Source of the DNA: Bdellovibrionales bacterium
Lineage (GTDB): Bacteria > Bdellovibrionota > Bdellovibrionia > Bdellovibrionales > UBA1609
NCBI GenBank assembly: GCA_965203935.1
Contig: OZ241921.1
Span: 1,236,276 to 1,300,275, forward strand
DNA: 64,000 nt
Reading direction: 5' to 3'
In this document: piece by piece, positions 1-64,000 of the stretch
How the letters are laid out: the number at the start of each line of letters is the position of its first letter
How positions within the stretch are numbered: the first letter of the stretch is position 1
Position numbers and translations under genes: made by a program
The notes under the pieces: model-generated
Told to the model about the DNA's origin: nothing
The model's database searches: none
The model's input: the letters and a program-made list of their open reading frames with translations, nothing else

Positions 1-34
1 CTAAACCCGCAGGGTTTCTACCCGCAGGGTTTGT

Positions 35-457
35 TTATTCGAGGTTTTTGATTTCCTCCTCTATCAGTTTTTTATAGGCTGTGGCGTCTAATAAGTCGGC
101 CAAGTCTCCCTCCCGGCTCATTTCCACACGGATCAGCCAGCCCTTTCTCATGGGGTCGTCGCTAACCAGCCCGGGGGTTAAACTGCTGTTTACCTCCACA
201 ATTTCCCCGGACACAGGCAAATATAAGTCACTTACCTGCTTGTTGCTCTCAATCAGGCCAAAAACATGGTTTTTCTCAAAACTTTGCCCCTTCTTGGGCA
301 ATTTCCAGCTTACAATTTCTCCCAAGCGGTCTTGAGCGTAATGGGTGATGCCGATGGTTACTGTGTTTCTGTCGTCCAGCGAGATCCATTCATGTGTTTT
401 GGTGTAATAGTAATTGTCTGAAAAAACAATCAATCGTCTGGGGATTTCTTCTATCAT
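35..457 (-). CDS. gcvH: glycine cleavage system H protein
   Basis: 140-aa ORF. Lipoyl-lysine region GLIESNKQVSDLYLPVSGEIVEVN is typical of GcvH. AAGGAGG lies upstream of the ATG and the gene sits directly downstream of gcvT. Confidence 0.9.
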   Translation of the reverse strand: MIEEIPRRLIVFSDNYYYTKTHEWISLDDRNTVTIGITHYAQDRLGEIVSWKLPKKGQSFEKNHVFGLIESNKQVSDLYLPVSGEIVEVNSSLTPGLVSDDPMRKGWLIRVEMSREGDLADLLDATAYKKLIEEEIKNLE

Positions 458-550
458 TTTTTCCTCCTTAAAATTCTAATCTTTATGCGGGCTTTGCCAA
501 GCCCGCAGGGCTTATTTATATTTGTCTCTTCAAATATTTGCAAGTAAAAG

Positions 551-1633
551 TTATTTATTGACTGATCTTTTTATAAAAGGTGTGGCGACAATTTCGGCGG
601 GAACAAGGTTGCCATGTATTTCCACCTGAATGCGCTGACAGGGGCGGGAATACTCTTTTGGCAGATAACCCAGCCCGATGATTTTATTTAAAGAAGGGGA
701 GCCTGCTCCGCCGGTGACTTCCCCTACAGGCTTATTTGCCACAAAAATGCGGTGGCCCTTTCGGGGCACGCCACTTGGGATCCGGAGCTGAAAGCCCACC
801 CATTTTTTTTTTACTTGTTTTTTAAGCAGGGATGAAGAGCCGATAAAAGGTTCCGGGTTTTTAACGGCAAAGCCAAGGCCTGCAGAATAAGGATCTGTGT
901 GTTCGTTTATATCCTGCCCGTATAAAGGGTATTTCATTTCCATTCGGAGGGTGTCTCGGGCGGCAAGCCCCACAGGCAGGCAAGAGTGTTTAGTGGTTAA
1001 AATTTTTCTCCATAAAAGGACCGCCACTGAAGGGGAGCTCAAGATTTCAAAACCCTTTTCCCCGGTATAGCCTGTGGCAGACACCATTACAAGTTCAGAT
1101 TCAAAACGGCGCCACTTAAAGTGATTTTTTTTGATACTCTCAGGCATATCGGAAAATACATCGCTTAACACAGCCCTTGAGGAGGGGCCTTGTAAAGCCA
1201 GCCGCGCCCTTAGATCACTTTCGTCTCTTAGAGTCGCGCCAAAAGAATTGTGGCGGTTCAGCCAGTTCAGATCTTTTTTAAGGCAGGAGGCATTAACACA
1301 AAGCAAATAATCCTCTTTTGATTTAAAACAATAAAGAATCAGATCGTCCAAAATCCCGCCACGCTCGTTGCATATCAGGCTGTATTGGCTTTGATTTTTC
1401 TGTAGGGAGGAGGCATCACTTGTCAGACATTTTTGCAAAAGCTGTAAAGCGCCCGGCCCCTGAACGCGAATGTCCCCCAAGTGGGATACATCAAAAAGCC
1501 CTGAGTGTTCTCTCACATTCAGGTGCTCCCGCGCGGGACTGCTGAATGTTAAAGGGAGCTTCCAGCCGTGAAAGTTTATAAACCGCGCTTTAAGCTGGCG
1601 ATGCTCTTCAATAAGCGGACTTTCTTTCAGCAT
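551..1633 (-). CDS. gcvT: aminomethyltransferase (glycine cleavage T protein)
   Basis: 360-aa ORF with GcvT-like N-terminus (FHGWKLPLTF...REHSGLFDVSHLG) and typical length, adjacent to gcvH. Confidence 0.9.
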   Translation of the reverse strand: MLKESPLIEEHRQLKARFINFHGWKLPLTFSSPAREHLNVREHSGLFDVSHLGDIRVQGPGALQLLQKCLTSDASSLQKNQSQYSLICNERGGILDDLILYCFKSKEDYLLCVNASCLKKDLNWLNRHNSFGATLRDESDLRARLALQGPSSRAVLSDVFSDMPESIKKNHFKWRRFESELVMVSATGYTGEKGFEILSSPSVAVLLWRKILTTKHSCLPVGLAARDTLRMEMKYPLYGQDINEHTDPYSAGLGFAVKNPEPFIGSSSLLKKQVKKKWVGFQLRIPSGVPRKGHRIFVANKPVGEVTGGAGSPSLNKIIGLGYLPKEYSRPCQRIQVEIHGNLVPAEIVATPFIKRSVNK

Positions 1634-1697
1634 AATGTGTTTGTCCTTAAAACGACTGCTTACAAATATATAATTTACAGGGTTTTTTCACACCCCG

Positions 1698-2561
1698 CTA
1701 TTTGCTCTTTTTTTCTTCAGCCCTGCAAGCCAGTTGAAAAGTATTTTCCAAAAGCATGGCCACTGTCATAGGCCCCACCCCTCCCGGCACCGGTGTGGCG
1801 TAAGAAACATGATCTTTTAATTCTTTGAAGCGAATATCCCCTTTGAGCTTTGTTTTTCCGCCTTCTCTTACCCGATGAATGCCCACATCCACCACAACCG
1901 CCCCTTTTTTTAGATCTTTTTTTCCTAAAAGCCCCGGCCTTCCCACAGCAGACACCACAATATCCGCCTGCCGGGTGAATTGAGAAAGTTTTTTCGTGTG
2001 AGAGTGGCAAAGGCTTACTGTCGCGTTGGCTTGCAAAAATATATGAGCTGTGGGCAGGCCCACGATCCGGCTTCGTCCCACCACCACCGCATTTTTGCCC
2101 TTAAGGGAAATATTATAACTTTCAAGAAGTTTCATAATCCCCAAAGGGGTGCAGGGCTTAACTTCGGCTTGATTGCAATAAAGCAAACCTTGATTAGTCA
2201 AGGTCAGGCCATCCACATCTTTTTGAGGATCAATCCAAGAAATAACTTGTTTCCAAGGAAATTTCGAAGGCAGGGGAAGCTGAACCAGCAAGGCATGAAC
2301 AGCCGGATCTTGATTTAAACTCTGTATCGTGTTTTTAAGGTTTTCAGCTGTTTCGGGAATGGACAATAAGCGGGAATCAATGCCCACCTCTTTTGCCGAC
2401 CTAAGTTTTTGCCGGACATAGATCTTACTTGCAGGGTTGTTTCCGATCAGGATCACCCTAAGTCCCGGCCTGATTTTGTGTTTCCTGATGAAGCCCGACA
2501 CTTTTTGTTTGAGATCCGCTTTTAGTTTTTGCGCTGTTAAAAGGCCGTCCAGAATTTTCAT
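1698..2561 (-). CDS. folD: bifunctional methylenetetrahydrofolate dehydrogenase/cyclohydrolase
   Basis: FolD motifs VVGRSRIVGLP and TPVPGGVGPMTVAMLLENT. The track ORF start (2657) lies inside a repeat element. The ATG at 2561 is preceded by GGAGAG and gives a typical 287-aa protein. Confidence 0.9.
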   Translation of the reverse strand: MKILDGLLTAQKLKADLKQKVSGFIRKHKIRPGLRVILIGNNPASKIYVRQKLRSAKEVGIDSRLLSIPETAENLKNTIQSLNQDPAVHALLVQLPLPSKFPWKQVISWIDPQKDVDGLTLTNQGLLYCNQAEVKPCTPLGIMKLLESYNISLKGKNAVVVGRSRIVGLPTAHIFLQANATVSLCHSHTKKLSQFTRQADIVVSAVGRPGLLGKKDLKKGAVVVDVGIHRVREGGKTKLKGDIRFKELKDHVSYATPVPGGVGPMTVAMLLENTFQLACRAEEKKSK

Positions 2562-2589
2562 TTTTCTCTCCATCAAGACTTCGTTGTTC

Positions 2590-3225
2590 GTGAAAAAGGC
2601 TACTAAACTGCCGGTCTCAAAAGCAAAGTCCAAGCTTATTCGGGCTGGAAGTCGCACAGGCGACTTCCAGTTTTACACTTGGCTCCTCTTCGCTTGGCTT
2701 TGCTTTTGAGACATAATTTACAAGGGTTTTGCACGGGCTACTAACTATTTGCGTTTTATGCGCTGTATCAAGGTTTTGGCAAATAAAAAAATATGAAGTT
2801 TTCTCACCAAACAACACTTAAAATCAGCTAAGCAGTCAGGAGTGAAAAACCCTTGTTCTTTAGCTGTTTTTGTCCAAAGTCCGCACCGTTTCGGGCTGAA
2901 AGCCCTACGGATAGGGCTTTCAGTTTTACGAACAAACAAAAAGAAACGAAAGGCCAAATCGTTGGCCTTTCGCCTCACGGCACGGACTTTGGACAAAAAT
3001 ACTTAAGGAGGTACTTTTTCACAGGCTACTAAGTAGTCGGGCGTGAAAAAGGCTACTAAACTGCCGGTCTCAAAAGCAAAGTCCAAGTTCATTCGGGCTG
3101 GAAGCCCTACGGATAGGGCTTCCAGTTTTACACTTGGACCCTCTTCGCTTGGCTTTGCTTTTGAGACATAATTTACAAGGGTTTTGCTTATGCCACAAAT
3201 AACAAGACTTTTTCACGCCCGGCCA
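2590..3225. repeat. mosaic palindromic intergenic repeat array (three modules: 2590-2745, 2842-3022, 3043-3216)
   Basis: Each module is bounded by GTGAAAAA...TTTTTCAC and contains long inverted arms (TCTCAAAAGCAAAG.../...CTTTGCTTTTGAGA, or TTTTTGTCCAAAGTCCG.../...CGGACTTTGGACAAAAA). Inner hairpins are CTGAAAGCCCTACGGATAGGGCTTTCAG and GAAAGGCCAAATCGTTGGCCTTTC. The same modules recur at 27.2, 32.9, 38.3, 48.5 and 60.5 kb. Confidence 0.85.
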
Positions 3226-3310
3226 AGCGGATTTATTTGACTCACAAAACAAGTGCTGTTATTTACAGATACAGGCCCGGTAAAATTCAAAGGCGGGCGG
3301 GAGAAAACTA

Positions 3311-3520
3311 ATGAAACAAAATCCATCTTTAAGCAAACAAGCAAAGTCCGGCGGAATACAAAAAAACAACAATATGAAATCGGCTGATTTATCTTTGATG
3401 AAAAAGACATTCAGAGAAAGCCCGGTTGTGGAAAAATTTTATAAAACCATTTATGAATACCGGCTTAGGGAAGAGACTTATAAAACCGCCATTAAAATTT
3501 ATTTGGATTTAAAAAAATAA
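3311..3520 (+). CDS. hypothetical small protein (69 aa)
   Basis: ORF only. It ends immediately before the aldehyde dehydrogenase ATG. No recognisable motif. Confidence 0.2.
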   Translation: MKQNPSLSKQAKSGGIQKNNNMKSADLSLMKKTFRESPVVEKFYKTIYEYRLREETYKTAIKIYLDLKK

Positions 3521-4888
3521 ATGTTCCCCTCTATCAATCCTTTTACAGAGGATCTGTTTGCTGAAACAGCCCCTCTTTCTGATACTAAGACACAGGAAAA
3601 ACTGTCGCTTTCCTATCAGGTTTTTACCGATTGGAGCAGGCTCAGTGTGGAGGAGCGGGCGAAGTATGTTCAAAAACTAATTCCCATATTGCAGAAGGAA
3701 AAACCCCGCCTGGCTTTACTTATTACAAGGGAGATGGGTAAACCCATACAGCAGTCGGAGGCGGAGATCGAAAAATGCGCCCGGCTTTGCCTTTATACCG
3801 CAGAGCAGGCTCCGCATATTTTAAAGGATCAAACACGCCTGCCCTCCGCGCCGGAAAATTCTTATATCACCTGTCAGGCTTTAGGCCCTGTTTTAGGCAT
3901 CATGCCTTGGAATTTCCCTTTTTGGCAGGTATTTCGTTTTGCCTTGCCTGCTTTGATCAGCGGAAATACAGCGCTGATAAAACCGGCGCCCAATGTAATG
4001 CTTTGTTCTGCAGAGTTGGAGCGGATATTTGTCTCCGCCGGGTTTCCCCTTGGGGTGTACTTGAATTTGCCCGTTTCTGTTACTCAAACAGAAAAAATTA
4101 TCACGGATAAGCGTATAAAGGGGGTATCCCTTACCGGAAGTGTAAAGGCCGGGCGGGCTGTAGCCGGCCTTGCCGGAAGGCACTTAAAAAAAACCGTGCT
4201 GGAGCTTGGGGGAAGTGACCCTTATCTGATTTTGGATTCAGCGGATTTACAGCTTTCCGCCAAAGAGTGCACCCTTTCCCGAATGAACAACAGCGGGCAG
4301 AGCTGTATTTCCGCAAAGCGCTGTATTGTGACAAAAAAAAATGCAGAAGAATTTGCTGTTCTTCTAAAAAAAGAAATGGCCGGGTATAAAATGGGGGATC
4401 CTTTGCTTAAGGCAACAAACTTAGGGCCTTTGGCGCGTAAAGATATAAGAGAGCGCCTTCACACTCAGACCCGTGCTCTGATTAAAAAAGGCGCGCAGGT
4501 TTTGATGGGTGGAGAGCCGCCTGCCTTTCGGGGATATTTTTATCCCCCCACTGTTTTGAGTGTGTCACATTCCGCCCCCGCTTTTGAGGAGGAATTATTT
4601 GGACCGGTGATTTTACTAATCACTGTGCCGGACGAAAAACAGGCCTTACAAACCGCCAATAACTCACCTTATGGCTTGGGGGCGGTGGTTTTCAGTCAGG
4701 ATCTGGAAAAAGCGGAAAAGTGGGCGCGCAGGGGCTTGGATGCCGGTTTTTGCGCGGTAAATCAAGCCCTGCACTCCCATCCGGCTCTTCCTTTCGGCGG
4801 CATTAAGGACTCAGGATACGGAAGAGAGCTGTCCGCTTATGGATTTTATGAGTTTTTGAATGTAAAAACTGTTTCCCTTCGGAGATAA
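3521..4888 (+). CDS. NAD(P)-dependent aldehyde dehydrogenase (succinate-semialdehyde dehydrogenase-like)
   Basis: 455-aa ORF with ALDH catalytic motifs LELGGSDP (Glu) and SGQSCISAKR (Cys), plus PWNFPFWQ near the N-terminus. Confidence 0.85.
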   Translation: MFPSINPFTEDLFAETAPLSDTKTQEKLSLSYQVFTDWSRLSVEERAKYVQKLIPILQKEKPRLALLITREMGKPIQQSEAEIEKCARLCLYTAEQAPHILKDQTRLPSAPENSYITCQALGPVLGIMPWNFPFWQVFRFALPALISGNTALIKPAPNVMLCSAELERIFVSAGFPLGVYLNLPVSVTQTEKIITDKRIKGVSLTGSVKAGRAVAGLAGRHLKKTVLELGGSDPYLILDSADLQLSAKECTLSRMNNSGQSCISAKRCIVTKKNAEEFAVLLKKEMAGYKMGDPLLKATNLGPLARKDIRERLHTQTRALIKKGAQVLMGGEPPAFRGYFYPPTVLSVSHSAPAFEEELFGPVILLITVPDEKQALQTANNSPYGLGAVVFSQDLEKAEKWARRGLDAGFCAVNQALHSHPALPFGGIKDSGYGRELSAYGFYEFLNVKTVSLRR

Positions 4889-4958
4889 AAGTGTATATTT
4901 TTACTTTTCGCGGAACATGCCCATTCAAAAATAAAGAGGTGGAACCTGAGGTTTTAAA

Positions 4959-5777
4959 ATGAGCGCGAAATTTTTTAAAAAACCTTTACTGGTCAGCATT
5001 CCCCACGCGGGGGAAAAAACTGTGGAAGAGTGCCGGTGGCTTAAAGGGCTGGATGAAGTAACCTTAATGTATGATGTGGATCGTTTTATAGATCGTATGT
5101 ACCAGCCTGTTTTAGAGCGGTATAATATACCAAAAGTGGTGGCTGTTTATCATCGTTATGTGGTGGACTGCAACCGTTATCCTTCGGATGTGGACTGTGA
5201 TTCCGTGGAGGGAAGTAAAAACCCCTCCGGTTCCCACCCTACGGGCCTGCACTGGAGAAAAACAACCGCCGGCCGGGTTTTAATTCCAAAACCTATCCCC
5301 CGCGCTTTACATAAAAGCCTTATTGAAAAATATTATAAAGGTTTTTTTGCGAAAATTGACTCTTTGTATGAAAAATTTAAAAATGAAAAATGTATGTATC
5401 ACCTGGATCTGCACAGTATGCCTTCACGCGGAACAAAAGCTCACAGGGATCCGGGGGGGAAAAGGCCGGATATTGTTATAGGAAATGAAATGTACCGGAC
5501 GGCAGGCCCTGAATGGACAAATCAGGTAATGGATGCTTATCTCAAGAAGGGGTTTACAGTGAGTGTAAATGATCCATACACAGGAGGCACCATCGTGGAA
5601 AAATACGGCCTGCGGGATAAAAACCGGCAGGCTCTGATGATTGAGCTTAACCGCAAACTGTACATGGATGAAAACAGTAAGCAATTTTTGCCGGAAAAAG
5701 CAGAGCAGGTTAAACAAAAACTTAAAGCGGTTGTTTCTGAAATTTACAACAACCTTCCTGATACGGCCGGTTCTTGA
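4959..5777 (+). CDS. N-formylglutamate amidohydrolase family protein
   Basis: 272-aa ORF with family hallmarks SIPHAG, VVDCNR, LDLHSMPSRG and a PYTGG-containing C-terminal part. Confidence 0.7.
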   Translation: MSAKFFKKPLLVSIPHAGEKTVEECRWLKGLDEVTLMYDVDRFIDRMYQPVLERYNIPKVVAVYHRYVVDCNRYPSDVDCDSVEGSKNPSGSHPTGLHWRKTTAGRVLIPKPIPRALHKSLIEKYYKGFFAKIDSLYEKFKNEKCMYHLDLHSMPSRGTKAHRDPGGKRPDIVIGNEMYRTAGPEWTNQVMDAYLKKGFTVSVNDPYTGGTIVEKYGLRDKNRQALMIELNRKLYMDENSKQFLPEKAEQVKQKLKAVVSEIYNNLPDTAGS

Positions 5778-7255
5778 AAGCTTTAATATATATCTATAAA
5801 TTTTTTTGCTCCCTTAAGATGGCGGTTTTTACTTTGTCCGCCCTCCTTCTTTTGTTTACTGTCGGCACTTTTTACGAGTCCGCTCAAGGTCGGCAGGCCG
5901 CACAAGAGATTATTTACCAATCGGTTTTTATGACTGTTTTAACAGCCCTTTTGGCTTTGAATATTATCGCAGTGATGATTGACCGTTACCCTTGGAAAAA
6001 AAAACATATCGGCTTTTTAATGGCGCATTTTGGCATACTGTTTGTTATTGCGGGGGCGCTGATGACCCGGCTTTATGGAGTGGACGGCCATTTGCGCCTT
6101 AAGATAGGTGAAACAGGCGCGCGTCTTATGACTTCATCTGTTTTATTTACGGTTTATTCCTCTTTTGACGGAAAAAATCTGACAGAGCTTTACAAAAAAA
6201 GACTTAAGTTTTTTAGTAAGCCCCCTGATCCAAAAAAACCTTTGAAGGTAAATTTGGGTTCTGAACTGTTAAAAATAAGTGATTTTTACCCTTTTGCCCT
6301 TGGGCGTGTGACATACCAAAGGGCGAAAAAAGGCGGGCCGGCCCTGCGTTTTCAAATAGAGGGAAGCCGGGCCGGAATGGTAAGATGGCTTTTTAAATCC
6401 CCTTGGACGGACAAAGCGGAGCTGGATTTAGGCCCGGCGCGGATTGTTCTTTTAAGCTCCTTGGCAAAAAACTTCAAAAACAGGGCTGTGGATCGTCCCA
6501 CTCTTTTTCTGGCGCCTGAAGGCGCGGGGCTTAAATATGAGCTGAGGCGGCCGGGTGCAAAAAAAGCCCCTTCAAAAAATGCAAGCAAGCTCTTAAAGCG
6601 CGAGGCTTTTGTCGGTAATAAAGAAGGATCTGAAGCTTCCGGTCAAAGTGTTGTATCCTCAAGCGGTTTTTTAAAAAAAGGTTCTGTTTTAAAAACCGGC
6701 TGGATGGATTTTCAGTTTCGCCTTTTGGAATATCTGCCAAAGGCCTTGCCTCATACGATTTTCACCCCTCAAAAAAAGCCGTCCGACAGGGCTGTTCCCG
6801 CTATTCAGGTGGAGTTTAAAGGTGAAAAAAAATGGATGGGGCTTAATTCGCGGATGTTTTTCTTTGATGAGAGCAAAGTGTATGTACCGGCTTATCTTAA
6901 TGAGAGTAAAAGCCTGGGTTTTTTTCTTAAGCTGAAGGATTTTAAGGTGATTCGCTACCCTTCTTCTTTTAAAGCCATGAGCTATGAAAGTCAGGTGACA
7001 GTGGGTGAAGAGGAATATAAAATTTCCATGAATCATCCTTTAAAAATTTCCGGCTATACGATTTATCAGGCCGGATTTGAAGAGGACGAAACAGGAAAAC
7101 CTGTGGCTTCTGTGTTTTCCATAAACAAAGATCCCGGAAGGTTTGTAAAATATTTCGGCTCTTTTTTGATAGTGCTTGGCTCTTTTATATTGTTTTTAAG
7201 AAGAAATTTGCGCGCCCGCCAAAAAACCAAGCGCTCTGCTGTACCCGTCAAATAA
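5774..7255 (+). CDS. cytochrome c biogenesis ResB/Ccs1-like membrane protein
   Basis: 493-aa ORF (TTG start). N-terminal TM helices, a large middle domain, C-terminal YQAGFEEDETG...SVFSINKDPG and a final TM helix resemble ResB. No ccsA neighbour. Confidence 0.6.
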   Translation: MKALIYIYKFFCSLKMAVFTLSALLLLFTVGTFYESAQGRQAAQEIIYQSVFMTVLTALLALNIIAVMIDRYPWKKKHIGFLMAHFGILFVIAGALMTRLYGVDGHLRLKIGETGARLMTSSVLFTVYSSFDGKNLTELYKKRLKFFSKPPDPKKPLKVNLGSELLKISDFYPFALGRVTYQRAKKGGPALRFQIEGSRAGMVRWLFKSPWTDKAELDLGPARIVLLSSLAKNFKNRAVDRPTLFLAPEGAGLKYELRRPGAKKAPSKNASKLLKREAFVGNKEGSEASGQSVVSSSGFLKKGSVLKTGWMDFQFRLLEYLPKALPHTIFTPQKKPSDRAVPAIQVEFKGEKKWMGLNSRMFFFDESKVYVPAYLNESKSLGFFLKLKDFKVIRYPSSFKAMSYESQVTVGEEEYKISMNHPLKISGYTIYQAGFEEDETGKPVASVFSINKDPGRFVKYFGSFLIVLGSFILFLRRNLRARQKTKRSAVPVK

Positions 7256-7315
7256 AAACCATATTTTTTTAAAAAATGTTGATTCTGTGTTTTTTATTTG
7301 ATATGCCCAAAGTCG

Positions 7316-7346
7316 AAAGAGGGCCTTTAAAGGCCCTCTTTTTTTA
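7316..7346 (+). terminator. intrinsic terminator after the ResB-like gene
   Basis: GC-rich hairpin AAGAGGGCCTT-TA-AAGGCCCTCTT followed by a T7 run. Confidence 0.75.
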
Positions 7347-7435
7347 ACTTGACGGATTTTTTATACGCCTTTCGAACATTAAGACTGAACTTAAACCTTA
7401 AAACAAGTTTTAACAGGCGCGCCCAAGGCTTTGAT

Positions 7436-8041
7436 ATGGATTTAAAAAGAAAGAAAAAACTGAGCACTCTCATCAGCACAGCCGGAAGGATAAACAATGT
7501 GCGGATTTACGATGTGGAGTTTAAAGCTCCTTTTTTAAAAATTTATATTGACAAACCGGGTCTGCCGGTGGATTTAAAAACTTGTGAAAAATTTATGAAA
7601 TCTTTGTTGTTTTTGTTGCGATCTGAAAATATGCCGGAGGGGGAATGTGAGGTATCCACCCCGGGTTTGGAAAGAAAACTGAAAAACAGCCGGCACTTTG
7701 CGACAGCGGTCGGGGAAAGGGTAAAAATTTACACCCGCCGGCCGGTTTTTTCTTACGATAAAAAGGCGGAAAAACAAAAACAAACAACAATATTAAGCGG
7801 ACAGCTTGAAAAATATCAAGAGGGTGTCATCAGTGTAAAAGACAGGGCGGTGGATTGGAAAGTCCCTTTGAATATTATTACAAAAGCTCATGTTGTTTTT
7901 ACAGGATCCGGCTCTTCAGCCCGTCGCGTTTTAGCCATTGAAGGCGGAAAAGCCGGTCGTTTAAATGGAAAGGTAAATATAAGAAAACAAAACAAAAAAG
8001 GAGTTAAGGGGTATGAGCACAATAACAAACGCTTTTTCTGA
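7436..8041 (+). CDS. rimP: ribosome maturation factor RimP
   Basis: EVSTPGLERKLKNSRHFATAVGERVKIY matches the RimP core. Conserved rimP-nusA-infB order. ATG 7436 is preferred over the track start at 7349. Confidence 0.8.
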   Translation: MDLKRKKKLSTLISTAGRINNVRIYDVEFKAPFLKIYIDKPGLPVDLKTCEKFMKSLLFLLRSENMPEGECEVSTPGLERKLKNSRHFATAVGERVKIYTRRPVFSYDKKAEKQKQTTILSGQLEKYQEGVISVKDRAVDWKVPLNIITKAHVVFTGSGSSARRVLAIEGGKAGRLNGKVNIRKQNKKGVKGYEHNNKRFF

Positions 8042-9545
8042 ATTTGGCAGGCTTATTGATCAAGTCAGCAAAGACAGAGGGCTGGACAAAAAAGTGGTGA
8101 TTGACTCCATTGTGCAGGGCCTGCTTTCCGTGGCCAGGAAGAAGTACGGGACTTATCGTGACATTGAAGTTAAATACAACGAAGAAGCCGGTCAGCTTGA
8201 GCTTTATGAGTTTAAAGAAGTGGTGGAGGATGACAAATTTGTGGATGAGCAGATTGAAATCAAATTCAGCTCCGCTTTAAAACTGGATCCGGAAGCGCAG
8301 GTGGGGGATCAAATAGGCTCGCCTTTGAAAATGGAGGCTTTAGGGAGGATTGACGCCTATACGGCCCGGCAAATTGTGGTGCAAAGTCTCAAGGACGCGG
8401 AAAATGAAATGGTTTTCAATGAGTTTGAAAAACGAAAAGGGGATATTGTTTCCGGAATTGTGCGCAGGGTGGATAGAGGAATGGTGGTCGTGGATCTGGA
8501 AAAAATAGAAGCTTATATCCCCAGAAGAGAGCAAATTTACGGAGAAAAATACAACCCCGGAGATCGCATTCAGGGTTATCTTTTAGAGGTTCGGCAAACC
8601 ACCCGCGGCCCTCAAATTATTATGTCCCGCGGGCATTCCCATTACCTGATAAAACTTTTTGAAAAAGAGGTCCCGGAAATTTACGAAGGCATAGTGAAAA
8701 TTGTTTCTGCGGCCAGAGAACCGGGCCAAAGAGCCAAGATCGCCGTATACAGCACAGACTCAGCGGTGCACCCCGTAGGGGCCTGTGTCGGCATGAAAGG
8801 CAGTCGTGTTCAGAATATCACCCAAGAGTTAAAAGGAGAAAGGATTGATGTCATTTTATGGGACGAAGATCCTGTGCGTTTTGTGTGTAACACATTAAGT
8901 CCGGCCAAAATATCCAAGGTGCTGGTGGATGAGGAAAACAAAGAGATGGAGGTGATTGTGGCCGATGATCAGCTGTCTTTGGCCATCGGAAAAAAGGGGC
9001 AAAATGTCCGGCTGGCTGTAAACCTTACGACTTGGAATTTGAATATTGTCTCTTTGACGGAATTTGAGGAAAAGAAAAAGCAGGCTGTTTTTAACTTAAA
9101 ACTTCTGCCGGAAGTTACAGAAACAATGGCGGAAAATATTTATCAATTCGGCATCAGCTCTTTTCAGGAGCTGTCAAAATCCTCTGCAGACAGGATTCGT
9201 CTCATCCCCGGATATGAAAAAAAAGAATTAGCGGAAAAACTGATTCAAAAAGCCAAAGATCTTCTGGAAAAATATAAAAAGGATGGTGTGGAAATACCTG
9301 TCGCCCCCTCTTCTCTTAAGCAGAAGAAAACCGCCGGAGGCGCGGGAGATGCCAAGGCGCAGGCTGACAGGCAGTTAAAAGAGGAACTGGCTCAGCTGGA
9401 GAGTGCGGATTCCTCTTCAGAGGCCGTAAAACAGGCCGATGCAACAAAGCAGGAGGAGCGACAGGAGGAACAGGAAAAACAGGAGCAAAAACCGTCTTCC
9501 GCTCCCTCACCGGCAAAACCGGCGGAGGAAACAAAGAAGAGTTAA
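8013..9545 (+). CDS. nusA: transcription termination/antitermination factor NusA
   Basis: 510-aa ORF with an S1 domain and two KH domains (GACVGMKGSRVQNI, LAIGKKGQNVRLA) and an acidic/Lys-rich C-terminal tail. Confidence 0.95.
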   Translation: MSTITNAFSEFGRLIDQVSKDRGLDKKVVIDSIVQGLLSVARKKYGTYRDIEVKYNEEAGQLELYEFKEVVEDDKFVDEQIEIKFSSALKLDPEAQVGDQIGSPLKMEALGRIDAYTARQIVVQSLKDAENEMVFNEFEKRKGDIVSGIVRRVDRGMVVVDLEKIEAYIPRREQIYGEKYNPGDRIQGYLLEVRQTTRGPQIIMSRGHSHYLIKLFEKEVPEIYEGIVKIVSAAREPGQRAKIAVYSTDSAVHPVGACVGMKGSRVQNITQELKGERIDVILWDEDPVRFVCNTLSPAKISKVLVDEENKEMEVIVADDQLSLAIGKKGQNVRLAVNLTTWNLNIVSLTEFEEKKKQAVFNLKLLPEVTETMAENIYQFGISSFQELSKSSADRIRLIPGYEKKELAEKLIQKAKDLLEKYKKDGVEIPVAPSSLKQKKTAGGAGDAKAQADRQLKEELAQLESADSSSEAVKQADATKQEERQEEQEKQEQKPSSAPSPAKPAEETKKS

Positions 9546-9642
9546 AACTTTACATTTTTATACCCTTTGTGTTTGAATTGTCAGAGGCTTAAGCGGGTGT
9601 TTTTTTAATCCGGGGTATAAAGATCCTTTTAGAGGTTTTTTT

Positions 9643-12048
9643 ATGAAGGTATATGAGTTGGCAAAAGATTTAAAGCTCAAAAGTGTTGAGCTGTTGGATG
9701 TCTTGCGCAAAAAGCATAATATGTCCATTAAAAACCACATGCAAAATTTAACAACAGAAGATGTGGAAAAAATTCGGATTTTTTTTGATAAAAAAAGCAA
9801 AGCGCTATCTGTAGTGAGCACGAAAAAATCTGTTTCAGCAACGGTCAGAAAACAAATAAAAAAACAAGCCCCCCTCACACTTCAAACCGCAGAATCTCCT
9901 GTGCGAAGCAAAATTATACGCCGGCGGGTTCAGGACAAAAAAACTGTTCCTCCTCCTTCTTCCTTGGCGAAGGACAAAAATCAAGCGCCGTCTCCCCCGG
10001 TGGAGGAGCAAACTGCCTCCGGGGAGGGTGCGCGTTCTCTCACCAGTCACAATATCCGCCCCGGTCTTGTGACAGATGAAAGTCAGGATATTTTAAAAAA
10101 AATAGGTTCCGGTCTGACAGATCCGCTGGAGGAAAAGAAAAAGCCAAAAAAAACTCTGGAAAAAGAAAACCAAAATCAGCGGTTCAGGGCGACAGATTTC
10201 AGAAAAAGAGAGGTGATTTTTCAGCCAAAAAAAAGGCGTCTTTCCACAGGATTGTCAGTCAGGAAAACACAAATCACCACTCCTAAATCACATAAAAGGC
10301 TGATTAAGATATACGACAACAGTATTTCCATTGAGGAAATTGCCCAAAAAATGGGAGTCAAAACAAGAGATCTGTTAAAAAAAATAAAACAAGAGTCTTT
10401 GTTTTCTGATTCGGATATTCCCTCTTTGTTTGACTGTGAATCCGCTGAGGTGGTGGCCTCTTTGTTTGGCTGGGAAGTAAAAAACATGGTCAGGAAAAAA
10501 GACGATATCATCCGCTCTTTGTCTTTTGGCGACCTGTCGGCTGAAAAACAAAACAAAGCCCCTGTTGTAACAGTAATGGGTCATGTCAACCACGGAAAAA
10601 CCACCTTGCTGGATTATATCAGAAAAAGCCGGGTGGCCGTTCAGGAAGCGGGAGGCATCACACAGCATATTGGGGCTTACAGTGTTCCTGTGGGAAAAAG
10701 CTTTGTCACTTTTATAGATACCCCCGGGCATTCCGCGTTTACCGCCATGAGAGCCAGAGGAGCAAAAGTAACGGATATTGTTGTGATTGTTGTTTCCGCT
10801 GATGACGGGGTTCAACCTCAAACCGTGGAAGCCGTTAATCACGCAAAATCAGCTAAAGCGCCTGTTATTGTGGCCGTTAATAAAGTGGACCTTCCCGCAA
10901 GTGATGTGGAAAAAACAAAAAAACAAATGATGGAGCACGATCTGGTTCCGGAAGAATGGGGAGGGGACACAGTTTTTTGTTCTGTTTCCGCCCTGAAAGG
11001 GGAGGGTGTCGGGGAGCTGTTGGAGCATATTCAGCTTGTGGCGGAAATGCACGAGTTGAAAGCCAACCCTCATCGCTCCGCCTTGGGTGTTGTAATTGAA
11101 AGCCGGTTGGAAAAGGGCCGGGGCTTGGTAATGACTCTACTGGTGCAGGATGGAACTTTGGAATCAGGTCAGGTCTTGATTGCCGACAATCAGGTGGGGC
11201 GGGTTCGTCAAATGACAGATGACATGGGCCGAAGAGTGTCTTCCGCCGTGCCGGGACAGGCTGTGGAAGTTTCCGGCTTTAATCATTTTGTGCAGGTGGG
11301 AGAGACTTTTTATGTTGTAAAAAACGAAAAATCAGCCCGTAAACTTCTTTTGGAGCGCAAAAAAGAAAAAGAAGAGAGGAAAGAAAAACTCTCTGTTGAA
11401 GAGTTGCTTTTTAAGGCGCACACGAACACTGTAAAAACACTAAATATTATTTTAAAAACGGATGTGGCGGGCAGTCAGGAGGCTCTAACTTGGTCCATAG
11501 AGAAATTAAATACAGATAAAGTGCAGGCCAAAATCATTCATGCGGGGCCGGGCCGGCTGAGTGAAAGCGATGTTCTGCTTGCTGTAACAGCCGGGGCGAA
11601 AATTCTTTGTTTTAATGTGGGCGTGGACACGAAAGCTCAGCAGATTATAAAAAAACAGTCTCTTTTTGTAAAAACTTATACAGTTATTTACGATTTGCTT
11701 AAGGATGTGGAAAAAATGATGGCACAGCTTTTAGATCCGGAGATTACAGAATCTTTCGGAGGCCGGGCGGAAGTTCAGCAAATATTTCCTATCTCCCATG
11801 TGGGGGTTGTGGCCGGATGCAAAACAATTAAAGGAAAAATAGCAAATCATCATCTTATTCGTTTAATTCGGGATGACAGTGTTATTTATACAGGAAAAAT
11901 CAGCAGTTTAAAAAGGTTTAAACAATCTGTTAAAGAAGTTTCAGAAGGGCAGGAGTGCGGAATTGGCTTGGGGGCGTATAAAGAGACAAAACCCGGTGAT
12001 ATTATTGAAAGTTTTACACAAACAGAAATAAAAAGGGAGACTCTATGA
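9643..12048 (+). CDS. infB: translation initiation factor IF-2
   Basis: 801-aa ORF. GTPase motifs [17 protein letters not shown] and NKVD, with a typical IF-2 C-terminus. Confidence 0.95.
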
Positions 12049-12389
12049 GCCGGAGGTTGATTAAAATAAATAAAAACCTTCAAAAGGTTTTAATGGAATA
12101 TTTTATAAGAAAAAAGAAAAATGCTTTACCCGGGTTTGTGTCTGTTAAAGAAGCCGACATGGCAAGGGACATGAAATCCGCCCGGGTGTTTTTGTCTGTT
12201 ATGAGTGAGAAAGACTGCTCAAAAACAGTGCATAAGGTTTTGGAGACGGAAAGATATTTTATTCAAAAAGCGGTTTCTCAGGCTTTGCGGCTTAAATTTT
12301 GTCCGCGCCTTAGCTTTTTTGTAAACCATGTGCCTTATGTTTTAAGCGGGCGGAGGGATAATGGCAGGGTCACGCGGGATGGCTTGTAA
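12045..12389 (+). CDS. rbfA: ribosome-binding factor A
   Basis: 114-aa ORF directly after infB. RbfA-like length and the VSVKEADMARDMKSARVFLSV region. Confidence 0.8.
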   Translation: MSRRLIKINKNLQKVLMEYFIRKKKNALPGFVSVKEADMARDMKSARVFLSVMSEKDCSKTVHKVLETERYFIQKAVSQALRLKFCPRLSFFVNHVPYVLSGRRDNGRVTRDGL

Positions 12390-13221
12390 AACAAAAAACC
12401 GCCTTTTAATTTTGTTGATAATGTTTTCCTGTAAGGCTTACACAGCCACAGTCCGCCCGGACGGAGGGGATACTTGCTGGCTGGCTTTTAAAATTTTAAA
12501 AAATCAAATTCCTGCAAAAATACTGGAGCCTGCTAAAAATTATCTGTCCGCTTTGTCAGAAAAATATCCCTTATTAACACCTGTGGTGAACAGACTGAAA
12601 GACACGGAGGCTGTCGGCGCTCTTCCTATCAGACCGGATATTGATTTTCATCAGTTGCAGAATGTGCGCGCATTTATTCCGGAGCCTGCTTATATTTACG
12701 GCAAGCCCCGTTATAAAGATTTTTTTAAAACAGCTTTTTTGGATGGGGAAAAAGTTTTTTTAAAAATCATCAGTTTAAAAAGACATCTTAAAGAACTGTC
12801 CAATATCCGGTTTTTAAATGAGAGAGAGGCGCGTATTTTGTTTAAAGGCGTAACACGGACAGATGACGGAACTTTTTATATGGTCAGCCGTTTTCAGGAA
12901 GGCGCGATGATAAGATTATATCCCCGGGGGGAATCTTTTTACTTGGACAGTGACCACAAAGTGACGGAAAAAACCTATCATCAGTTAAGGAGCCTTAAGG
13001 CTTGGTTTATTCGGGAAGGCATTATTCCCGCTGATTTACAATTTTTAATTTCAAAAACAGAGGATATTTATCTGATTGATCTGGAGTATTACTTTAAGGT
13101 TAAAGATTCTTGGTTTTTGCGGTATTATACTGCCCACAATTTTAAATTGACTCAGCGAGTTATCAGGCGGGATTTTTTGGCGCTTCCTCACGAAAAAATA
13201 CGGTTTTCCGGTGGTGAGTGA
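12361..13221 (+). CDS. hypothetical lipoprotein-like protein, possible protein-kinase-like fold
   Basis: N-terminal signal with LIMFSC lipobox-like motif. Weak kinase-like pattern: GEKVFLKII (Lys), FYMVSRFQEG (hinge), ADLQFLIS...IYLIDLEY. Confidence 0.35.
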   Translation: MAGSRGMACKTKNRLLILLIMFSCKAYTATVRPDGGDTCWLAFKILKNQIPAKILEPAKNYLSALSEKYPLLTPVVNRLKDTEAVGALPIRPDIDFHQLQNVRAFIPEPAYIYGKPRYKDFFKTAFLDGEKVFLKIISLKRHLKELSNIRFLNEREARILFKGVTRTDDGTFYMVSRFQEGAMIRLYPRGESFYLDSDHKVTEKTYHQLRSLKAWFIREGIIPADLQFLISKTEDIYLIDLEYYFKVKDSWFLRYYTAHNFKLTQRVIRRDFLALPHEKIRFSGGE

Positions 13222-13375
13222 AAACAGCCGGATATGTGAGAGGCCCCCGAAAGGGCGCAAATCCCGCACATAAGTGTCGGATACCGAACATAGTGCCGGA
13301 TTTCGAACATTTTTGCGCTCAAGACCCGCTTTTTATGCTGTTTTTCACGGATCAGGCTTTGCATGTATATTCGGT

Positions 13376-14815
13376 ATGACTATTTTTTCTTTTGCTCAGG
13401 ACGGAAATAAATTTATCCCGGTGGAGGTTCAGCTGAGTCTTATCCCGGGCCTTCCGCAAACGCAGTTTACCGGTTTGCCGGATACAGCCATTAAAGAGAG
13501 CGTTATGCGGATCAAATCCGCCGTTAGATCTCAAGGTTTTGAATGGCCCAAGACCCGGCAGATGATTATTAATTTACGGCCCGCTCACTTAAAAAAAAGC
13601 TCTCAGGGATTAGATCTGGCTGTGGCCTGCGCTCTGCTGTGGAAGACAGAGCAGTTAAAACCTCCCGCCGATATGTCCTCTCCTTTTTATGTTTACGGAG
13701 AGCTGTCCTTAAACGGCGCTGTGTCTGCGCCGTCTGACTTGGAAAGTCTGCCTGCAAAAAAAGAGGGCATCCTTACCGGCAAGACGGAAAAAGAAAATTA
13801 TCTTTGCCCTTTGTTTCAGGTAAATTGCCTTAAAGATCTGGACAAACCTTTTTTTGTGCCCGCAAAACCTTTAAGCGATCTGATGAAAAAACCTCCCATT
13901 CCTGATATTTGTTTTTCCGAGCAGGCCGGTTTTTTACTTACAGTTGTTGGCGCGGGGCTTCACCCTTTGCTTTTGGCGGGAGAGGCCGGTTCCGGAAAAA
14001 GCACATTGGCTGAACATTTGCCCTACTTGCTTCCTCCCCCCAAGCTTTCTGAATTTCAAACCGCCAGAAGAATTTGGTCTCGAATGGGAAGGGAGCTGAC
14101 ATGGGGGCCTTTTGTCCATCCTCATCACAGCGCCACCGCGCTTGCCATGATAGGGGGAGGCTCACCGCTGTTTTTTGGTGAGATCACAAAAGCGCACGGA
14201 GGGGTGTTGTTTATGGATGAATACTTGGAATTTCATCCCCGTGTGCAGGAGGCCTTAAGAGAGCCAATGGAAAAGGGGGAGATAAGCCTTGCCCGCCGGG
14301 GGCAAAGTGAAAAATTTCCGGCCCGGTTTTTAATGGTGGCCGCGACCAACCTTTGCCCCTGCGGGGATATGGTGCCGGGCAAACCTTCCCCCTGCTCGTA
14401 CTCCTTAAGAAGGTGCTTTTCCCACTTGGAAAGACTGAACGGTCCCATGTTGGATCGCTTTGATATTTTGGCCTTTTCCACCTATTGGAAGAAGGGGGCT
14501 TTATCCGTTCCGCTTAAAGATATACACGAAAAAGTTTTGCAGGCGGACAGGTTTCGCCAAAAAAGAGGACAGAAGGAAGTTAACGCGCGCCTGTCTCTTC
14601 AAGAGTTGGAAGCATCCTTAAGCTCTTTTTTAAAAGAGACACAATTATCCTCTGTGCTTTCCTCAAAAAGAAGAAAAAAAGCCGTGCTGAAAGTGGCGCG
14701 CACTTTAGCGGATCTGGAGGAAAGTGAAGAAATTACAGCTCAGCATATTGATAAGGCCGGGGAATTAAGTTTAATCCCTTTTGCGCAGATGAAAAACAGA
14801 GGCATGTTCCCCTGA
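13376..14815 (+). CDS. YifB/ComM family Mg-chelatase-like ATPase
   Basis: Lon-like N-domain (GLPDTAIKESVMRIKSAV), Walker A GEAGSGKST, GGVLFMDE and the NLCPCGD zinc-ribbon-like motif. ATG 13376 fits family N-termini better than the GTG at 13274. Confidence 0.85.
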   Translation: MTIFSFAQDGNKFIPVEVQLSLIPGLPQTQFTGLPDTAIKESVMRIKSAVRSQGFEWPKTRQMIINLRPAHLKKSSQGLDLAVACALLWKTEQLKPPADMSSPFYVYGELSLNGAVSAPSDLESLPAKKEGILTGKTEKENYLCPLFQVNCLKDLDKPFFVPAKPLSDLMKKPPIPDICFSEQAGFLLTVVGAGLHPLLLAGEAGSGKSTLAEHLPYLLPPPKLSEFQTARRIWSRMGRELTWGPFVHPHHSATALAMIGGGSPLFFGEITKAHGGVLFMDEYLEFHPRVQEALREPMEKGEISLARRGQSEKFPARFLMVAATNLCPCGDMVPGKPSPCSYSLRRCFSHLERLNGPMLDRFDILAFSTYWKKGALSVPLKDIHEKVLQADRFRQKRGQKEVNARLSLQELEASLSSFLKETQLSSVLSSKRRKKAVLKVARTLADLEESEEITAQHIDKAGELSLIPFAQMKNRGMFP

Positions 14816-14838
14816 ACTAAGCTTTTATATTTATCGTT

Positions 14839-15180
14839 TTGCTTTGTATTGACGTCCGATTTGAATCTATTGACGCCCGATTTGAAGCTGTTGACGTCCG
14901 ATTTGAAGCTATTGAAGAAAATTTTGAGACCCGATTTACAGCTATTGAAAAAAATCTTCAGGAAGTAAAGGTGGGTATAAGACGGCTGGAGGTTCAGCTG
15001 AATCAACTTATTATTTCTCTTGTAGGCAAGGAAAAAGCGATTGTCATCAAAAAACAGGCGGAGGACTTATTTGCTGAAACCCGGCCTGTTGTTCGTCCGA
15101 TAGGGAAGAACAAGAAGCATAAACGGTTTTTGCATGTACCTTTTTATAAGATCAAACAAAGCGACCGGGCAACAGTCTGA
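14839..15180 (+). CDS. hypothetical coiled-coil protein with 7-aa (21-bp) tandem repeats
   Basis: IDVRFES/IDARFEA/VDVRFEA/IEENFET heptads encoded by 21-bp tandem repeats at 14848-14952. Lies upstream of the Rpn-family gene. Confidence 0.4.
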   Translation: MLCIDVRFESIDARFEAVDVRFEAIEENFETRFTAIEKNLQEVKVGIRRLEVQLNQLIISLVGKEKAIVIKKQAEDLFAETRPVVRPIGKNKKHKRFLHVPFYKIKQSDRATV

Positions 15181-15225
15181 CCGGGAATGCTTTGAGAATG
15201 TCATCTATTAAGGAGGCAGTATAAT

Positions 15226-16170
15226 ATGAAAAAAACACTTTTAACAGGACATCACGACAGATTTTTCAAACAAGCTTATTCCGACCCTCTTATGGCCCGG
15301 GAGCTGTTTCGATTGGTCTTTTCTAAAAAGGAGTTTTCAGCTTTTGACTGGAACAGCCTAAAATCTGAAAAAGACACTTTTCAAGACAAAAGGGCTGACT
15401 TGGTTTTTTCTGTCTTACTTAACAATGCACCAGAACTGCGTTTTAAGATCTGTATCCTCTTGGAGCACAAAGCGCAATATAATCGTGATACTTTTTATCA
15501 AGCCTTAAGTTACCAGACCTTAATCATCGGGCAAACTTGGAGTCAGATGAGGGAGGCTTGGCCTGTGATCCCGGTATTGTTTTCTCACGGAAAAAAGCCT
15601 TGGAAAGGAAAAAGGTCCTTTCAGCAGGGTTTTTGGGGCAAAAGTTTTGCTAAAATTCCTGTTTCCATTGGAAAAGATATGTTAAACTATGGTGTAAGGC
15701 TTTTGGATACGCATGACCCAAAAGTGTCAGCCGTGCTGAAAGACAAAAGTTTTAAGAGCCGGGGTTTTTTGCATACTTTAAAGGAAGTGTGGAATTTAAA
15801 AGCAAATGAGGATCTGTTAAGCAAAGCTGTTTTCTTGTTTGATAATTGGCCGGGTGACAGAGACGAATTACTGTTGAGTTTGGGAGATTACTTGTGGACG
15901 GCTGTTCCCGGTATGACTGAGGACTTATGGAAGAAGGTGGAAAGCAAAGCGGTTAAAGAGGGTATATTTTCAAAAGGGGGTTATATGAACATTAAAGAAT
16001 ACATAAGAGAAGAAGGCAGGCAAGAAGGCAGACAGGCAGAACGACAGCAGGTTATTTTAAACATGCTGAAGAAATCAGCTGATTTAAGCTTTATTTCAGA
16101 AGTAACTGGCCTTTCTGTCGAAGAAATCAAAAAGCTTAAAAACGGAAAAATGACAAGAAAGAGAAAATAG
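15226..16170 (+). CDS. Rpn family recombination-promoting nuclease / putative transposase (PD-(D/E)XK, YhgA-like)
   Basis: N-terminal HHDRFFKQAYSDPLMARELF, ADLVFSV...ILLEHKAQ core and C-terminal EGRQEGRQ repeat are typical of this family. Confidence 0.8.
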   Translation: MKKTLLTGHHDRFFKQAYSDPLMARELFRLVFSKKEFSAFDWNSLKSEKDTFQDKRADLVFSVLLNNAPELRFKICILLEHKAQYNRDTFYQALSYQTLIIGQTWSQMREAWPVIPVLFSHGKKPWKGKRSFQQGFWGKSFAKIPVSIGKDMLNYGVRLLDTHDPKVSAVLKDKSFKSRGFLHTLKEVWNLKANEDLLSKAVFLFDNWPGDRDELLLSLGDYLWTAVPGMTEDLWKKVESKAVKEGIFSKGGYMNIKEYIREEGRQEGRQAERQQVILNMLKKSADLSFISEVTGLSVEEIKKLKNGKMTRKRK

Positions 16171-16175
16171 TGGCC

Positions 16176-16400
16176 GGAGGTTTAAGAACAGGCGCCGGGC
16201 TTTACGAAACATAAGTCAAAGTATTTGTGAAAAGGGGGTTCAAAAGCTCAAACATGCGTTTTGCCACACCCGCGTCTTGCAATTGCTGTGTGCTCAAAGC
16301 CGAACTCGTTTTGAACCCCCTTTTCACAAAAAAATACATGTTTCTTTAAAAAAATTATTTTACTCAAATATCGCCAAAGGCGAACTCACTTCCAGCCCTT
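16176..16400. repeat. copy of the pilin-like gene leader region, including a hairpin element with 19-bp perfect arms (16227-16327)
   Basis: Homologous to 62176-62660. Contains GTGAAAAGGGGGTTCAAAA...TTTTGAACCCCCTTTTCAC and TTACTCAAATATCGCCAAAGGCGAACTCAC. Confidence 0.75.
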
Positions 16401-16554
16401 TAAAAGCCGGGCTAAAACCAAAGTGTATTTTTCGTGAAAACAATCAGCTTATACGGCTAAGGGGGTGTAAAAGTTACACAGGTTTTTTGTTTATTTTGGT
16501 AAAAGATATGGCTTTCGGGAAGGATATTTGAATTGGCCCTAAAAAACGGACAGT

Positions 16555-17037
16555 TTACTTGGAATACCCCTGTTCATACATCTGAGGGCTTTTGTTGTCA
16601 AGACTGGAGTGAATCCGTCTTGTATTGTAAAAGCCTTCAATGTAGTTAAAGCATTCCTTCTTGACCTCTGTCAAACTAAGTTCTTTTGTGTTTATTCTGT
16701 TTATCAGCTCCACCTTCAAGGTTTTAAAAAAGCTTTCCATCGGAGCATTGTCTCAACAATTTCCTGTACGGCTCATGGAAGCCTTAAAACTGTACTGTTT
16801 TAACAAGCCCTGAATCTGTAAAGAGCTGTACTCAGAGCCTCTATCAGAATGAAACAACACATTCTTTGAATAGCCACGATTGTAAAGAGCTGTTACCCGC
16901 TTGTAGCCATAAGTGGGACGATCCTTTATCACGGCCCTTATGCCGGATAATACCTGCCTGTCTTTATCTTTAATCCTCATTTTTCCTCTTCTTCCTCCAC
17001 TCATCTTATAAAGAGACTTTGGATGAATCCCTATCAA
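16555..17037 (-). pseudogene. IS3-family transposase OrfB, internally deleted and frameshifted
   Basis: Two ORF pieces carry HSDRGSEYSS and ESFFKTLKVE...YNTRRIHSSL (DDE-integrase C-terminal motifs). The combined length is about half of an intact OrfB. Confidence 0.7.
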
Positions 17038-17133
17038 CTCACAAAATCTGGCTTTACAGCAGATGTTTGTGTGCTGTCTGACAAACTCCTTTGCGAACTC
17101 AGTTTTTCTTCTCTCAGCTTTTTTTTCATAAAC

Positions 17134-17421
17134 TCATTCCATTGCTTTAAAGTGGTAATATCCAGGAGCCTGATCCGCCACCGTGTGCTTTAAACGGGAG
17201 TTCTCCGTCTTTAAACGCTCTATCTCACTTAAAAGTTCTTTGGGGCATAATCCGGCTGACTTCTCCTCTGTGCTCATCTGTTCCCTCCTCCACTGATAAA
17301 TGGTGCTTGCATGAATCTGGTACTTCCGAGACAGCTCGGAAATACTGAGACCACCTTGAAAATGCTCTGAAAGTATCAGAAATCTTTGGCTTTTTGAAAC
17401 TCTTTTTGGAAACTTTTGCAC
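17134..17421 (-). CDS. IS3-family transposase OrfA (HTH)
   Basis: 95-aa ORF. LSISELSRKYQIHASTIYQWRRE helix-turn-helix plus a leucine-zipper-like LLSEIERLKTENSRLK. Confidence 0.7.
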   Translation of the reverse strand: MQKFPKRVSKSQRFLILSEHFQGGLSISELSRKYQIHASTIYQWRREQMSTEEKSAGLCPKELLSEIERLKTENSRLKHTVADQAPGYYHFKAME

Positions 17422-17542
17422 TTTACCTCCTTTTCAGAAGGTAGCCTAAAAATGGGGGTCAAGAACAAATGAGAGTCATAATAAGCAAAATAGGAAAAAA
17501 ATGGCATTTTAAGCGGTTTTTCTTGATTTTTGCTTAATTTCA

Positions 17543-17818
17543 TTGACTTCATGGCCTAAAATGATGATAATATTAAATATGAAAAACAAAAAGCAATCAA
17601 CATTGACGACTGAAAAAGTCCTGCCTGAATTTGTATTGAACGAAAATGCCAAAGCATTGGAGTTTTATAAAACATATAAGGCAATTTCTGATATTGCAGA
17701 AAAAATAGATATTGCTATGGGCCGAAGAAAAATATATAAATATAGTTCCGGTTCAACACAAAATATTGAGATAGACCCTCATGCACTCCCACCCGCAATC
17801 CAATCGTATACAGTTTAA
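17543..17818 (+). CDS. hypothetical protein
   Basis: ORF only, inside the decayed island. Confidence 0.25.
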   Translation: MTSWPKMMIILNMKNKKQSTLTTEKVLPEFVLNENAKALEFYKTYKAISDIAEKIDIAMGRRKIYKYSSGSTQNIEIDPHALPPAIQSYTV

Positions 17819-18062
17819 AACAACTCAAGATTGGTATAATTTTCTTAATACTTCCGGTGGAAGGTATAACCTTTTGGAACTTCGCAGAAAGTGTTATAAG
17901 GACATTGAGAAATGTCGCAAACGTCCCTTGCTGGTATATGCAACAAAATTTTTAGAACGCTCTCTGCCTCCAGATGCTCCCATTTTTATTGATATTGCCG
18001 ATATAGAAGGTTTTTCTGACTTAATACAATCCGTGGGGTTTACTGTGGGAAGCCTATATTTT
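17781..18062 (+). pseudogene. hypothetical gene interrupted by IS insertion
   Basis: The ORF runs into the IS1634-family element at 18063. Its last 156 bp are duplicated at 20011-20166, where the frame continues only 6 more codons. Confidence 0.45.
17907..18062. repeat. left copy of ~156-bp direct duplication flanking the IS
   Basis: By eye, identical to 20011-20166 (GAGAAATGTCGCAAACG...GGGAAGCCTATATTTT). Confidence 0.85.
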
Positions 18063-20010
18063 CCTGACTTCGACACAACACTATGAGTTAAAAAATATTT
18101 TGAGGTTTTTTTAGACCAGCCGGGTTGTTTTTGTTTGGTTTTGAGTGGTAAAATCAGTAAAAATTAAAGTTGTGTTCCCGACCCCGACCTTTACTTCCTC
18201 GATCTCTTCTGGAACAGTAAAAACATGTTTATCAAGGTCACTGAAAAAATCTCAAGCAAAAACCGAAAAATTAAATCTTTCCGGATTATGGAATCGGTAC
18301 GCAAAGGCTCAAAAACCATTCATAAAACAGTGCGCTTTGTGGGATCCTCCACGAACCCGGATATCATCAAGTCTTTGGAACAGATATCTCATAATCTGAT
18401 CGTAAAGCTCAGCAATGACCGACAGCCCGCCCTTCCCGGCATGGCCAAAATCATCTACAGCAAAGCGCCTGAGCATTTGAGCAAAAAACCAAAACAACAG
18501 AAGAAAAAACAAAAGCCTGTTTCTATCTTCTCCCTTAAAAAGCCACAGGAAACAGCACGCATCCAGCACGGCATTAAAGGAGTATGCGGGGCTGTCTATG
18601 AACAGTTAGGCTTTCATACCCTCATACAAGACACCAACAAAGATCAACAATGGAACAACATCTTAAAATACTGTGTCCTTGCCAGAGTGGCCCACCCGGA
18701 TTCCAAAAGAAAAACAGTAGACACTTTGGCAGAGGATTTTAACGAGACTGTTCCTTTGGAAAAAATGTATCGCATGATGGACAGGCTTTATCCACGCATA
18801 GAAAAAGCAAAAGACATGGCGGCCAAAAACACCCTGAGCCTGTTTAACCAAGAAGTGGATATTCTTTTCTTTGATGTCACCACCCTTTACTTTGAAAGCT
18901 TTGAAGAAGACGATACAAGACAGTTCGGCTTCAGCAAAGATAAGAAGTTCAACGAAACACAAGTGGTCTTAGCCCTTATCACCAACCAAGAAGGTCATCC
19001 CCTAAGCTATGAGCTGTTTCCCGGAAGCACGAGTGAAGGATCCACCCTTATTGCCACAGTTCAGAGATTAAAACAAAGATTTACAGTCAAAAACGCCGTG
19101 TTGGTGGCCGACAGAGCCATGTTTAATGAGCAAAACCTTACACTCATGGAGGAAGAGGGGATTCAATATGTGGTGTCCGCCAAGTTAAAGTCCCTGCCCA
19201 AAAGCAAGAAAGATGAGATTTTAGACAAAAACTTAAAATCTTCCACTGTCTCAGAAGACCCACACAGGGTAAAGATAAAAGAGCTTGAGTATAAACAAAG
19301 AAGACTCATTATAAGCCACTCAGAAAAAAGAGCCAAAAAGGATGAGGCGGACAGACTAAGACTCATTAAAAGACTGATGAAAAAAGTAAAGAACAAGCAA
19401 ATCCCCATAAAAAGCCTTATCCCCAATCATGGCACCAAAAAATACATCACAGTTCAAAAAACCAAAGCCACACTCAATGAACAAAAAATAGCTGAAGACA
19501 GCCGTTGGGACGGCCTACATGGACTTATTACCAACATGAAAGATAAGCCCCCCCAAGAACTCCTCACCCGATACAGACAGCTCTGGAAGATAGAAGAGGC
19601 TTTTCGTGTGTGCAAACACACTCTTAAGATGAGACCCATTTACCACTGGAAGAGGAAAAGAATCGAGGCTCATATTGCTATATGCTTCTTGGCTTACTCG
19701 CTTTCCTACACCATGAAACACAGAATGGAGCAAAGAAAGCTCAACTTCAGCATAAAGAAAATGAGAGAGATTTTAAAAAGAGATCAATACAGTATTATAG
19801 AGGATGCAAATAAAAATCTCTATCGTATGCCCTCTAAATCCACAGAACCGATACAGGCTATATACGAGGCTTTGGGGCTTAAAAGAGTGTCTGACTTTGT
19901 ATCCGGTTCCTGAAGTTTTACCGGACTTCAGTCTTAAAATGTGTGCCCCCGTAAAAACTCATAAGTATATGATATCACTCACTTAATGCCTTGCATTGTG
20001 TCGAAGTCGG
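18063..20010 (+). mobile_element. IS1634-family (IS4-like) insertion sequence, ~1.95 kb
   Basis: Terminal inverted repeats CCTGACTTCGACACAA (18063-) and TTGTGTCGAAGTCGG(G) (-20010), one 562-aa DDE transposase, flanked by a long direct duplication. Confidence 0.8.
18225..19913 (+). CDS. IS1634-family DDE transposase
   Basis: 562-aa ORF. N-terminus MFIKVTEKISSKNRKIKSFRIMESVRKGSKTIHKTVRFVG and the C-terminal YRQLWKIEEAFRVCK motif are typical of IS4/IS1634 transposases. Confidence 0.8.
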   Translation: MFIKVTEKISSKNRKIKSFRIMESVRKGSKTIHKTVRFVGSSTNPDIIKSLEQISHNLIVKLSNDRQPALPGMAKIIYSKAPEHLSKKPKQQKKKQKPVSIFSLKKPQETARIQHGIKGVCGAVYEQLGFHTLIQDTNKDQQWNNILKYCVLARVAHPDSKRKTVDTLAEDFNETVPLEKMYRMMDRLYPRIEKAKDMAAKNTLSLFNQEVDILFFDVTTLYFESFEEDDTRQFGFSKDKKFNETQVVLALITNQEGHPLSYELFPGSTSEGSTLIATVQRLKQRFTVKNAVLVADRAMFNEQNLTLMEEEGIQYVVSAKLKSLPKSKKDEILDKNLKSSTVSEDPHRVKIKELEYKQRRLIISHSEKRAKKDEADRLRLIKRLMKKVKNKQIPIKSLIPNHGTKKYITVQKTKATLNEQKIAEDSRWDGLHGLITNMKDKPPQELLTRYRQLWKIEEAFRVCKHTLKMRPIYHWKRKRIEAHIAICFLAYSLSYTMKHRMEQRKLNFSIKKMREILKRDQYSIIEDANKNLYRMPSKSTEPIQAIYEALGLKRVSDFVSGS

Positions 20011-20166
20011 GAGAAATGTCGCAAACGTCCCTTGCTGGTATATGCAACAAAATTTTTAGAACGCTCTCTGCCTCCAGATGCTCCCATTTTTATTGATATT
20101 GCCGATATAGAAGGTTTTTCTGACTTAATACAATCCGTGGGGTTTACTGTGGGAAGCCTATATTTT
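20011..20166. repeat. right copy of ~156-bp direct duplication flanking the IS
   Basis: By eye, identical to 17907-18062. Confidence 0.85.
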
Positions 20167-20396
20167 AATCAATGGTTTTTTTAATATGCCCGGTCCTTTT
20201 GTAAAATTATATGAAAACACCAGAGATATATCTTGGGGGCGTTATAGCAACATTTTAGCAAGTCAACAGATACAAAATCAAAAATCAAATCCAACATAAT
20301 AACTAAGGTTATTAGAAGGTCATTTTAGAGTTAAAAAAAATAATAAGACAATCTGAAAAAGAAGGAACAAATGCCAGTGAACAGAGAGACAAAAGA

Positions 20397-20510
20397 AAAG
20401 TTTTGATATTTTCTTTCTTCGCCGACACTGTAGAATGGATTTTCGATTTTCTTAAAGAAGAAATAAACAATAATCCAGATCTTACAGAGTATATCAGAAG
20501 AGGACATTAA
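20397..20510 (+). pseudogene. possible helicase C-terminal-domain fragment
   Basis: The short frame KVLIFSFFADTVEWIFDFLKEEINNNPDLTEYIRRGH* resembles the start of SF2/SNF2 helicase C-terminal domains. No intact gene surrounds it. Confidence 0.25.
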
Positions 20511-20713
20511 ACTCATTTGTTGGCTGGCTGTTACTGCTGAATGATTTTTCACGACTGTTGCAAAACGCAATGCAATAAATGCGTTTTGTCGTAAAATCGT
20601 CTTTCAGACGCTTTGCGCTCAATATTTTTGGATAAAAACGGCTGAAGAGCAAGGCTTTTTTGCCTCCGGCTGTTTACAGTTAAAAGAGGTGGCTGTTATA
20701 GTCAGTAGTCAAA

Positions 20714-21628
20714 ATGCTTACAAGGGTAAAAACTCTTAAAGGACAGGTTATCTTGAGTGCGCCGTCTTCTGTTTTTAAAAAAGTGAAACTGATTGAGCTG
20801 AAACTGCGTCGGCGGGTGAGGGATCTGTTTGCCGGGGGATACCATTCCGCCTTTAAAGGCCAGGGGATGATTTTTTCGGATTACCGGCAGTATATTCCGG
20901 GGGATGATGTGCGCGCTATCAGCTGGCCTTTAACGGCCCGTATGGGGGAGCCTTACATAAAGCTTTTTGAGGAGGAAAAGGGAGCTGTTTTTATGATTGT
21001 TATGGATGTGAGCGGTTCTTTTGATTTTGGAAGCAAAAATTTTAAAGGGGAGTCCGCCTGTGAGCAGGCCTCGCTGATTGCTCTCAGTGCGGGAAGAAAT
21101 CAAGACTCTGTCGGGCTTTTGCTTTTTTCAGATCGGGTGGAGCATTATGTTCCCCCGGCCAAGGGGCAAAATCATATTTTAAGAATTGTAAGAGATCTGT
21201 ACTCTTTTAAAAGAAACTCTCTTAAGACGGATGTTTTGCCCGCTTTGGATTTTTTAAACAGAGTTTTAAAAAAAAACTGTCACTTGTTTTTGTTTAGTGA
21301 TTTTTTTATGGACTCTGATTTTGTGTCTTCACTTAAAATAACGGCCCGGCGGCACGATGTGGTGGCGGGCGTGGTGTGTGACCCTTTTGAAAGCCGTATT
21401 CCCGCCTTGGGATTGATGGAACTTCAAGATGCGGAAACAGGGGAAAAAATAACAGTGGACACTTCCTCCTCTAATTTCATAAAAACTTATCAGCAATATA
21501 CAGAAGATCGAAAACAAAAAGTGAAAAACAGCCTTCGGCGGGCCGGTGTGGATCATTTTTTTATTCACACAGATCAGGATATATTTAAACAGCTTATGAT
21601 GTTTATTAAAAAAAGGCGGGAAAGATGA
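20714..21628 (+). CDS. DUF58 domain protein (MoxR-associated VWA-like)
   Basis: GGYHSAFKGQGMIFSDYRQYIPGDDVRAISWPLTARMGEPYIKLFEEE is the classic DUF58 signature. Confidence 0.85.
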   Translation: MLTRVKTLKGQVILSAPSSVFKKVKLIELKLRRRVRDLFAGGYHSAFKGQGMIFSDYRQYIPGDDVRAISWPLTARMGEPYIKLFEEEKGAVFMIVMDVSGSFDFGSKNFKGESACEQASLIALSAGRNQDSVGLLLFSDRVEHYVPPAKGQNHILRIVRDLYSFKRNSLKTDVLPALDFLNRVLKKNCHLFLFSDFFMDSDFVSSLKITARRHDVVAGVVCDPFESRIPALGLMELQDAETGEKITVDTSSSNFIKTYQQYTEDRKQKVKNSLRRAGVDHFFIHTDQDIFKQLMMFIKKRRER

Positions 21629-22515
21629 AAGATGGTGAAAGCGCTGTCTGCCAGTTTAAAAAGCAAAAAAAGCCTCTTACTGTGGGGGATGTTTTTGAAC
21701 TGCATTGCAAGTGGCCTCCTTTTGTTTTTTTGTCTTCTCCGGCGCGCATTGAATTTCCTCCGCCAAAGGGCAAAGATCAAACAAAAGGCTCTCAAGTTAA
21801 GGCGCCGAAAAATCCTTACACTTTGACGCTTTTGGATACGGTAAGTCTTCTTCCGGGAAAGGGGGTTTTTAAAGTCACCGGTTATTCCCCCGGTGTGTAC
21901 CATACCGGTTTTAAAATTGTAAGTGATGAAGGGGTGGTGAATGTTAAGCCTCTTTCCTGGAGGGTGGAGTCTGTTATCCCCCAAAAAAGCAAAGGGACCA
22001 TAAAACCCTTTCCCCCTTACGGCCCCTGGGGTGAGGCTTTGCCTTTTTGGCATAAAAGCTTAAGCGCTTTAAGTCTTTTGGCTTTGTTGGTGTTTACAGT
22101 TTTGAAAATCAGGTTTTTTATCAGAAAAAAAAGAAAAACCAAGGAGGTAAAAGACCGCTTAAAAGGCAAAGATCCTTTTCGTGAATTTATAAGCCGGTTG
22201 AACCTGCTGGCTCGGAAAATTCAGCAAGAGGAGGAAAAAAATTTTGTTTTAACATTAAGAAAAACCTTTTGCCTTTTTTTGGAAAATGAGTTTTGTATTT
22301 TTGCTCTGAACGAAAAATCAGAAAAGATCTTTTATCGCTTAAAAACATCCTGGCCGCTTGTGTACAAAGACAGCAAGATTGCCGGTTTGTTTAAAGAAAT
22401 GGACCGGCTTTCTTTAGAAAAAACAAAAGCCATTGATCGCGGACAATTGCTGAATATGGCCCGGGAAGTTGCCATTAAGATATATCAACACCGGCAGGCA
22501 AAGGAGGGATTTTGA
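21625..22515 (+). CDS. hypothetical single-pass membrane protein of the Bat-like operon
   Basis: 296-aa ORF translationally coupled on both sides. One central TM helix (LSALSLLALLVFTVLKI) followed by a basic stretch. Confidence 0.5.
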   Translation: MKDGESAVCQFKKQKKPLTVGDVFELHCKWPPFVFLSSPARIEFPPPKGKDQTKGSQVKAPKNPYTLTLLDTVSLLPGKGVFKVTGYSPGVYHTGFKIVSDEGVVNVKPLSWRVESVIPQKSKGTIKPFPPYGPWGEALPFWHKSLSALSLLALLVFTVLKIRFFIRKKRKTKEVKDRLKGKDPFREFISRLNLLARKIQQEEEKNFVLTLRKTFCLFLENEFCIFALNEKSEKIFYRLKTSWPLVYKDSKIAGLFKEMDRLSLEKTKAIDRGQLLNMAREVAIKIYQHRQAKEGF

Positions 22516-23528
22516 TATTTTGGAAATATCCTCAGGCTTTTTGGCTGTTTGTCCCTTTGGCGGTTTTTTTTCTGTATTATTTTTTGAGGGGCAGACAAAA
22601 AAAAAGCTCTTTTCGTATCAGCGGCCTTTCTTCAGTGGTTTTAAAAAAAACCCTTAGGGCGCGCCTTTCCGAATTGCCTGCGGTTTTGCAGTTTGCGGGT
22701 CTTTTTATGTTGATTTTGGCTCTGGCCCGTCCGCAGACAGTGGACACTCAAGTAAACCGCAGTGCCGAGGGGATAGATATTGTGATCGTGCTGGACACTT
22801 CGGACTCTATGTTGATAGAGGATATGTATCCGGGAAACCGCATTGATTCCGCCAAAAAGGTGATTAAAAATTTTATAAGCGGTTTGGTGTATGACCGTGT
22901 GGCTTTGCTTGTTTTTTCAGGGGAGTCTTATACAAAAGTGCCTCTGACTTTGGATTACGGCGTGCTGTTAAGCGGTGTGGATGAAGTGCGGGTCAGCCAC
23001 TACGACCCTTATATCGCCAAAGGAACAGCCATAGGGGTGGCCTTGGCAAATGCGGTGGCCCGTTTGCGCAAGTCTGAAGCCAAAAGCAAGGTGGTGATTT
23101 TTCTAACAGACGGAGAAGACAATGTAGGGGTGATAACTCCTGAAACGGCTTTGGATATTGTAAAGCGCTATGATATACGCGTTTATACAATAGGTGTGGG
23201 AGGAAAAACCGGCATGACCCGTATCCCAAGGGAGGTTAAAGATCACGCCGGCCGAAAAAAAATTGTTTATCAAAAAATTGAGACAAAAATAAACGAGCCT
23301 TTGCTTAAAAAAATAGCGGGCGAAACAGGGGGAAAGTATTTTAGGGCGGGTAATGCAAAAGCTTTGGAAGTGATTTTTTCTGAAATAAGCGGGCTTGAAA
23401 AAAGCAAAGTGGAGCTTAAACAATGGAAACAGTATAAAGATCTGTTTCCGGGTTTTTTGGAAAAATCCGCTTTGCTGTACCTTACGGCGCTTTTGCTTTC
23501 TTTTTCCTTTTTCTGGAAAGTGGTTTAA
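22512..23528 (+). CDS. VWA domain-containing membrane protein (BatA-like)
   Basis: N-terminal TM helices, MIDAS motif DIVIVLDTSDSM, VIFLTDGEDN and a C-terminal TM helix. Confidence 0.85.
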   Translation: MIFWKYPQAFWLFVPLAVFFLYYFLRGRQKKSSFRISGLSSVVLKKTLRARLSELPAVLQFAGLFMLILALARPQTVDTQVNRSAEGIDIVIVLDTSDSMLIEDMYPGNRIDSAKKVIKNFISGLVYDRVALLVFSGESYTKVPLTLDYGVLLSGVDEVRVSHYDPYIAKGTAIGVALANAVARLRKSEAKSKVVIFLTDGEDNVGVITPETALDIVKRYDIRVYTIGVGGKTGMTRIPREVKDHAGRKKIVYQKIETKINEPLLKKIAGETGGKYFRAGNAKALEVIFSEISGLEKSKVELKQWKQYKDLFPGFLEKSALLYLTALLLSFSFFWKVV

Positions 23529-23581
23529 GCGCGCGCCCTCATCGAAAGAAGTCGGTTTATATAAAGTCAGGATTAAAAAAT

Positions 23582-25867
23582 ATGAACAAGAAAAAAATGT
23601 TAAAGCATTATCGTCTGACAGAAGAAGAGTACCGGAGTATTAAAAAGCGTTTAAACCGCAGTCCCTCCCGCTTGGAGCTGGCTTTGTTTTCCGCTTTGTG
23701 GAGTGAGCATTGTTCTTATAAAAGCTCCGCTACGCACTTAAAAAAACTTTTTTTTAAATCTCCCCGTGTGCTGAGCGCGCAGGCTGAGAATGCCGGAGTA
23801 ATTGACTTGGGCCGGGGGGAGAAAGCGGCTTTTAAAATTGAAAGCCACAATCACCCCTCCCGCATTGTGCCTTATCACGGCGCCGCCACCGGGGTGGGGG
23901 GCATTTTGCGGGATGTGTTTATTATGAACGCCCGACCTGTGATTTTGGCGAATTATCTTTGTTTTGGCGATCCCGCTTATAATCTTACGGCGGAGCTGGT
24001 GGATGGAGTGGTGTGGGGGATTGGGGGCTACGGCAACTCCATTGGCATTCCCACACTCACCGGGCAAACGGAGTTTCACCCTTCCTACAATGAAAACAAT
24101 ATTGTAAACGCTTTGGCCTTGGGCTTTCTCGCGCCGGAAGAAAAAGTTATGAGCGCTGTAGCCAAAGGCCCCGGCAACCTGTTGGTGTATGCGGGCGCGC
24201 GCACAGGAAGAGACGGCATTCACGGCGCCTCTATGGCCAGTGAATCTTTTGAGGAAGAGGAGGGGGAAAAAACCTGCGTACAGATAGGAGATCCCTTTTA
24301 CGGAAAGCTGTTGATGGAGTCTTGTTTGGAGGTGATGAAAAAAGACCTTGTTATATCGGCGCAAGACATGGGCGCGGCCGGTTTAATCAGCTCCGGCTTT
24401 GAAATGATTTTCAAAGGGGGCTTGGGCATGCGGCTTTATCTTGACCGCGTTCCCCTGCGGGACAGCGGTATGACAGCCGAAGAAATTCTGCTTTCGGAAA
24501 GTCAGGAAAGAGCTTTGCTTGTGGTTCAGCCGGATAAATATACAGCCTTGGAAAAAGTTTTTAAAAAATGGGGGCTTTCAGTCTTTGTGATAGGGGAGCT
24601 GAAAAAAGAACAAAATGCTGAGCTTTTTTGGAAAAAAGACCTGCTGATTAAAATCCCTTGCCGGGTTTTAAAGGCGCCCCGTTACCATCGCCCTTACCGC
24701 AAGTGGAAAGCCGGGCACAGAGTAAAAAAATCCGCACAAACAAAGCTTATTAACCTGCGGACAGCTACCCTGCGGACCGCTCCCCTGCGGACCGCTAAAC
24801 TGCGGACAGCGCCAAACAACAAAGCAAAAAAAATTCTTCTTTCTCTTTTAGAAGATATAAGGGGATGCAGTAGGGAGTTTATATACAGTCAGTACGATCA
24901 AAGAGTGGGTGCTGTTACAGTAAAAGATTGCTCTTTTCCTTTTGGTGTTATTCGTCTTCCTTCTTCGGGCAGACTGCTCGCTCTTTGTATGGGCGGCAGA
25001 CCTCATATTATGAGGATGGACAGCCTGCAAGGGGGGCAGGATGCGGTTTATGAACCGGCTTTGCAACTTGCAGGCCGTGGCTTTACCCCTTTGGCTTTAA
25101 CAGACGGGCTGAACTTCGGCTCCCCGGAAAAAGAAAAGGTGATGAGCACATTTGTGGCCTGCGTGGAGGGTATGGCAAAAGCCTCCCGCTCGCTTAAAAC
25201 TCCTGTGGTGAGCGGCAATGTAAGTTTTTATAATGAAACAAAAGGCAAAGCCGTAAGCCCCACCCCGGCTGTGGGTATGGCGGGCCTTAGAGATTGCTCG
25301 TCTGATTCGGCCCCCCATGAGTTTTCTCGAAGAAAAACTGTAAGTCTTTCTTCCGGGGTGTATCTTTTCAGCGCGCGCCAAGTTTTTTTTAACGGTTTGA
25401 TTGCGGAGCTGTACGGCAAGCCCCCTGCTTTTTATGGCTCTTTGAAACCGGATATGTGCCGGGACTTTACTCATGCCGTATTAAAAGCCTCTCTATCGGC
25501 CCGGCCCGAGGCTATTCGTTTGGTCGGAAAGTTCGGCCTGGCCTACACCTTGGCCCGCATGGTGATGGAGGATTTTTCAGCTCCTGACTTAAGTACAGAG
25601 CAAAAAAAGACCGGATCTTCCTTGGAAATAAAAACAAGCCACAATCTTTTTGAGGAAAGGCTTTATGAATTTATTGTTGTGTTAAACGCCAAGGCTTTTT
25701 CTGTTTGGAAAAATATTTTTTCCTCCTTTAAGGTGGAAAAACTGGGCTTTGTGTGTGAAAAACCGGTTTTATCCCTTAACGATATTTGTTTGCCTTTGAC
25801 TCAGATAAAACGGGCTTATCAGTCCGGCTGGAGCAAAGCTTTTAAAAACAGCCCCGCTGAAAAATAA
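23582..25867 (+). CDS. purL: phosphoribosylformylglycinamidine synthase subunit PurL
   Basis: 761-aa ORF. SEHCSYKSS, ESHNHPS and GGYGNSIGIPT motifs of the small-type PurL. Confidence 0.9.
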   Translation: MNKKKMLKHYRLTEEEYRSIKKRLNRSPSRLELALFSALWSEHCSYKSSATHLKKLFFKSPRVLSAQAENAGVIDLGRGEKAAFKIESHNHPSRIVPYHGAATGVGGILRDVFIMNARPVILANYLCFGDPAYNLTAELVDGVVWGIGGYGNSIGIPTLTGQTEFHPSYNENNIVNALALGFLAPEEKVMSAVAKGPGNLLVYAGARTGRDGIHGASMASESFEEEEGEKTCVQIGDPFYGKLLMESCLEVMKKDLVISAQDMGAAGLISSGFEMIFKGGLGMRLYLDRVPLRDSGMTAEEILLSESQERALLVVQPDKYTALEKVFKKWGLSVFVIGELKKEQNAELFWKKDLLIKIPCRVLKAPRYHRPYRKWKAGHRVKKSAQTKLINLRTATLRTAPLRTAKLRTAPNNKAKKILLSLLEDIRGCSREFIYSQYDQRVGAVTVKDCSFPFGVIRLPSSGRLLALCMGGRPHIMRMDSLQGGQDAVYEPALQLAGRGFTPLALTDGLNFGSPEKEKVMSTFVACVEGMAKASRSLKTPVVSGNVSFYNETKGKAVSPTPAVGMAGLRDCSSDSAPHEFSRRKTVSLSSGVYLFSARQVFFNGLIAELYGKPPAFYGSLKPDMCRDFTHAVLKASLSARPEAIRLVGKFGLAYTLARMVMEDFSAPDLSTEQKKTGSSLEIKTSHNLFEERLYEFIVVLNAKAFSVWKNIFSSFKVEKLGFVCEKPVLSLNDICLPLTQIKRAYQSGWSKAFKNSPAEK

Positions 25868-26049
25868 AACATTATTTCGCAGTAATCTTCAGCCTGTGTG
25901 ACCGCCGGCCCTATATCCAGCCTTATGCCCCGGGAGATTTTGAAACTTGCCAAAATTAAATAAAAACAGCCTTATTTCCATGTAAATTTTACAGCCTTCA
26001 CAAAAAAAGCTTGCCGGATTTGCGGTTTTTGATTATAAAGTCCGATACA

Positions 26050-26877
26050 ATGAAACTTATCTTTATACTTTTTGCCTGTTTTATGGCTCACAGCAAAGCT
26101 TTTGCTCAATCAAACAGCCCTTTGACCCCGTACCGGACAAGTTATGATATATGCGGGACTGATTATATCAAAAAAGATAAAAGAACAATGGAAATGTTGC
26201 GTGTAGGTTATTATCCGTGGGGTGTTTGTCATTCTTACTATGCCGAGTTTTCAAGAGAAGAAAGGGAATGGACAAGGCAGGCTATGGAAACATGGAATGC
26301 CGAGTATAAAAATTATCTGCTAAGAAGGTGGGGGACTACTGATATGGTCAATATCCCGGACGGGCCTTTGTTTGTGGAGTCTTGCAATAGTGATAAGCGG
26401 AATATTATTTACACAGGAAAAAAACGCATGAGCAGGGCTTGGGCCTATTATTCCCCGCGTGACTATCCGGATTTTTCATGGTTTCATGGTATTATAGTTT
26501 TTTCCAGTTATTGGGAATGGCCGGAGCTGGTTTTTATAAATGTTATGATCCATGAATTAGGGCATGCCCTTGGTCTTCCGCATGTGAGAGATCACGGGAA
26601 ATATAATCGGGATAAAAATTTATCAGAGTTTATGATCCCTCAGGGCTTTGGCTGTGAGTTTGAAGATAGAATTTGCGATTTTACAGACTATGACTTTGAA
26701 ACTTTTATCGCGCCTTTTCCGGGACGGCCTATGACAACATCTGATCCGCGGTACATAGAGAGAGAAAGAGAAGCAGAAAGACGAAGACGATTTAATGCAG
26801 AATGGGCTTGTCCGAGTAGAAATAAGTTGTTTTCTCACAGGCAAAGCTATGATACAAGTGGCTGTATAAGGTATTAA
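26050..26877 (+). CDS. secreted metzincin-type zinc metalloprotease
   Basis: Signal peptide MKLIFILFACFMAHSKAFA and extended zinc motif HELGHALGLPH (HExxHxxGxxH). Confidence 0.7.
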   Translation: MKLIFILFACFMAHSKAFAQSNSPLTPYRTSYDICGTDYIKKDKRTMEMLRVGYYPWGVCHSYYAEFSREEREWTRQAMETWNAEYKNYLLRRWGTTDMVNIPDGPLFVESCNSDKRNIIYTGKKRMSRAWAYYSPRDYPDFSWFHGIIVFSSYWEWPELVFINVMIHELGHALGLPHVRDHGKYNRDKNLSEFMIPQGFGCEFEDRICDFTDYDFETFIAPFPGRPMTTSDPRYIEREREAERRRRFNAEWACPSRNKLFSHRQSYDTSGCIRY

Positions 26878-26878
26878 A

Positions 26879-27187
26879 ATGAAATACATAATAACACTTA
26901 TCTTTATTCTTTTGTTTGTGTCTTGCGATTGCAAAAAGTCTGTTCGGATTGATAAAAGGTGTATGAAAATAAGAGCTGAAGCACGCAAAAAAGGATATGA
27001 AACCGGAGTGTGTTATAAACCCGCTAAAGGGGAGTTGATTACTTCAAGTGAAGCTAAACGCCTTGACCCGGATCGTGAAGCTTGCAAAGCAATATTGGAT
27101 GAAGCATATAAAAAGTGTGATGCTTTACCGCCCCCCAGTAAAGATGACATAGAATGGCTTAGCGGCTCTTCTTTCGGCGGTTGTTAA
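26879..27187 (+). CDS. small Cys-containing lipoprotein
   Basis: 102-aa ORF starting 1 nt after the protease stop. Lipobox LFVSC. Confidence 0.5.
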   Translation: MKYIITLIFILLFVSCDCKKSVRIDKRCMKIRAEARKKGYETGVCYKPAKGELITSSEAKRLDPDREACKAILDEAYKKCDALPPPSKDDIEWLSGSSFGGC

Positions 27188-27239
27188 AAGCGTTTTGAAA
27201 CAAGTTTGTTGCGACGGCACTCTGATTCTCCATATTATT

Positions 27240-27645
27240 TTGTGAAAAGGGGGTTCAAAACGAGTTCGGCGGTTTAGCAACCTTTTTCATGCCGGACTAA
27301 TTAGTCCCCCGTGAAAAACCCTTGTTATTTGTGGCATAAGCAAAAGCCTCGCCGGTGAGAGTCCAAGGTATTCCGTCTCGAACAAGGCGGGGTTTTGCTT
27401 ATGCCAACTATGAAAACCAACCTTTTTCACGCCCCACTAATTATTAGCCTGTGAAAAAGTATCCCCTTAAGCATTTTTGTCCAAAGTCCGTGCCGTGAGG
27501 CGAAAGGCCAACAATTTGGCCTTTCGTTTCTTTTTGTTTGTTCGTAAAACTGAAAGCCCTATCCGTAGGGCTTTCAGCCCGAAACGGTGCGGACTTTGGA
27601 CAAAAACAGCTAAAGAACAAAGGTTTTTCACGGGCGGATAATTAT
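27240..27645. repeat. mosaic palindromic intergenic repeat array (four modules)
   Basis: Partial GTGAAAAGGGGGTTCAAAA module, a GCTTATGCCA-type module (27321-27441) and a TTTTTGTCCAAAGTCCG-type module (27451-27631). The last is the reverse complement of 2842-3022. Confidence 0.85.
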
Positions 27646-27706
27646 AAAGTTAATATGTTCATCTTTGCTTGAAATTAAGAGTAATGATCATTATGATGGG
27701 ATTGTT

Positions 27707-28756
27707 ATGTCTGTTCAAGAGCTTAAACAAAAATTACAGACTGTGTTTCAGTCCGCTGAAGAGGGCTTAAAATCCGCTCAAAATTCCTCAGATCTTTATA
27801 CATTAAAAACCCGTTTTATGGGTGGCAAAAGCGATTTTCAAAGAATAATAAAAGAAATGAAAAATCTTTCCCCGGAGGAAAAACCGGCTTTTGGAAAGTG
27901 GCTGAACGAAAGAAAAAAAACTTTAGAAGACATGTACACTGTTTTATTTAAAGAGCTTAGAGCGCGGGAATTTCAGCAAAAAATAAAAAAGGAAAAAGCG
28001 GATCTCAGTTTGCCGGGGCCTGAGCATCAGGCGGGGGGTCTTCACCCGGTACAGCTGATGATTCAAAAAACAGTGGACATATTTAAGTCCTTGGGATACA
28101 GCGTGCGCACAGGCCCTTTGATTGAAAGCGATTGGAATAATTTTCAGGCCTTGAATATCCCTTTAGCTCATCCCTCCCGCGATCTTCAAGACACTTTTTA
28201 TATTGATTCCGATCATGTTTTGCGCACACATACCAGCCCCATTCAGGTGCGCAGTATGTTGGAGGAAAAACCGCCTATGGCTGTTTTGGCCCCTGGTAAG
28301 GTGTTTCGCCGGGATAACGACATGTCTCATTCCCCCACTTTTCATCAAGTGGAGGGGATGTTTATTGACAGGCATGTTTCAATGGCTCATTTAAAAGGCG
28401 CGCTTTCCTTTTTTGTAAAAAAGCTTTTTGGCTCCAAAACCCGTGTGCGGCTTCGCCCCAGCTATTTTCCTTTTACAGAGCCTTCTGCGGAATATGACTG
28501 CTCCTGCCCGATCTGTAAAATGAAGGGCTGTTCCTTATGCAAACAAAGCGGATGGATAGAGATCGGAGGCTGTGGCCTGATGCACCCTAAAGTTCTGAGG
28601 CTTTCCCATATCCCGCCTGAAAAATGGCAAGGCTTTGCTTTTGGCTTGGGGATGGAGAGGCTGGCCATTGTGTATTACGGCATCCCGAATATTAAATTGT
28701 TTTTGGAAAATAATATTCAATTTTTAGAGCAATTTCCTTTTAAAGGGAGGCTTTAA
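27707..28756 (+). CDS. pheS: phenylalanine--tRNA ligase alpha subunit
   Basis: Class II aaRS motifs (FRRDNDMSHSPTFHQVEG, GFAFGLGMERLA). ATG 27707 is preferred over the track start at 27665. Confidence 0.9.
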   Translation: MSVQELKQKLQTVFQSAEEGLKSAQNSSDLYTLKTRFMGGKSDFQRIIKEMKNLSPEEKPAFGKWLNERKKTLEDMYTVLFKELRAREFQQKIKKEKADLSLPGPEHQAGGLHPVQLMIQKTVDIFKSLGYSVRTGPLIESDWNNFQALNIPLAHPSRDLQDTFYIDSDHVLRTHTSPIQVRSMLEEKPPMAVLAPGKVFRRDNDMSHSPTFHQVEGMFIDRHVSMAHLKGALSFFVKKLFGSKTRVRLRPSYFPFTEPSAEYDCSCPICKMKGCSLCKQSGWIEIGGCGLMHPKVLRLSHIPPEKWQGFAFGLGMERLAIVYYGIPNIKLFLENNIQFLEQFPFKGRL

Positions 28757-28758
28757 GA

Positions 28759-31389
28759 ATGAAATTTTCTCTTAATTCTTTAAATAAATTCATAGACTTA
28801 AAGGATTTTCTTAATAATCCATCTAAACTATCAGAAAGCCTTTCCTCAGCCGGTTTTGAGGTGGAGGGGATCTCCCCTAAAAAACAGTTTAATAATTTGG
28901 TAATTGCGGAAATAAGCAAAAAATCCCCGCACCCTTCGGCAGACAGGTTGAGCTTATGTCAAGTGCGGGTAAATCGGGAAAAGCCTTACAGCATTGTCTG
29001 TGGCGCAGATAACTTTAAAGAAAAAGACAAAGCGGTTTTGGCCTTACCGGGGGCGGTTTTACCGGAGGGTCTTAAAATTAAAACAAGAAAAATCCGTGGG
29101 GAAATAAGCGAAGGTATGCTGGTTTCTTTAAATGAGTTGGGACTGACCGGTGAGTCCGAGGCTTTGGGGGAAGAAGGTATATTGATTTTGCCCGGTGATG
29201 CAAAAACCGGCGCGGACTTTGCCTCTTACGCCGGTTTAAACGATACTGTGTTCGATATTGAGATCATGCCGAGTCGCCCGGACTGTTTAAGTCATTTTGG
29301 TCTTAGCCGGGAGCTTTCTTGTATTCTGAACCGGCCTTTTAAGCCTGATTTTTTGTCTCATTTCGGTTTTGAAAAAGGGCACGCCGGTTTGGATGATACG
29401 CTTAAAAAGCCTTTGAATATTCCTTTGCGGAAAAAGGCAAGTTTTTTTAAAGCGCCCGAAAAGCCCCTGTCTTTACAGGTTCGGCAGGCAAAGCTTTGCC
29501 TGCGTTACACCGGCCGGGCGGTATATGGGGTAAAGGTAAAGCCTTCCCCCTTGTGGCTTAGAGTGTACTTACAAAACTTAGGTTTAAAGTCCATAAACAA
29601 TATTGTGGATCTGACCAATTATTTTTTAATGGAATGGGGACAGCCCCTGCACGCTTTTGATTTGGATCTTCTTGGGGAAAGCCTTATTGTGGATTTTTCC
29701 AGCAAAGGGGAGACACTTAAAACCTTGGACAATCAGGAAATCCGTTTAACAGGCAAAGAGCTTTGCATCAGGTCTGAGAAAGAGCCTTTGGCTTTGGCGG
29801 GCGTAATAGGGGGCGCGCCTACGGGTATTTCCCTTAAAACAAAAAATATTTTTGTAGAGTCGGCCTGTTTCGCGCCCGTTTCTGTTCGTCAAAGCTCTAA
29901 AAAATTTAATATCGAAACAGATTCTTCTTATCGTTTCGTAAGAGGTGTACCTCCTGAAACAGCGCTTCCTGTTTTAAGGATGGCTGTGGGTATGATTCAG
30001 CAGACAGCAGGTGGTAAAGCCTGCCGGAACGAGCACAATTTTGGAGAAAAACGGCCTAAAGCCCAGGCCATTCAGATTTATCAAAAAGATCTGGAAAGCC
30101 GCTTGGGTATGGAAGTGTCTTTTACTGAATTTCAAAACCGTATGAAACAGCTGGGCTGTCAGCAAGAAAAAACCTTGGCTAAGGCGGGAGGGGCAAAACT
30201 TATTCCTCCTTTTTTTCGTTTTGATATCAGCCTTAAAGAGGACTTGATTGAAGAATACGCCCGTTTGCAGGGCTACGATAAAATTCCTGAAAAGCCGTCC
30301 CGGCCGGGGGGCTTTCCCAAGCCGGATCACAGGGAGTACAGTGTGTCCGTCAAAACCGCTGATGTTTTGGTGCACCAGGGTTTTTATCAGGCCATAAATC
30401 ACAGTTTTATTTCCGGTGAATTTTCTTCCGATTTTTTAACAGGCTCTACAGCCGAGGCTCAAGGTGTTGATGACAAATCCGACAACCCTGCGACTTTCAG
30501 GGAATTTGGTGGGCCGTCTTTATGGTCTGCCGGTGAAGTAAAACCTGTTTTTATCCAAAATCCTTTGAGCGCGGAATACAATATGATGAGAGTAAGCCTT
30601 GCGCCCTCTTTGTTTAAAAACGCCCGGCAAAGCATCCGGCACGGGAGACTTAAGGGCAGGCTGTTTGAACTGGGCCGGGTGTTTGCCTGTAAGCAGGGTG
30701 TTAAGCCCCCTTACAAAGAGGAATCGCGCCTTGCTCTTGTTGCTTGGGGACAGGAAGAAAACCTGTGGGAAAAACCTCAAGGCCGACTTTGCGTATACGA
30801 TTTAAAAAGCGCTTTAAACGCGCTTTTAGAGAGCTTTTGTATTTCTGATTATAAGTGGGAACAGGTGGAAGCGCGGGAACAGGTGGAAGCGCGGGAACAG
30901 GCTCGCGCTCCGGCTTTTATCCATCCGTATCAGTATATGGTTTTAAGATTGGGAGGAAAAATTTCGGCTTTTGCCGGGTCTTTAAATCCTGTTTACGCGG
31001 AAAAGCATAAAATTCGGGTGGACATGGCTTTGGCTGAGCTGAATATGCAGGCTCTTTTTGATCCTGATCTGACAAAGGGGGATTTTAAGGCCCCTTCCCC
31101 TTTTCCTTTAGTGGAAAGGGATTTGGCGTTTCTTATTCCAAAGGATTTTCCGGCGGGACAGTTGATTCAAGAGATCAAAAAGCAGGCGGGCGCTGTTTGC
31201 CGTATGGTTAAGATATTTGATATTTACGAAAATGAAAAATCGCTCGCAAAAGGGCTTCGTTCTGTCGCTTTTCGCTTAACTTTGCAGTCAGATAAAAAAA
31301 CCCTTACAGAGGAGGAGTTAACACACCTGCAGAAAAGGCTCACAAAAGAACTCACAAACCGCTTTCCTGTTACACTCAGGATGTCCTAA
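28759..31389 (+). CDS. pheT: phenylalanine--tRNA ligase beta subunit
   Basis: 876-aa ORF after pheS with tRNA-binding, B3/4, B5 and FDX-ACB-like regions. Longer than usual because of insertions. Confidence 0.9.
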   Translation: MKFSLNSLNKFIDLKDFLNNPSKLSESLSSAGFEVEGISPKKQFNNLVIAEISKKSPHPSADRLSLCQVRVNREKPYSIVCGADNFKEKDKAVLALPGAVLPEGLKIKTRKIRGEISEGMLVSLNELGLTGESEALGEEGILILPGDAKTGADFASYAGLNDTVFDIEIMPSRPDCLSHFGLSRELSCILNRPFKPDFLSHFGFEKGHAGLDDTLKKPLNIPLRKKASFFKAPEKPLSLQVRQAKLCLRYTGRAVYGVKVKPSPLWLRVYLQNLGLKSINNIVDLTNYFLMEWGQPLHAFDLDLLGESLIVDFSSKGETLKTLDNQEIRLTGKELCIRSEKEPLALAGVIGGAPTGISLKTKNIFVESACFAPVSVRQSSKKFNIETDSSYRFVRGVPPETALPVLRMAVGMIQQTAGGKACRNEHNFGEKRPKAQAIQIYQKDLESRLGMEVSFTEFQNRMKQLGCQQEKTLAKAGGAKLIPPFFRFDISLKEDLIEEYARLQGYDKIPEKPSRPGGFPKPDHREYSVSVKTADVLVHQGFYQAINHSFISGEFSSDFLTGSTAEAQGVDDKSDNPATFREFGGPSLWSAGEVKPVFIQNPLSAEYNMMRVSLAPSLFKNARQSIRHGRLKGRLFELGRVFACKQGVKPPYKEESRLALVAWGQEENLWEKPQGRLCVYDLKSALNALLESFCISDYKWEQVEAREQVEAREQARAPAFIHPYQYMVLRLGGKISAFAGSLNPVYAEKHKIRVDMALAELNMQALFDPDLTKGDFKAPSPFPLVERDLAFLIPKDFPAGQLIQEIKKQAGAVCRMVKIFDIYENEKSLAKGLRSVAFRLTLQSDKKTLTEEELTHLQKRLTKELTNRFPVTLRMS

Positions 31390-31538
31390 GCGGGCGGGCG
31401 AAAATATTAATAATGAGCATAAAAGTATTGACTTGAAAGCGGGTAAGACTTTATTTTAAAACAAAGCTCTTTACTGTGCGCGGGCCTGACTTGAAACGGC
31501 CCCCTTGAGGTTTTATTTTTATATCAGGAGTGTGTGGA

Positions 31539-31847
31539 ATGCCAAGGGAAAGAAAAAAAGCCAAAACACTCACAAAAGCGGATATTTATTCACACTTGTA
31601 CAATAAAATAGGGTATTCCCGGCAAAAGTCAGCAGATCTGGTTAACTCTGTGTTTGATATTATAAAGGCGAAGCTTCGTTCCCGGCACAATGTCAAGCTG
31701 TCCGGTTTTGGCAATTTTTTACTGCGCGATAAAAAAGCCAGAATAGGCAGGGATCCTAAAACCGGCAAAGAACTCATGATTAAAGAGCGCAGAGTGCTTG
31801 TTTTTCATCCCAGCCCGCGCTTAAGGGAAAAGGTAAATAAAAGGTGA
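31539..31847 (+). CDS. ihfA: integration host factor alpha subunit (HU/IHF family)
   Basis: KLSGFGNFLLRDKKARIGRDPKTGKELMIKERRVLVFHPS closely matches the IHF-alpha arm region. Conserved pheST-ihfA synteny. Confidence 0.8.
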   Translation: MPRERKKAKTLTKADIYSHLYNKIGYSRQKSADLVNSVFDIIKAKLRSRHNVKLSGFGNFLLRDKKARIGRDPKTGKELMIKERRVLVFHPSPRLREKVNKR

Positions 31848-31850
31848 GTT

Positions 31851-32234
31851 ATGGAGACTTTTGATACCGCGCTCGCTTCTGAAATCCAAAACATTCCTTC
31901 AAAAGTAACATTTAAAATCGGTGAAGTGGCCCGGCTTTTAAATATTAAGACTCATGTTTTAAGGTATTGGGAGCTGGAGTTTGACTCTCTTCACCCCAAA
32001 AAACTGCGGAGCGGGCAAAGGCTTTATTTTAAAAAAGATGTGGAGATGGCTTTGCTTATTAAAAAACTTTTGTACCGGGACGGTTTTTCCGTCAAGGGGG
32101 CCAAAAAAGCTTTAACAGAGCTTAAGCGGGAAAAACGCCGATACAAAAAACAGTCTTTTTCTGAAAGCAAGGTTTTAAAAAGAGCGCTGGAAATACAAAA
32201 CACCATTTCCACCATCCGAAATCTCATAAAGTAA
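31851..32234 (+). CDS. MerR family transcriptional regulator
   Basis: N-terminal [27 protein letters not shown]. Confidence 0.8.
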
Positions 32235-32255
32235 ATTTGATGTTGGAAAAATCAC

Positions 32256-32681
32256 TTACTTTTTTCTGAACAGGTGATCCAAGCTGTAACGGCCGGCTCC
32301 TATCAGCGTAAAATACAAAAAACCGACAGCGTATAAAAGCGCAAGCTCTTTTTGAGAAAAAGGGTCTTTAAAGTGAAATATCAGCCCGGCGGTAAGCATG
32401 GTGACAAGCAGACTGAAAGAAGCAAAGCGTGTTAGTAAACCCAGAATAAGCAAAATAGAACAAAAAAACTCGGCAAAAGTCGCAAGGCTCAGGCTTAAAA
32501 AAGAGCCGATACCCAAAGGATCAGGAAAAACCCCTGATTTTTCCGTAAAAGAGCAGAGTTTTTGCCACCCGTGGGTCAACATAAAAGCCCCCAAGCTCAC
32601 CCGCAGTATAAGCTCCGCCCGCTCCTGATAGACTGCGGAAAGCCTGCCTAAAAGACATTTTCGTATTTCTTTTATGCACAT
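32256..32681 (-). CDS. DoxX family membrane protein
   Basis: Four TM helices and LILRVSLGAFMLTHGWQKL. The internal ATG at 32681 gives a typical ~141-aa DoxX (track start 32756). Confidence 0.65.
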   Translation of the reverse strand: MCIKEIRKCLLGRLSAVYQERAELILRVSLGAFMLTHGWQKLCSFTEKSGVFPDPLGIGSFLSLSLATFAEFFCSILLILGLLTRFASFSLLVTMLTAGLIFHFKDPFSQKELALLYAVGFLYFTLIGAGRYSLDHLFRKK

Positions 32682-32879
32682 GGCGATTCCCCGCTGTTTG
32701 GTGACCTGATTATAAAGACCTGATATAATCATTACAAGCGTATAAAAATTTGACATATTGCGCCAAAAACACGATATGGGCCGATACCCTGAAAGTATTG
32801 AAAATACTGTGTTTTTTTTGATTTTTTTAGGGGATTTTTTAAGCGAAATGTTTTAAAATATTGACCGGCATTCACCTGA

Positions 32880-33030
32880 CTGACTAAATAATGGGGCGTG
32901 AAAAAGGCTATTAAACTGCTGATCTGCAAGCAAAGTCCAAGCTTGTTCAGGACGGAATACCTTGGACCTTCACCGCTTGGCTTTGCTTGCAGACATAATT
33001 TAAAGGGGTTTTTCACAGCCCACTAAATAA
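32880..33030. repeat. single palindromic repeat module (variant arms)
   Basis: GTGAAAAAGGCTATTAAACTGC...TCTGCAAGCAAAGTCCAAG / CTTGGCTTTGCTTGCAGA...TTTTTCAC. Both arms carry the same variant relative to other copies. Confidence 0.85.
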
Positions 33031-33085
33031 TTTTTTAAGTAAACGGGTTTATGTGACGATTAAAAGTTTATAAAATTAAAAGGGG

Positions 33086-34231
33086 GTGCGAAAAGTGAAA
33101 TTATCTACAATAATGAATATTAATGTTTTTCCTTGGTTTTTGTTAAAGCCGGCGGCTGTTTTTGCCTTGCTTGTTTTAAGCTTGATTTCCTGCTCTCCCG
33201 CGCTCAAGCCGGGGAAGGGAAATGTGATTGAAAATCAGGTTAATTTTGTGGAGGTAAACCAAAATAATGTGTTATTCAGGCCCAAAGTTGAGTTTCAAGG
33301 CACTGTTCATGGAAGAAAAAAAGCGGTTAAGTGTCGGGGGATAGACGCTTGCCTGCGTGTCTGTGAGCATCTTGGCAATGTGGATTGCAAAAGTTACCCT
33401 GTGGGCAAGGTGCTGTCTTTATGGAAACAAAATATAGGGTCTTATACAGAATGGGAGTCTTTTAAAAAAGATCTGGAAGTGATTGCAACCGACCCGGGGG
33501 TTTCCTTTTTTCTGAAAAGTACAGATAAAGACAACACTGTTTTGGTTTCTCTCTTAAAAGCGGAAAATTCACTTGGCCGGGTAAATTGCCCCTTTGCCAA
33601 AATGGAAACAATTGATTTCAGCTACAGCAATTACTCAGATTCCAAAAAACATTACACCGCTCTTCATATCAGCCCTGTTGATGAAGTTACATTTATGGTT
33701 GAGGAGGGTGCTGAAGGGGCTGTTTCAGAAACAGCCGGCGCTTCTGTGGAACAGGCGAGCCAAGCTAAGGGGGATGATGCAGTTCAGCAGGCTGAAACAG
33801 CTCAAGAAGAGGCTACTGCTGAAGGTAATCAGCAAGTGTCGGCGGATGCAGAAGAAGCGCAAAGGGCTGTGGAGGGGCAAAGTTTTGCCACGGCGGTCGG
33901 CTTTCAGGCTGTTAAAAGTAAAACCATCGTTAACAGCCAAGTGGCTCCTTTTGATGTGAATATATTTGCCGGATTTATCAAGCAATGTTTCGGACACAAT
34001 CAAAGAACCTTCAGCCAAATGGCCGCGGAAATTGAAAACCGGTCCGCTGTTGATATTGGTCATAAAGCTCTTTTCAAAGGCTGTGGCGGCAACGGTGAGT
34101 GTATCCGTTTTGCGTATTGTGTTGTTGGTTCCGACAGGCTTTGGTCTTATGTGTCGGAAGACATAAAAGCGCCCGGATGTGAGTACGACAGCTTTGCCAG
34201 CATCTTGTCTCCTGAGCCTGAAGCGGAATAA
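33086..34231 (+). CDS. hypothetical lipoprotein with acidic Ala/Gln/Glu-rich central region
   Basis: 381-aa ORF. Signal peptide ending LISC (lipobox). No recognisable catalytic motif. Confidence 0.5.
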   Translation: MRKVKLSTIMNINVFPWFLLKPAAVFALLVLSLISCSPALKPGKGNVIENQVNFVEVNQNNVLFRPKVEFQGTVHGRKKAVKCRGIDACLRVCEHLGNVDCKSYPVGKVLSLWKQNIGSYTEWESFKKDLEVIATDPGVSFFLKSTDKDNTVLVSLLKAENSLGRVNCPFAKMETIDFSYSNYSDSKKHYTALHISPVDEVTFMVEEGAEGAVSETAGASVEQASQAKGDDAVQQAETAQEEATAEGNQQVSADAEEAQRAVEGQSFATAVGFQAVKSKTIVNSQVAPFDVNIFAGFIKQCFGHNQRTFSQMAAEIENRSAVDIGHKALFKGCGGNGECIRFAYCVVGSDRLWSYVSEDIKAPGCEYDSFASILSPEPEAE

Positions 34232-34284
34232 GCTAAAACAATATACCTCTTCACAAAGCGCTAAATAGTCGGGCGTGATAAACC

Positions 34285-34312
34285 TTGCAAGAATCGGAAA
34301 TTGTGTGATAAA
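34285..34312 (+). promoter_or_regulatory. candidate sigma70-type promoter of module A (TTGCAA-16 nt-TGtGATAAA)
   Basis: The same sequence is conserved at 34976-35003 (+) and 38210-38237 (-) in front of all three paralogues. The -10 lies only ~10 nt from the ATG. Confidence 0.3.
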
Positions 34313-34321
34313 GTGATGTTT

Positions 34322-34774
34322 ATGAAAAATTTTACTTTTTTTATCAGTTTTTTGATACTTTATGGCCTTCCTCCGGCAAAGGCTCAAAGTAATGATATAT
34401 CAACCGGCGAAGAGGCACAAAATAAAAATAAGCGATCCTCCTACGCCAAAAATTATCTACGACCGGGGGGCATTTTTCCATTGGCGTTGGAGTTTCATAA
34501 ATGGCCTGATAAAGAGGAAAAAGAGACTATTCTGCGGTACACAAAAGAAAAAGGCCTGCGAAAAGTAAGAGAGGTTGCCTTTAACAAAGTCTGGGCTTTT
34601 GAATGGGTGGAAGAACCAGAAAAAAAACCAAAAACTATCTCCTCCTCCTTTACAGCTACAAAAATCTGTATGGAATTTCCAAAACTTAAATCCGTAAAAC
34701 ACTGTATTGCAGATTCGTTGCTCTTTCCTCCACTTTCTCCCGGAGAGTTGAATCTCGATCTTTACCCACAATAA
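34322..34774 (+). CDS. small secreted protein, paralogue A of a triplicated family
   Basis: Signal peptide MKNFTFFISFLILYGLPPAKA|Q and conserved core WPDKEEKETILRYTKEKGL...ICMEFPKLKSVKHC. Paralogues at 35013-35474 and 37733-38200. Confidence 0.6.
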   Translation: MKNFTFFISFLILYGLPPAKAQSNDISTGEEAQNKNKRSSYAKNYLRPGGIFPLALEFHKWPDKEEKETILRYTKEKGLRKVREVAFNKVWAFEWVEEPEKKPKTISSSFTATKICMEFPKLKSVKHCIADSLLFPPLSPGELNLDLYPQ

Positions 34775-34780
34775 AGATAT

Positions 34781-34972
34781 ATGAAAAAACAAAGCCCGGC
34801 CTGTTTTTTGGTGTTCCTGCTTTATATCTTTAATCCCTCGGATGCTTTGTCTCAAAATAAGACAATAAACAAAACAATCGGTTCTTTTTCACAATTCATC
34901 CCTGAAAGCTCTCTTAAAAAAAATAAAACCGTATTGCCGGAAACAGATCAAAAGCAACATTTTCTTAAATAA
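34781..34972 (+). pseudogene. truncated copy of the S8 protease 5' end (leader only, 63 codons)
   Basis: MKKQSPACFLVFLLYIFNPSDALSQNKTINKT.GSFSQFIPESS matches the first ~45 aa of the 681-aa protein, then diverges and stops. Confidence 0.6.
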
Positions 34973-35012
34973 AACTTGCAAGAATCGGAAATTGTGTGAT
35001 AAAGTGATGTTT

Positions 35013-35474
35013 ATGAAAAATTTTACTTTTTTTATCAGTTTTTTGATACTTTATGGCCTTCCTCCGGCAAAGGCTCAAAATAATGATATATCAACCGGCA
35101 AAGAGGCACAAAATGAGCGACTCGCTGCCCATATTAAACAGTACTATCAGGCGGCGGGCATTATATTGGAGTTTTATAAATGGCCTGATAAAGAAGAAAA
35201 AGATGTTATTTTGCAGTACACAAAAGAAAACGGCCTGAAAAAGGCAAGAACAATTACCTTTTACAAAGGCTGGTCTTTTGACTGGGTGGAAGAGCCAAAA
35301 TTACCAAAAAACCCAAAAACACTGAACGATCTCTTCTCCGCCTCCTCTTTTATAGCTACAAAAATCTGTATGGAATTTCCAAAACTTAACTCCGTAAAAG
35401 ACTGTGTTGCAAATGCGTTGATCTTTCCCCCGCTTATTCCCGGAGAATTGAGCCCCGGTGTTTACCCAAAATAA
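35013..35474 (+). CDS. small secreted protein, paralogue B
   Basis: Same signal peptide and core as paralogues A and C. Immediately upstream of the full-length S8-like protease. Confidence 0.6.
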   Translation: MKNFTFFISFLILYGLPPAKAQNNDISTGKEAQNERLAAHIKQYYQAAGIILEFYKWPDKEEKDVILQYTKENGLKKARTITFYKGWSFDWVEEPKLPKNPKTLNDLFSASSFIATKICMEFPKLNSVKDCVANALIFPPLIPGELSPGVYPK

Positions 35475-35480
35475 AGATAT

Positions 35481-37526
35481 ATGAAAAAACAAAGGCCGGT
35501 CTGCTTTTTTGTGTTTCTGCTTTATATCTTTAATCCCTCGGATGCTTTGTCTCAAAATAAGACAATAAACAAAACAGCCGGTTCTTTTTCACAGTTCATC
35601 CCTGAAAGCTCTTTTAAAAAAAATAAAACAGAAAAAACCTTAAATCCTTGTAGTGATATTCCCCATTCCCGTTTAAAGGTACAAGCTTATAACCCTTCCA
35701 AAAAGAGGTATGAGGAAAGCAGTCATGCAACAAAAACTCTATCCACTTATTGGGCGCAAAATATGATAGGGGCGGATCTTTTAAAACAGGAATTAAAAAA
35801 AACAAAACCCCATAAAAAAAATCTTGTCGCTGTATTTGATTTTTTCCCTCCCTATGTTGCTGACAGTCACGGTATTGCAGTTAAAAATCTTATATCCGGT
35901 AAGGGGGATCAAGCCGTATTGCCGGAAGCGGGACATCATGTAAGAAAGGTTGAACTGCACTCAACAGATGTTTTTCCCGATTTTTATAAAGAGATCGAAA
36001 GAAAATGCGGCAATCAGCATCTTCATCATTCCGAAAACTTTAGAAAATGCAAAAATAAAATCCTGCCTTCTTTTGTTAATCATTCAATGACTATAGGCGC
36101 TGTCGGCTTTTGGGAGATGGGCTACGGGACAAAAAAAGAATGGGACAGATGGATAGCTGATAATGACTTGAATAACCCGAAACTAAACAGCACACTTTTA
36201 CGATACTTGAAAAACAAAGGCGTACTTCCTCCGAAAAACGGCAAATTATCTAAAGCGGACATTAAATATTTTCTGGGCCAAATGCAGAAAGTACCAATCT
36301 CACAGGAAAAAAGATTTAAGTACTTTAGAAAATTAGCCTTCGATAAAGTTATTTTTATGAATATCGGGGGAAATTTTGTTAATGAGCCTGTTGCTGAAAT
36401 AGCAACCCGTGCTTCAAAAGACTTTAATGTTATTTTAGTGGGCAGTTTGGACCCAAATGGCAGAAGAAGCGCCTTTTCGCAAGAGGGTGAGCAGGTGCAT
36501 ATTATGGCGCCCTCCGGGACGGATATTCATTCGGCTGACAAAAACGGAAAGCTTGTAAGATTTAGAGGTACCAGTGGAGCCGCGCCTTTGGTTACAGCCT
36601 CCCTGGCGGGCTTTGAGTGGATGTCGGGTTACCACCCCACGGCGGAAGAGGCTAAAATTCTTTTAGAAAAAACCGCTGTCCCTCATTTATACTCAAACGA
36701 TACACCTCGTAAAAATGGTGTGGGAATGGTAAATGCCTACAAATTGGGGATAGTGGGAAAAGAGTTAAAAGAAATCTGCAAAAAGGACCAAGCCTGTTTC
36801 AAACGGATGATCCGAATGAACGCCACCTACGATACTGTGTCGTCCGGGGATACCAACTTAATGGAGGATTTAAAACGCACCTTTCCTGAATGTAGTAAAT
36901 CTTCTTGCACACAGTCTTCCGAAGCTTCCTGCTTGGAAAAGGCAAAGCTTTTTAACAGATTAAGAAAGGCTGTTTTTCTTCAGCCCAAAGACAGAAAACT
37001 TTGGAGGTATATGTCTTGTATTTACAGCTCCAATCAGAATCTGAAAGAGGAAAGCGAAGGCGCTTTTAACATATATAGGGCTTTGGCGAAGGGATACATC
37101 AGCACGCAAACAAATGTTTCCTGCAAAGATTACACAGATTGTGTTTTATCCCCTGTATGCCCGGCCGGGCCTGCCGGACCTGCCGGGCCAGCCGGACCAG
37201 CCGGACCTGCTTTGTTTGTTCCTCTGAATAAAGATGGGGCTGAAGCTCATTACATTGACTGCATTCGCCGGAACAGAAAAATCCCTTTTTGTAAAGATCA
37301 ATGCCGGTGTAAGGATCAAGAAGAAGTGCGGGGGACATACACAAAAGACAAAAAGCCGGTTGAGGCGATAAGGCGCTATAAAACCAAGTGTAAGAGCTTT
37401 CAATGTGTTATGGATATGGAGGAGAAACAAGTCCCGGAAAAGCAAGAGAGTGTTCAGCCACCCCAGCCAAAAAGAAAAACCATCCCTCCGGCAAAACCTT
37501 TAGAAGGCTCACGGGCCATACAATAA
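35481..37526 (+). CDS. secreted subtilisin-like (S8) serine protease with Cys-rich C-terminal region
   Basis: Signal peptide. Asp/His/Ser motifs LVAVFDFF, DSHGIAVKNLISG and RGTSGAAPLVTASLAG. (PAG)5 collagen-like run and a Cys-rich tail. The Asp-His spacing is unusually short. Confidence 0.6.
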   Translation: MKKQRPVCFFVFLLYIFNPSDALSQNKTINKTAGSFSQFIPESSFKKNKTEKTLNPCSDIPHSRLKVQAYNPSKKRYEESSHATKTLSTYWAQNMIGADLLKQELKKTKPHKKNLVAVFDFFPPYVADSHGIAVKNLISGKGDQAVLPEAGHHVRKVELHSTDVFPDFYKEIERKCGNQHLHHSENFRKCKNKILPSFVNHSMTIGAVGFWEMGYGTKKEWDRWIADNDLNNPKLNSTLLRYLKNKGVLPPKNGKLSKADIKYFLGQMQKVPISQEKRFKYFRKLAFDKVIFMNIGGNFVNEPVAEIATRASKDFNVILVGSLDPNGRRSAFSQEGEQVHIMAPSGTDIHSADKNGKLVRFRGTSGAAPLVTASLAGFEWMSGYHPTAEEAKILLEKTAVPHLYSNDTPRKNGVGMVNAYKLGIVGKELKEICKKDQACFKRMIRMNATYDTVSSGDTNLMEDLKRTFPECSKSSCTQSSEASCLEKAKLFNRLRKAVFLQPKDRKLWRYMSCIYSSNQNLKEESEGAFNIYRALAKGYISTQTNVSCKDYTDCVLSPVCPAGPAGPAGPAGPAGPALFVPLNKDGAEAHYIDCIRRNRKIPFCKDQCRCKDQEEVRGTYTKDKKPVEAIRRYKTKCKSFQCVMDMEEKQVPEKQESVQPPQPKRKTIPPAKPLEGSRAIQ

Positions 37527-37549
37527 TTGTTTTTAGTTCAAAGGCTCTT

Positions 37550-37726
37550 TTATGATGTTTCTTTTTCCGGCAATACGGTTTTATTTGTTTGAAAAGAGCT
37601 TTCAGGGATGAACTGTGAAAAAGAACCGGCTGTTTTGTTTATTGTCTTATTTTGAGACAAAGCCTCCGAGGAATTAAAAACATAAAGCAGGAATACCAAA
37701 AAACAAGCCAACCTTTGTTTTTTCAT
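37550..37726 (-). pseudogene. truncated inverted copy of the S8 protease 5' end (58 codons)
   Basis: Read on the minus strand: MKKQRLACFLVFLLYVFNSSEALSQNKTINKTAGSFSQFIPESSF..., stopping soon after. Convergent with the full-length gene. Confidence 0.55.
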
Positions 37727-37732
37727 ATATCT

Positions 37733-38200
37733 TTATTGTGGATAAACTTCGGGGGCTAACATGTCCTCTCCGGGAGGAAGCGGGGGAAAGATCAACGAAT
37801 TTGCAATACAGTGTTTTACGGAGTTAAGTTTTGGAAATTCCATACAGATTCTTGTAGCTATAAAAGAGGAGGCGGAGAAGAGATCGTTCAGTGTTTTTGG
37901 GTTTTTTGGTAATTTTGGCTCTTCCACCCAGTCAAAAGACCAGCCTTTGTAAAAAGTAATTGTTCTTGCCTTTTTCAGGCCGTTTTCTTTTGTATACCGC
38001 AGAATAGTCTCTTTTTCCTCTTTATCAGGCCATTTATGAAACTCCAATATAATGCCCGCCGCCTGATAGTACTGTTTGATATAGGTGGCGAGTCGCTCAT
38101 TTTGTGCCTCTTCGCCGGTTGATATATCATTACTTTGAGCCTTTGCCGGAGGAAGGCCATAAAGTATCAAAAAACTGATAAAAAAAGTAAAATTTTTCAT
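37733..38200 (-). CDS. small secreted protein, paralogue C (inverted)
   Basis: About 90 percent nucleotide identity by eye to paralogue B, with patches that match paralogue A (EKETILRY, VKHCIA). Confidence 0.6.
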   Translation of the reverse strand: MKNFTFFISFLILYGLPPAKAQSNDISTGEEAQNERLATYIKQYYQAAGIILEFHKWPDKEEKETILRYTKENGLKKARTITFYKGWSFDWVEEPKLPKNPKTLNDLFSASSFIATRICMEFPKLNSVKHCIANSLIFPPLPPGEDMLAPEVYPQ

Positions 38201-38240
38201 AAATGTCACTTTATCACACAATTTCCGATTTTTGCAAGTT

Positions 38241-38568
38241 TTATCACGCCCGACTATTTAGTAGCCCGTGAAAAACCCTTGGGCTTTAGCTGTTTTTGTC
38301 CAAAGTCCGCACCGTTTCGTGACGGAATACGATTTAACACTCACGGCACGGACTTTGGACAAAAATGCTTAAGGGGGGCACTTGTTCACGGGCGATTATT
38401 TAGTAGCCCGTGAAAAACACCTGTAAATTATGTCTCAAAAGCAAAGCCAAGCGGTGACGGGCGTATAGGCCAACGATTTGGCCTTCCGTTTCGTCCCGAA
38501 CAAGCCGGGGTTTTGTATGTGAGACTTACTAAATTCAGACTTTTTCACGAGCTACTATTTAGCGCTTT
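38241..38568. repeat. mosaic palindromic intergenic repeat array (two modules)
   Basis: A TTTTTGTCCAAAGTCCG-type module (38269-38385) and a degenerate TCTCAAAAGCAAAG-type module, with the junction TTATTTAGTAGCCCGTGAAAAA. Confidence 0.8.
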
Positions 38569-38579
38569 GTGAAGAAGTA

Positions 38580-38653
38580 TGGTCACGGTAGGATTCGAAC
38601 CCACGGCCTACGGTTCCGGAAACCGTCGCTCTATCCAGCTGAGCTACGTGACC
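38580..38653 (-). tRNA. tRNA-Arg (anticodon CCG)
   Basis: Cloverleaf readable on the minus strand. Acceptor GGTCACG/CGTGACC, D-arm AGCTCAGCTGGATAGAGC, anticodon stem ACGGT/ACCGT with loop TTCCGGA, T-arm GTGGG-TTCGAAT-CCTAC. No encoded CCA. Confidence 0.9.
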
Positions 38654-38914
38654 CCACTGTCACAATGTTTTAGAGGAATTACGAAGCTTTTACCTCCCTC
38701 ATTGGGGCCTTGAATTTTCCCCGTTACGGCGCTTTATCGCCTGCGCGAATCACATTATTTTGACATGAGTCTTTGTTTTTTTCAACTTTTAGGGTTTTTT
38801 AAAAAACCCGGCCAAAACCGAAAAAGTTTACCGTCGCCCTTAGTGTTTGAAAAAGAGCGAATCGGGGATTTTTTTAAGAAAAAAAGAAAAAAATTAAAAT
38901 TAAGTGGATAAGCG

Positions 38915-38944
38915 CTTGACTTAAAGAAAGCATAAGCTGTAAAT
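38915..38944 (+). promoter_or_regulatory. candidate promoter of the S10 operon (TTGACT-18 nt-TAAATT)
   Basis: Best sigma70-like match in the ~490-nt region upstream of rpsJ. Sequence inspection only. Confidence 0.3.
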
Positions 38945-39144
38945 TCACACACTGCATTATGTCCTGTCGCTTTGACAAAAGCGCGGAAAATCGGCATAGT
39001 AAAGTTTTTAACAGGGTTTTGAGGACTTAAAACAGCCTAAAACGCCTGTTTTAGGTTATTTTTATGGGATTATTGTTTTAAAGCAGTGGAAAAAGAACTT
39101 CCAACAGGAGGGGGACTTATCACCCACAGCAAGGAATACAAACA

Positions 39145-39474
39145 ATGGAAATGGAAGGACAAAAAATACGGATCCGCCTTATGGGTTTCGATCACAAGCT
39201 TTTGGATCAATCCGTTAAGGGGATTATGGATACAGCTAAAAGAACGGGCGCGCAGGTGGCCGGCCCTATTCCTTTACCTGTAAAAATCAATCGTTACACT
39301 GTTTTACGCTCCCCTCATGTCAATAAAAAATCCAGAGAACAATTTGAAATAAGACGCTATAAACGGCTTTTGGAAATTTCTGAACCCACTCCACAAACCA
39401 TAAGTCAGCTGACAAAATTGGATCTGCCGGCCGGGGTGGATGTGCTGGTCTCCACAGGAACACAAAATGGCTGA
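39145..39474 (+). CDS. rpsJ: 30S ribosomal protein S10
   Basis: [18 protein letters not shown]...[15 protein letters not shown]. Confidence 0.95.
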
Positions 39475-40543
39475 CAAAAACACGCGGTCTTCCGCAGAAA
39501 AAAATCCTAAGAAAGAAAAATCAGAGTCAGGTAAAAAGCCTTCTGAGCTGAAAGCCAAAAAAGCTGAGCTTAAAAAAGCTTCTGATCTAAAAGCCAAATC
39601 AGAGCCGGTTAAAAAGCCTGAGCAAAAAGCTGTTGCGAAAGCTGAAGGTAAAAAGGCTTCAGAACAAAAAGCCAAATTAGATCCGGTTAAAAAGCCTTCG
39701 AGTAAAAAGCCTGAGCAAAAAGCTGTTGCGAAAGCTGAAGGTAAAAAGGCTTCAGAACAAAAAGCCAAATCAGAGCCGGTCAAAAAACCTTCGAGTAAAA
39801 AGCCTGAGCAAAAAGCTGTTGCGAAAGCTGAGGTTAAAAAGCCTTCTGAGCCAACAGCCAAAAAAGATCCGGTCAAAAAGCCTTCCGAACAAAAAGCCAA
39901 AGAAGAAATTAAACTAAACGGCCTTTACGCCTTTAAATTGGCTATGTCCTCTCTTTATACAGAAAAAGGACAGGTTGTGCCGGTCACTTTTTTAAAGTTC
40001 AAGCCTTGGCTTGTGTCTCAAATCAAGAGAAAAGAAAAAGAAGGATATAACTCAGTTCAGCTGGCCTGTGTGCCTGCGAAAAACAAAACCTGCTCAAAAG
40101 CGGTGAAAAATCATTTGTCCCCGGCGGGTCTTTCAGGAAAGTCGCTTTTTATAAGAGAAATTAGGCAAAAATCGGTGGACAATATAAAAGTGGGGCAGGC
40201 TCTTTCTATTCATTCTCTTCAAAAAGGGGACAGGGTGAAGTTGCAGGCTGTTTCTAAGGGGCATGGTTTTACGGGCGTGGTAAAAAGATGGGGTTTTAAA
40301 GGAGGCCCCGCCTCTCACGGATCTAAAACACACAGGACAGGAGGCTCCATCGGCAACCGCACAGAGCCTGCCCGGGTCATGCCGGGCAAAAAAATGGCAG
40401 GCCGTTACGGAGTGGAAAAAACCAGCCTGAAAAATGTACAGGTCATAGATGTTATTTCAAGCGAAAACATGATCGTGGTAAAAGGGCCTGTGCCCGGGGC
40501 CGGAAACGGCCTTGTGCTTTTATCCAAAATGGAGAAAAGGTAA
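39467..40543 (+). CDS. rplC: 50S ribosomal protein L3 with ~155-aa Lys/Ala/Glu-rich N-terminal extension
   Basis: The L3 core starts near [24 protein letters not shown] and includes [20 protein letters not shown]. It is preceded by [22 protein letters not shown] repeats. The ATG at 39467 overlaps the rpsJ stop. Confidence 0.9.
39611..39889. repeat. 93-bp tandem repeat x3 inside the rplC 5' extension
   Basis: AAAAAGCCTGAGCAAAAAGCTGTTGCGAAAGCTGA... recurs at 39611, 39704 and 39797 (period 93 = 31 codons). Confidence 0.85.
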
Positions 40544-41266
40544 ATGGACATAAAAAATACAGAAATTTCAACAGCCGGGGGGCGGGAAGCTGACAAGACT
40601 TTACGGCCGGCCACACAGGCTGTATTGCTGAACTGGAAAAAAGAAAAAGTAAGCGATATGGATTTGCCCCTTGTTTTTTGCGAAAAAGAAATGAAAACAG
40701 GGCTTATAAATGAGGTTATTCGTTGGCAAAGGGCCTGCGCAAGGCAGGGCACCCATAAGGCCAAAACCAGAGGAGAGGTAAGCGGCGGAGGAAAAAAGCC
40801 CTTTCGCCAAAAAGGAACAGGCAATGCCCGTCAAGGTTCTATCCGCTCCCCTCTTAATCGGGCCGGGGGGGTGACTTTTGGCCCCAAGCCCCGCTCCTAC
40901 AAATACAAACTGCCGTCGAAAATCAGAAAACAGGCTCTAAAACAGGCGCTTTCTTATTTGTGGAGAGAAAAAAAGGTGTTTTTTGTGCAGGACATGAAAT
41001 CCCCACAAGGGAAAACAAAAGAGCTGTACAGCCGTTTAAAAAGCTTTGGACTTAAAAAAGCTTTACTGGTGGATTGCCGTCAGTCTGCGGACCCGCTTTT
41101 TAAAAGAGCTGTGGTCAATTTAAAGTCGTTTCAGTTTTTGCCGGTGGAGGCCTTGAATGTATATGATCTGCTGAAACAGGGCTGTCTTGTGATGAGCGAA
41201 AAAAGTGTATTATTCCTAAAAACACAGGATAAGAAAAAGGAGAAAAATAATGAGTCAGTTAATTAA
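40544..41266 (+). CDS. rplD: 50S ribosomal protein L4
   Basis: GTHKAKTRGEVSGGGKKPFRQKGTGNARQGSIRSP. Confidence 0.9.
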   Translation: MDIKNTEISTAGGREADKTLRPATQAVLLNWKKEKVSDMDLPLVFCEKEMKTGLINEVIRWQRACARQGTHKAKTRGEVSGGGKKPFRQKGTGNARQGSIRSPLNRAGGVTFGPKPRSYKYKLPSKIRKQALKQALSYLWREKKVFFVQDMKSPQGKTKELYSRLKSFGLKKALLVDCRQSADPLFKRAVVNLKSFQFLPVEALNVYDLLKQGCLVMSEKSVLFLKTQDKKKEKNNESVN

Positions 41267-41528
41267 ACGGCCTCTCCTGACGGAGAAAAACAACCTTCTG
41301 GCCGGTAAAAATATTTATGTTTTTCAAGTGGATCGCTCCGCAAACAAGACGGAAATCAAAAAACATATTGAAAAATATTTTAATGTTGGGGTGCGCTCGG
41401 TAAAAACAGCAGTTTGCCGGGGCAGGGCGCGCCGAACCCGTGTGGGCCTTGGGCGTGTAAAGTATTGGAAAAAAGCCGTTGTCCGCCTTAAAGAAGGCGA
41501 AACAGTTAACCTGTTTGAAGGAAACTAA
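41250..41528 (+). CDS. rplW: 50S ribosomal protein L23
   Basis: 92-aa ORF. IKRPLLTEKN...VFQVDRSANKTEIKKHIEKYF. Confidence 0.9.
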   Translation: MSQLIKRPLLTEKNNLLAGKNIYVFQVDRSANKTEIKKHIEKYFNVGVRSVKTAVCRGRARRTRVGLGRVKYWKKAVVRLKEGETVNLFEGN

Positions 41529-41671
41529 AGCCAAAGGCTTTTGCTTGGCGTACTTTTAAGGAGTAACAAACTAAAGAAGAAAAAAACTAAAGCCAAAGGC
41601 TTTTGCTTGGCGTACTTTTAAGGAGTAACAAACTTAAAGAAAAAAAAACTAAAGCCAAAGAGGTAACAAAA
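41525..41671. repeat. 62-bp tandem repeat (2 copies plus a partial third) in the rplW-rplB spacer
   Basis: CTAAAGCCAAAGGCTTTTGCTTGGCGTACTTTTAAGGAGTAACAAAC... starts at 41525 and 41587, with a partial copy at 41649. The last copy supplies the rplB SD/ATG context. Confidence 0.85.
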
Positions 41672-42508
41672 ATGGGAATAAAAGTATTAAAGCCCCGCAC
41701 ACCGGCTACACGAAAAATGTCGGTTTCGGATTTTTCGGAAGTGACAAAAAACCGGCCGGAAAAATCTTTATTAAAGCCTTTAAGCAAAAGCGCCGGGCGA
41801 AACAATAAAGGCAGAATCACCGTGCGGCACAGAGGGGGAGGGCACAAGCGGGCCTACCGGCTTGTGGATTTTAAAAGGGTAAAGACAGATATTCCCGCCC
41901 GTGTAGTGGCTGTGGAATACGACCCCAACAGGAGCGCCCGTATCGCTTTGATTGCCTATAAGGATGGTTTGCGCTCTTATATTCTGGCCCCGGCGGGTTT
42001 GGATCCGGGTCAGGAGGTTATTTCCAGTGACAAAGCCGACATCAAACCCGGAAACAGCCTGCCCTTGATAAAAATTCCCACCGGCACAGAAATACATAAT
42101 ATTGAACTCCGCCCGGGCAAAGGGGGACAGCTTGCGCGAAGCGCGGGAACGGGCGCGGTATTGGCCGCCAAAGACGATAAATATTGTCAGGTGAAAATGC
42201 CCTCCGGGGAATTAAGAAAAATTTTATCCCTTTGCCGGGCCTCTATCGGTAAATTAGGAAACGCCGACAACGAAAACATAAGATGGGGCAAAGCCGGCCG
42301 GATTCGCAAAAGAGGTTGGCGGCCAAAGGTGCGCGGTATGGCCATGAACCCCATTGATCACCCTATGGGGGGAGGGGAAGGCGTGGGCAAGGGAAATCAC
42401 CCCATGACTCCCCACGGGAAATCGTGTAAAGGTTATAGGACAAGGAATAAAAAAAGAACGGACAAAATGATTATCCGCCGCCGTTATGCCAAGGAGGCAC
42501 AAAACTAA
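41672..42508 (+). CDS. rplB: 50S ribosomal protein L2
   Basis: [14 protein letters not shown]...[21 protein letters not shown] 41672 is preferred over the track start, which lies in the repeat. Confidence 0.95.
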
Positions 42509-42792
42509 TGGGAAGATCAGTTAAAAAAGGCCCTTTTGTGGATTATCATCTGATGGAAAAAATCAGTAAAGCCAAAAAAAGCGGCGATAAAAAAGTGATA
42601 AAAACATGGTCCCGCCGGTCGGTCATTATTCCAGACGCCGTGGGTTTGACTTTTGCGGTTCATAACGGCAAAAAGTTTATTCCCGTATATGTGTCAGAGA
42701 ATATGATTGGGCAAAAATTTGGGGAATTTGCCCCGACGCGGATCTTTAATGTTCATGCCGGCGGAAAAAAATCGCAGATGCAAAAAAAATAG
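42508..42792 (+). CDS. rpsS: 30S ribosomal protein S19
   Basis: [12 protein letters not shown]...[27 protein letters not shown]. Confidence 0.95.
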
Positions 42793-42841
42793 GTTTGGAA
42801 CAAAGATCATTTAATAAGGTTATTAAAACCAAGGAAAAAAA

Positions 42842-43174
42842 ATGGAAGTAAAAGCCGAGCTTAAATATACCAGAGTGGGGGCGCAAAGGGCGCGCTTGAC
42901 AGCAGACATGGTTCGCGGAAAAAATGTGAACGAGGCCATTAGTATTTTGTCTTTTTCAACAAAAAAATCGGCTGTGCTGATAAAAGCGCTTATTGAGTCT
43001 GCGATGGCCAATGCAACAGTTAAAAAAGTGATTGATGTGGATAACCTGTATGTCAAAACCATTTATGTTAACCAAGGGCCTCACTTAAAGAGATTTCGCC
43101 CCGCCGCCAGAGGTCAGGCTTCTCACAGAAAGAAAAAACAAAGTCATATTAATGTCGTGCTGGACGAAAGATAA
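42842..43174 (+). CDS. rplV: 50S ribosomal protein L22
   Basis: 110-aa ORF. RVGAQRARLTADMVRGKNVNEA...GPHLKRFRPAARGQA. Confidence 0.95.
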   Translation: MEVKAELKYTRVGAQRARLTADMVRGKNVNEAISILSFSTKKSAVLIKALIESAMANATVKKVIDVDNLYVKTIYVNQGPHLKRFRPAARGQASHRKKKQSHINVVLDER

Positions 43175-43196
43175 ATCACCAAGGAGTAATATAAAT

Positions 43197-43868
43197 ATGG
43201 GTCAAAAAATAAGTCCCGTTGGTTTAAGAATAGGGGTCATTCGAAATTGGGATTCCCGATGGTATGCGGGAGGCCGAAAGTTTGCCGAAAACCTTCACGA
43301 AGACTGGCGTCTTCGCAAATATGTGAAAGACAAGTTAAAAAACGCCGGTGTTTCAAAGGTGGAGGTGGAAAGAACAGGCGAGCAGGTTAAGCTGATTGTT
43401 TTCACGGCCCGCCCCGGTTTTGTGATTGGCAAAAAAGGAGTGGGCATTGACGCTTTGTCGGCGGATATTCAAAAACGGGTAAAGCACAAAGTGTCTGTCA
43501 GCATTCAGGAAGTAAGAAAAGCGGATCTGGATGCTCAGTTGGCGGCCGAGAACATTGCCCTGCAATTGGAAAAACGGGTGTCTTGGAGAAGAGCCTTAAA
43601 AAAAGCCATAGCGGCCGCTGTCAGGCAGGGGGTAAGAGGGGTGAAGGTGCGTGTCTCCGGCCGTTTGGACGGAGCGGAAATAGCCCGCTCCGAGTGGTAC
43701 AACGAAAAAAGCATTCCTCTGCACACTTTAAGAGCCAATATTGACTATGGCTTTGCCGAAGCCTTAACCACTTACGGCCTGATTGGGGTTAAAGTGTGGA
43801 TGTATTACGGAGATGTTTACCTTATGAAGTCCGCGCCAAAAGGAGGGCGGAAAAATGTTGAGTCCTAA
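43197..43868 (+). CDS. rpsC: 30S ribosomal protein S3
   Basis: [13 protein letters not shown]... with AAGGAG 11 nt upstream. KH domain GFVIGKKG. Confidence 0.95.
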
Positions 43869-44262
43869 AAAAATAAAATGGAGAAAAATTCATCGGGGAC
43901 GCTTAAGAGGGCAGGCTAAAAGAGGATCTGAATTGTCCTTTGGGGCTTATGGTTTGATGAGCCTTTCCGCCGGGCGTATGACAGATCGTCAAATTGAGGC
44001 CGGTCGTATTGCCATCTCCCGCTCTATCAAAAGAAGCGGAAAAGTGTGGATCCGCGTATTTCCCGATAAACCCATAAGCCAAAAACCCATAGGGGTTCGT
44101 ATGGGTTCGGGCAAAGGGAATTTGGAGTTTTGGGTGGCCCTTATTAAGCCGGGCCGTATTTTGTTTGAAATAGAGGGGGTGACAGAAGAGCAAGCGCGGG
44201 AGGCTTTTCGCCTGGCCGGTCACAAACTGCCCTTTAAAACAAAATTTTTATCACGAGTGTAA
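43855..44262 (+). CDS. rplP: 50S ribosomal protein L16
   Basis: [19 protein letters not shown]...[14 protein letters not shown]. Confidence 0.95.
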
Positions 44263-44269
44263 CAGGCAG

Positions 44270-44470
44270 ATGTCCTTAAGGTGGGAAAAAGTAAAAATAT
44301 TAGCGTTTTTGCTTATAGTTGTTTTATTTGTTATTTCGTGTATAGAAAAAAAGCAATGCCATATTAATATGACTTGTGGGGAAGAAAAAACAGAAGAAGA
44401 GTGTGCAAAAGAGCTGAAAAAAGCCAAGGAAGAGTGTGAAAAGCCCCGTTTTTGGTTTTTTGGTTTGTAA
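44270..44470 (+). CDS. small putative lipoprotein ORF inserted between rplP and rpmC
   Basis: 66-aa ORF with a lipoprotein-type signal (KILAFLLIVVLFVISC) and a Cys/Glu/Lys-rich mature part. No clear SD. Confidence 0.35.
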   Translation: MSLRWEKVKILAFLLIVVLFVISCIEKKQCHINMTCGEEKTEEECAKELKKAKEECEKPRFWFFGL

Positions 44471-44528
44471 TAATATGCCACCTTAGTTAAAGGACTTGTG
44501 GTGGAACAATAAAAGAGGGTTTGTAAGT

Positions 44529-45053
44529 ATGAAGTATTCGGAAATAAAAAATTTGGAGCCGGCGGAACTTAAAAAGCGGCTGGCGCAAAATCGTCAGGCT
44601 TTGTTTACCGCAAAGATGAAGCATAAAATGCAACGGCTCTCTAACATGATGGAGTTAAGAAAAGGCCGAAGAGACATGGCCCGCTTAAATACGGCTTTGT
44701 CCGCCCTGCCGGAGTCCGCGTTTGAAAAAAAACCCTCTGATCAAAAAATCACAGTGCAAAAACCACCTGTTGCGACCGGAAAAATAAAAAAGCAAACCGT
44801 AATGCGGGCAAAAAAGAAGCCTCAAAAACAGGCTCCGCAGTCAAATTTAAAAGCAAAACAATCGCCAAAGCCGGACAAAACAGCGACACAAAAGTCAGGA
44901 GTGAAAGATAAAAGCCCTCGCGCTGAAGAACAAAAAACAAAAACAAAAAAATGGTTTGGTTTTTTTGGCTCAAAAGCAAAAAGCTCTCAAAAACCCGCTG
45001 GCGGCAAACCCGCAGGCGGCAAAAGAAGCTTTTTCAGAAGAAAAAGCGGTTAA
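44529..45053 (+). CDS. rpmC: 50S ribosomal protein L29 with ~105-aa Lys/Pro/Gln-rich C-terminal extension
   Basis: The L29 core is MKYSEIKNLEPAELKKRLAQNRQALFTAKMKHKMQRLSNMMELRKGRRDMARL. It is followed by a long basic low-complexity tail. Confidence 0.85.
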   Translation: MKYSEIKNLEPAELKKRLAQNRQALFTAKMKHKMQRLSNMMELRKGRRDMARLNTALSALPESAFEKKPSDQKITVQKPPVATGKIKKQTVMRAKKKPQKQAPQSNLKAKQSPKPDKTATQKSGVKDKSPRAEEQKTKTKKWFGFFGSKAKSSQKPAGGKPAGGKRSFFRRKSG

Positions 45054-45101
45054 GGCTAAAGCATACAGGGCAACTTAACACAGACTTTTTAAGGAGTAAA
45101 A

Positions 45102-45383
45102 ATGGAACAAGATAAAAGAGGCAGAATCAATATCGTAAAAGGGCAGGTGGTCTCCGACAAAGGGGATAAAACCATTTCTGTTTTGATTTACCGTTTGATG
45201 AAGCACTCCAAGTACGGAAAACACATTAGAAGAAAATCTGTATTTAAAGCGCATGATGAAAAAAATAAAGCTAAAACAGGAGATATTGTCAGCATCAGTG
45301 AAAGCCGCCCTTTAAGCAAAACCAAAAGGTGGAAGCTGATTAAGGTGCTGGAGACTTCCGCAGGCCGAAAGGAAAAACAATAA
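45102..45383 (+). CDS. rpsQ: 30S ribosomal protein S17
   Basis: [16 protein letters not shown]...[29 protein letters not shown]. Confidence 0.95.
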
Positions 45384-45751
45384 TGATTCAAATGCAATCC
45401 CGTTTAAATGTGGCAGACAACTCCGGCGCCCGTGAAGTGCAGTGTATTAAAGTGCTTGGGGGGTCCCGCAGGCGCACAGCCGGTATTGGAGACATTATCG
45501 TGGTCTCTGTTAAAAACGCCCTGCCCAATTCAAAGGTAAAAAAAGGGGATAAGGCGCGCGCGGTTATTGTGCGCACGGTTCATAAAGTTCAAAGAGGAGA
45601 CGGCACCTCCATCCGCTTTGACGAAAATTCCGCAGTCTTGATAAACAACAATAAAGAGCCTGTCGGCACCCGCATATTCGGCCCGGTGGCAAGAGAGTTA
45701 AGGGCCAAAAGTTTTGTAAAAATTATTTCGATGGCGCCGGAGGTTTTGTAA
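45383..45751 (+). CDS. rplN: 50S ribosomal protein L14
   Basis: [27 protein letters not shown]. Confidence 0.95.
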
Positions 45752-46294
45752 ATGAGCAATCTGCAAAAACAATATATGGAAAAAATACGGCCGGAATTAA
45801 AAAACCGGCTGGCGCTTAAAAACATTATGCAGGTTCCCCGTGTTGAAAAGGTGGTTTTAAGTGTGTGCGTGTCTCAGGCCGTTAAGAACGCCAAAATTTT
45901 AAATAATGTGTCTCAAGATCTTTCACGGATTGCCGGGCAAAAAGCGATTATTACAAAAGCCAAAAAAGCCATCTCCAACTTTAAAATAAAAAAAGGCGTG
46001 CCTTTGGGATCCTCAGTAACTTTGAGACGGGAAAAAATGTGGACTTTCTTGGAGCGTTTAATCCATTTTGCCCTTCCGCAGGTGCGGGATTTCAGGGGTC
46101 TTTCGCCTAAGAGTTTTGACGGGCGCGGAAATTACAATATGGGCATTAAAGAACAAATTATTTTTCCTGAAGTGGACTATGACAAAGTGGACGCAATTCG
46201 CGGCATGAACATCACTATATGCACTTCAGCTGAGGAAGACAGCCCGGCTCGAAGTTTATTGGAGTCTTTGGGATTGCCATTTAAGAAACAATAA
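45752..46294 (+). CDS. rplE: 50S ribosomal protein L5
   Basis: [16 protein letters not shown]...[19 protein letters not shown]. It starts the nucleotide after the rplN stop, so no rplX lies between them. Confidence 0.95.
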
Positions 46295-46324
46295 GTTACA
46301 CCTGCTGTAAAAAGAGGTCGAAGC

Positions 46325-46714
46325 ATGGATACAATAAGTCAGTTTTGCACCCGGATCCGAAACGCGGTTATGGCCGGGCACCTTAAAGTGGATATTCCCG
46401 GATCTAAAATTCAAGAAGGCCTTGCCGGCTGTTTAAAGAATTATGGATACATCAAAGGCTACACCGTGGTGGACGACGGCAGGCAGGGGATTATGAGGCT
46501 GTACCTGAAGTATAATGAAAAGGGCCGGCCCGCCATTACCTGTATTGAAAGATTAAGCAAGCCTTCCTGCAGAAGGTATGTAAAAGCGGGGCGGATTCCC
46601 GCCGTGCTTTCTCATTATGGCTTGTTGGTGCTCAGCACCAACAAGGGCATCTTGAGCGGTCAGGAGGCTAAAAAGCAAAATGTGGGCGGAGAAATGCTCT
46701 GTCGCATCTACTGA
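46325..46714 (+). CDS. rpsH: 30S ribosomal protein S8
   Basis: DTISQFCTRIRNAVMAGH...STNKGILSGQEAKKQNVGGEMLCRIY. Confidence 0.95.
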   Translation: MDTISQFCTRIRNAVMAGHLKVDIPGSKIQEGLAGCLKNYGYIKGYTVVDDGRQGIMRLYLKYNEKGRPAITCIERLSKPSCRRYVKAGRIPAVLSHYGLLVLSTNKGILSGQEAKKQNVGGEMLCRIY

Positions 46715-46724
46715 TGAGGAAAAT

Positions 46725-47273
46725 ATGTCCAGAATTGGAAAATTGCCGGTCAAGATAGCGCAGGGGGTGGAGGTGATTGTCAGCCCCAATAACGAAGTGT
46801 GTGTTAAGTCCGGCGGGCGCTTACTCAAAATACCGGTGAACCCCGTTATCGGAGTGGGTGTCAAAGACGGCGCTGTGGTTTTGACCCGGGCAAATGATGA
46901 GCCGAAATCCAAGGCCTGGCACGGCCTTTACCGCGCTTTAATTCAAAACGCGGTTACAGGGCTTTCCAAGGGATGGACAAAGACCTTGGTTTTTAAAGGG
47001 GTGGGATATAAAGCCAATGTGTCCGGTAAAATTTTAGAGATGAATGTGGGATACTCTCATCCCGTAAAGATGGACATCCCTGAAGGTTTGACAGTGAAAG
47101 TGGAAAAAACGAATATCATTGTATCGGGCGCGGACCGCGCGCAGGTGGGGCAGTTCAGCGCGCAGATCCGAGGCTTAAGGGAGCCGGAGCCTTACTTGGG
47201 AAAAGGCATCCGCTACAGTGACGAAACAATACGCAGAAAAGCCGGTAAATCCGGAGGAGAGAGTAAAAAATGA
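46725..47273 (+). CDS. rplF: 50S ribosomal protein L6
   Basis: [17 protein letters not shown]...[13 protein letters not shown]. Confidence 0.95.
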
Positions 47274-47641
47274 TTCGTATTCAGATAAAAAAAAACAGCC
47301 CGCCACAGCTTAAAAAAAGGCTCAGAAACAAAGCGCGCTTAAGAAAAAAAATTTCCGGCACAGCGGAAAGGCCCAGGTTGGTGGTTTTTAGATCCCGAAA
47401 ACATATTTACGCTCAGCTGATAGATGATGCCTCCGGCAGGGCGCTTACCTCAGCAGGCACACTCAAAGCCGGGGCTGAAGGGGGAAACTGCAAAGGGGCT
47501 GAACAGGCGGGCCAAAAAATAGCGGAGCTTGCCTTAAGCCGTAAAATTCAAAAAGTGGTTTTTGATCGAAACGGTTTTATTTATCACGGCCGGGTGAAGG
47601 CGCTTGCGGAATCCGCCCGTAAGGCAGGACTTATCTTTTGA
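47270..47641 (+). CDS. rplR: 50S ribosomal protein L18
   Basis: [20 protein letters not shown]...[24 protein letters not shown]. Confidence 0.95.
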
Positions 47642-47669
47642 TGAGGAAAAACAAACTTAAGGAAAAAAA

Positions 47670-48269
47670 GTGGATACACAAAGCAATAACAATGTGGAAC
47701 AAGAGTTTTTAGAAAGAGTGGTCTCCATTAACCGCGTAACAAAAGTGGTAAAAGGGGGCAGGCGCTTTTCTTTTTCCGCTTTGGTGGTGGCGGGGGACGG
47801 AAAAGGCCGGGTGGGCATAGGCACAGGCAAAGCCGGCGAAGTGCCGGAGTCCATCAGCAAGGCCGGGCGTATCGCCCAAAAATCTCTTCTTCAAGTGCCC
47901 TTGAAGGACCAAAGAACCATCCCCCACGAGATAATGGGAAAGTTTGGCGCTTCAAGAGTGGCGCTCAGGCCGGCAGGTCCCGGAACAGGGGTCATAGCCG
48001 GGGGGCCGGTGCGGGCGGTCTTGGAATGTATTGGTGTAAAAGATATACTGACAAAAAGAATGGGGAGCCGGAACCCTCATAATGTTGTGCACGCAACAAT
48101 AAACGGCCTTAAACAGCTTGTTGAGATACAGGAAAAAAGACCGCTTTTTGCCGGCACTCTTTCGGAGCGCAAAAGGCAAAAAACTGACCAAAAGGAATCT
48201 CCACTTGGCAAAACCACAGATTTAAAAAAGCCTTCCGGCAAGGCAAAACAAAAAGGCGATAAAAAATGA
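47670..48269 (+). CDS. rpsE: 30S ribosomal protein S5 (basic C-terminal tail)
   Basis: [36 protein letters not shown] start. About 30 extra Lys-rich residues at the C-terminus. Confidence 0.95.
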
Positions 48270-48451
48270 ACCGGCAGGTGACAGTGACTTTGAAAAAAAG
48301 CTTAATAGGCTGTACAAAAAAGCAAAAATCAGCTGTGCGCTGTTTGGGCTTGAAAAAGCCCGGCCAAAAAATCGTTTTGCCTGAAAACCCCGTAACAAAA
48401 GGACAGATGGAAAAAGTAAAACATTTAATCACACTGGAGTACAATAAATAG
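48266..48451 (+). CDS. rpmD: 50S ribosomal protein L30
   Basis: 61-aa [30 protein letters not shown]. Confidence 0.9.
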
Positions 48452-48650
48452 TCGGGCGTGAAAAAGGCTACTAAACTGCATGGTCTCAAAAGCAAAGTCC
48501 AAGCTTGTTCAGGCTGAAAGCCCTACGGATAGGGCTTTCAGTTTTACGAAAAAACAAAGAAGAACGGAAGGCCAAATCGTTGGCCTATACGCCTTCACCG
48601 CTTGGTTTTGCTTTTGAGACATAATTTACAGGTGTTTTTCACGGGCTACT
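48447..48650. repeat. palindromic repeat module inserted between rpmD and rplO
   Basis: AAATAGTCGGGCGTGAAAAAGGCTACTAAACTGC...TCTCAAAAGCAAAG...CTGAAAGCCCTACGGATAGGGCTTTCAG...GGCCAAATCGTTGGCC...TTGCTTTTGAGA...TTTTTCACGGGCTACT. Its left flank overlaps the rpmD stop codon. Confidence 0.85.
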
Positions 48651-48671
48651 GCATAAAGTACAGGAGAGACT

Positions 48672-49235
48672 ATGAAAAAAAACAGTAATATGGAAAAAGA
48701 AATAAAAACAGCCTGCGAACCTGCTGTGAATGCAGGGGGGGTTTTAAGCTGTCTTTCTTCTTTTCCTCATTCCCGCCACAAGAAAAAGCGCCTGGGTCGC
48801 GGGCGATCCTCAGGCTGGGGAGGCACCTCCACCAAAGGGCATAAGGGGCAAAAATCCCGCTCCGGCTTTGGCCTTTTAAGGGGTTTTGAAGGGGGGCAGA
48901 TGCCTTTGGTCCGCCGTCTTCCCAAGTTTGGCTTCACCAACAAGCGTTTTAAAACAAAGCGGGATATTATTAATTTGTCAGACCTTAATCGCTTTGACTC
49001 TGAAGTGGATCCGGCTGTTTTGTCTAAGGCCGGTATGGCCAAACACCCGGTAAAAATTCTGGCCAAGGGGGAGCTAAAAAAACCTTTAACAGTTAAAGCG
49101 CACTGTTTTAGTAAAAAAGCTGTTCAGCTGATTAAAAAAGCCGGGGGTAAAGTGGAGATCTTAACCGGCGGGCAAAAAGAGGCTGGCTCTAAATCATCAC
49201 CGGACACAGCAGGTGCAAAAGGCGCTGAAACATGA
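48672..49235 (+). CDS. rplO: 50S ribosomal protein L15
   Basis: KKKRLGRGRSSGWGGTSTKGHKGQKSRSG, with ~20 extra N-terminal residues. Confidence 0.9.
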   Translation: MKKNSNMEKEIKTACEPAVNAGGVLSCLSSFPHSRHKKKRLGRGRSSGWGGTSTKGHKGQKSRSGFGLLRGFEGGQMPLVRRLPKFGFTNKRFKTKRDIINLSDLNRFDSEVDPAVLSKAGMAKHPVKILAKGELKKPLTVKAHCFSKKAVQLIKKAGGKVEILTGGQKEAGSKSSPDTAGAKGAET

Positions 49236-50545
49236 AAAACCAGTTTTCTTTTCCCAAAGATCTCAGAAACCGGATTCTTTTTACGATAGCTGTGTTGGTT
49301 ATTTACCGTATAGGGGTGCAGGTGCCGACACCCGGTGTGGATCGTGAAGCTTTAATGGCTTTTTTTGCCTCTCAAGGGGGCGGGGTCTTAAATATGCTGA
49401 ATACTTTTACCGGCGGCGCGCTGGAAAGATTTAGTATTTTTGCCTTGGGCATTTTGCCTTATATAACCTCCTCCATTATTTTTCAGCTTTTGCAAACAGG
49501 TGTTCCGTACTTGGAGCAGTTAAAAAAAGAAGGGGAGGCGGGCAGAAGAAAAATCAATCAATACACCCGTTGGGCCACTGTGCTTTTTTCCATCGTGCAG
49601 GGCTACGGCATCTCCAAAATGTTGCTGACCATGACCCCCGGGGACGGCCGCTCTTTGGTGATCTCCCCTGTAATAGGTTTTGTGCCTTTTGAGGTTTTTA
49701 CCATTATCACTTTAACGGCGGGGGCCTGCCTTATCATGTGGCTGGGCGAGCAGATAAGTGAAAAGGGTGTGGGCAACGGCGCCTCTTTAATTATTTTTGC
49801 CGGTATTGCGGCGGGTATTCCCTCCGGCACGGTTAACCTTTTTAAGATGGTGGGTCGGGGTGAGATCAGCAACGGTCTGTTGCTCGCTTTGGTGTTGTTT
49901 ATGATTGTGGTTGTGGGCATTATCATCTTTATTGAAGTGGGCCAAAGAAGAATACCCGTTCAATATTCGCAAAGGGCTGTGGGCAAACAGCCCGCCACAC
50001 AAAGCTCGCACCTGCCTTTAAAGTTGAACTTTGCCGGGGTGATACCCCCCATTTTTGCTTTCAGTCTGCTGTCCTTTCCCGCCACCTTGGCCCAATATGT
50101 GCAAAAACCCTGGGCGCAAAACCTCCAAAGCGCTCTAACCCCGGAAAGCTCGCTTTTTAATATTTTACTGGTGGTCTTGATTGTGTTCTTCTGCTTTTTT
50201 TATACAGAGGCGGTTTTTAACCCCAACGAAATGTCAGACAACCTAAAAAAATACGGGGGCTTTATCCCCGGGATCCGCGCGGGAAAAAGCACAGCGGATT
50301 ATGTAAAGCGCATTTTGGATCGGTTAACTGTGGCAGGCTCCATTTACTTAAGCATTGTTTGTATTATTCCCACTTTGTTGATTGATAAAATGAACACGCC
50401 CTTTATTTTTGGCGGAACCAGCCTTTTAATTCTTGTGGGGGTGGCTTTAGACACCACCCAGCAAATTCAATCACACCTGCTGACCGCCCGTTACGAAGGC
50501 TTAATGAAAGGCGTGCGCGTGAAATCCCGCAGAGTGCAATACTAA
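49232..50545 (+). CDS. secY: preprotein translocase subunit SecY
   Basis: 437-aa polytopic membrane ORF at the end of the spc cluster. GIxPYITSSII and GGxIPGIRxG motifs. Confidence 0.95.
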   Translation: MKNQFSFPKDLRNRILFTIAVLVIYRIGVQVPTPGVDREALMAFFASQGGGVLNMLNTFTGGALERFSIFALGILPYITSSIIFQLLQTGVPYLEQLKKEGEAGRRKINQYTRWATVLFSIVQGYGISKMLLTMTPGDGRSLVISPVIGFVPFEVFTIITLTAGACLIMWLGEQISEKGVGNGASLIIFAGIAAGIPSGTVNLFKMVGRGEISNGLLLALVLFMIVVVGIIIFIEVGQRRIPVQYSQRAVGKQPATQSSHLPLKLNFAGVIPPIFAFSLLSFPATLAQYVQKPWAQNLQSALTPESSLFNILLVVLIVFFCFFYTEAVFNPNEMSDNLKKYGGFIPGIRAGKSTADYVKRILDRLTVAGSIYLSIVCIIPTLLIDKMNTPFIFGGTSLLILVGVALDTTQQIQSHLLTARYEGLMKGVRVKSRRVQY

Positions 50546-50581
50546 GCTTACAGGCTGTGATATTTTGTAAAATTTATGTCA

Positions 50582-50896
50582 TTACTTAACTGAAGCGGTT
50601 TTGCCGGATAATAAAAAGTCTTTAATTTCCTTTACATCCGCTCTTATTCCCTCTACATCCGCTCTTATTCCCTCTACATCCGCTCTTATTTCTTTTTGCT
50701 CTGCTTTTATTTCTTTTTGCTCCGCTTCAAAGCGCTCTTGATTTTTCTCTAATAATTCAATTTTTGTATTCAGGCTGTATTTTAGAGGATCAATCTTCGC
50801 ATTCAAAAGCGTGTTAATACCGGTAAACAGTAAGGCTAAAACCGCGGTATAAAAAATACCGGCTGTAAATAAGTCCTTTTTTTCCATATCTTCCAC
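50582..50896 (-). CDS. membrane-anchored coiled-coil protein with heptad tandem repeats
   Basis: N-terminal TM helix (LFTAGIFYTAVLALLFTGI), then EQKEIKA/EQKEIRA/DVEGIRA x3. 21-bp tandem repeats at ~50633-50695. Confidence 0.45.
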   Translation of the reverse strand: MEDMEKKDLFTAGIFYTAVLALLFTGINTLLNAKIDPLKYSLNTKIELLEKNQERFEAEQKEIKAEQKEIRADVEGIRADVEGIRADVKEIKDFLLSGKTASVK

Positions 50897-51087
50897 CTCC
50901 CGCTGTCTGCCGGCACCGGTAAATTTAGTATATCATACAAAATAAGTCAATAAAAACCGGTTAAATAGGAAAAATACCTGTTTTTAACAAATAAAATATT
51001 AAAGTTTTTTTATTCCACAGCCGATAACAGCTTATAGCTGTTTTTCTTGACCGGGTGGTAATATGAAAAAATTTTATAACAGGCGCT

Positions 51088-52779
51088 TTGCCGGCTTTTC
51101 TGTCGTCACCCCCCCCCCCCCCCCATTCCAAAAAATCCAGTAATTTCAATAGTTTACATACATTTCTTCATCTAAAAACTTCAGCCGGCAAAGCCTGTTA
51201 TTTCGCCGCGGGTCTTTCCCGGTTAAAAAGCTGTGTTTGTTTTATAAAGTCACGAGTACGACAACAAAGTCGCGTCGCTATCGCCGGCATTGCCGGTTTC
51301 GGGCTGGTGGAGGTTTTGGTTTTGGCCGGCTTGGGGCTGGTGGTGTCTTTGGGAAGTTTAAAGCTGGCTCAGGTGGAGTCTCGATCCGCTTTGATTATGA
51401 AAGCAGGGCTGGCGGAGCGGGATTTAAGCTATACTCTAAAATCTGTCTTAAGCGAAGATTGCAAATGGAACTTAAAGCCCGGCAGAACCGGCGGGCTTGC
51501 CTCAGACGGCACGGGCGCTTTAAGCGCGCTTAAAAAAACTTACGGCAACAACGAAGGCGAATCACCAAATATAAACGATGACATTAGCTTAATCACCACG
51601 GGCGATTTTAAAAACGCTTTAGACATCATAAAGATGGAGTTTAAAGATCCTAATGCAGGAAATACCGACACAGATGAAAGGTCTTTTTTTGTTTACTACA
51701 AGAAAAAAGGGCTTGGGAGTGTAAGCACGGTGGGAAACAGGACCTGCACAAATGGCACGGGGGCTGAGGATCAAGCAGGCTGTTATCTTATAAAATGCGA
51801 TATGCAGTATTCTCTTCATAAAACAACAGGTAATGACAAGTGTTCCCTCTCAGGTTGTGTGACAGGGGCGGGACATGCAGACAAAGCGGGCCTTATCTGT
51901 GAGGAGGGTAAATATTTACAAGGCATTGACGATCAAGGGAACAAAATTTGTAAGCAGACAGCTCAATCAGGGGAGGGTTGTCCTTCCGGGAAATTTCTTA
52001 AAGGTTTTAAAAGTGACGGCACCGCCGAGTGTGAAACACCCTGCCCGGAAGGCAGGGTATGGAAAAATAACAGTTGCGAATGCCCGGGGAATCAAAGTTG
52101 GAACGGCTCCGCCTGTGCGTGCCCTGTGGATAAGCTTAAGTGGACCGGCACGGCTTGCGAGGCCTGCCCTTCGGATAAACCCAACTGGAACGGCTCTGAT
52201 TGTGTACCGGCCTGCACAAGTGGTACTCCGAAGTGGGATGGCTCAAGCTGTATAACATGTGTAGCTTATAACAGCAATACCCCCAAGTGGAACAGCAGTA
52301 CAAAGAGCTGTGAGGCCTGCCCAAGTGGTACTCCGAAGTGGAATGGTTCAAGCTGTATAACATGTGTGGCTTATAACAGCAATACCCCCCAGTGGAACAG
52401 CAGTACAAAGAGCTGTGAGGCGGCCTGCCCAAGTGGTGCTGATTTGTCCAATGGACATTGCTGTCCTATTGGAAGAGTATATTCCCACGGGGTTTGTTGT
52501 CGCAATGGGTATGTGCGTGTGGGGATATATACCTGTTGCCCAAATGACCGACCATACATGTATTCACAACAGACTGGTTGCTATAGAGAATGCGCGGGCA
52601 CGATTGTAAGAAGATCCTTCGCCGGATATATATGTGCCTGCCCCGACAGTAAGCCCCACTTCTATCACAGCCAATGCAATGTCTGTGGCCCCCTTGAGCA
52701 GTTGTCCAATGGACATTGCTGTCCTTGGGGGTATGTGTATTCCCACGAGTACGAGCGATGTGGGGCTTTTGACTTTTGA
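51088..52779 (+). CDS. pilin-like cysteine-rich repeat surface protein, paralogue 1 (start uncertain, possibly phase-off)
   Basis: Track ORF (TTG start) contains IAG|FGLVEVLVLAGLGLVVSLGSL (prepilin-type Gly / F-x-L-x-E with Glu+5 plus hydrophobic helix), a conserved head (DCKWNLKPGRTGGL.SDGTGALSALKKT) and CxxC/PKW(N/D)GS repeats. SD+ATG at 51063 is out of frame across the C16 tract. Confidence 0.65.
   Translation: MPAFLSSPPPPPHSKKSSNFNSLHTFLHLKTSAGKACYFAAGLSRLKSCVCFIKSRVRQQSRVAIAGIAGFGLVEVLVLAGLGLVVSLGSLKLAQVESRSALIMKAGLAERDLSYTLKSVLSEDCKWNLKPGRTGGLASDGTGALSALKKTYGNNEGESPNINDDISLITTGDFKNALDIIKMEFKDPNAGNTDTDERSFFVYYKKKGLGSVSTVGNRTCTNGTGAEDQAGCYLIKCDMQYSLHKTTGNDKCSLSGCVTGAGHADKAGLICEEGKYLQGIDDQGNKICKQTAQSGEGCPSGKFLKGFKSDGTAECETPCPEGRVWKNNSCECPGNQSWNGSACACPVDKLKWTGTACEACPSDKPNWNGSDCVPACTSGTPKWDGSSCITCVAYNSNTPKWNSSTKSCEACPSGTPKWNGSSCITCVAYNSNTPQWNSSTKSCEAACPSGADLSNGHCCPIGRVYSHGVCCRNGYVRVGIYTCCPNDRPYMYSQQTGCYRECAGTIVRRSFAGYICACPDSKPHFYHSQCNVCGPLEQLSNGHCCPWGYVYSHEYERCGAFDF
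51109..51124 (+). repeat. homopolymeric poly-C tract, 16 nt
   Basis: Counted directly. Followed by ATTCCAAAAAATCCAGTAATTTCAATA, a flank shared with the tract at 62072. Confidence 0.95.
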
Positions 52780-52839
52780 AGGTAGTGGAAATAGTGCATA
52801 CAGAACCATTAAATTCAGGGTTTTTCATAAGAGTTATTT

Positions 52840-53715
52840 ATGATTTTTTTACAAAAATTGGTTTTAGGAAGAGCGGGTTTTGGATTGGTGGAGATTTTAA
52901 TTACCGCCGGGGCGGGGCTTGTTCTGGGGGCGGGTATGTTGACTTTGTTTCAAAATTCTTTGCAAAACTCTTCAGCTCTTAAGGTTTTAGCTGTGGAGCG
53001 GGACTTAAGCTCCCGCTTAAGAGAGATCTTAAATAATCCCGCTGACTGCAAGTGGAACTTAACACCGGGCCGAACCGGCGGGCTTTCATCAGACGGCACA
53101 GGCGCTTTAAGCGCGCTTAAAAAAACTAATGGCAGTACAAATCCTTCAGATTATAAACCTGCGATCGAAAAAGGCGTATTTAAAGGCAAACTGGAGGTGG
53201 TAAAGCTGGAGTTTTCGGGAAGCGCCAATGAAAGAACTTTTACAGTGTATTACAAAAGAAAAGGCTTAAAAGTTTACAATACTTTAGGGGGCGGGGCTTG
53301 TGCCACAGGCGACACAAGCGGGTGTTACTTTGAATCCTGCAAAGTGAATTATACTTATTCAGGAACAACAGTTAACACCTGCGCTTTGCTTAATTGCGCG
53401 GTGGATGAAGTCATAAAAAGCGTAAGTAAAAAAACCTGCGGACAGCATCAAAACTTAAGAGGCTTTGACAAAAACGGTGAGCCTGTTTGTAAGCCGGTGG
53501 CTCAAGCGGGAGATATTTGCCCTGCGGGACAGTTCTTAAAACATTTTGACGGCAAGGGCAAAGCGGTTTGTGAAACAGCCTGCTCCGCCGGTGCGACATG
53601 GAAGGGATCTTCCTGTGTCTGCTTGGGCGGCAGAATATGGAACGGTTCCACCTGCACCTGTCTGCACGGCAAGTATTGGGATGGATCAAAATGCGTGGCT
53701 GATTCCTCCACTTAA
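52840..53715 (+). CDS. pilin-like cysteine-rich protein, paralogue 2 (short classical leader)
   Basis: MIFLQKLVLGRAG|FGLVEILITAGAGLVLGAG, a short basic leader ending in Gly. Same conserved head as paralogues 1 and 3, with a short Cys-rich tail. Confidence 0.7.
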   Translation: MIFLQKLVLGRAGFGLVEILITAGAGLVLGAGMLTLFQNSLQNSSALKVLAVERDLSSRLREILNNPADCKWNLTPGRTGGLSSDGTGALSALKKTNGSTNPSDYKPAIEKGVFKGKLEVVKLEFSGSANERTFTVYYKRKGLKVYNTLGGGACATGDTSGCYFESCKVNYTYSGTTVNTCALLNCAVDEVIKSVSKKTCGQHQNLRGFDKNGEPVCKPVAQAGDICPAGQFLKHFDGKGKAVCETACSAGATWKGSSCVCLGGRIWNGSTCTCLHGKYWDGSKCVADSST

Positions 53716-53716
53716 T

Positions 53717-56485
53717 ATGAAGGGTTTATTTATGAATATTTGTTTTATAAAGTCACGAATACGGCAACAAAGCCGCGCCCGCAAAGCGGGTTGTTTCGCC
53801 GTGGGTCTTTCCCGGTTAAAAAGCTGTGTTTGTTTTATAAAGTCACGAATACGGAACTGTAGCCGCGTCGCTATTCCCTCCCCCGTAGGGGGATTTGGAT
53901 TGGTGGAAACCTTAATTACCGCCGGGGTGGGCTTAACCATTGGTATGGGTATGCTGAAGGTAAGTCAGGTGTCTTTGCAGACTTCACAAATGATAGAGAC
54001 TTCTTTTGCGGAGAGGGATTTAAGCTACAGCATAAGACAGGTTTTAAGCAATCCCGCTGACTGCAAGTGGAACTTAGAGCCTGGCCGAACCGGCGGGCTT
54101 TCTTCAGACGGCACGGGAGCTTTAAGCGCGCTTAAAAAAACTTACGGCAGTACAAATCCTTCAGAATATGTGACTGTGATTGAGAAAGGGGTTTTTTCAA
54201 ACAAATTGGAAGTGGTAAAGCTGGAGTTTTCATCTTCGGGAAGTGCCAATGAAAGAACCTTTAAAGTGTATTACAAAAAAAAGAACTTGGGATCCTACAG
54301 CAGTTTAGGGGACTGCACCGCAGGCGACACAAGCGGATGTTATTTTAAATCCTGCAAGGTGGATTATGCTTTTTCAGGAACGACAGTAAACACCTGCGAT
54401 TTGCTTAATTGCGCCGGCATGGGCGGGGATACAGCAGTCGGTGAGTGCAGGGACAACGAATATTTAAGGGGCTTTGACAAAAGCGGGCGCCCGGTTTGCA
54501 GTCAGATGGTTCAGCCGGGTCTTGCGCCTTGTGAGCAGGGCAGGTTTCTTACAGGTTTTGATGATGATGGAGAGCCTGTTTGTAGAATCCTGTGCGGGGG
54601 CGGGCGAACTTGGAACGATCAAGAAGGAGCTTGTGTATGCCCCGACAGCAGTAAGCCGCATTGGAGTGGAGCTTCCTGTATTTCCTGCGAAGGCGGGCAA
54701 ACATACCAAACCGGTGTAGGCTGTCTTTGCCCCGCCGGCAGTAATTGGAACGGGAGCGCCTGTATAACTTGCACGGGGGGTAAAACTTGGAGTGGCACGG
54801 CCTGTGTTTGCCCCCCTTACAAACCTGAATGGAACGGCACGGCCTGCACAGCCTGCCCCACTGCCCGGCCAAACTGGGATGGTTCCAATTGTCGGGCCTG
54901 CCCCCCCGCCAATCCTAAATGGACAGGATTTCAGTGTTCAAGCTGTCCTTCCCATAAACCCAAGTGGGACAGCGCCACCTCCGACTGCATAGCCTGCCCT
55001 TCTAACCGGCCCAAGTGGGACAGCGCCACTTCCACCTGCACGGCCTGCCCTTCCGCCAATCCTAAATGGACGGGTTTTCGGTGTTCAAGCTGTCCCTCCC
55101 ATACACCCAAGTGGGACAGCGCCACTTCCGACTGCATAGCCTGCCCTTCTAACCGGCCCAAGTGGGACGGCTCCACCTGCACAGCCTGCCCCTCCGCCAA
55201 TCCCAAGTGGTCGGGATTTCGGTGTTCAAAGTGTCCTTCCCATAAACCCAAGTGGGACAGCGCCACCTCCACTTGTACGGCCTGCCCTTCCGGCAGTAAT
55301 TGGAACGGGAGCGCCTGTATAACTTGCACAGGGGGAAAAGTTTGGGACAGCAGATCTTGCATTTGCCCTTCTCATAAGCCCAAGTGGGATGGGGCAAAAT
55401 GTGTTCCCTGTACAGGCAGAAGGATATGGGATACTTCCTCTTCAGAATGTGTGTGTCCAAGTGATATGCAATACGATGATTCAAAAGGGGAGTGCGTCTG
55501 TCGCCCTGACCGGCCCTATTGGAGTAAGGCATTCCTATTTTCAATTAGACAACACTTTACAGTGGCATATAAACCCAAAGGTTGCTCTCGTTGCCCGGGA
55601 GATCTGAAATGGAATGGCTCAGACTGTGTTTGTTTTACAGGTGGGATAAAAAGAGGAAACAGCTGTATATGCCCATCAGGTCAGTACTCCTGGAATTTAA
55701 ACAACCTTGGTATAGGGAGACTCACCTGCCTGCCTTGCCCGACAGGCAGTCAAGTGGACGGTATCATCTGTCGTTGTCACGAGGCTACGCCAAAATTTTC
55801 TGCAGATGACAGAAGTTGTGAAGCCTGCCCTGCTGAAAAACCTGCTTGGATCGGTAGTCGGGGCAGATGCAACACTTGCTCAAACGAATATGGAAGTGAA
55901 TATCACTTTACCGGCTCAGAGTGCCTTAAATGCGGGGGTGATCTTGTGTACGACAGTTCCCGCAAAACCTGTGTTTGCCCTGCGGGTGAAAAAGAAGTCC
56001 AGAGGAACGGACACAATATAAGCTGTTGCCCGAATAACAGTGATTGGAACGGCTCAACTTGCCTTAACTGCGGGGGTGGTCTTTACGATAGTTCCCGCAA
56101 AACCTGTGTTTGCCCTGCGGGTGAAAAAGAAGTCCAGAGGAACGGACACAATATAAGCTGTTGCCCGAATAACAGTGATTGGAACGGCTCAACTTGCCTT
56201 AACTGCGGGGGTGGTCTTTACGATAGTTCCCGCAAAACCTGTGTTTGCCCTGCGGGTGAAAAAGAAGTCCAGAGGAACGGACACAATATAAGCTGTTGCC
56301 CGAATAACAGTGATTGGAACGGCTCAACTTGCCTTAACTGCGGGGGTGGTCTTGTGTACGACAGTTCCCGCAAAACCTGTGTTTGCCCTGCGGGTGAAAA
56401 AGAAGTCCAGAGGAACGGAAACAATATAAGCTGTTGCCCGAATAACAGTGATTGGAACGGCTCAAATTGCATTCTTCGCAACTAA
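53717..56485 (+). CDS. pilin-like cysteine-rich repeat surface protein, paralogue 3
   Basis: The ATG sits 2 nt after the paralogue 2 stop. The leader has two 30-aa repeats (CFIKSRIR...GLSRLKSCV), then VGG|FGLVETLITAGVGL, the conserved head and ~650 aa of Cys-rich repeats. The track ORF start at 53546 overlaps the upstream gene. Confidence 0.7.
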   Translation: MKGLFMNICFIKSRIRQQSRARKAGCFAVGLSRLKSCVCFIKSRIRNCSRVAIPSPVGGFGLVETLITAGVGLTIGMGMLKVSQVSLQTSQMIETSFAERDLSYSIRQVLSNPADCKWNLEPGRTGGLSSDGTGALSALKKTYGSTNPSEYVTVIEKGVFSNKLEVVKLEFSSSGSANERTFKVYYKKKNLGSYSSLGDCTAGDTSGCYFKSCKVDYAFSGTTVNTCDLLNCAGMGGDTAVGECRDNEYLRGFDKSGRPVCSQMVQPGLAPCEQGRFLTGFDDDGEPVCRILCGGGRTWNDQEGACVCPDSSKPHWSGASCISCEGGQTYQTGVGCLCPAGSNWNGSACITCTGGKTWSGTACVCPPYKPEWNGTACTACPTARPNWDGSNCRACPPANPKWTGFQCSSCPSHKPKWDSATSDCIACPSNRPKWDSATSTCTACPSANPKWTGFRCSSCPSHTPKWDSATSDCIACPSNRPKWDGSTCTACPSANPKWSGFRCSKCPSHKPKWDSATSTCTACPSGSNWNGSACITCTGGKVWDSRSCICPSHKPKWDGAKCVPCTGRRIWDTSSSECVCPSDMQYDDSKGECVCRPDRPYWSKAFLFSIRQHFTVAYKPKGCSRCPGDLKWNGSDCVCFTGGIKRGNSCICPSGQYSWNLNNLGIGRLTCLPCPTGSQVDGIICRCHEATPKFSADDRSCEACPAEKPAWIGSRGRCNTCSNEYGSEYHFTGSECLKCGGDLVYDSSRKTCVCPAGEKEVQRNGHNISCCPNNSDWNGSTCLNCGGGLYDSSRKTCVCPAGEKEVQRNGHNISCCPNNSDWNGSTCLNCGGGLYDSSRKTCVCPAGEKEVQRNGHNISCCPNNSDWNGSTCLNCGGGLVYDSSRKTCVCPAGEKEVQRNGNNISCCPNNSDWNGSNCILRN
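55931..56485. repeat. 135-138 bp near-identical tandem repeat x4 at the 3' end of paralogue 3
   Basis: Units start at 55931, 56069, 56204 and 56339. Each encodes CGGGL(V)YDSSRKTCVCPAGEKEVQRNGHNISCCPNNSDWNGSTCLN. Confidence 0.9.
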
Positions 56486-56508
56486 GAATAAATTTGTTAT
56501 TGTTTAGT

Positions 56509-59430
56509 TTACTTTTTAAAAACTTCATAATCTTTTTCTAAGGGCGGGCAGGAGCAAAAAAGATTGATGTCTCCGTAAGCCTCTTCCACACGGGAAACCG
56601 GAGGCCAAAATTTATGCTCTTTCACCCAAGAAAGAGGATAAAAAGCTTTTTGTTTTGAATAGGGGAAGGGCCATTTTTCCTTTAAAGCGTCTTTTAAGGT
56701 GTGGGGCGCGTTTTTTAATACATTGTTTTTTGTGTCGTATTTTTTGTCTTCAATTTCTTTTATTTCTTTTCGTATTTGAATCAAAGCGGAGCAAAAACGA
56801 TCCAGCTCTTGTTTGTCTTCGCTTTCTGTCGGCTCCACCATGAGCGCGCCCGGGACCGGCCAGCTCACAGTGGGGGCGTGAAAGCCGTAATCGGCAAGCC
56901 GTTTTGCCACATCGTTTACATCAATTTCCGCCCGGTGTTTGAATTTTCTGAAGTCTAAAATACACTCATGCGCAATTTTGTTGTTTTTTCCTGTATGAAG
57001 AATTTTATAATGATCTTTAAGTTGTTCAGCAATGTAGTGAGCGTTTAAGACAGCGGTTTGTGTGGCCTGTTTTAAGCCTTCGGCCCCCATAAGGCGGATA
57101 TAGCCGTAAGAGATTATCAACACCCCTGCGTTTCCGTAAGGGGCGGAGCTGACAGCGGACACGCCTGCTTTTTCGCAAAAAAAAGGATGGCTTGGCAAAA
57201 ACTTTTTTAAAGCTTTTGTTACGGCGACAGGCCCCGCTCCCGGTCCGCCACCGCCGTGAGGCACGCAAAAAGTTTTGTGTAAATTTAAGTGGCAAAGGTC
57301 CGCCCCCCACTCAGCCGGTTTGCTGATCCCCGTAAGGGCGTTCATGTTGGCGCCGTCTAAATACACCAAGCCGCCTGCGGAGTGGATCCATTCGCAGATT
57401 TCAGGTATCCCTTTTTCAAACAAACCAAAGGTGGAAGGGTAGGTGAGCATAAGGCCCGCCAGCTCGTTTTTATACAGTTTTATTTTTTTTTGCAGATCTT
57501 CCCGGGAGATACATCCTTCTTTATCACAGGCGATGGTCACAGGCCGAAGACCGGCCATAACGGCGCTTGCGGGGTTGGTGCCGTGGGCGGAGGAGGGGAT
57601 AAGGCAGATCTTTCTTTTAAAGTTTTTATTTTCCTCATGCCATTTACGGATGATAAGAAGCCCGGTGTACTCCCCTTGAGATCCGGCATTGGGCTGAAAA
57701 GAAATGCCGGCAAAGCCGGTGATTTCACAAAGCGCGTGCCCCAGATCTTGTATTAAATTTTGCCAGCCTTTTGTTTGCTCTAAGGGGGCAAAAGGGTGAA
57801 TGCGCGAAAACCCCGGCCAGGTGACAGGCATAAGCTCTGTTGTGCCGTTTAACTTCATGGTGCAGGAGCCAAGGGGAATCATGGAGTGGGCAAGGCTTAA
57901 GTCTTTTTTTTGCAAGTAATGAATATAGCGCAGTAATCGGGTTTCGGAATGAAATTTATTAAACACAGGATGTTTAAGGCAGGGGGTTTTTCTTATCAGC
58001 TTGTAAAAATCCGGTTTTGTTTGACGCTTATCCCATTCCTGTTTTGCTTTTTCATAGTTCGCCAACTCGTTAAAATTTGTTTTTTGCCGGTGAAGCGCCT
58101 TACCTACAGCGGAAATAATATTTTTTATATCTTCTTTCGTATCGGTTTCGTTAATGGAGAAAGATAAAACCACCGGGTGTGAAGGCTTAGAGCGAAACAA
58201 AGCAATATTTATTTTATTTTGTATTAAGCTTTCATAAACCGCCCGGCCCTGCTCCTCTTTACATTCCATTTGTACAGTGTCAAAAAATGCTTTGTTCTTT
58301 CTTACTTTAAAGCCCATATCTTTTAAGGACTTAAAAAGGCTTTGCGCCAAAAGATGAATGCCAAGGGCGATATTTTTAAGCCTTTTAGGTCCGTGATAGA
58401 GGGCATACATGCCACACAGCACAGCGGGCAAAGCCTGGGCTGTGCAAATATTGCTGGTGGCTTTTTCGCGCCGAATGTGCTGTTCTCTTGTTTGAAGGCT
58501 TAGGCGGAGCGCGGGATCTTTATGGCGATCCCTGGACAGCCCCACAATACGGCCCGGCAGGGAGCGCACATACTTTTTTCTTGTGGCGATATAGGCCGGG
58601 TGAGGCCCGCCGAAAAAAAGAGGAAGCCCCATTCTTTGGCAAGCGCCGGTGACGATGTCCGCCCCCATAGCCCCCGGGGTTTTAAAAAGACAAAGGCTTA
58701 AAAGGTCGGCGGTAAAGATGGTGAGAATGTTTTTTTCTTTGGCTGTCTTACAAAAAAACTCCCAATCGTAAATTTCCCCCTTGGAGTCAGGGTATTGAAT
58801 CACAGCACAAAAAAACTTTTGATTAAAGTCAAAGCTTTTGGCAGGTCCGATTATTGTTTCAAGCCCTGAGGCTCTTGTCTTAAGCACGGCCTGTGTTTGA
58901 GGAAACATATTTTCATCAATAAAAACGGCTTTGGCATGCGCCTTGTGCCTGTTGTTAAAAGCCATGCTCACCGCTTCGGCTGTGGCGGTGCCTTCATCCA
59001 GAAGGGAGGCGCCGGCCATATCCATTTCTGTCAGCTCCTTTATCATGGTTTGAAAGTTCAAAAGGGCTTGCAGTCTGCCTTGGGATATTTCTGATTGATA
59101 AGGCGTGTAGGGGCTAAGCCATACAGGGTTTTCTAAAATATTTCTTTGGATGACCGGTGGAAGTTCTGTTTCGTAATAGCCCATGCCGATATGGTTTTTA
59201 AAAATGTGGTTTTGATCGGCGTATTTTTTTAAATGCGAAAGGCATTCGGGTTCGCTTAAAGCCTTTGGCAGGCGAAGCGGCTTTTGTGTTAAGATTTCAG
59301 CCGGCGCGGTTTTGCGGATTAGACCTTGTAAAGTGTCAAAACCCAGCCGGTTTAGCATGCTTTGAGTTTCCGCGCCCCTCAGGCCGATATGCCGGTGGAC
59401 AAAACTTTTTGTTTTTTCTTTGTTTTTCAT
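56509..59430 (-). CDS. gcvP: glycine dehydrogenase (decarboxylating), single-chain P protein
   Basis: ~973-aa ORF with the GcvP PLP region (NLHKTFCVPHGGGGPG). ATG 59430 is preferred over the track start at 59466. Confidence 0.9.
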   Translation of the reverse strand: MKNKEKTKSFVHRHIGLRGAETQSMLNRLGFDTLQGLIRKTAPAEILTQKPLRLPKALSEPECLSHLKKYADQNHIFKNHIGMGYYETELPPVIQRNILENPVWLSPYTPYQSEISQGRLQALLNFQTMIKELTEMDMAGASLLDEGTATAEAVSMAFNNRHKAHAKAVFIDENMFPQTQAVLKTRASGLETIIGPAKSFDFNQKFFCAVIQYPDSKGEIYDWEFFCKTAKEKNILTIFTADLLSLCLFKTPGAMGADIVTGACQRMGLPLFFGGPHPAYIATRKKYVRSLPGRIVGLSRDRHKDPALRLSLQTREQHIRREKATSNICTAQALPAVLCGMYALYHGPKRLKNIALGIHLLAQSLFKSLKDMGFKVRKNKAFFDTVQMECKEEQGRAVYESLIQNKINIALFRSKPSHPVVLSFSINETDTKEDIKNIISAVGKALHRQKTNFNELANYEKAKQEWDKRQTKPDFYKLIRKTPCLKHPVFNKFHSETRLLRYIHYLQKKDLSLAHSMIPLGSCTMKLNGTTELMPVTWPGFSRIHPFAPLEQTKGWQNLIQDLGHALCEITGFAGISFQPNAGSQGEYTGLLIIRKWHEENKNFKRKICLIPSSAHGTNPASAVMAGLRPVTIACDKEGCISREDLQKKIKLYKNELAGLMLTYPSTFGLFEKGIPEICEWIHSAGGLVYLDGANMNALTGISKPAEWGADLCHLNLHKTFCVPHGGGGPGAGPVAVTKALKKFLPSHPFFCEKAGVSAVSSAPYGNAGVLIISYGYIRLMGAEGLKQATQTAVLNAHYIAEQLKDHYKILHTGKNNKIAHECILDFRKFKHRAEIDVNDVAKRLADYGFHAPTVSWPVPGALMVEPTESEDKQELDRFCSALIQIRKEIKEIEDKKYDTKNNVLKNAPHTLKDALKEKWPFPYSKQKAFYPLSWVKEHKFWPPVSRVEEAYGDINLFCSCPPLEKDYEVFKK

Positions 59431-59485
59431 TGATTTGGTATATCTTGACTTAAGAGGTGTTTGCAAACACTTGTCGCAAAGTGGT

Positions 59486-60508
59486 ATGGATAAAGATATT
59501 GTGAAGGAAAATATCAGAGTTTACGGCAAATGGATTTTAGCGGGGGAATACTCCGTATTAAAAGGCTTTCCCGCTTTGGCCTTTCCTTTGCCTTCCCGTT
59601 TTATGGAGCTTAATTATGAAAAAGCAGGCTCTTTTTTTTTAAAAAAACCCGCTCATCCCCCGGCCGGGGACAAGGGCGCTCTTGTTTCTTCGGAAGTTTC
59701 TCTTCGTTTGCACAAAGTTTTTGCCCTTGTTTTGGATCAGGCCTTGAAAAATATTTCTAAAACCCGTGCGGATCTTAAGGGGCTTATAAATTTTAAGTCC
59801 TGTATTTTGCCCGGTGTGGGAATGGGGGCTTCCGCCGTAATATGTGTTTTAATCGGCAAATTGTTTTACAAGCTAAAGTGGCTGAAAAAAAGTGAGCTGT
59901 TTTCTTTTTGTCACTCACTGGAAAATCATCTGCACGGGCAAAGCAGTGGCTTGGATATAGCTGTGGTTTTGACAGGAAAGCCTGTGAGGTTTGTCACATC
60001 CTCTCCTCCTGCGGGGGGGGCGCCTCCTGCGGGGGGCGGGGCTGATGAGCCTTCTGCCGGGCCGGCCGGCGAAGGGGTGCGTAAAGAGTCTTCGCAGATA
60101 CGGGTGTTTTGCCCTAAGTGGCGGCCTTTTATTTTTTTGTCCCATTCGGGCGCTGTTCGCTCCACTAAATCGAATATGAAAAAAATACAGCTTTTTTGGA
60201 AACAGGAACCGCAAAAGGCGGAGGCTTTAAACCGGCAAATGGCGCAGGCGGTTTTAAAAGCGGAGCGGGGCTTTTTGACAACAAACAACCGGGAGGGCCT
60301 TTTTTTACTTACTGAGGCTTTTTCCCTTGCAGAAGAATGCTTTTTCAAATGGGGCTTGACCGGCGGGGGACTTAAAAAACACAGCGCGCTTTTAAAAAAA
60401 CGGGGCGCCTTGGCCGTTAAACCCACAGGGTCCGGCGCGGGGGGCTGTGTTTTAAGCCTGTGGAGGGCAGATCCCCCCTCCGACTTAAACCTTTGGCCCG
60501 CTTTTTGA
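59486..60508 (+). CDS. GHMP-family kinase, phosphomevalonate/mevalonate kinase-like
   Basis: GKWILAGEYSVLKG, PGVGMGASAVICV (GHMP motif II) and KPTGSGAGGCVLS (motif III). Contains a Pro/Gly/Ala-rich insertion. Confidence 0.65.
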   Translation: MDKDIVKENIRVYGKWILAGEYSVLKGFPALAFPLPSRFMELNYEKAGSFFLKKPAHPPAGDKGALVSSEVSLRLHKVFALVLDQALKNISKTRADLKGLINFKSCILPGVGMGASAVICVLIGKLFYKLKWLKKSELFSFCHSLENHLHGQSSGLDIAVVLTGKPVRFVTSSPPAGGAPPAGGGADEPSAGPAGEGVRKESSQIRVFCPKWRPFIFLSHSGAVRSTKSNMKKIQLFWKQEPQKAEALNRQMAQAVLKAERGFLTTNNREGLFLLTEAFSLAEECFFKWGLTGGGLKKHSALLKKRGALAVKPTGSGAGGCVLSLWRADPPSDLNLWPAF

Positions 60509-60520
60509 CTTTATGTTTTT

Positions 60521-60670
60521 CTAAGTAGTAGTCCGTGAAAAACCCTTTTAAATTATGTCTCAAAAGCAAAGCCAAGCGGTGAGGGTCCAAGGTATTCCGT
60601 CCCGAACAAGCTTGGACTTTGCTTTTGAGACCAGCAGTTTAGTGGCCTTTTTCACGCCCCACTAAGTATT
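60521..60670. repeat. palindromic repeat module (inverted orientation)
   Basis: CTAAGTAGTAGTCCGTGAAAAA...TCTCAAAAGCAAAGCCAAG...CTTGGACTTTGCTTTTGAGA...TTTTTCACGCCCCACTAAGTA. It overlaps the last codons of the AAA ATPase gene. Confidence 0.85.
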
Positions 60671-61860
60671 TGATGATTCCATAACCGGCGCAAAAACTCC
60701 GACCAGTGAAGGCAGTGGATATTATCTTGTAAAATATTATCCGGGTCACAGGTGACCAGAAAAAATTGTTTAAATATTTGTTCCTCTCTAAGAGCTTTTA
60801 AGCCCCGCAGATGTTTTGGTGAAGCTCTTTGTGTGGATTTAATTGCAAGGGCTGTATCCTCTCCTATGGTCAGATCCACTTCCTGCCGGTTGGTTGATTG
60901 CCAGTACCCCATTTTTTTAAAAATCCGGTGGTAATGCAAATAAGCGCGTATTTCATGAATAATCCAATGTTCAAAACTTTTTCCAAAAAGAGAGGAATGG
61001 GGGCTTAAGCTTTTTGTTTCTATAAGAGAATGAAGAACTCCCGGATCAAAAAAATAAAACTTGGCTTTGGAAATAGCTTTTCTTTTTTTCGACTTTATCC
61101 AAGGTTCCAGAAAGAAACCCAAAAAAGTTTCCTCCAAAATGGAGTAATATTCCCTTACCGTGCTGGGGGCGATGCCATAATCACCGCCTAATTTTGTAAA
61201 GTTTAAAATATCGCCACTGCAAAGTGCGGAGGCTTCCAAAAATCTGGAGAACTGGGGTATTTTTTTTACCAAAGCCTCCGCTTGAATTTCCTCTTTCAGG
61301 TAGTTGCTTCTGTAGGCGATCAGCTCTTCTTCAGGATCGGGGCTTAAATGCACGAAAGGCAGACCCCCATAAAGCAAATACCGGTTTAAATTAAAATTCC
61401 TTGGGCCTATTTCATGGAAAGTCAGAGGGTACAGATAAGCGCTCCAAGCTCTGCCTGCCAACAGGTTGGCGCCTCCTCGTTTAAGTTTTCTGGAAGAGCT
61501 TCCAGTCAGTAAAAACTTCCAACTTCTTTTTTCAATTAAACGATGCACTTCATCTAAAATTGAGGGGAGCTTTTGCACTTCATCAATAACAACCAGAATA
61601 TCTTTTGAGTTTATTTTTTGCTCCCGGATTTTTTCTTCTACACTGTTTTCCATAAAGGCCTGGGACACAGACAAGCGGTGGAAAATTCTGTGTTTTAACA
61701 GATCAAACAAAAAGACTTTTTTTGCCTTCCCGCCGGACATTAAGCTCTGCATAATGAGGTGACTTTTGCCTACAGCCCTTGGGCCAAACAGGAAAAAGGA
61801 CTTTTTTTTCAAGAGCGCGGGTAAATCAAGGGCTCTTTTTATGTTTTTTTGTTTTTTCAT
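60652..61860 (-). CDS. AAA-family ATP-binding protein (AAA_14/DUF4143-like)
   Basis: 402-aa ORF. Walker A GPRAVGKSH, Walker B VVIDEVQ and a C-terminal region typical of DUF4143 ATPases. Confidence 0.7.
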   Translation of the reverse strand: MKKQKNIKRALDLPALLKKKSFFLFGPRAVGKSHLIMQSLMSGGKAKKVFLFDLLKHRIFHRLSVSQAFMENSVEEKIREQKINSKDILVVIDEVQKLPSILDEVHRLIEKRSWKFLLTGSSSRKLKRGGANLLAGRAWSAYLYPLTFHEIGPRNFNLNRYLLYGGLPFVHLSPDPEEELIAYRSNYLKEEIQAEALVKKIPQFSRFLEASALCSGDILNFTKLGGDYGIAPSTVREYYSILEETFLGFFLEPWIKSKKRKAISKAKFYFFDPGVLHSLIETKSLSPHSSLFGKSFEHWIIHEIRAYLHYHRIFKKMGYWQSTNRQEVDLTIGEDTALAIKSTQRASPKHLRGLKALREEQIFKQFFLVTCDPDNILQDNIHCLHWSEFLRRLWNHQILSGA

Positions 61861-62035
61861 GGGTGTTCCTGTTTTTTGTGTTTGTATGTTCCCCGCAATT
61901 TACCCACAGCCAAAAAGACGATAATCAGCAATGCAAATGCTGTTTATATGCTATCACAAGCGATGGCATTGTCAATTTTTTTTAAAAATTAAAGGTTTTT
62001 TATTAAAGTTTTTTTCCTCATCTGCCGACTGAATA

Positions 62036-64000
62036 ATGACTATGAGCTTTTTTATTAAAAAACCCTTTTCACCCCCCCCCCCCCCCCCCCCAAATTCCAA
62101 AAAATCCAGTAATTTTAATAAGTTAAAATATTTTCTTCATGTATTTTCTAAGTTTTTCGCCTGCTTTTTAAAGGGCCGGAGGGTTCAAACAGGCGCCGGG
62201 GTTTTACGAAACATCAGTCAAAGTATTTGTGAAAAGGGGGTTCAAAAGCTCAATATCGCAATTTCTGCCCGGCTTTCAAAAGGCCGGGCTTTACGCAACA
62301 TCAGCAAAGGTATTTGTGAAAAGGGGGTTCAAAAGCTCAAACATGCGTTTTGCCACACCCGCGTCTTGCAATTGCTTCGTGTTCAAAGCCGAACTCGTTT
62401 TGAACCCCCTTTTCACAAAATAATAATCTGCTTTTTCTCCAAAACTTTATGTGCCTGCACCCGCTTTTTAAAGGGCCGGAGGGTTCGGACAGGCGCCGTT
62501 TGGCGATATTTGATTTTCACGATTGAAATATTGTTCAAAAAAAGTCCCTTATTTGAGACATGCTGTTTGGCTCTACGAAACTTGAGAGCTTTATTGTTCC
62601 GGCTTTGCCATTACTCAAATATCGCCAAAGGCGAACTCACCTCCAGCCCTTTAAAAAGCGGGCGGATCTCCCAATTTTTGTCATTCCTGCGGTGTTCGTC
62701 ATTCCCGCGAAAGCGGGAATCCAGCTCCCGCAAAGCGGGACTTTTCACTTCCGCTTGTTTCCGGTTAAAAAGCTTATTTTGTTTCACACTGTTACGAGTA
62801 CGGAATTGGAGTCGCGTCGCAGGCAGAGCCTGTTATTTCGCCGCGGGTCTTTCCCGGTTAAAAAACTGTTTTCGTTTCACAATGTCACGAGTACGGCAGA
62901 TAAGTCGCGTCGCAGGCGGAGCCTGTTATTTCGCCGCGGGTCTTTCCCGGTTAAAAAACTGTTTTTGTTTCACACTGTCACGAGTACGGCAGATAAGTCG
63001 CGTCGCAGGCGGAGCCTGTTATTTCGCCGCGGATCTTTCCCGGTTAAAAAGCTGTTTTTGTTTCACACTGTCACGAGTACGGCAGATAAGTCGCGTCGAA
63101 ATAACCGGCTCTGCCGGTTTTGGTTTGGTGGAGGTTTTGTTTGTGTCGGGTTTGGGCTTAACGGTCACAATGGGGTCTTTAAAAACGGCTCAGCTTACTT
63201 TTCAGTCCTCCAATATGGTGAAGACCACTTTACAGGAAAAGGATTTTAAAGAAGAGTTAAGCGCTCTTTTAAACAATCCCTCTTATTGCAAAGCTCTTTT
63301 AAAGCCTTCCAACCTTGCTGATTCATCCGGCAAAAAAGGCTTTCTTACTTCAATGGGCCGGCTTACGGACTTGGAAAATAGCTTTATAGACATTCAAAAA
63401 GCGGAGTTGAAAGAGGATCGTAATTTTTTTGTATACTATAAAAAGCCTTTGCTGGGGGAGTTTCAAACAATAGGAAATGGGGCTTGTTCTTCCACTGATA
63501 CCACAGGCTGTTACTTTTTTTCATGTAAAATGGACTATCAGTGCGCCGGTAATGAATGCTCCGGCGATGACGACAAATGCGCGCCTCTTAATTGTTCAGG
63601 CTATATCGAGACTACGGAGGCTGTAGGAGCCAATATTCCTGATTGCCCTGAGGGTACCTATCTTACAGGGATTTCGGACGAAGGTCAGCCTGAATGCGGA
63701 ACTTTATCCTGCCCGGAAGGGCGGGTTCTCAGCGGAACACAGGTAAACACAGAGGACAATACCATAACTCCTTTGTGTTTGGAGGTTTCAGAATGTGAAG
63801 AGGGGGAGATTTATCAGGGAGTGGATAGTGAGGGAGTAAAACAGTGCGCGCCTGTGGCATCGGCGCAAAGTCAGGTCTGCCCTCCCGGGCAATATTTGTT
63901 TAATTCCGGCCAAATGGGAGATCCCCTGGTCTGTCAGCCCCTATGCCAAGGAGGGGGAATATGGAACGGCACAAGTTGCGTATGCCCCGCCGATCAAAGT
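62036..64000 (+). CDS. pilin-like cysteine-rich repeat surface protein, paralogue 4 (3' end outside window, true start uncertain)
   Basis: Hand translation shows one frame (62036 mod 3) open from ATG 62036/62042 through the C20 tract, hairpin repeats and 93-bp repeats to SAG|FGLVEVLFVSGLGLTVTMGSL (63116-). It continues through the head and Cys-rich region to 64000. Absent from the ORF track because it runs off the window. The conservative core is 63113-64000, and an internal in-frame ATG lies at 62882. Confidence 0.6.
   Translation, partial: MTMSFFIKKPFSPPPPPPPNSKKSSNFNKLKYFLHVFSKFFACFLKGRRVQTGAGVLRNISQSICEKGVQKLNIAISARLSKGRALRNISKGICEKGVQKLKHAFCHTRVLQLLRVQSRTRFEPPFHKIIICFFSKTLCACTRFLKGRRVRTGAVWRYLIFTIEILFKKSPLFETCCLALRNLRALLFRLCHYSNIAKGELTSSPLKSGRISQFLSFLRCSSFPRKRESSSRKAGLFTSACFRLKSLFCFTLLRVRNWSRVAGRACYFAAGLSRLKNCFRFTMSRVRQISRVAGGACYFAAGLSRLKNCFCFTLSRVRQISRVAGGACYFAADLSRLKSCFCFTLSRVRQISRVEITGSAGFGLVEVLFVSGLGLTVTMGSLKTAQLTFQSSNMVKTTLQEKDFKEELSALLNNPSYCKALLKPSNLADSSGKKGFLTSMGRLTDLENSFIDIQKAELKEDRNFFVYYKKPLLGEFQTIGNGACSSTDTTGCYFFSCKMDYQCAGNECSGDDDKCAPLNCSGYIETTEAVGANIPDCPEGTYLTGISDEGQPECGTLSCPEGRVLSGTQVNTEDNTITPLCLEVSECEEGEIYQGVDSEGVKQCAPVASAQSQVCPPGQYLFNSGQMGDPLVCQPLCQGGGIWNGTSCVCPADQS
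62072..62091 (+). repeat. homopolymeric poly-C tract, 20 nt
   Basis: Counted directly. Followed by AAATTCCAAAAAATCCAGTAATTTTAATA. Confidence 0.95.
62316..62416. repeat. hairpin element with 19-bp perfect arms
   Basis: GTGAAAAGGGGGTTCAAAA...(63 nt)...TTTTGAACCCCCTTTTCAC. A half copy lies at 62229-62247, a full copy at 16227-16327 and a half copy at 27242-27260. Confidence 0.9.
62761..63112. repeat. 93-bp tandem repeat, ~3.8 copies, in the leader of paralogue 4
   Basis: CCGGTTAAAAA recurs at 62761, 62854, 62947 and 63040 (period 93 = 31 codons). Related single and double copies lie at 51186-51290 and 53741-53880 (period 90). Confidence 0.9.

Follow-up and report, generated by a model that had tools for sequence, protein, structure and literature searches.

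The window, a 64,000-nucleotide stretch of a 2.03 Mb Bdellovibrionales genome, has a G+C content of 39-52% and carries housekeeping genes that include gcv genes, folD, nusA-infB, pheST, and the S10/spc ribosomal-protein operons. It also holds ten complete palindromic elements of 131 to 199 bp at six loci, together with about six solo ends (Table 1). The elements are bounded by GTGAAAAA...TTTTTCAC, and their arms and inner hairpins are swappable. One array, at 2.6-3.2 kb, occupies the divergent promoter region of folD and an aldehyde dehydrogenase gene, while another, at 27.3-27.6 kb, lies directly upstream of pheS. The pair of elements at 38.26-38.56 kb is placed 3 nt downstream of tRNA-Arg(CCG).

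A preliminary description of this DNA had reported a dispersed, mosaic family of palindromic intergenic repeats at six loci, occurring in arrays and in both orientations. We found all six loci, repeat finding on both strands linked them to each other (2842-3052 and 27421-27631, for example, are 96% identical over 211 nt), and our catalogue bore out the arrays and the two orientations. The A-arm motif GTCTCAAAAGCAAAG(N)CCAAG occurred 8 times with 0 expected, and GTGAAAAA occurred 34 times with 9.8 expected. Each module folded into one long hairpin, with z values of -4.4 to -10.8 against dinucleotide shuffles. In the Rfam check that had been proposed, the sole match at the gathering threshold was a tRNA, and the E-value mode returned chance sub-threshold matches, e.g., a plant miRNA precursor at 27 bits versus 200. 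Taken together, the presence of the loci, the motif excess, the folding, and the lack of any Rfam match but a tRNA indicate that the observation is real and nonrandom.

Table 1. Elements, solo ends, and AAA_14/DUF4143 genes. Complete elements, probably MITEs, have names beginning with W_; positions are those of the window unless an L number, denoting a related locus, is given.
Feature	Position	Strand	Structure	Flanks and surroundings
Solo end	1660..1698	-	ATAATTTACAGGGTTTTTTCAC + tip ACCCC GC	Between gcvT and folD
W_A1	2583..2741	+	A arms, private inner hairpin; degenerate left tip	GACTTC/TAACTA, mismatched; 16 nt upstream of folD ribosome-binding site
W_B1	2835..3029	+	B arms, core with hp1 + hp2; hp2 terminator-like on minus strand	TAAGCA/TAAGTA
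Shared 6-bp target duplication	3030..3035	.	TAAGTA	Middle of the 20-bp "junction" described earlier
W_A2C	3036..3223	+	Chimera: A arms with hp1, then C-type right end	
Solo end	27271..27297	-	ATGAAAAAGG..., tip GCCGG AC	Abuts half copy of second palindromic family (27233-27270)
W_C1	27304..27437	-	C arms, short core	Perfect TAATTA duplication
W_B1r	27444..27638	-	Inverted copy of W_B1, 96% identical	Perfect TAATTA duplication
W_A3	32891..33023	+		TAAATA at 32885-32890 and 33024-33029
Junction remnant	34247..34282	.	Right-end stub (CTCTTCAC AAAGC GC) + TAAATA + left end (GT CGGGC GTGATAAA)	Start of protease module copy 1
Solo end	38237..38254	-	GTGATAAAACTTGC..., tip GCCCG AC	Closes inverted protease-module copy
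W_B2	38261..38396	+	B arms, short variant core	Perfect TATTTA duplication
W_A4	38403..38555	-	One A arm + one divergent arm, core with hp2	Perfect TATTTA duplication
Solo-end stub	38562-38576			After W_A4; 3 nt from 3' end of tRNA-Arg(CCG)
W_A5	48451..48649	+	A arms, core with hp1 + hp2	Between rpmD and rplO; first nucleotide completes rpmD stop codon
W_A6	60528..60662	-	A arms, short core	Perfect TAAGTA duplication; tip provides last codons and stop of AAA_14/DUF4143 gene
AAA_14/DUF4143 gene	60652-61860			
AAA_14/DUF4143 gene	L013:7513-8937			
AAA_14/DUF4143 gene	L013:20473-21657			
AAA_14/DUF4143 gene	L014:19150-19560			
AAA_14/DUF4143 gene	L018:11792-12958			
AAA_14/DUF4143 gene	L021:15123-16262			

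Other repeats and mobile elements in the window

The window contains further repeats and mobile elements. On either side of an IS1634-family insertion sequence at 18063-20010 (NF033559, 366 bits) stands a perfect direct repeat of 156 bp (17907-18062 and 20011-20166), which looks like a target duplication of exceptional length. L014 contains an identical IS1634-family element, situated between duplicate copies of a 400-aa gene plus BPL_LplA_LipB gene. We rejected the IS1634-family element of the window as the mobilizer of the palindromic elements because its ends (CTGACTTCGACACAA) are unrelated to theirs. A decayed IS3-family element, consisting of an HTH_Tnp_1 open reading frame (ORF) and rve fragments, occupies 16555-17421 on the minus strand.

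A second palindromic repeat family, with the terminal inverted repeat TGTGAAAAGGGGGTTCAAAA, is found at 16218-16330, 62229-62414, and 27233-27270. The last of these overlaps the locus given earlier as 27240-27645 and is not part of the element family described here. The interior of the second family (AGCTCAAA..CATGCGTTTTGCCACA..CTCAAAGCCGAACTCGTTTTGAAC) is conserved, without the terminal inverted repeat, in a distant relative (L007:1888-1963). Its first copy in the window abuts an Rpn/YhgA-like (Transposase_31) gene at 15226-16170. That gene was also rejected as a candidate mobilizer, since it abuts only the second family.

A module of about 700 bp is present three times, at 34262-34960, at 34969-35650, and inverted at 37560-38261; its coding content is a small protein that looks secreted and the beginning of an S8 protease gene. 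A solo MITE/insertion sequence end opens the module, and solo ends flank the triplication. The junction-like sequence noticed earlier beside these protease modules (34247-34282 and 38237-38267) is real and represents solo element ends. Inverted 25-nt copies that contain an end, TAC(C/T)TCTTCACAAAGCGCTAAATAGT, at 34244 and 38578 bracket the 34.24-38.58 kb segment. This arrangement suggests that the elements mediated a duplication or inversion.

Several genes of the window contain repeats of their own. The ribosomal protein L3 gene (39440-40543) is unusually long, at 358 to 367 aa, with tandem repeats at 39532-39888 that are 93 bp long and Lys/Ala-rich. Another conserved sequence, of about 98 bp, recurs at 51108-51281, 53739-53874, and 62726-63102; it lies before several large genes that lack a Pfam match, or at their start, and includes four 93-bp tandem copies at 62743-63098. 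In related loci, neighboring genes carry a weak N_methyl (prepilin) domain annotation. The 979-aa ORF at 53546-56485, likewise without a Pfam match, has tandem repeats of 135 to 147 bp at 55912-56473 and 54883-55317. An intergenic homopolymer run of about 20 C residues at 62073-62092 may be a slippage-prone tract or an assembly artifact. AAA_14/DUF4143 ATPase genes are very frequent in these genomes and often lie close to mobile elements.

Ends, target duplications, and interior of the elements

The anatomy of the family was read from 24 complete copies, placed in one orientation, from the window and related loci. Outside GTGAAAAA and TTTTTCAC there were always 7 more nucleotides, GT (or AT) followed by five mostly G/C bases. 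The termini named in the preliminary description thus hold as inner bounds, but the elements reach 7 nt further on each side, and the size of 120 to 185 bp given there becomes 131 to 199 bp. The terminal inverted repeat is 15 nt long, GT-NSSSC-GTGAAAAA, and was present at both ends of the 24 copies, with imperfect inversion in its 5-nt G/C stretch.

Outside each tip lies a 6-mer of the form TANNTA, a directly duplicated target. The two 6-mers were identical in 15 of the 24 copies, compared to 10% of mismatched left/right pairs (permutation P < 1e-4). One further copy had a 7-bp duplication, and the flanking repeats were imperfect in 9 of the 24. The 6-mers, including nonpalindromic ones, are repeated directly rather than inverted (TAAATA/TAAATA, TAAGTA/TAAGTA, and GAGATA/GAGATA). 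We also considered a 10-bp duplication, ACTAWWTAGT, and rejected it; full-length insertion sequence copies (see below) place GT and AC inside the element, so only the inner 6 bp are duplicated.

These tips and directly repeated 6-mers explain the conserved 20-bp "junction" reported earlier, which consists of the right tip of one element, a single shared target duplication, and the left tip of the next, as in AGGCT-AC-TAAGTA-GT-CGGGC at 3023-3042. Degenerate versions of the junction do recur, but the exact string is present just twice, and the junction is not a separate module.

Inside the ends, short subterminal stretches are followed by complementary arms of 17 to 23 nt, of which there are at least six versions, and by a core at the center, GCTTGTTC(R)GGACGGAATACCTTGGAC(NN)TCACCGC. 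This core of about 40 nt is conserved in most copies. The inner hairpins had been described as interchangeable. Two of them, hp1 (GCTGAAAGCCCTACGGATAGGGCTTTCAGC then TTTTAC) and hp2 (GAAAGGCCAAATCGTTGGCCTTTC), are indeed optional inserts into the core, but GGAATACCTTGGAC is part of the core itself and not an interchangeable hairpin. In B-type copies, the core is inverted relative to the ends. Chimeric copies, with arms of two types, are found at 3036-3223 in the window, at L017:240-356, and at L013:5721-5866. The coding capacity of the elements is limited to short, frame-dependent ORFs, and a concatenated six-frame query of the repeat-encoded peptides had no match among 5.8 billion proteins.

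Insertions seen against related genomes

The locus L017 (ENA ERZ26050464) is syntenic with 20.7-34.2 kb of the window at about 82% nucleotide identity. At L017:11443-11480, it has an empty site, GGATGGAC-TAAATA-TTTTTTTAAGTAAAC, with a single TAAATA and no element. The window counterpart reads TAAATA-[133 bp element 32891-33023]-TAAATA-ATTTTTTAAGTAAAC. In the other direction, two genes that overlap each other in the window are separated in L017 by a B-type copy. The spacer between purL and pheS is 54 bp in L017 versus 1.8 kb in the window, where it contains two ORFs and the 27.3-27.6 kb array. In the more distant L006 and L007, whose PheS is 79 to 81% identical, 85 bp of spacer precede pheS, and 42 kb of these two loci yielded no copy of the family. 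In the near-identical strain L023, the 2.6-3.2 kb array showed no polymorphism.

At least three related metagenomic genomes, all ENA long-read assemblies, contain the family, with the sites differing between them. Copies of the family are dispersed over unlinked contigs, namely, L013 and L014 of ERZ25070167 and L017 of ERZ26050464. Given this spread over unlinked contigs and other genomes, the family is not a local duplication, which the preliminary description had named as an alternative. A 20-mer from the A arm gave four chance matches and no family member in the GTDB representatives (one genome per species) and five chance matches and no true one in the JGI metagenomes. In 74 kb of the window's own genome, there are ten complete copies and about seven solo ends; a very rough extrapolation from these approximately 74 kb would put about 100 or more copies in 2 Mb.

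A full-length IS5-family insertion sequence with the same ends

Related genomes contain a 1.55 kb IS5-family insertion sequence that encodes a DDE transposase of 444 to 445 aa. In L017, the transposase has the Pfam domains DUF772 and DDE_Tnp_1 and scored 459 bits with NCBIfam NF033578, against a cutoff of 275. The left boundary of this insertion sequence is TAAGTA-GT-AGCCC-GTGAAAAAGG... and the right boundary is ...TTTATCAC-GGGCG-AC-TAAGTA. The stop codon of the transposase gene lies inside the left arm of the right-end hairpin, and the hairpin core shows 100% identity, over 40 nt, with that of the element at 60528-60662 in the window. Overall, cores of the small elements matched the L017 right-end hairpin at 93 to 100% over 28 to 48 nt.

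Homologue searches and look-ups yielded four more full-length copies of about 1.55 kb each, in L018, L019, L020, and L021, with the same tips as that of L017. Their duplications were perfect in three cases (TAACTA, GAGATA, and TATTTA) and matched at 4 of 6 positions in the other (TAATTA/TATATA). The copy in L020 splits an MjaV-like gene. The hairpin core is shared with the small elements by the insertion sequences of L017, L020, and L021, while L018 and L019 have a different right-end structure. A covariance model of the hairpin matched the small elements in the window, L013, L014, and L017 as well as the insertion sequence right ends in L017, L020, and L021. L013 and L014, which have many copies of the small elements along with transposase remnants, come from the same sample as L021 (ERZ25070167). 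The nearest annotated plasmid relatives of the transposase are Leptospira genes labeled "IS5 family transposase," with 44 to 47% identity.

The best 120 clusters of transposase homologues do not include the 2.03 Mb contig on which the window lies, and tblastn with the transposase found no remnant within the window. With no intact transposase found for this genome, current mobility there is unproven; the copies may be orphans, or they may be moved by an insertion sequence copy elsewhere in the genome.

The preliminary description had likened the repeats to the REP/BIME mosaics of Escherichia coli and had proposed a RAYT-like partner. On this reading, they would belong with REP/BIME-like elements (REPINs), and a RAYT-type HUH (Y1) transposase that works on single-stranded hairpins would have spread them. 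REPs, which need a RAYT HUH transposase, are 20 to 40 nt long and have neither terminal inverted repeats nor a target duplication. The elements studied here do resemble E. coli REP/BIME and REPINs in being intergenic palindromes in mosaic clusters, in having hairpin arms that covary through paired changes, as reported for REPINs, and in carrying GTAG/CTAC tetranucleotides near the tips. However, the units are 131 to 199 bp long and have terminal inverted repeats, 6-bp target duplications, and an empty site in a relative. Their ends and hairpin core recur in a DDE insertion sequence of the IS5 family, and no Y1 transposase domain appeared in the gene tables and Pfam scans of about 330 kb (window plus related loci). 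We therefore regard the REP/BIME assignment as extremely unlikely; the repeat family was correctly noticed but misassigned.

The same observations bear on site-specific recombination at the 20-bp junction, in the manner of Xer/dif modules, invertase sites, or integron attC sites. The junction, SSSSN-AC-TANNTA-GT-NSSSS, is roughly palindromic and common to arrays of modules, and the types differ in which way the core faces with respect to the ends; these points favor recombination. Yet single elements are flanked by direct duplications of locus-specific 6-mers, and the full-length partner has a gene for a DDE transposase but none for a recombinase. The empty site, which consists of the 6-mer only and has no recombination site, contradicts this scheme along with its attC version, and we give it next to no weight.

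Covariation of the hairpin arms

Pairing in the hairpins is strongly maintained. Across 17 hairpins, 95.4% of cells pair, versus 69.8% in shuffles and 28 to 52% when the partners are slid. Changes on both sides were seen in 20 of 27 pairs, including a 3-bp helix inside the core. The arm pairs comprised 306 Watson-Crick pairs, 2 G-U pairs, and 12 mismatches, and the arm versions differ by multinucleotide changes that include indels. A near-perfect hairpin was present in all copies, which simple decay of an insertion sequence does not account for.

Such double changes, together with the very stable folds, could also mark structured noncoding RNA genes or cis-regulatory RNAs (terminators, mRNA stabilizers, or small RNAs) whose sequence is kept for RNA function. 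In line with this, hp2 followed by its T-run scored as terminator-like on one strand, and one copy lies inside the rpmD-rplO operon. Against it, arms that are almost solely Watson-Crick paired are unusual for selection at the RNA level, copies stand in both orientations relative to adjoining genes, insertions are polymorphic between relatives, and no Rfam family matched. We consider RNA function improbable as the explanation of the family, although a secondary, exapted RNA role of individual copies is possible.

The near absence of G-U pairs and the multinucleotide arm differences with indels instead argue for a constraint on complementarity at the DNA level. A possible cause is that the structure is needed for transposition. 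Another possible cause, by analogy with the templated copying reported in hairpins (PMC8794818), is templated copying between the arms during replication.

DISCUSSION

Bacterial MITEs, such as Correia/CREE of Neisseria, ERIC, RUP, Nezha, and bcr1 of Bacillus cereus, have been reviewed (PMC3184786). Like these, the elements of the window are small (about 100 to 200 bp) and noncoding, with terminal inverted repeats, target-site duplications, and a long stem-loop, and they have many intergenic copies whose locations differ between related genomes (PMC3184786). Consisting of both insertion sequence ends and the right-end hairpin but no gene, they fit the MITE definition of that review, and the compensatory changes have counterparts in bcr1 and ERIC (PMC3184786). 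Several features set them apart. Correia, ERIC, and RUP duplicate TA, whereas the duplication here is 6 bp at TANNTA. Unlike the MITEs listed above, these elements have the ends GT-NSSSC-GTGAAAAA, several arm subfamilies with one 40-nt core, and frequent head-to-tail or head-to-head arrays in which neighbors have one duplicated target in common, and their host is an uncultured Bdellovibrionales-like lineage. We found no reports of MITEs for such a lineage in the literature.

The parent resembles the IS5 family in its DUF772 and DDE_Tnp_1 transposase, which scored above the curated cutoff, in its terminal inverted repeats, and in short duplications of a target site that is A/T-rich and partly palindromic. 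For named IS5 subgroups, the usual duplication is 2 to 4, 8, or 9 bp, and 6 bp is not typical. The long subterminal hairpin that overlaps the transposase stop codon also distinguishes the parent from the IS5 family, as the missing transposase does the window elements.

Ends, duplications, the empty site, the shared insertion sequence, and dispersal across genomes were all observed directly. Because the small elements have the same tips, the same 6-bp duplication, and the same hairpin as the insertion sequence, we believe, with a probability of roughly 0.9, that they are MITEs cut down from an IS5-family insertion sequence. An uncultured Bdellovibrionales-like clade would thus harbor a new MITE family together with its IS5-family parent. 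In our model, each element would have lost the gene and kept the terminal inverted repeats of the insertion sequence (5'-GT-NSSSC-GTGAAAAA...), short subterminal stretches, and the right-end hairpin that overlaps the stop codon in the full insertion sequence, with its variable complementary arms around the conserved core (GCTTGTTCGGGACGGAATACCTTGGACCCTCACCGC). The DDE transposase, presumably acting in trans, would insert the elements at TANNTA-like sites and duplicate 6 bp. The duplicated target would serve well for further insertion, so that new copies would land beside old ones and build arrays whose junctions read tip, TANNTA, tip. Mosaicism could then come from recombination between copies, giving chimeric arms, from a core flipped within its inverted arms, which the B type exemplifies, and from small hairpins gained inside the core.

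Copies in promoter regions, beside a tRNA, and in a ribosomal-protein operon, two of which supply stop codons, are candidates for effects on the expression of neighboring genes.

It is also conceivable, if rather unlikely, that the right-end hairpin is an obligatory cis-acting DNA structure of this IS5 subgroup. The transposase or a host factor may bind it as a cruciform or single-strand hairpin, or it may be the template of a transposon-encoded regulatory RNA. A cis-acting role would explain why each MITE subfamily retained the hairpin, why the arms change solely in Watson-Crick-matched blocks, and why the 40-nt core is, in the copies compared, 93 to 100% identical between the insertion sequence in one genome and MITEs in another. 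A strictly Watson-Crick covarying hairpin with an invariant core, common to the insertion sequence and all MITE subfamilies, goes beyond the routine and could reveal how this IS5 subgroup recognizes or regulates its ends. The MITE/IS5 pair, with exact boundaries, target, and parent, is useful for annotation, for assembling and strain-typing these predators, and for the reading of local rearrangements in their genomes.

Follow-up and report, generated by a model that had tools for sequence, protein, structure and literature searches.

The window analysed here, i.e. the whole stretch of 64,000 nucleotides from a Bdellovibrionota genome of about 2 Mb, contains four paralogous genes for pilin-like proteins, numbered 1 to 4 below. 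In each of them a leader runs into a Gly(-1) codon followed by a Phe codon (G↓F, the arrow marking the predicted cleavage site), and in paralogue 4 the leader ends in a tandem array of 93-bp units. The features are as follows:

51063-51294, plus strand: leader of paralogue 1, with ATG 51063 (GGTGGT upstream), a poly-C tract of 16 C at 51109-51124 and one repeat unit at 51184-51294.
51295-52779, plus strand: Gly(-1) codon and mature protein of paralogue 1.
52840-53715, plus strand: paralogue 2, with an ordinary 13-aa leader (MIFLQKLVLGRAG↓F), no repeat unit and no simple-sequence repeat.
53717-53890, plus strand: leader of paralogue 3, with ATG 53717, a second ATG at 53732, two anchors 90 bp apart and no poly-C.
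53891-56485, plus strand: Gly(-1) codon and mature protein of paralogue 3, with Cys-rich C-terminal repeats.
62036-62044, plus strand: start codons ATG 62036 and ATG 62042 of paralogue 4, both in phase with G↓FGLVE.
62072-62091, plus strand: poly-C tract of 20 C encoding a Pro run, proposed to act as a frameshift switch through slipped-strand changes; at this length paralogue 4 is ON.
62092-62760, plus strand: in-frame leader modules from dispersed MITE-like repeats, the G↓F frame being free of stops.
62161-62260 and 62286-62340, plus strand: module copies in the paralogue 4 leader.
62455-62665, plus strand: element with terminal inverted repeats of about 50 bp, inside the paralogue 4 leader.
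62690-62760, plus strand: palindromes ATTCCCGCGAAAGCGGGAAT and CCCGCAAAGCGGG in the paralogue 4 leader.
62761-63098, plus strand: 93-bp tandem array of 3.6 copies, translating as (S/L)RVR(Q/N)(I/W)SRVAG(G/R)ACYFAA(G/D)LSRLK(N/S)CF(C/R)FT(L/M).
63097-63119, plus strand: junction element, in which the unit core recurs inverted (63097-63115) and the hairpin AACCGGC-TCT-GCCGGTT (63103-63119) precedes a run rich in T.
63116-64000, plus strand: Gly(-1) codon and mature pilin-like protein of paralogue 4 (FGLVEVLFVSGLGL...), continuing beyond the window.

Tandem Repeats Finder returned positions 62761-63098 as a tandem array with a period of 93 and 3.6 copies (93% matches, no indels), which bears out the array that a preliminary description of this DNA had reported. 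The anchor TCACGAGTACGG occurs in frame at 62792, 62885, 62978 and 63071, i.e. at spacings of 93, 93 and 93; it is found twice upstream of paralogue 3 (53753 and 53843, spacing 90) and once upstream of paralogue 1 (at 51250). The reported differences in copy number between paralogues were confirmed, with two units before paralogue 3, one before paralogue 1 and none at paralogue 2, and across the family members examined the count ranges from 0 to 5. Matches to the 37-nt core of the unit were obtained four times in the window and to the 40-nt core three times, and in 0 of 100 shuffles. All unit copies lie in the frame of the G↓FGLVE motif (Gly codons at 51295, 53891 and 63116), as had been claimed, and the in-frame ATG at 62882 is present in the paralogue 4 array. 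Some units carry in-frame ATGs, which could permit expression independent of the switch described below and counts against the explanation that we favour. One point was corrected: in the ORF at 62560-63249, a second frame is likewise open through the paralogue 4 array.

In 134 kb of genome, unit copies are found only upstream of G↓FGL(V/L)E genes and on the coding strand, in line with the earlier proposal of a leader module specific to these genes. The check for copies at many unrelated intergenic sites returned none in the same 134 kb, and a generic dispersed intergenic repeat or MITE was rejected as a description of the unit. The pattern CCGGTTAAAAA-N19-GTYACGARTACG gave 0 matches in GTDB representative genomes and 0 in JGI metagenomes, so the unit stands without an outside comparison. 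Two observations hint that it is a duplicated ancestral 30-codon leader with its cleavage site, namely MKNNCFLFIKSRIRQ... at locus L089 and the presence in every unit of its own SRVA, hairpin and T-run; the similarity is too weak for such an origin to be claimed.

The G↓F frame of paralogue 4 is open for 361 codons back to ATG 62036, through the 20-C tract. Since the leader begins at this ATG, upstream of poly-C, the array makes up only the last part of its 361 codons. The preliminary description was right to see in-frame modules specific to these genes but missed the extent of the leader, which is far longer and has its ATG upstream of the tract. In the public annotation of the window's genome version, paralogue 4 is P0153, a 989-aa product starting MTMSFFIKKPFSPPPPPPPNSKK, and the annotated product of paralogue 3, P0011, begins MNICFIKSRIRQQ; ATG 53717 of paralogue 3 lies one base past the stop of paralogue 2. 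The leader of paralogue 4 has a pI of 11.2 (69 K+R vs 9 D+E) and the mature part a pI of 4.2. Upstream of the array, the 87-108-bp modules and the 62455-62665 element behave as dispersed repeats, unlike the 93-bp unit.

We infer that the leaders are translated from the way in which a single frame is kept open. In nine poly-C leaders (5,290 nt, from the tract to the Gly codon), the in-phase frame contains 0 stops and the other two contain 90 and 48. For paralogue 4 alone, with the repeats collapsed to 838 nt, the three frames hold 0, 12 and 9 stops, and 0 of 20,000 shuffles were open. All 13 leaders examined are open over 54-361 codons, although their module composition differs, and where the same modules occur outside leaders the equivalent frame often has stops or frameshifts. 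Periods and indels among leader copies are all multiples of 3, and one paralogue carries a compensated frameshift. In paralogues that are second in an operon, the ATG abuts or overlaps the upstream stop and is followed by an open leader of 54-248 codons. The start itself is conserved as ATGAA(A/G)TTTTTATA(C/T)AAAAAACACTCTTA-Cn; its first 7 codons (MKFLYKK) have 3 variable sites, all synonymous (pN/pS 0.07), and pN/pS on the 28 codons after the tract is uninformative. Public gene callers already include these leaders.

The same observations bear on a different reading, according to which generic intergenic repeats make up an untranslated 5' UTR or promoter region, with poly-C adjusting transcription and a non-canonical codon just before G↓F serving as the start of the pilin. 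This reading would suit the make-up of the unit, in which variable columns are distributed over codon positions as 11/14/8 and pN/pS is about 1.5, i.e. without amino-acid-level constraint, so that only frame maintenance argues for translation of the unit. It would also suit the upstream modules, which belong to a dispersed family present on both strands elsewhere, the conserved Ile codon (ATT, ATC or ATA) 5-7 codons before G↓F, and the fact that no clear Shine-Dalgarno sequence was seen on inspection before the conserved, far-upstream ATG. However, it is hard to reconcile with 138 stops in the other two frames and none in phase, with indels in multiples of 3 only and a compensated frameshift, with the synonymous variation of the MKFLYKK codons, with the open leaders of the second-in-operon genes, or with the outcome of an Rfam search of 50900-64000, which gave no match with E ≤ 1 on either strand. 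The tract is also too long: as a promoter spacer, poly-C (15-26 nt) alone would about equal or exceed the whole -35/-10 spacer, and this role was rejected; inspection revealed no convincing sigma-70 hexamers flanking poly-C. We regard the untranslated reading as very unlikely and, on the reading of a translated leader, the 93-bp unit appears to behave as a frame-neutral translated spacer without a conserved peptide function.

Poly-C tracts of 15-25 C lie 29-46 nt past the ATG in 9 leaders, and in another leader (TTCA)n with n of about 15 follows the ATG. C-runs of at least 10 occur in the 134 kb only at these leader positions. A leader with tract Cn is predicted to be ON only if n = 2 mod 3, and by this rule some of the leaders are ON and others OFF. 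In paralogue 1, 16 C place the ATG out of phase by 1 (OFF), and the ATG frame, as read from sequence, meets a TAA 6 codons past the tract; at locus L088, both off-frames hit stops within a few codons. In a different genome, of 2.2 Mb, a homologue has an ATG and C26 within a 39-aa leader.

Tract lengths were compared between two near-identical genomes. The paralogue 1 tract has 16 C here and 25 C in the sister genome, OFF in both, and the paralogue 4 tract has 20 C here; in the sister genome (L001) it is 18 C long, and the gene call there, of 812 aa, starts only at TTG 62567. P0158 and P0069 have 7 and 6 Pro codons in their tracts, respectively, and P0006 is OFF where P0154 is ON. Three measured loci therefore differ in tract length and a fourth in its ON/OFF state, although homopolymers of 15-26 are error-prone in long-read metagenome assemblies, and some of the ON/OFF calls and of the differences between strains may be artefacts for this reason. 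A 135-bp C-terminal repeat likewise differs between the two genomes. The copy-number heterogeneity expected of the 93-bp unit was not seen: at paralogues 1, 3 and 4 and at P0069/P0158, both genomes have the same copy number and the same sequence. In a set of 80 secY loci, each taken with 10-kb flanks, Pseudobdellovibrionaceae/Bdellovibrionales MAGs come closest, with 62-69% SecY identity, and neither the pilin cluster nor the repeat follows secY within these flanks in any of the 80.

At the start of the mature domain, G1, F2, G3, L4, E6 and L8 (counting Gly(-1) as position 1) do not vary among 12 paralogues, and a hydrophobic stretch comes next. The paralogues thereby have the Gly at -1, the hydrophobic stretch of about 21 residues and the Glu at +5; in P0015, a paralogue outside the window, Gly replaces Glu5. 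A word-indexed protein search with paralogue 2 as query gave only itself and paralogue 1, as for an orphan family, a notion discarded when a full HMMER scan with the mature-domain profile found 399 representatives, most with textbook short leaders (e.g. MKNNKG↓FGLVE, MANRG↓FTLVE). Eight of ten full-domain homologues (hmmsearch E 1e-31 to 1e-57) score 18.0-25.5 bits with TIGR02532, above the cutoff of 16.3 and with the motif aligned. The four window paralogues gave no match to TIGR02532 at E ≤ 10, whole or as 45-aa N-termini, none to Pfam at E ≤ 0.01 and none to an NCBIfam pilin model at E ≤ 10. Because the mature domain is that of a large family, in which most short-leader members tested pass the model, G↓F is predicted to be a prepilin-type cleavage site. 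Described prepilin leaders are short and hydrophilic, with 6-26 aa (PMC4471445). The 13-aa leader of paralogue 2 fits this range; that of paralogue 3 has 58 aa, that of paralogue 4 has 360 aa, and those of family members outside the window reach 456 aa. Leaders of 54-456 aa are far outside what has been described (PMC4471445), and cleavage by prepilin peptidase is for this reason only a prediction. An AlphaFold model of mature paralogue 2 shows a helix at 5-53 followed by beta-strands, at low confidence (mean pLDDT 62.8), and a Foldseek search of the PDB with this model gave no match with E ≤ 0.001. Several cassettes include a TIGR02532-positive 206-aa pilin gene. The protein is probably a minor pilin or an adhesin.

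The junction element extends over codons -6 to +1 relative to the cleavage site. The preliminary description had pointed to an inverted repeat at the end of the array and to a long-range hairpin formed with the upstream units. The inverted repeat is there, CGAAATAACCGGCTCTGCC at 63097-63115 and the reverse complement of GGCAGAGCCTGTTATTTCG agreeing in 18 of 19 letters; the long-range hairpin found no support, since the folding energy of the array has z = -1.41, with 10 of 100 shuffles as good, and single units have z of about 0. A stable long-range leader structure was rejected, the energies of array, unit and junction being no better than those of shuffles. In the local junction stem, across 13 leaders, 90.5% of cells are paired, 3 pairs have changed on both sides (CCGGC/GCCGG vs CCCCC/GGGGG), and the covariation score was reached by 0 of 500 shuffles, slid controls being much lower.

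Such GC hairpins with T-runs, found in each unit and at the junction of leader and mature part, could be translation-sensitive transcription terminators: with poly-C out of phase, ribosomes would stop early, the hairpins would form and transcription would end before the pilin body, giving a tighter OFF state. The compensatory changes in the junction stem are what this proposal would lead one to expect, paralogue 2, with its short leader and no repeat tract, has no junction hairpin, and a terminator scan flags 63103-63119 (7 pairs, 5 GC, tail TTGGTTTGGT) and 62726-62740. Yet terminator-like sites are not above shuffles (6 vs 3.4 +/- 2.2), folding energies are unexceptional, and the hairpins have short stems and interrupted T-runs. 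Moreover, the covariation comes from two or three hairpin types, i.e. few independent events, and the palindrome could equally be a site acting at the DNA level. A terminator function seems improbable to us.

A third alternative, which is compatible with translation of the leader, is that the repeats serve mainly for recombination or gene conversion between paralogues, as a 5' homology cassette that these have in common, switch and leader modules being re-assorted with different pilin bodies as in antigenic-variation families. Between paralogues, leader units have 85-98% DNA identity and mature domains only 32-64% protein identity, although recent duplication may be enough to explain the high identity of the leader units. 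The probable orthologues P0006 and P0154 have almost identical mature parts but different terminal leader modules, AITGSAG and AIPSPVGG, and some units have hybrid hairpin arms, both as expected from re-assortment. YhgA/Rpn-like (Transposase_31) genes adjoin several cassettes and module copies, although any role for them is guesswork. No recombination event was caught directly, and the 93-bp arrays, as noted above, are the same in both. We consider recombination possible as the main role of the repeats, although distinctly less probable than the reading that follows.

We think it likely, from sequence comparison, that the array is the last section of the in-frame translated leader of a phase-variable, modular type IV pilin-like protein. 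Translation would start at an ATG about 30 nt upstream of poly-C, or of the (TTCA)n that takes its place in one paralogue, and slipped-strand changes in the tract would move this ATG in or out of phase with the sole open frame, the remaining two frames terminating within about 10-12 codons past the tract. The mature protein would have no start codon of its own, the leader running directly into Gly(-1)↓Phe(+1), and its expression would therefore depend on reading the whole leader. The strongly basic leader would stay cytoplasmic, and prepilin peptidase would cut at G↓F. Because the leader would be discarded, its sequence would be free to accept 93-/90-bp duplications and MITE-like insertions, provided that the frame is preserved. 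The 93-bp copy number, which varies among paralogues, looks stable on the timescale of poly-C change. An extension that strikes us as unlikely is that the giant leader is a functional device, in which the hairpin/T-run units and the junction hairpin couple poly-C phase to termination or to prepilin peptidase processing, and in which leader identity lets switch cassettes recombine onto other adhesin bodies; this would amount to programmable variation of the pilus tip, perhaps of prey or surface specificity.

If the reading of a translated, phase-variable leader is correct, a discarded leader is a safe site for repeat build-up, with frame as the sole constraint. Host-adapted pathogens classically rely on poly-C and (TTCA)n switches and, to our knowledge, phase variation has not been described in this predatory lineage. 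With at least 15 such genes in a Bdellovibrionota genome of 2 Mb, and tract lengths that are not the same in near-identical genomes, the range of contingency loci would come to include free-living/predatory bacteria; this points to stochastic variation of pilus-associated adhesins, possibly tied to prey or surface recognition. For annotation, the consequence is that current gene callers place starts at arbitrary internal codons, depending on tract phase.

Several known systems offer parallels. In Neisseria pilC, a poly-G tract in the signal-peptide region causes translational phase variation. The genes described here share with it a long G/C homopolymer soon after the start codon, a pilus-associated surface protein, one open frame, a tract length that varies between close strains and paralogues in mixed ON/OFF states. 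They differ in that the host is an environmental, probably predatory Bdellovibrionota and not a host-adapted pathogen, that up to 1 kb of translated repeats lies between switch and mature protein, and that one paralogue uses (TTCA)n. Neisseria opa genes carry CTCTT repeats in the leader-coding region, and here too the repeats are in the leader-coding part of a multigene surface-protein family; in opa, however, the unit is 5 bp and its copy number shifts the frame, whereas the 90/93-bp units never do and the poly-C switches are separate. Mycoplasma vlp and vsp genes combine a conserved 5' cassette and a homopolymer switch with divergent repeat-rich bodies. A conserved 5'/leader cassette common to paralogues with divergent mature regions, simple-sequence-repeat switching and in-frame tandem repeats are likewise seen here, but in vlp/vsp the homopolymer is in the promoter, the lipoprotein signal is of normal length and the repeats are in the mature protein, not the leader. 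Phase variation through homopolymeric tracts in general has been reviewed (PMC2831843, PMC5084427).

Other parallels concern the leader and the protein. Rickettsia palindromic elements (PMC10969869) are, like some modules here, members of a dispersed palindromic family that sit within ORFs without breaking the frame; they occur in unrelated housekeeping genes, whereas here one presumably removed part of one gene family is affected and the 93-bp unit is not dispersed. With class III (prepilin) signal peptides (PMC4471445; TIGR02532), our proteins share the Gly end, the Phe, about 20 hydrophobic residues, Glu at +5 and a long predicted N-terminal helix, and homologues with short basic leaders pass TIGR02532; the window proteins, with Gly at +3, fall under the HMM threshold, and the long leaders are assembled from tandem and dispersed repeats. 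Streptococcus sanguinis PilB is a modular, tip-forming minor pilin (PMC8179133) and the Myxococcus Kil pilus has interchangeable 'Tips' (PMC12075869). These resemble the present family in joining a pilin N-terminal module to large variable C-terminal domains and, for the predator-related lineage, in having multiple alternative sets; the parts of the two papers available to us mention neither simple-sequence-repeat switching nor long leaders. The best reading of the sequences is that these are contingency-locus pilin-like genes whose leaders, of 54-456 aa vs the 6-26 aa described, would make them a new variation on a known theme.

The tandem array described ahead of paralogue 4, one of four pilin-like genes in the window bearing the motif G|FGLVE (Gly at -1 and Phe at +1 of a putative cleavage site), was recovered by Tandem Repeats Finder at 62761-63098 with a period of 93, 3.6 copies, 93% matches and 0 indels. 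The copy numbers proposed for the other paralogues also held, i.e. two units 90 bp apart ahead of paralogue 3, one ahead of paralogue 1 and none in paralogue 2, the plain leader of which has 13 residues. All units are in phase with the Gly codons, as had been claimed, and the in-frame ATG reported at 62882 is present. Unit cores of 37 nt and 40 nt have 4 and 3 matches in the window, respectively, and 0 in 100 shuffles. The preliminary description had named occurrence at unrelated intergenic sites as the mark of a generic repeat; in the 134 kb of genome examined, the unit is confined to leaders, on the coding strand only.

Leader features of the four paralogues.
51063: ATG of paralogue 1, with GGTGGT just upstream
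51109-51124: poly-C tract of paralogue 1, 16 C, followed by one unit
51250: anchor TCACGAGTACGG of that unit
51295: Gly codon of paralogue 1
52840: ATG of paralogue 2
52876: Gly codon of paralogue 2
53753 and 53843: anchor TCACGAGTACGG, paralogue 3
53891: Gly codon of paralogue 3
62036 and 62042: in-frame ATGs of paralogue 4
62072-62091: poly-C tract of paralogue 4, 20 C, inside the open frame
62792, 62885, 62978 and 63071: in-frame anchor TCACGAGTACGG, paralogue 4
63116: Gly codon of paralogue 4

In paralogue 4, the leader far exceeds the array in length: the frame is open for 361 codons back from the Gly codon, to 62033, and the leader of paralogue 1 has the same layout. A protein search with the leader included turned up further paralogues, both in this 2-Mb metagenomic genome and in related contigs; all are annotated with long leaders of the same modules. 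Their DNA was fetched and 13 leaders were examined. Between tract and Gly, the in-phase frame of nine poly-C leaders (5,290 nt) has 0 stops; frames +1 and +2 have 90 and 48. For paralogue 4 alone, two near-identical units being excluded from the count, the frames hold 0, 12 and 9 stops (838 nt), and 0 of 20,000 shuffles of this leader were open (mean 14.6 stops). The leader periods (93, 90, 87 and 108 bp) are all multiples of three despite differing module content, as is every indel between leader copies, and one paralogue's leader carries a +1/-1 compensated frameshift. Modules upstream of the array belong to a dispersed MITE-like family present on both strands, and in copies outside leaders the equivalent frame is often broken by stops or frameshifts; in-frame MITE insertion has a precedent in Rickettsia (PMC10969869). 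Among eight distinct 93-bp units, variable columns at codon positions 1/2/3 number 11/14/8 (pN/pS ~1.5). The unit peptide shows no sign of constraint; the frame alone is maintained. The paralogue 4 leader is highly basic (pI 11.2, K+R 69 vs D+E 9; mature part pI 4.2), which would fit cytoplasmic retention. In one fetched locus (L083 6701-9403), the protein P0015 has five anchors with alternating 90/93-bp periods, a leader of 248 residues and the motif G|FGLVG, without the usual Glu at +5.

By SecY, the host belongs to Bdellovibrionota, the best match being a Pseudobdellovibrionaceae MAG (69% identity). A profile built on the mature N-terminal domain was run against 1.84 billion proteins and matched 399 representatives, of which 136 had E <= 1e-30. 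The majority of the 399 have textbook prepilin leaders, e.g. MKNNKG|FGLVE, MANRG|FTLVE or MKG|FSLIE, and 8/10 homologues tested passed TIGR02532, the NCBIfam prepilin cleavage-motif model, so that G|F is homologous to a prepilin cleavage site, cleavage itself being predicted. The window paralogues themselves gave no match to TIGR02532; a TIGR02532-positive 206-aa pilin gene is present in several cassettes. An AlphaFold model of low confidence has a long N-terminal helix (5-53) followed by beta-strands, and Foldseek with this model returned no significant match. Long annotated leaders also occur elsewhere in the family, made of unrelated repeats or with poly-Pro runs in them (P0029, P0020/26, P0042/49/51, P0045, P0057, P0059).

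The start ATGAA(A/G)TTTTTATA(C/T)AAAAAACACTCTTA-Cn-ATTCC is common to seven leaders, and its first 7 codons have 3 variable sites, all synonymous third positions (pN/pS 0.07 in that frame, from a tiny sample). Its ATG shares phase with the open frame only at n = 2 mod 3, and expression of the long leader would be gated by this poly-C frameshift switch.

Assembled state of the upstream ATG relative to the G|F frame (L numbers, fetched loci of the same or related genomes).
ON (in phase): paralogue 4 (C20); L082 (C23; also C22 + TCCC); L085 (C17)
OFF (out of phase): paralogue 1 (C16); L084, L086 and L087 (C15 each); L085 (C19)

The tract is absent from the second-in-operon genes paralogue 3, P0015 and P0037, in which the ATG abuts or overlaps the preceding stop codon. 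A homologue in a different genome, of 2.2 Mb, has an ATG and C26 within a 39-residue leader, and both off-frames hit stops within a few codons. In P0004 (L083 4823-4882), ~15 TTCA copies after the ATG replace poly-C, and the assembled ATG is out of phase. Near the 3' ends of several paralogues lie poly-A tracts of 11-15 A (KKKK; L082 6593-6603, L084 6378-6392, L085 6647-6659, L087 6384-6398), just past which other-frame ORFs code Cys-rich repeats, e.g. L085 6632-7555; this arrangement resembles a further simple-sequence-repeat switch, by which the C-terminus could be exchanged or lengthened. Runs of >=10 C (or G) and >=11 A (or T) are exclusive to these genes in the 134 kb scanned.

The window's 2,017,484-bp contig was then compared with a nearly identical 2,030,416-bp sister contig. 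Over 21 kb, the latter has two SNPs, one additional 135-bp repeat in paralogue 3 and altered C-tracts, i.e. 25 C vs 16 C (window genome) in paralogue 1 and 18 C vs 20 C (window genome) in paralogue 4, such long homopolymers being error-prone in long-read assemblies. Paralogue 4 is annotated as 989 aa vs 812 aa in the two genomes because of its 20 vs 18 C. Likewise, P0158 vs P0069 have 7 vs 6 Pro codons, and P0006 vs P0154 are OFF vs ON. The copy-number heterogeneity suggested for the unit did not appear: the 93-bp arrays are identical at all loci compared between these two near-identical genomes. Between these strains, tandem copy number varies in the Cys-rich paralogue 3 C-terminus, not in the leader (in-frame 135-bp repeat, 55922-56470; 4 copies in the window vs 5 in the sister; 917 vs 963 aa).

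An inverted repeat closing the array had been proposed to allow a long-range hairpin. The repeat itself is there (63097-63115, 18/19 matches); a stable structure is unsupported, since neither the array (z = -1.41) nor single units (z ~0) have exceptional folding energies. Rfam gave no match. At the leader/mature junction, a hairpin picked up by a terminator scan is conserved with compensatory changes, CCGGC-N3-GCCGG vs CCCCC-GTA-GGGGG depending on the leader (90.5% of cells paired, 3 pairs altered on both sides, 0/500 shuffles with equal score). Because there are just two or three hairpin types, independent covariation events are few; the hairpin may act in termination or in recombination, or may be a by-product.

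Leader cassettes are 85-98% DNA-identical between paralogues vs 32-64% protein identity for mature domains, and the terminal leader module differs in one probable orthologous pair, which points to gene conversion among the cassettes or to their recent spread. Some MITE-like modules adjoin YhgA/Rpn-like genes (Pfam Transposase_31), and such genes adjoin pilin cassettes (window 15226-16412; L082 8641-9633; L084 8701-9687; L085 8725-9579; L086 8035-9051); one in the window is directly followed by a copy of the leader-type module. A link of these genes to module spread or recombination is possible. The genome is unusually repeat-rich for its 2-Mb size. A subtilase-like ORF (35481-37526) lies between nested inverted repeats at 34261-38261 (arms <=478 nt, 95% complementary, and several of 107-192 nt), which may reflect duplication of flanking genes or a segment able to invert or move. 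The ORF at 39440-40543, with a ribosomal protein L3 domain, has a Lys-rich N-terminal extension of ~250 residues holding a tandem repeat (39560-39898), likewise of 93-bp period and unrelated to the leader unit; the gene calls L29 (174 aa) and L15 (187 aa) also appear long. A 62-bp tandem repeat at 41522-41660 (2.2 copies, 97% identical) has no obvious link to leaders. Other dispersed families, direct and inverted, lie at 1666-3217, 27233-27647, 32897-33032, 38237-38576, 48458-48658 and 60522-60671 (e.g. CGTGAAAAAGGCTACTAAACTGC..., AGACATAATTTACAAGGGTTTT...).

Together, these results are best read as an array that would serve as a frame-neutral translated spacer within an exceptionally long prepilin-type leader; known prepilin leaders have 6-26 residues (PMC4471445). 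Our literature search turned up no description of phase variation for Bdellovibrio-like organisms. For interchangeable minor-pilin tips, one report offers a precedent in another predator (PMC12075869). Comparative sequence evidence would place the system as a variation on phase-variable surface-protein families and class III signal peptides, both already known.
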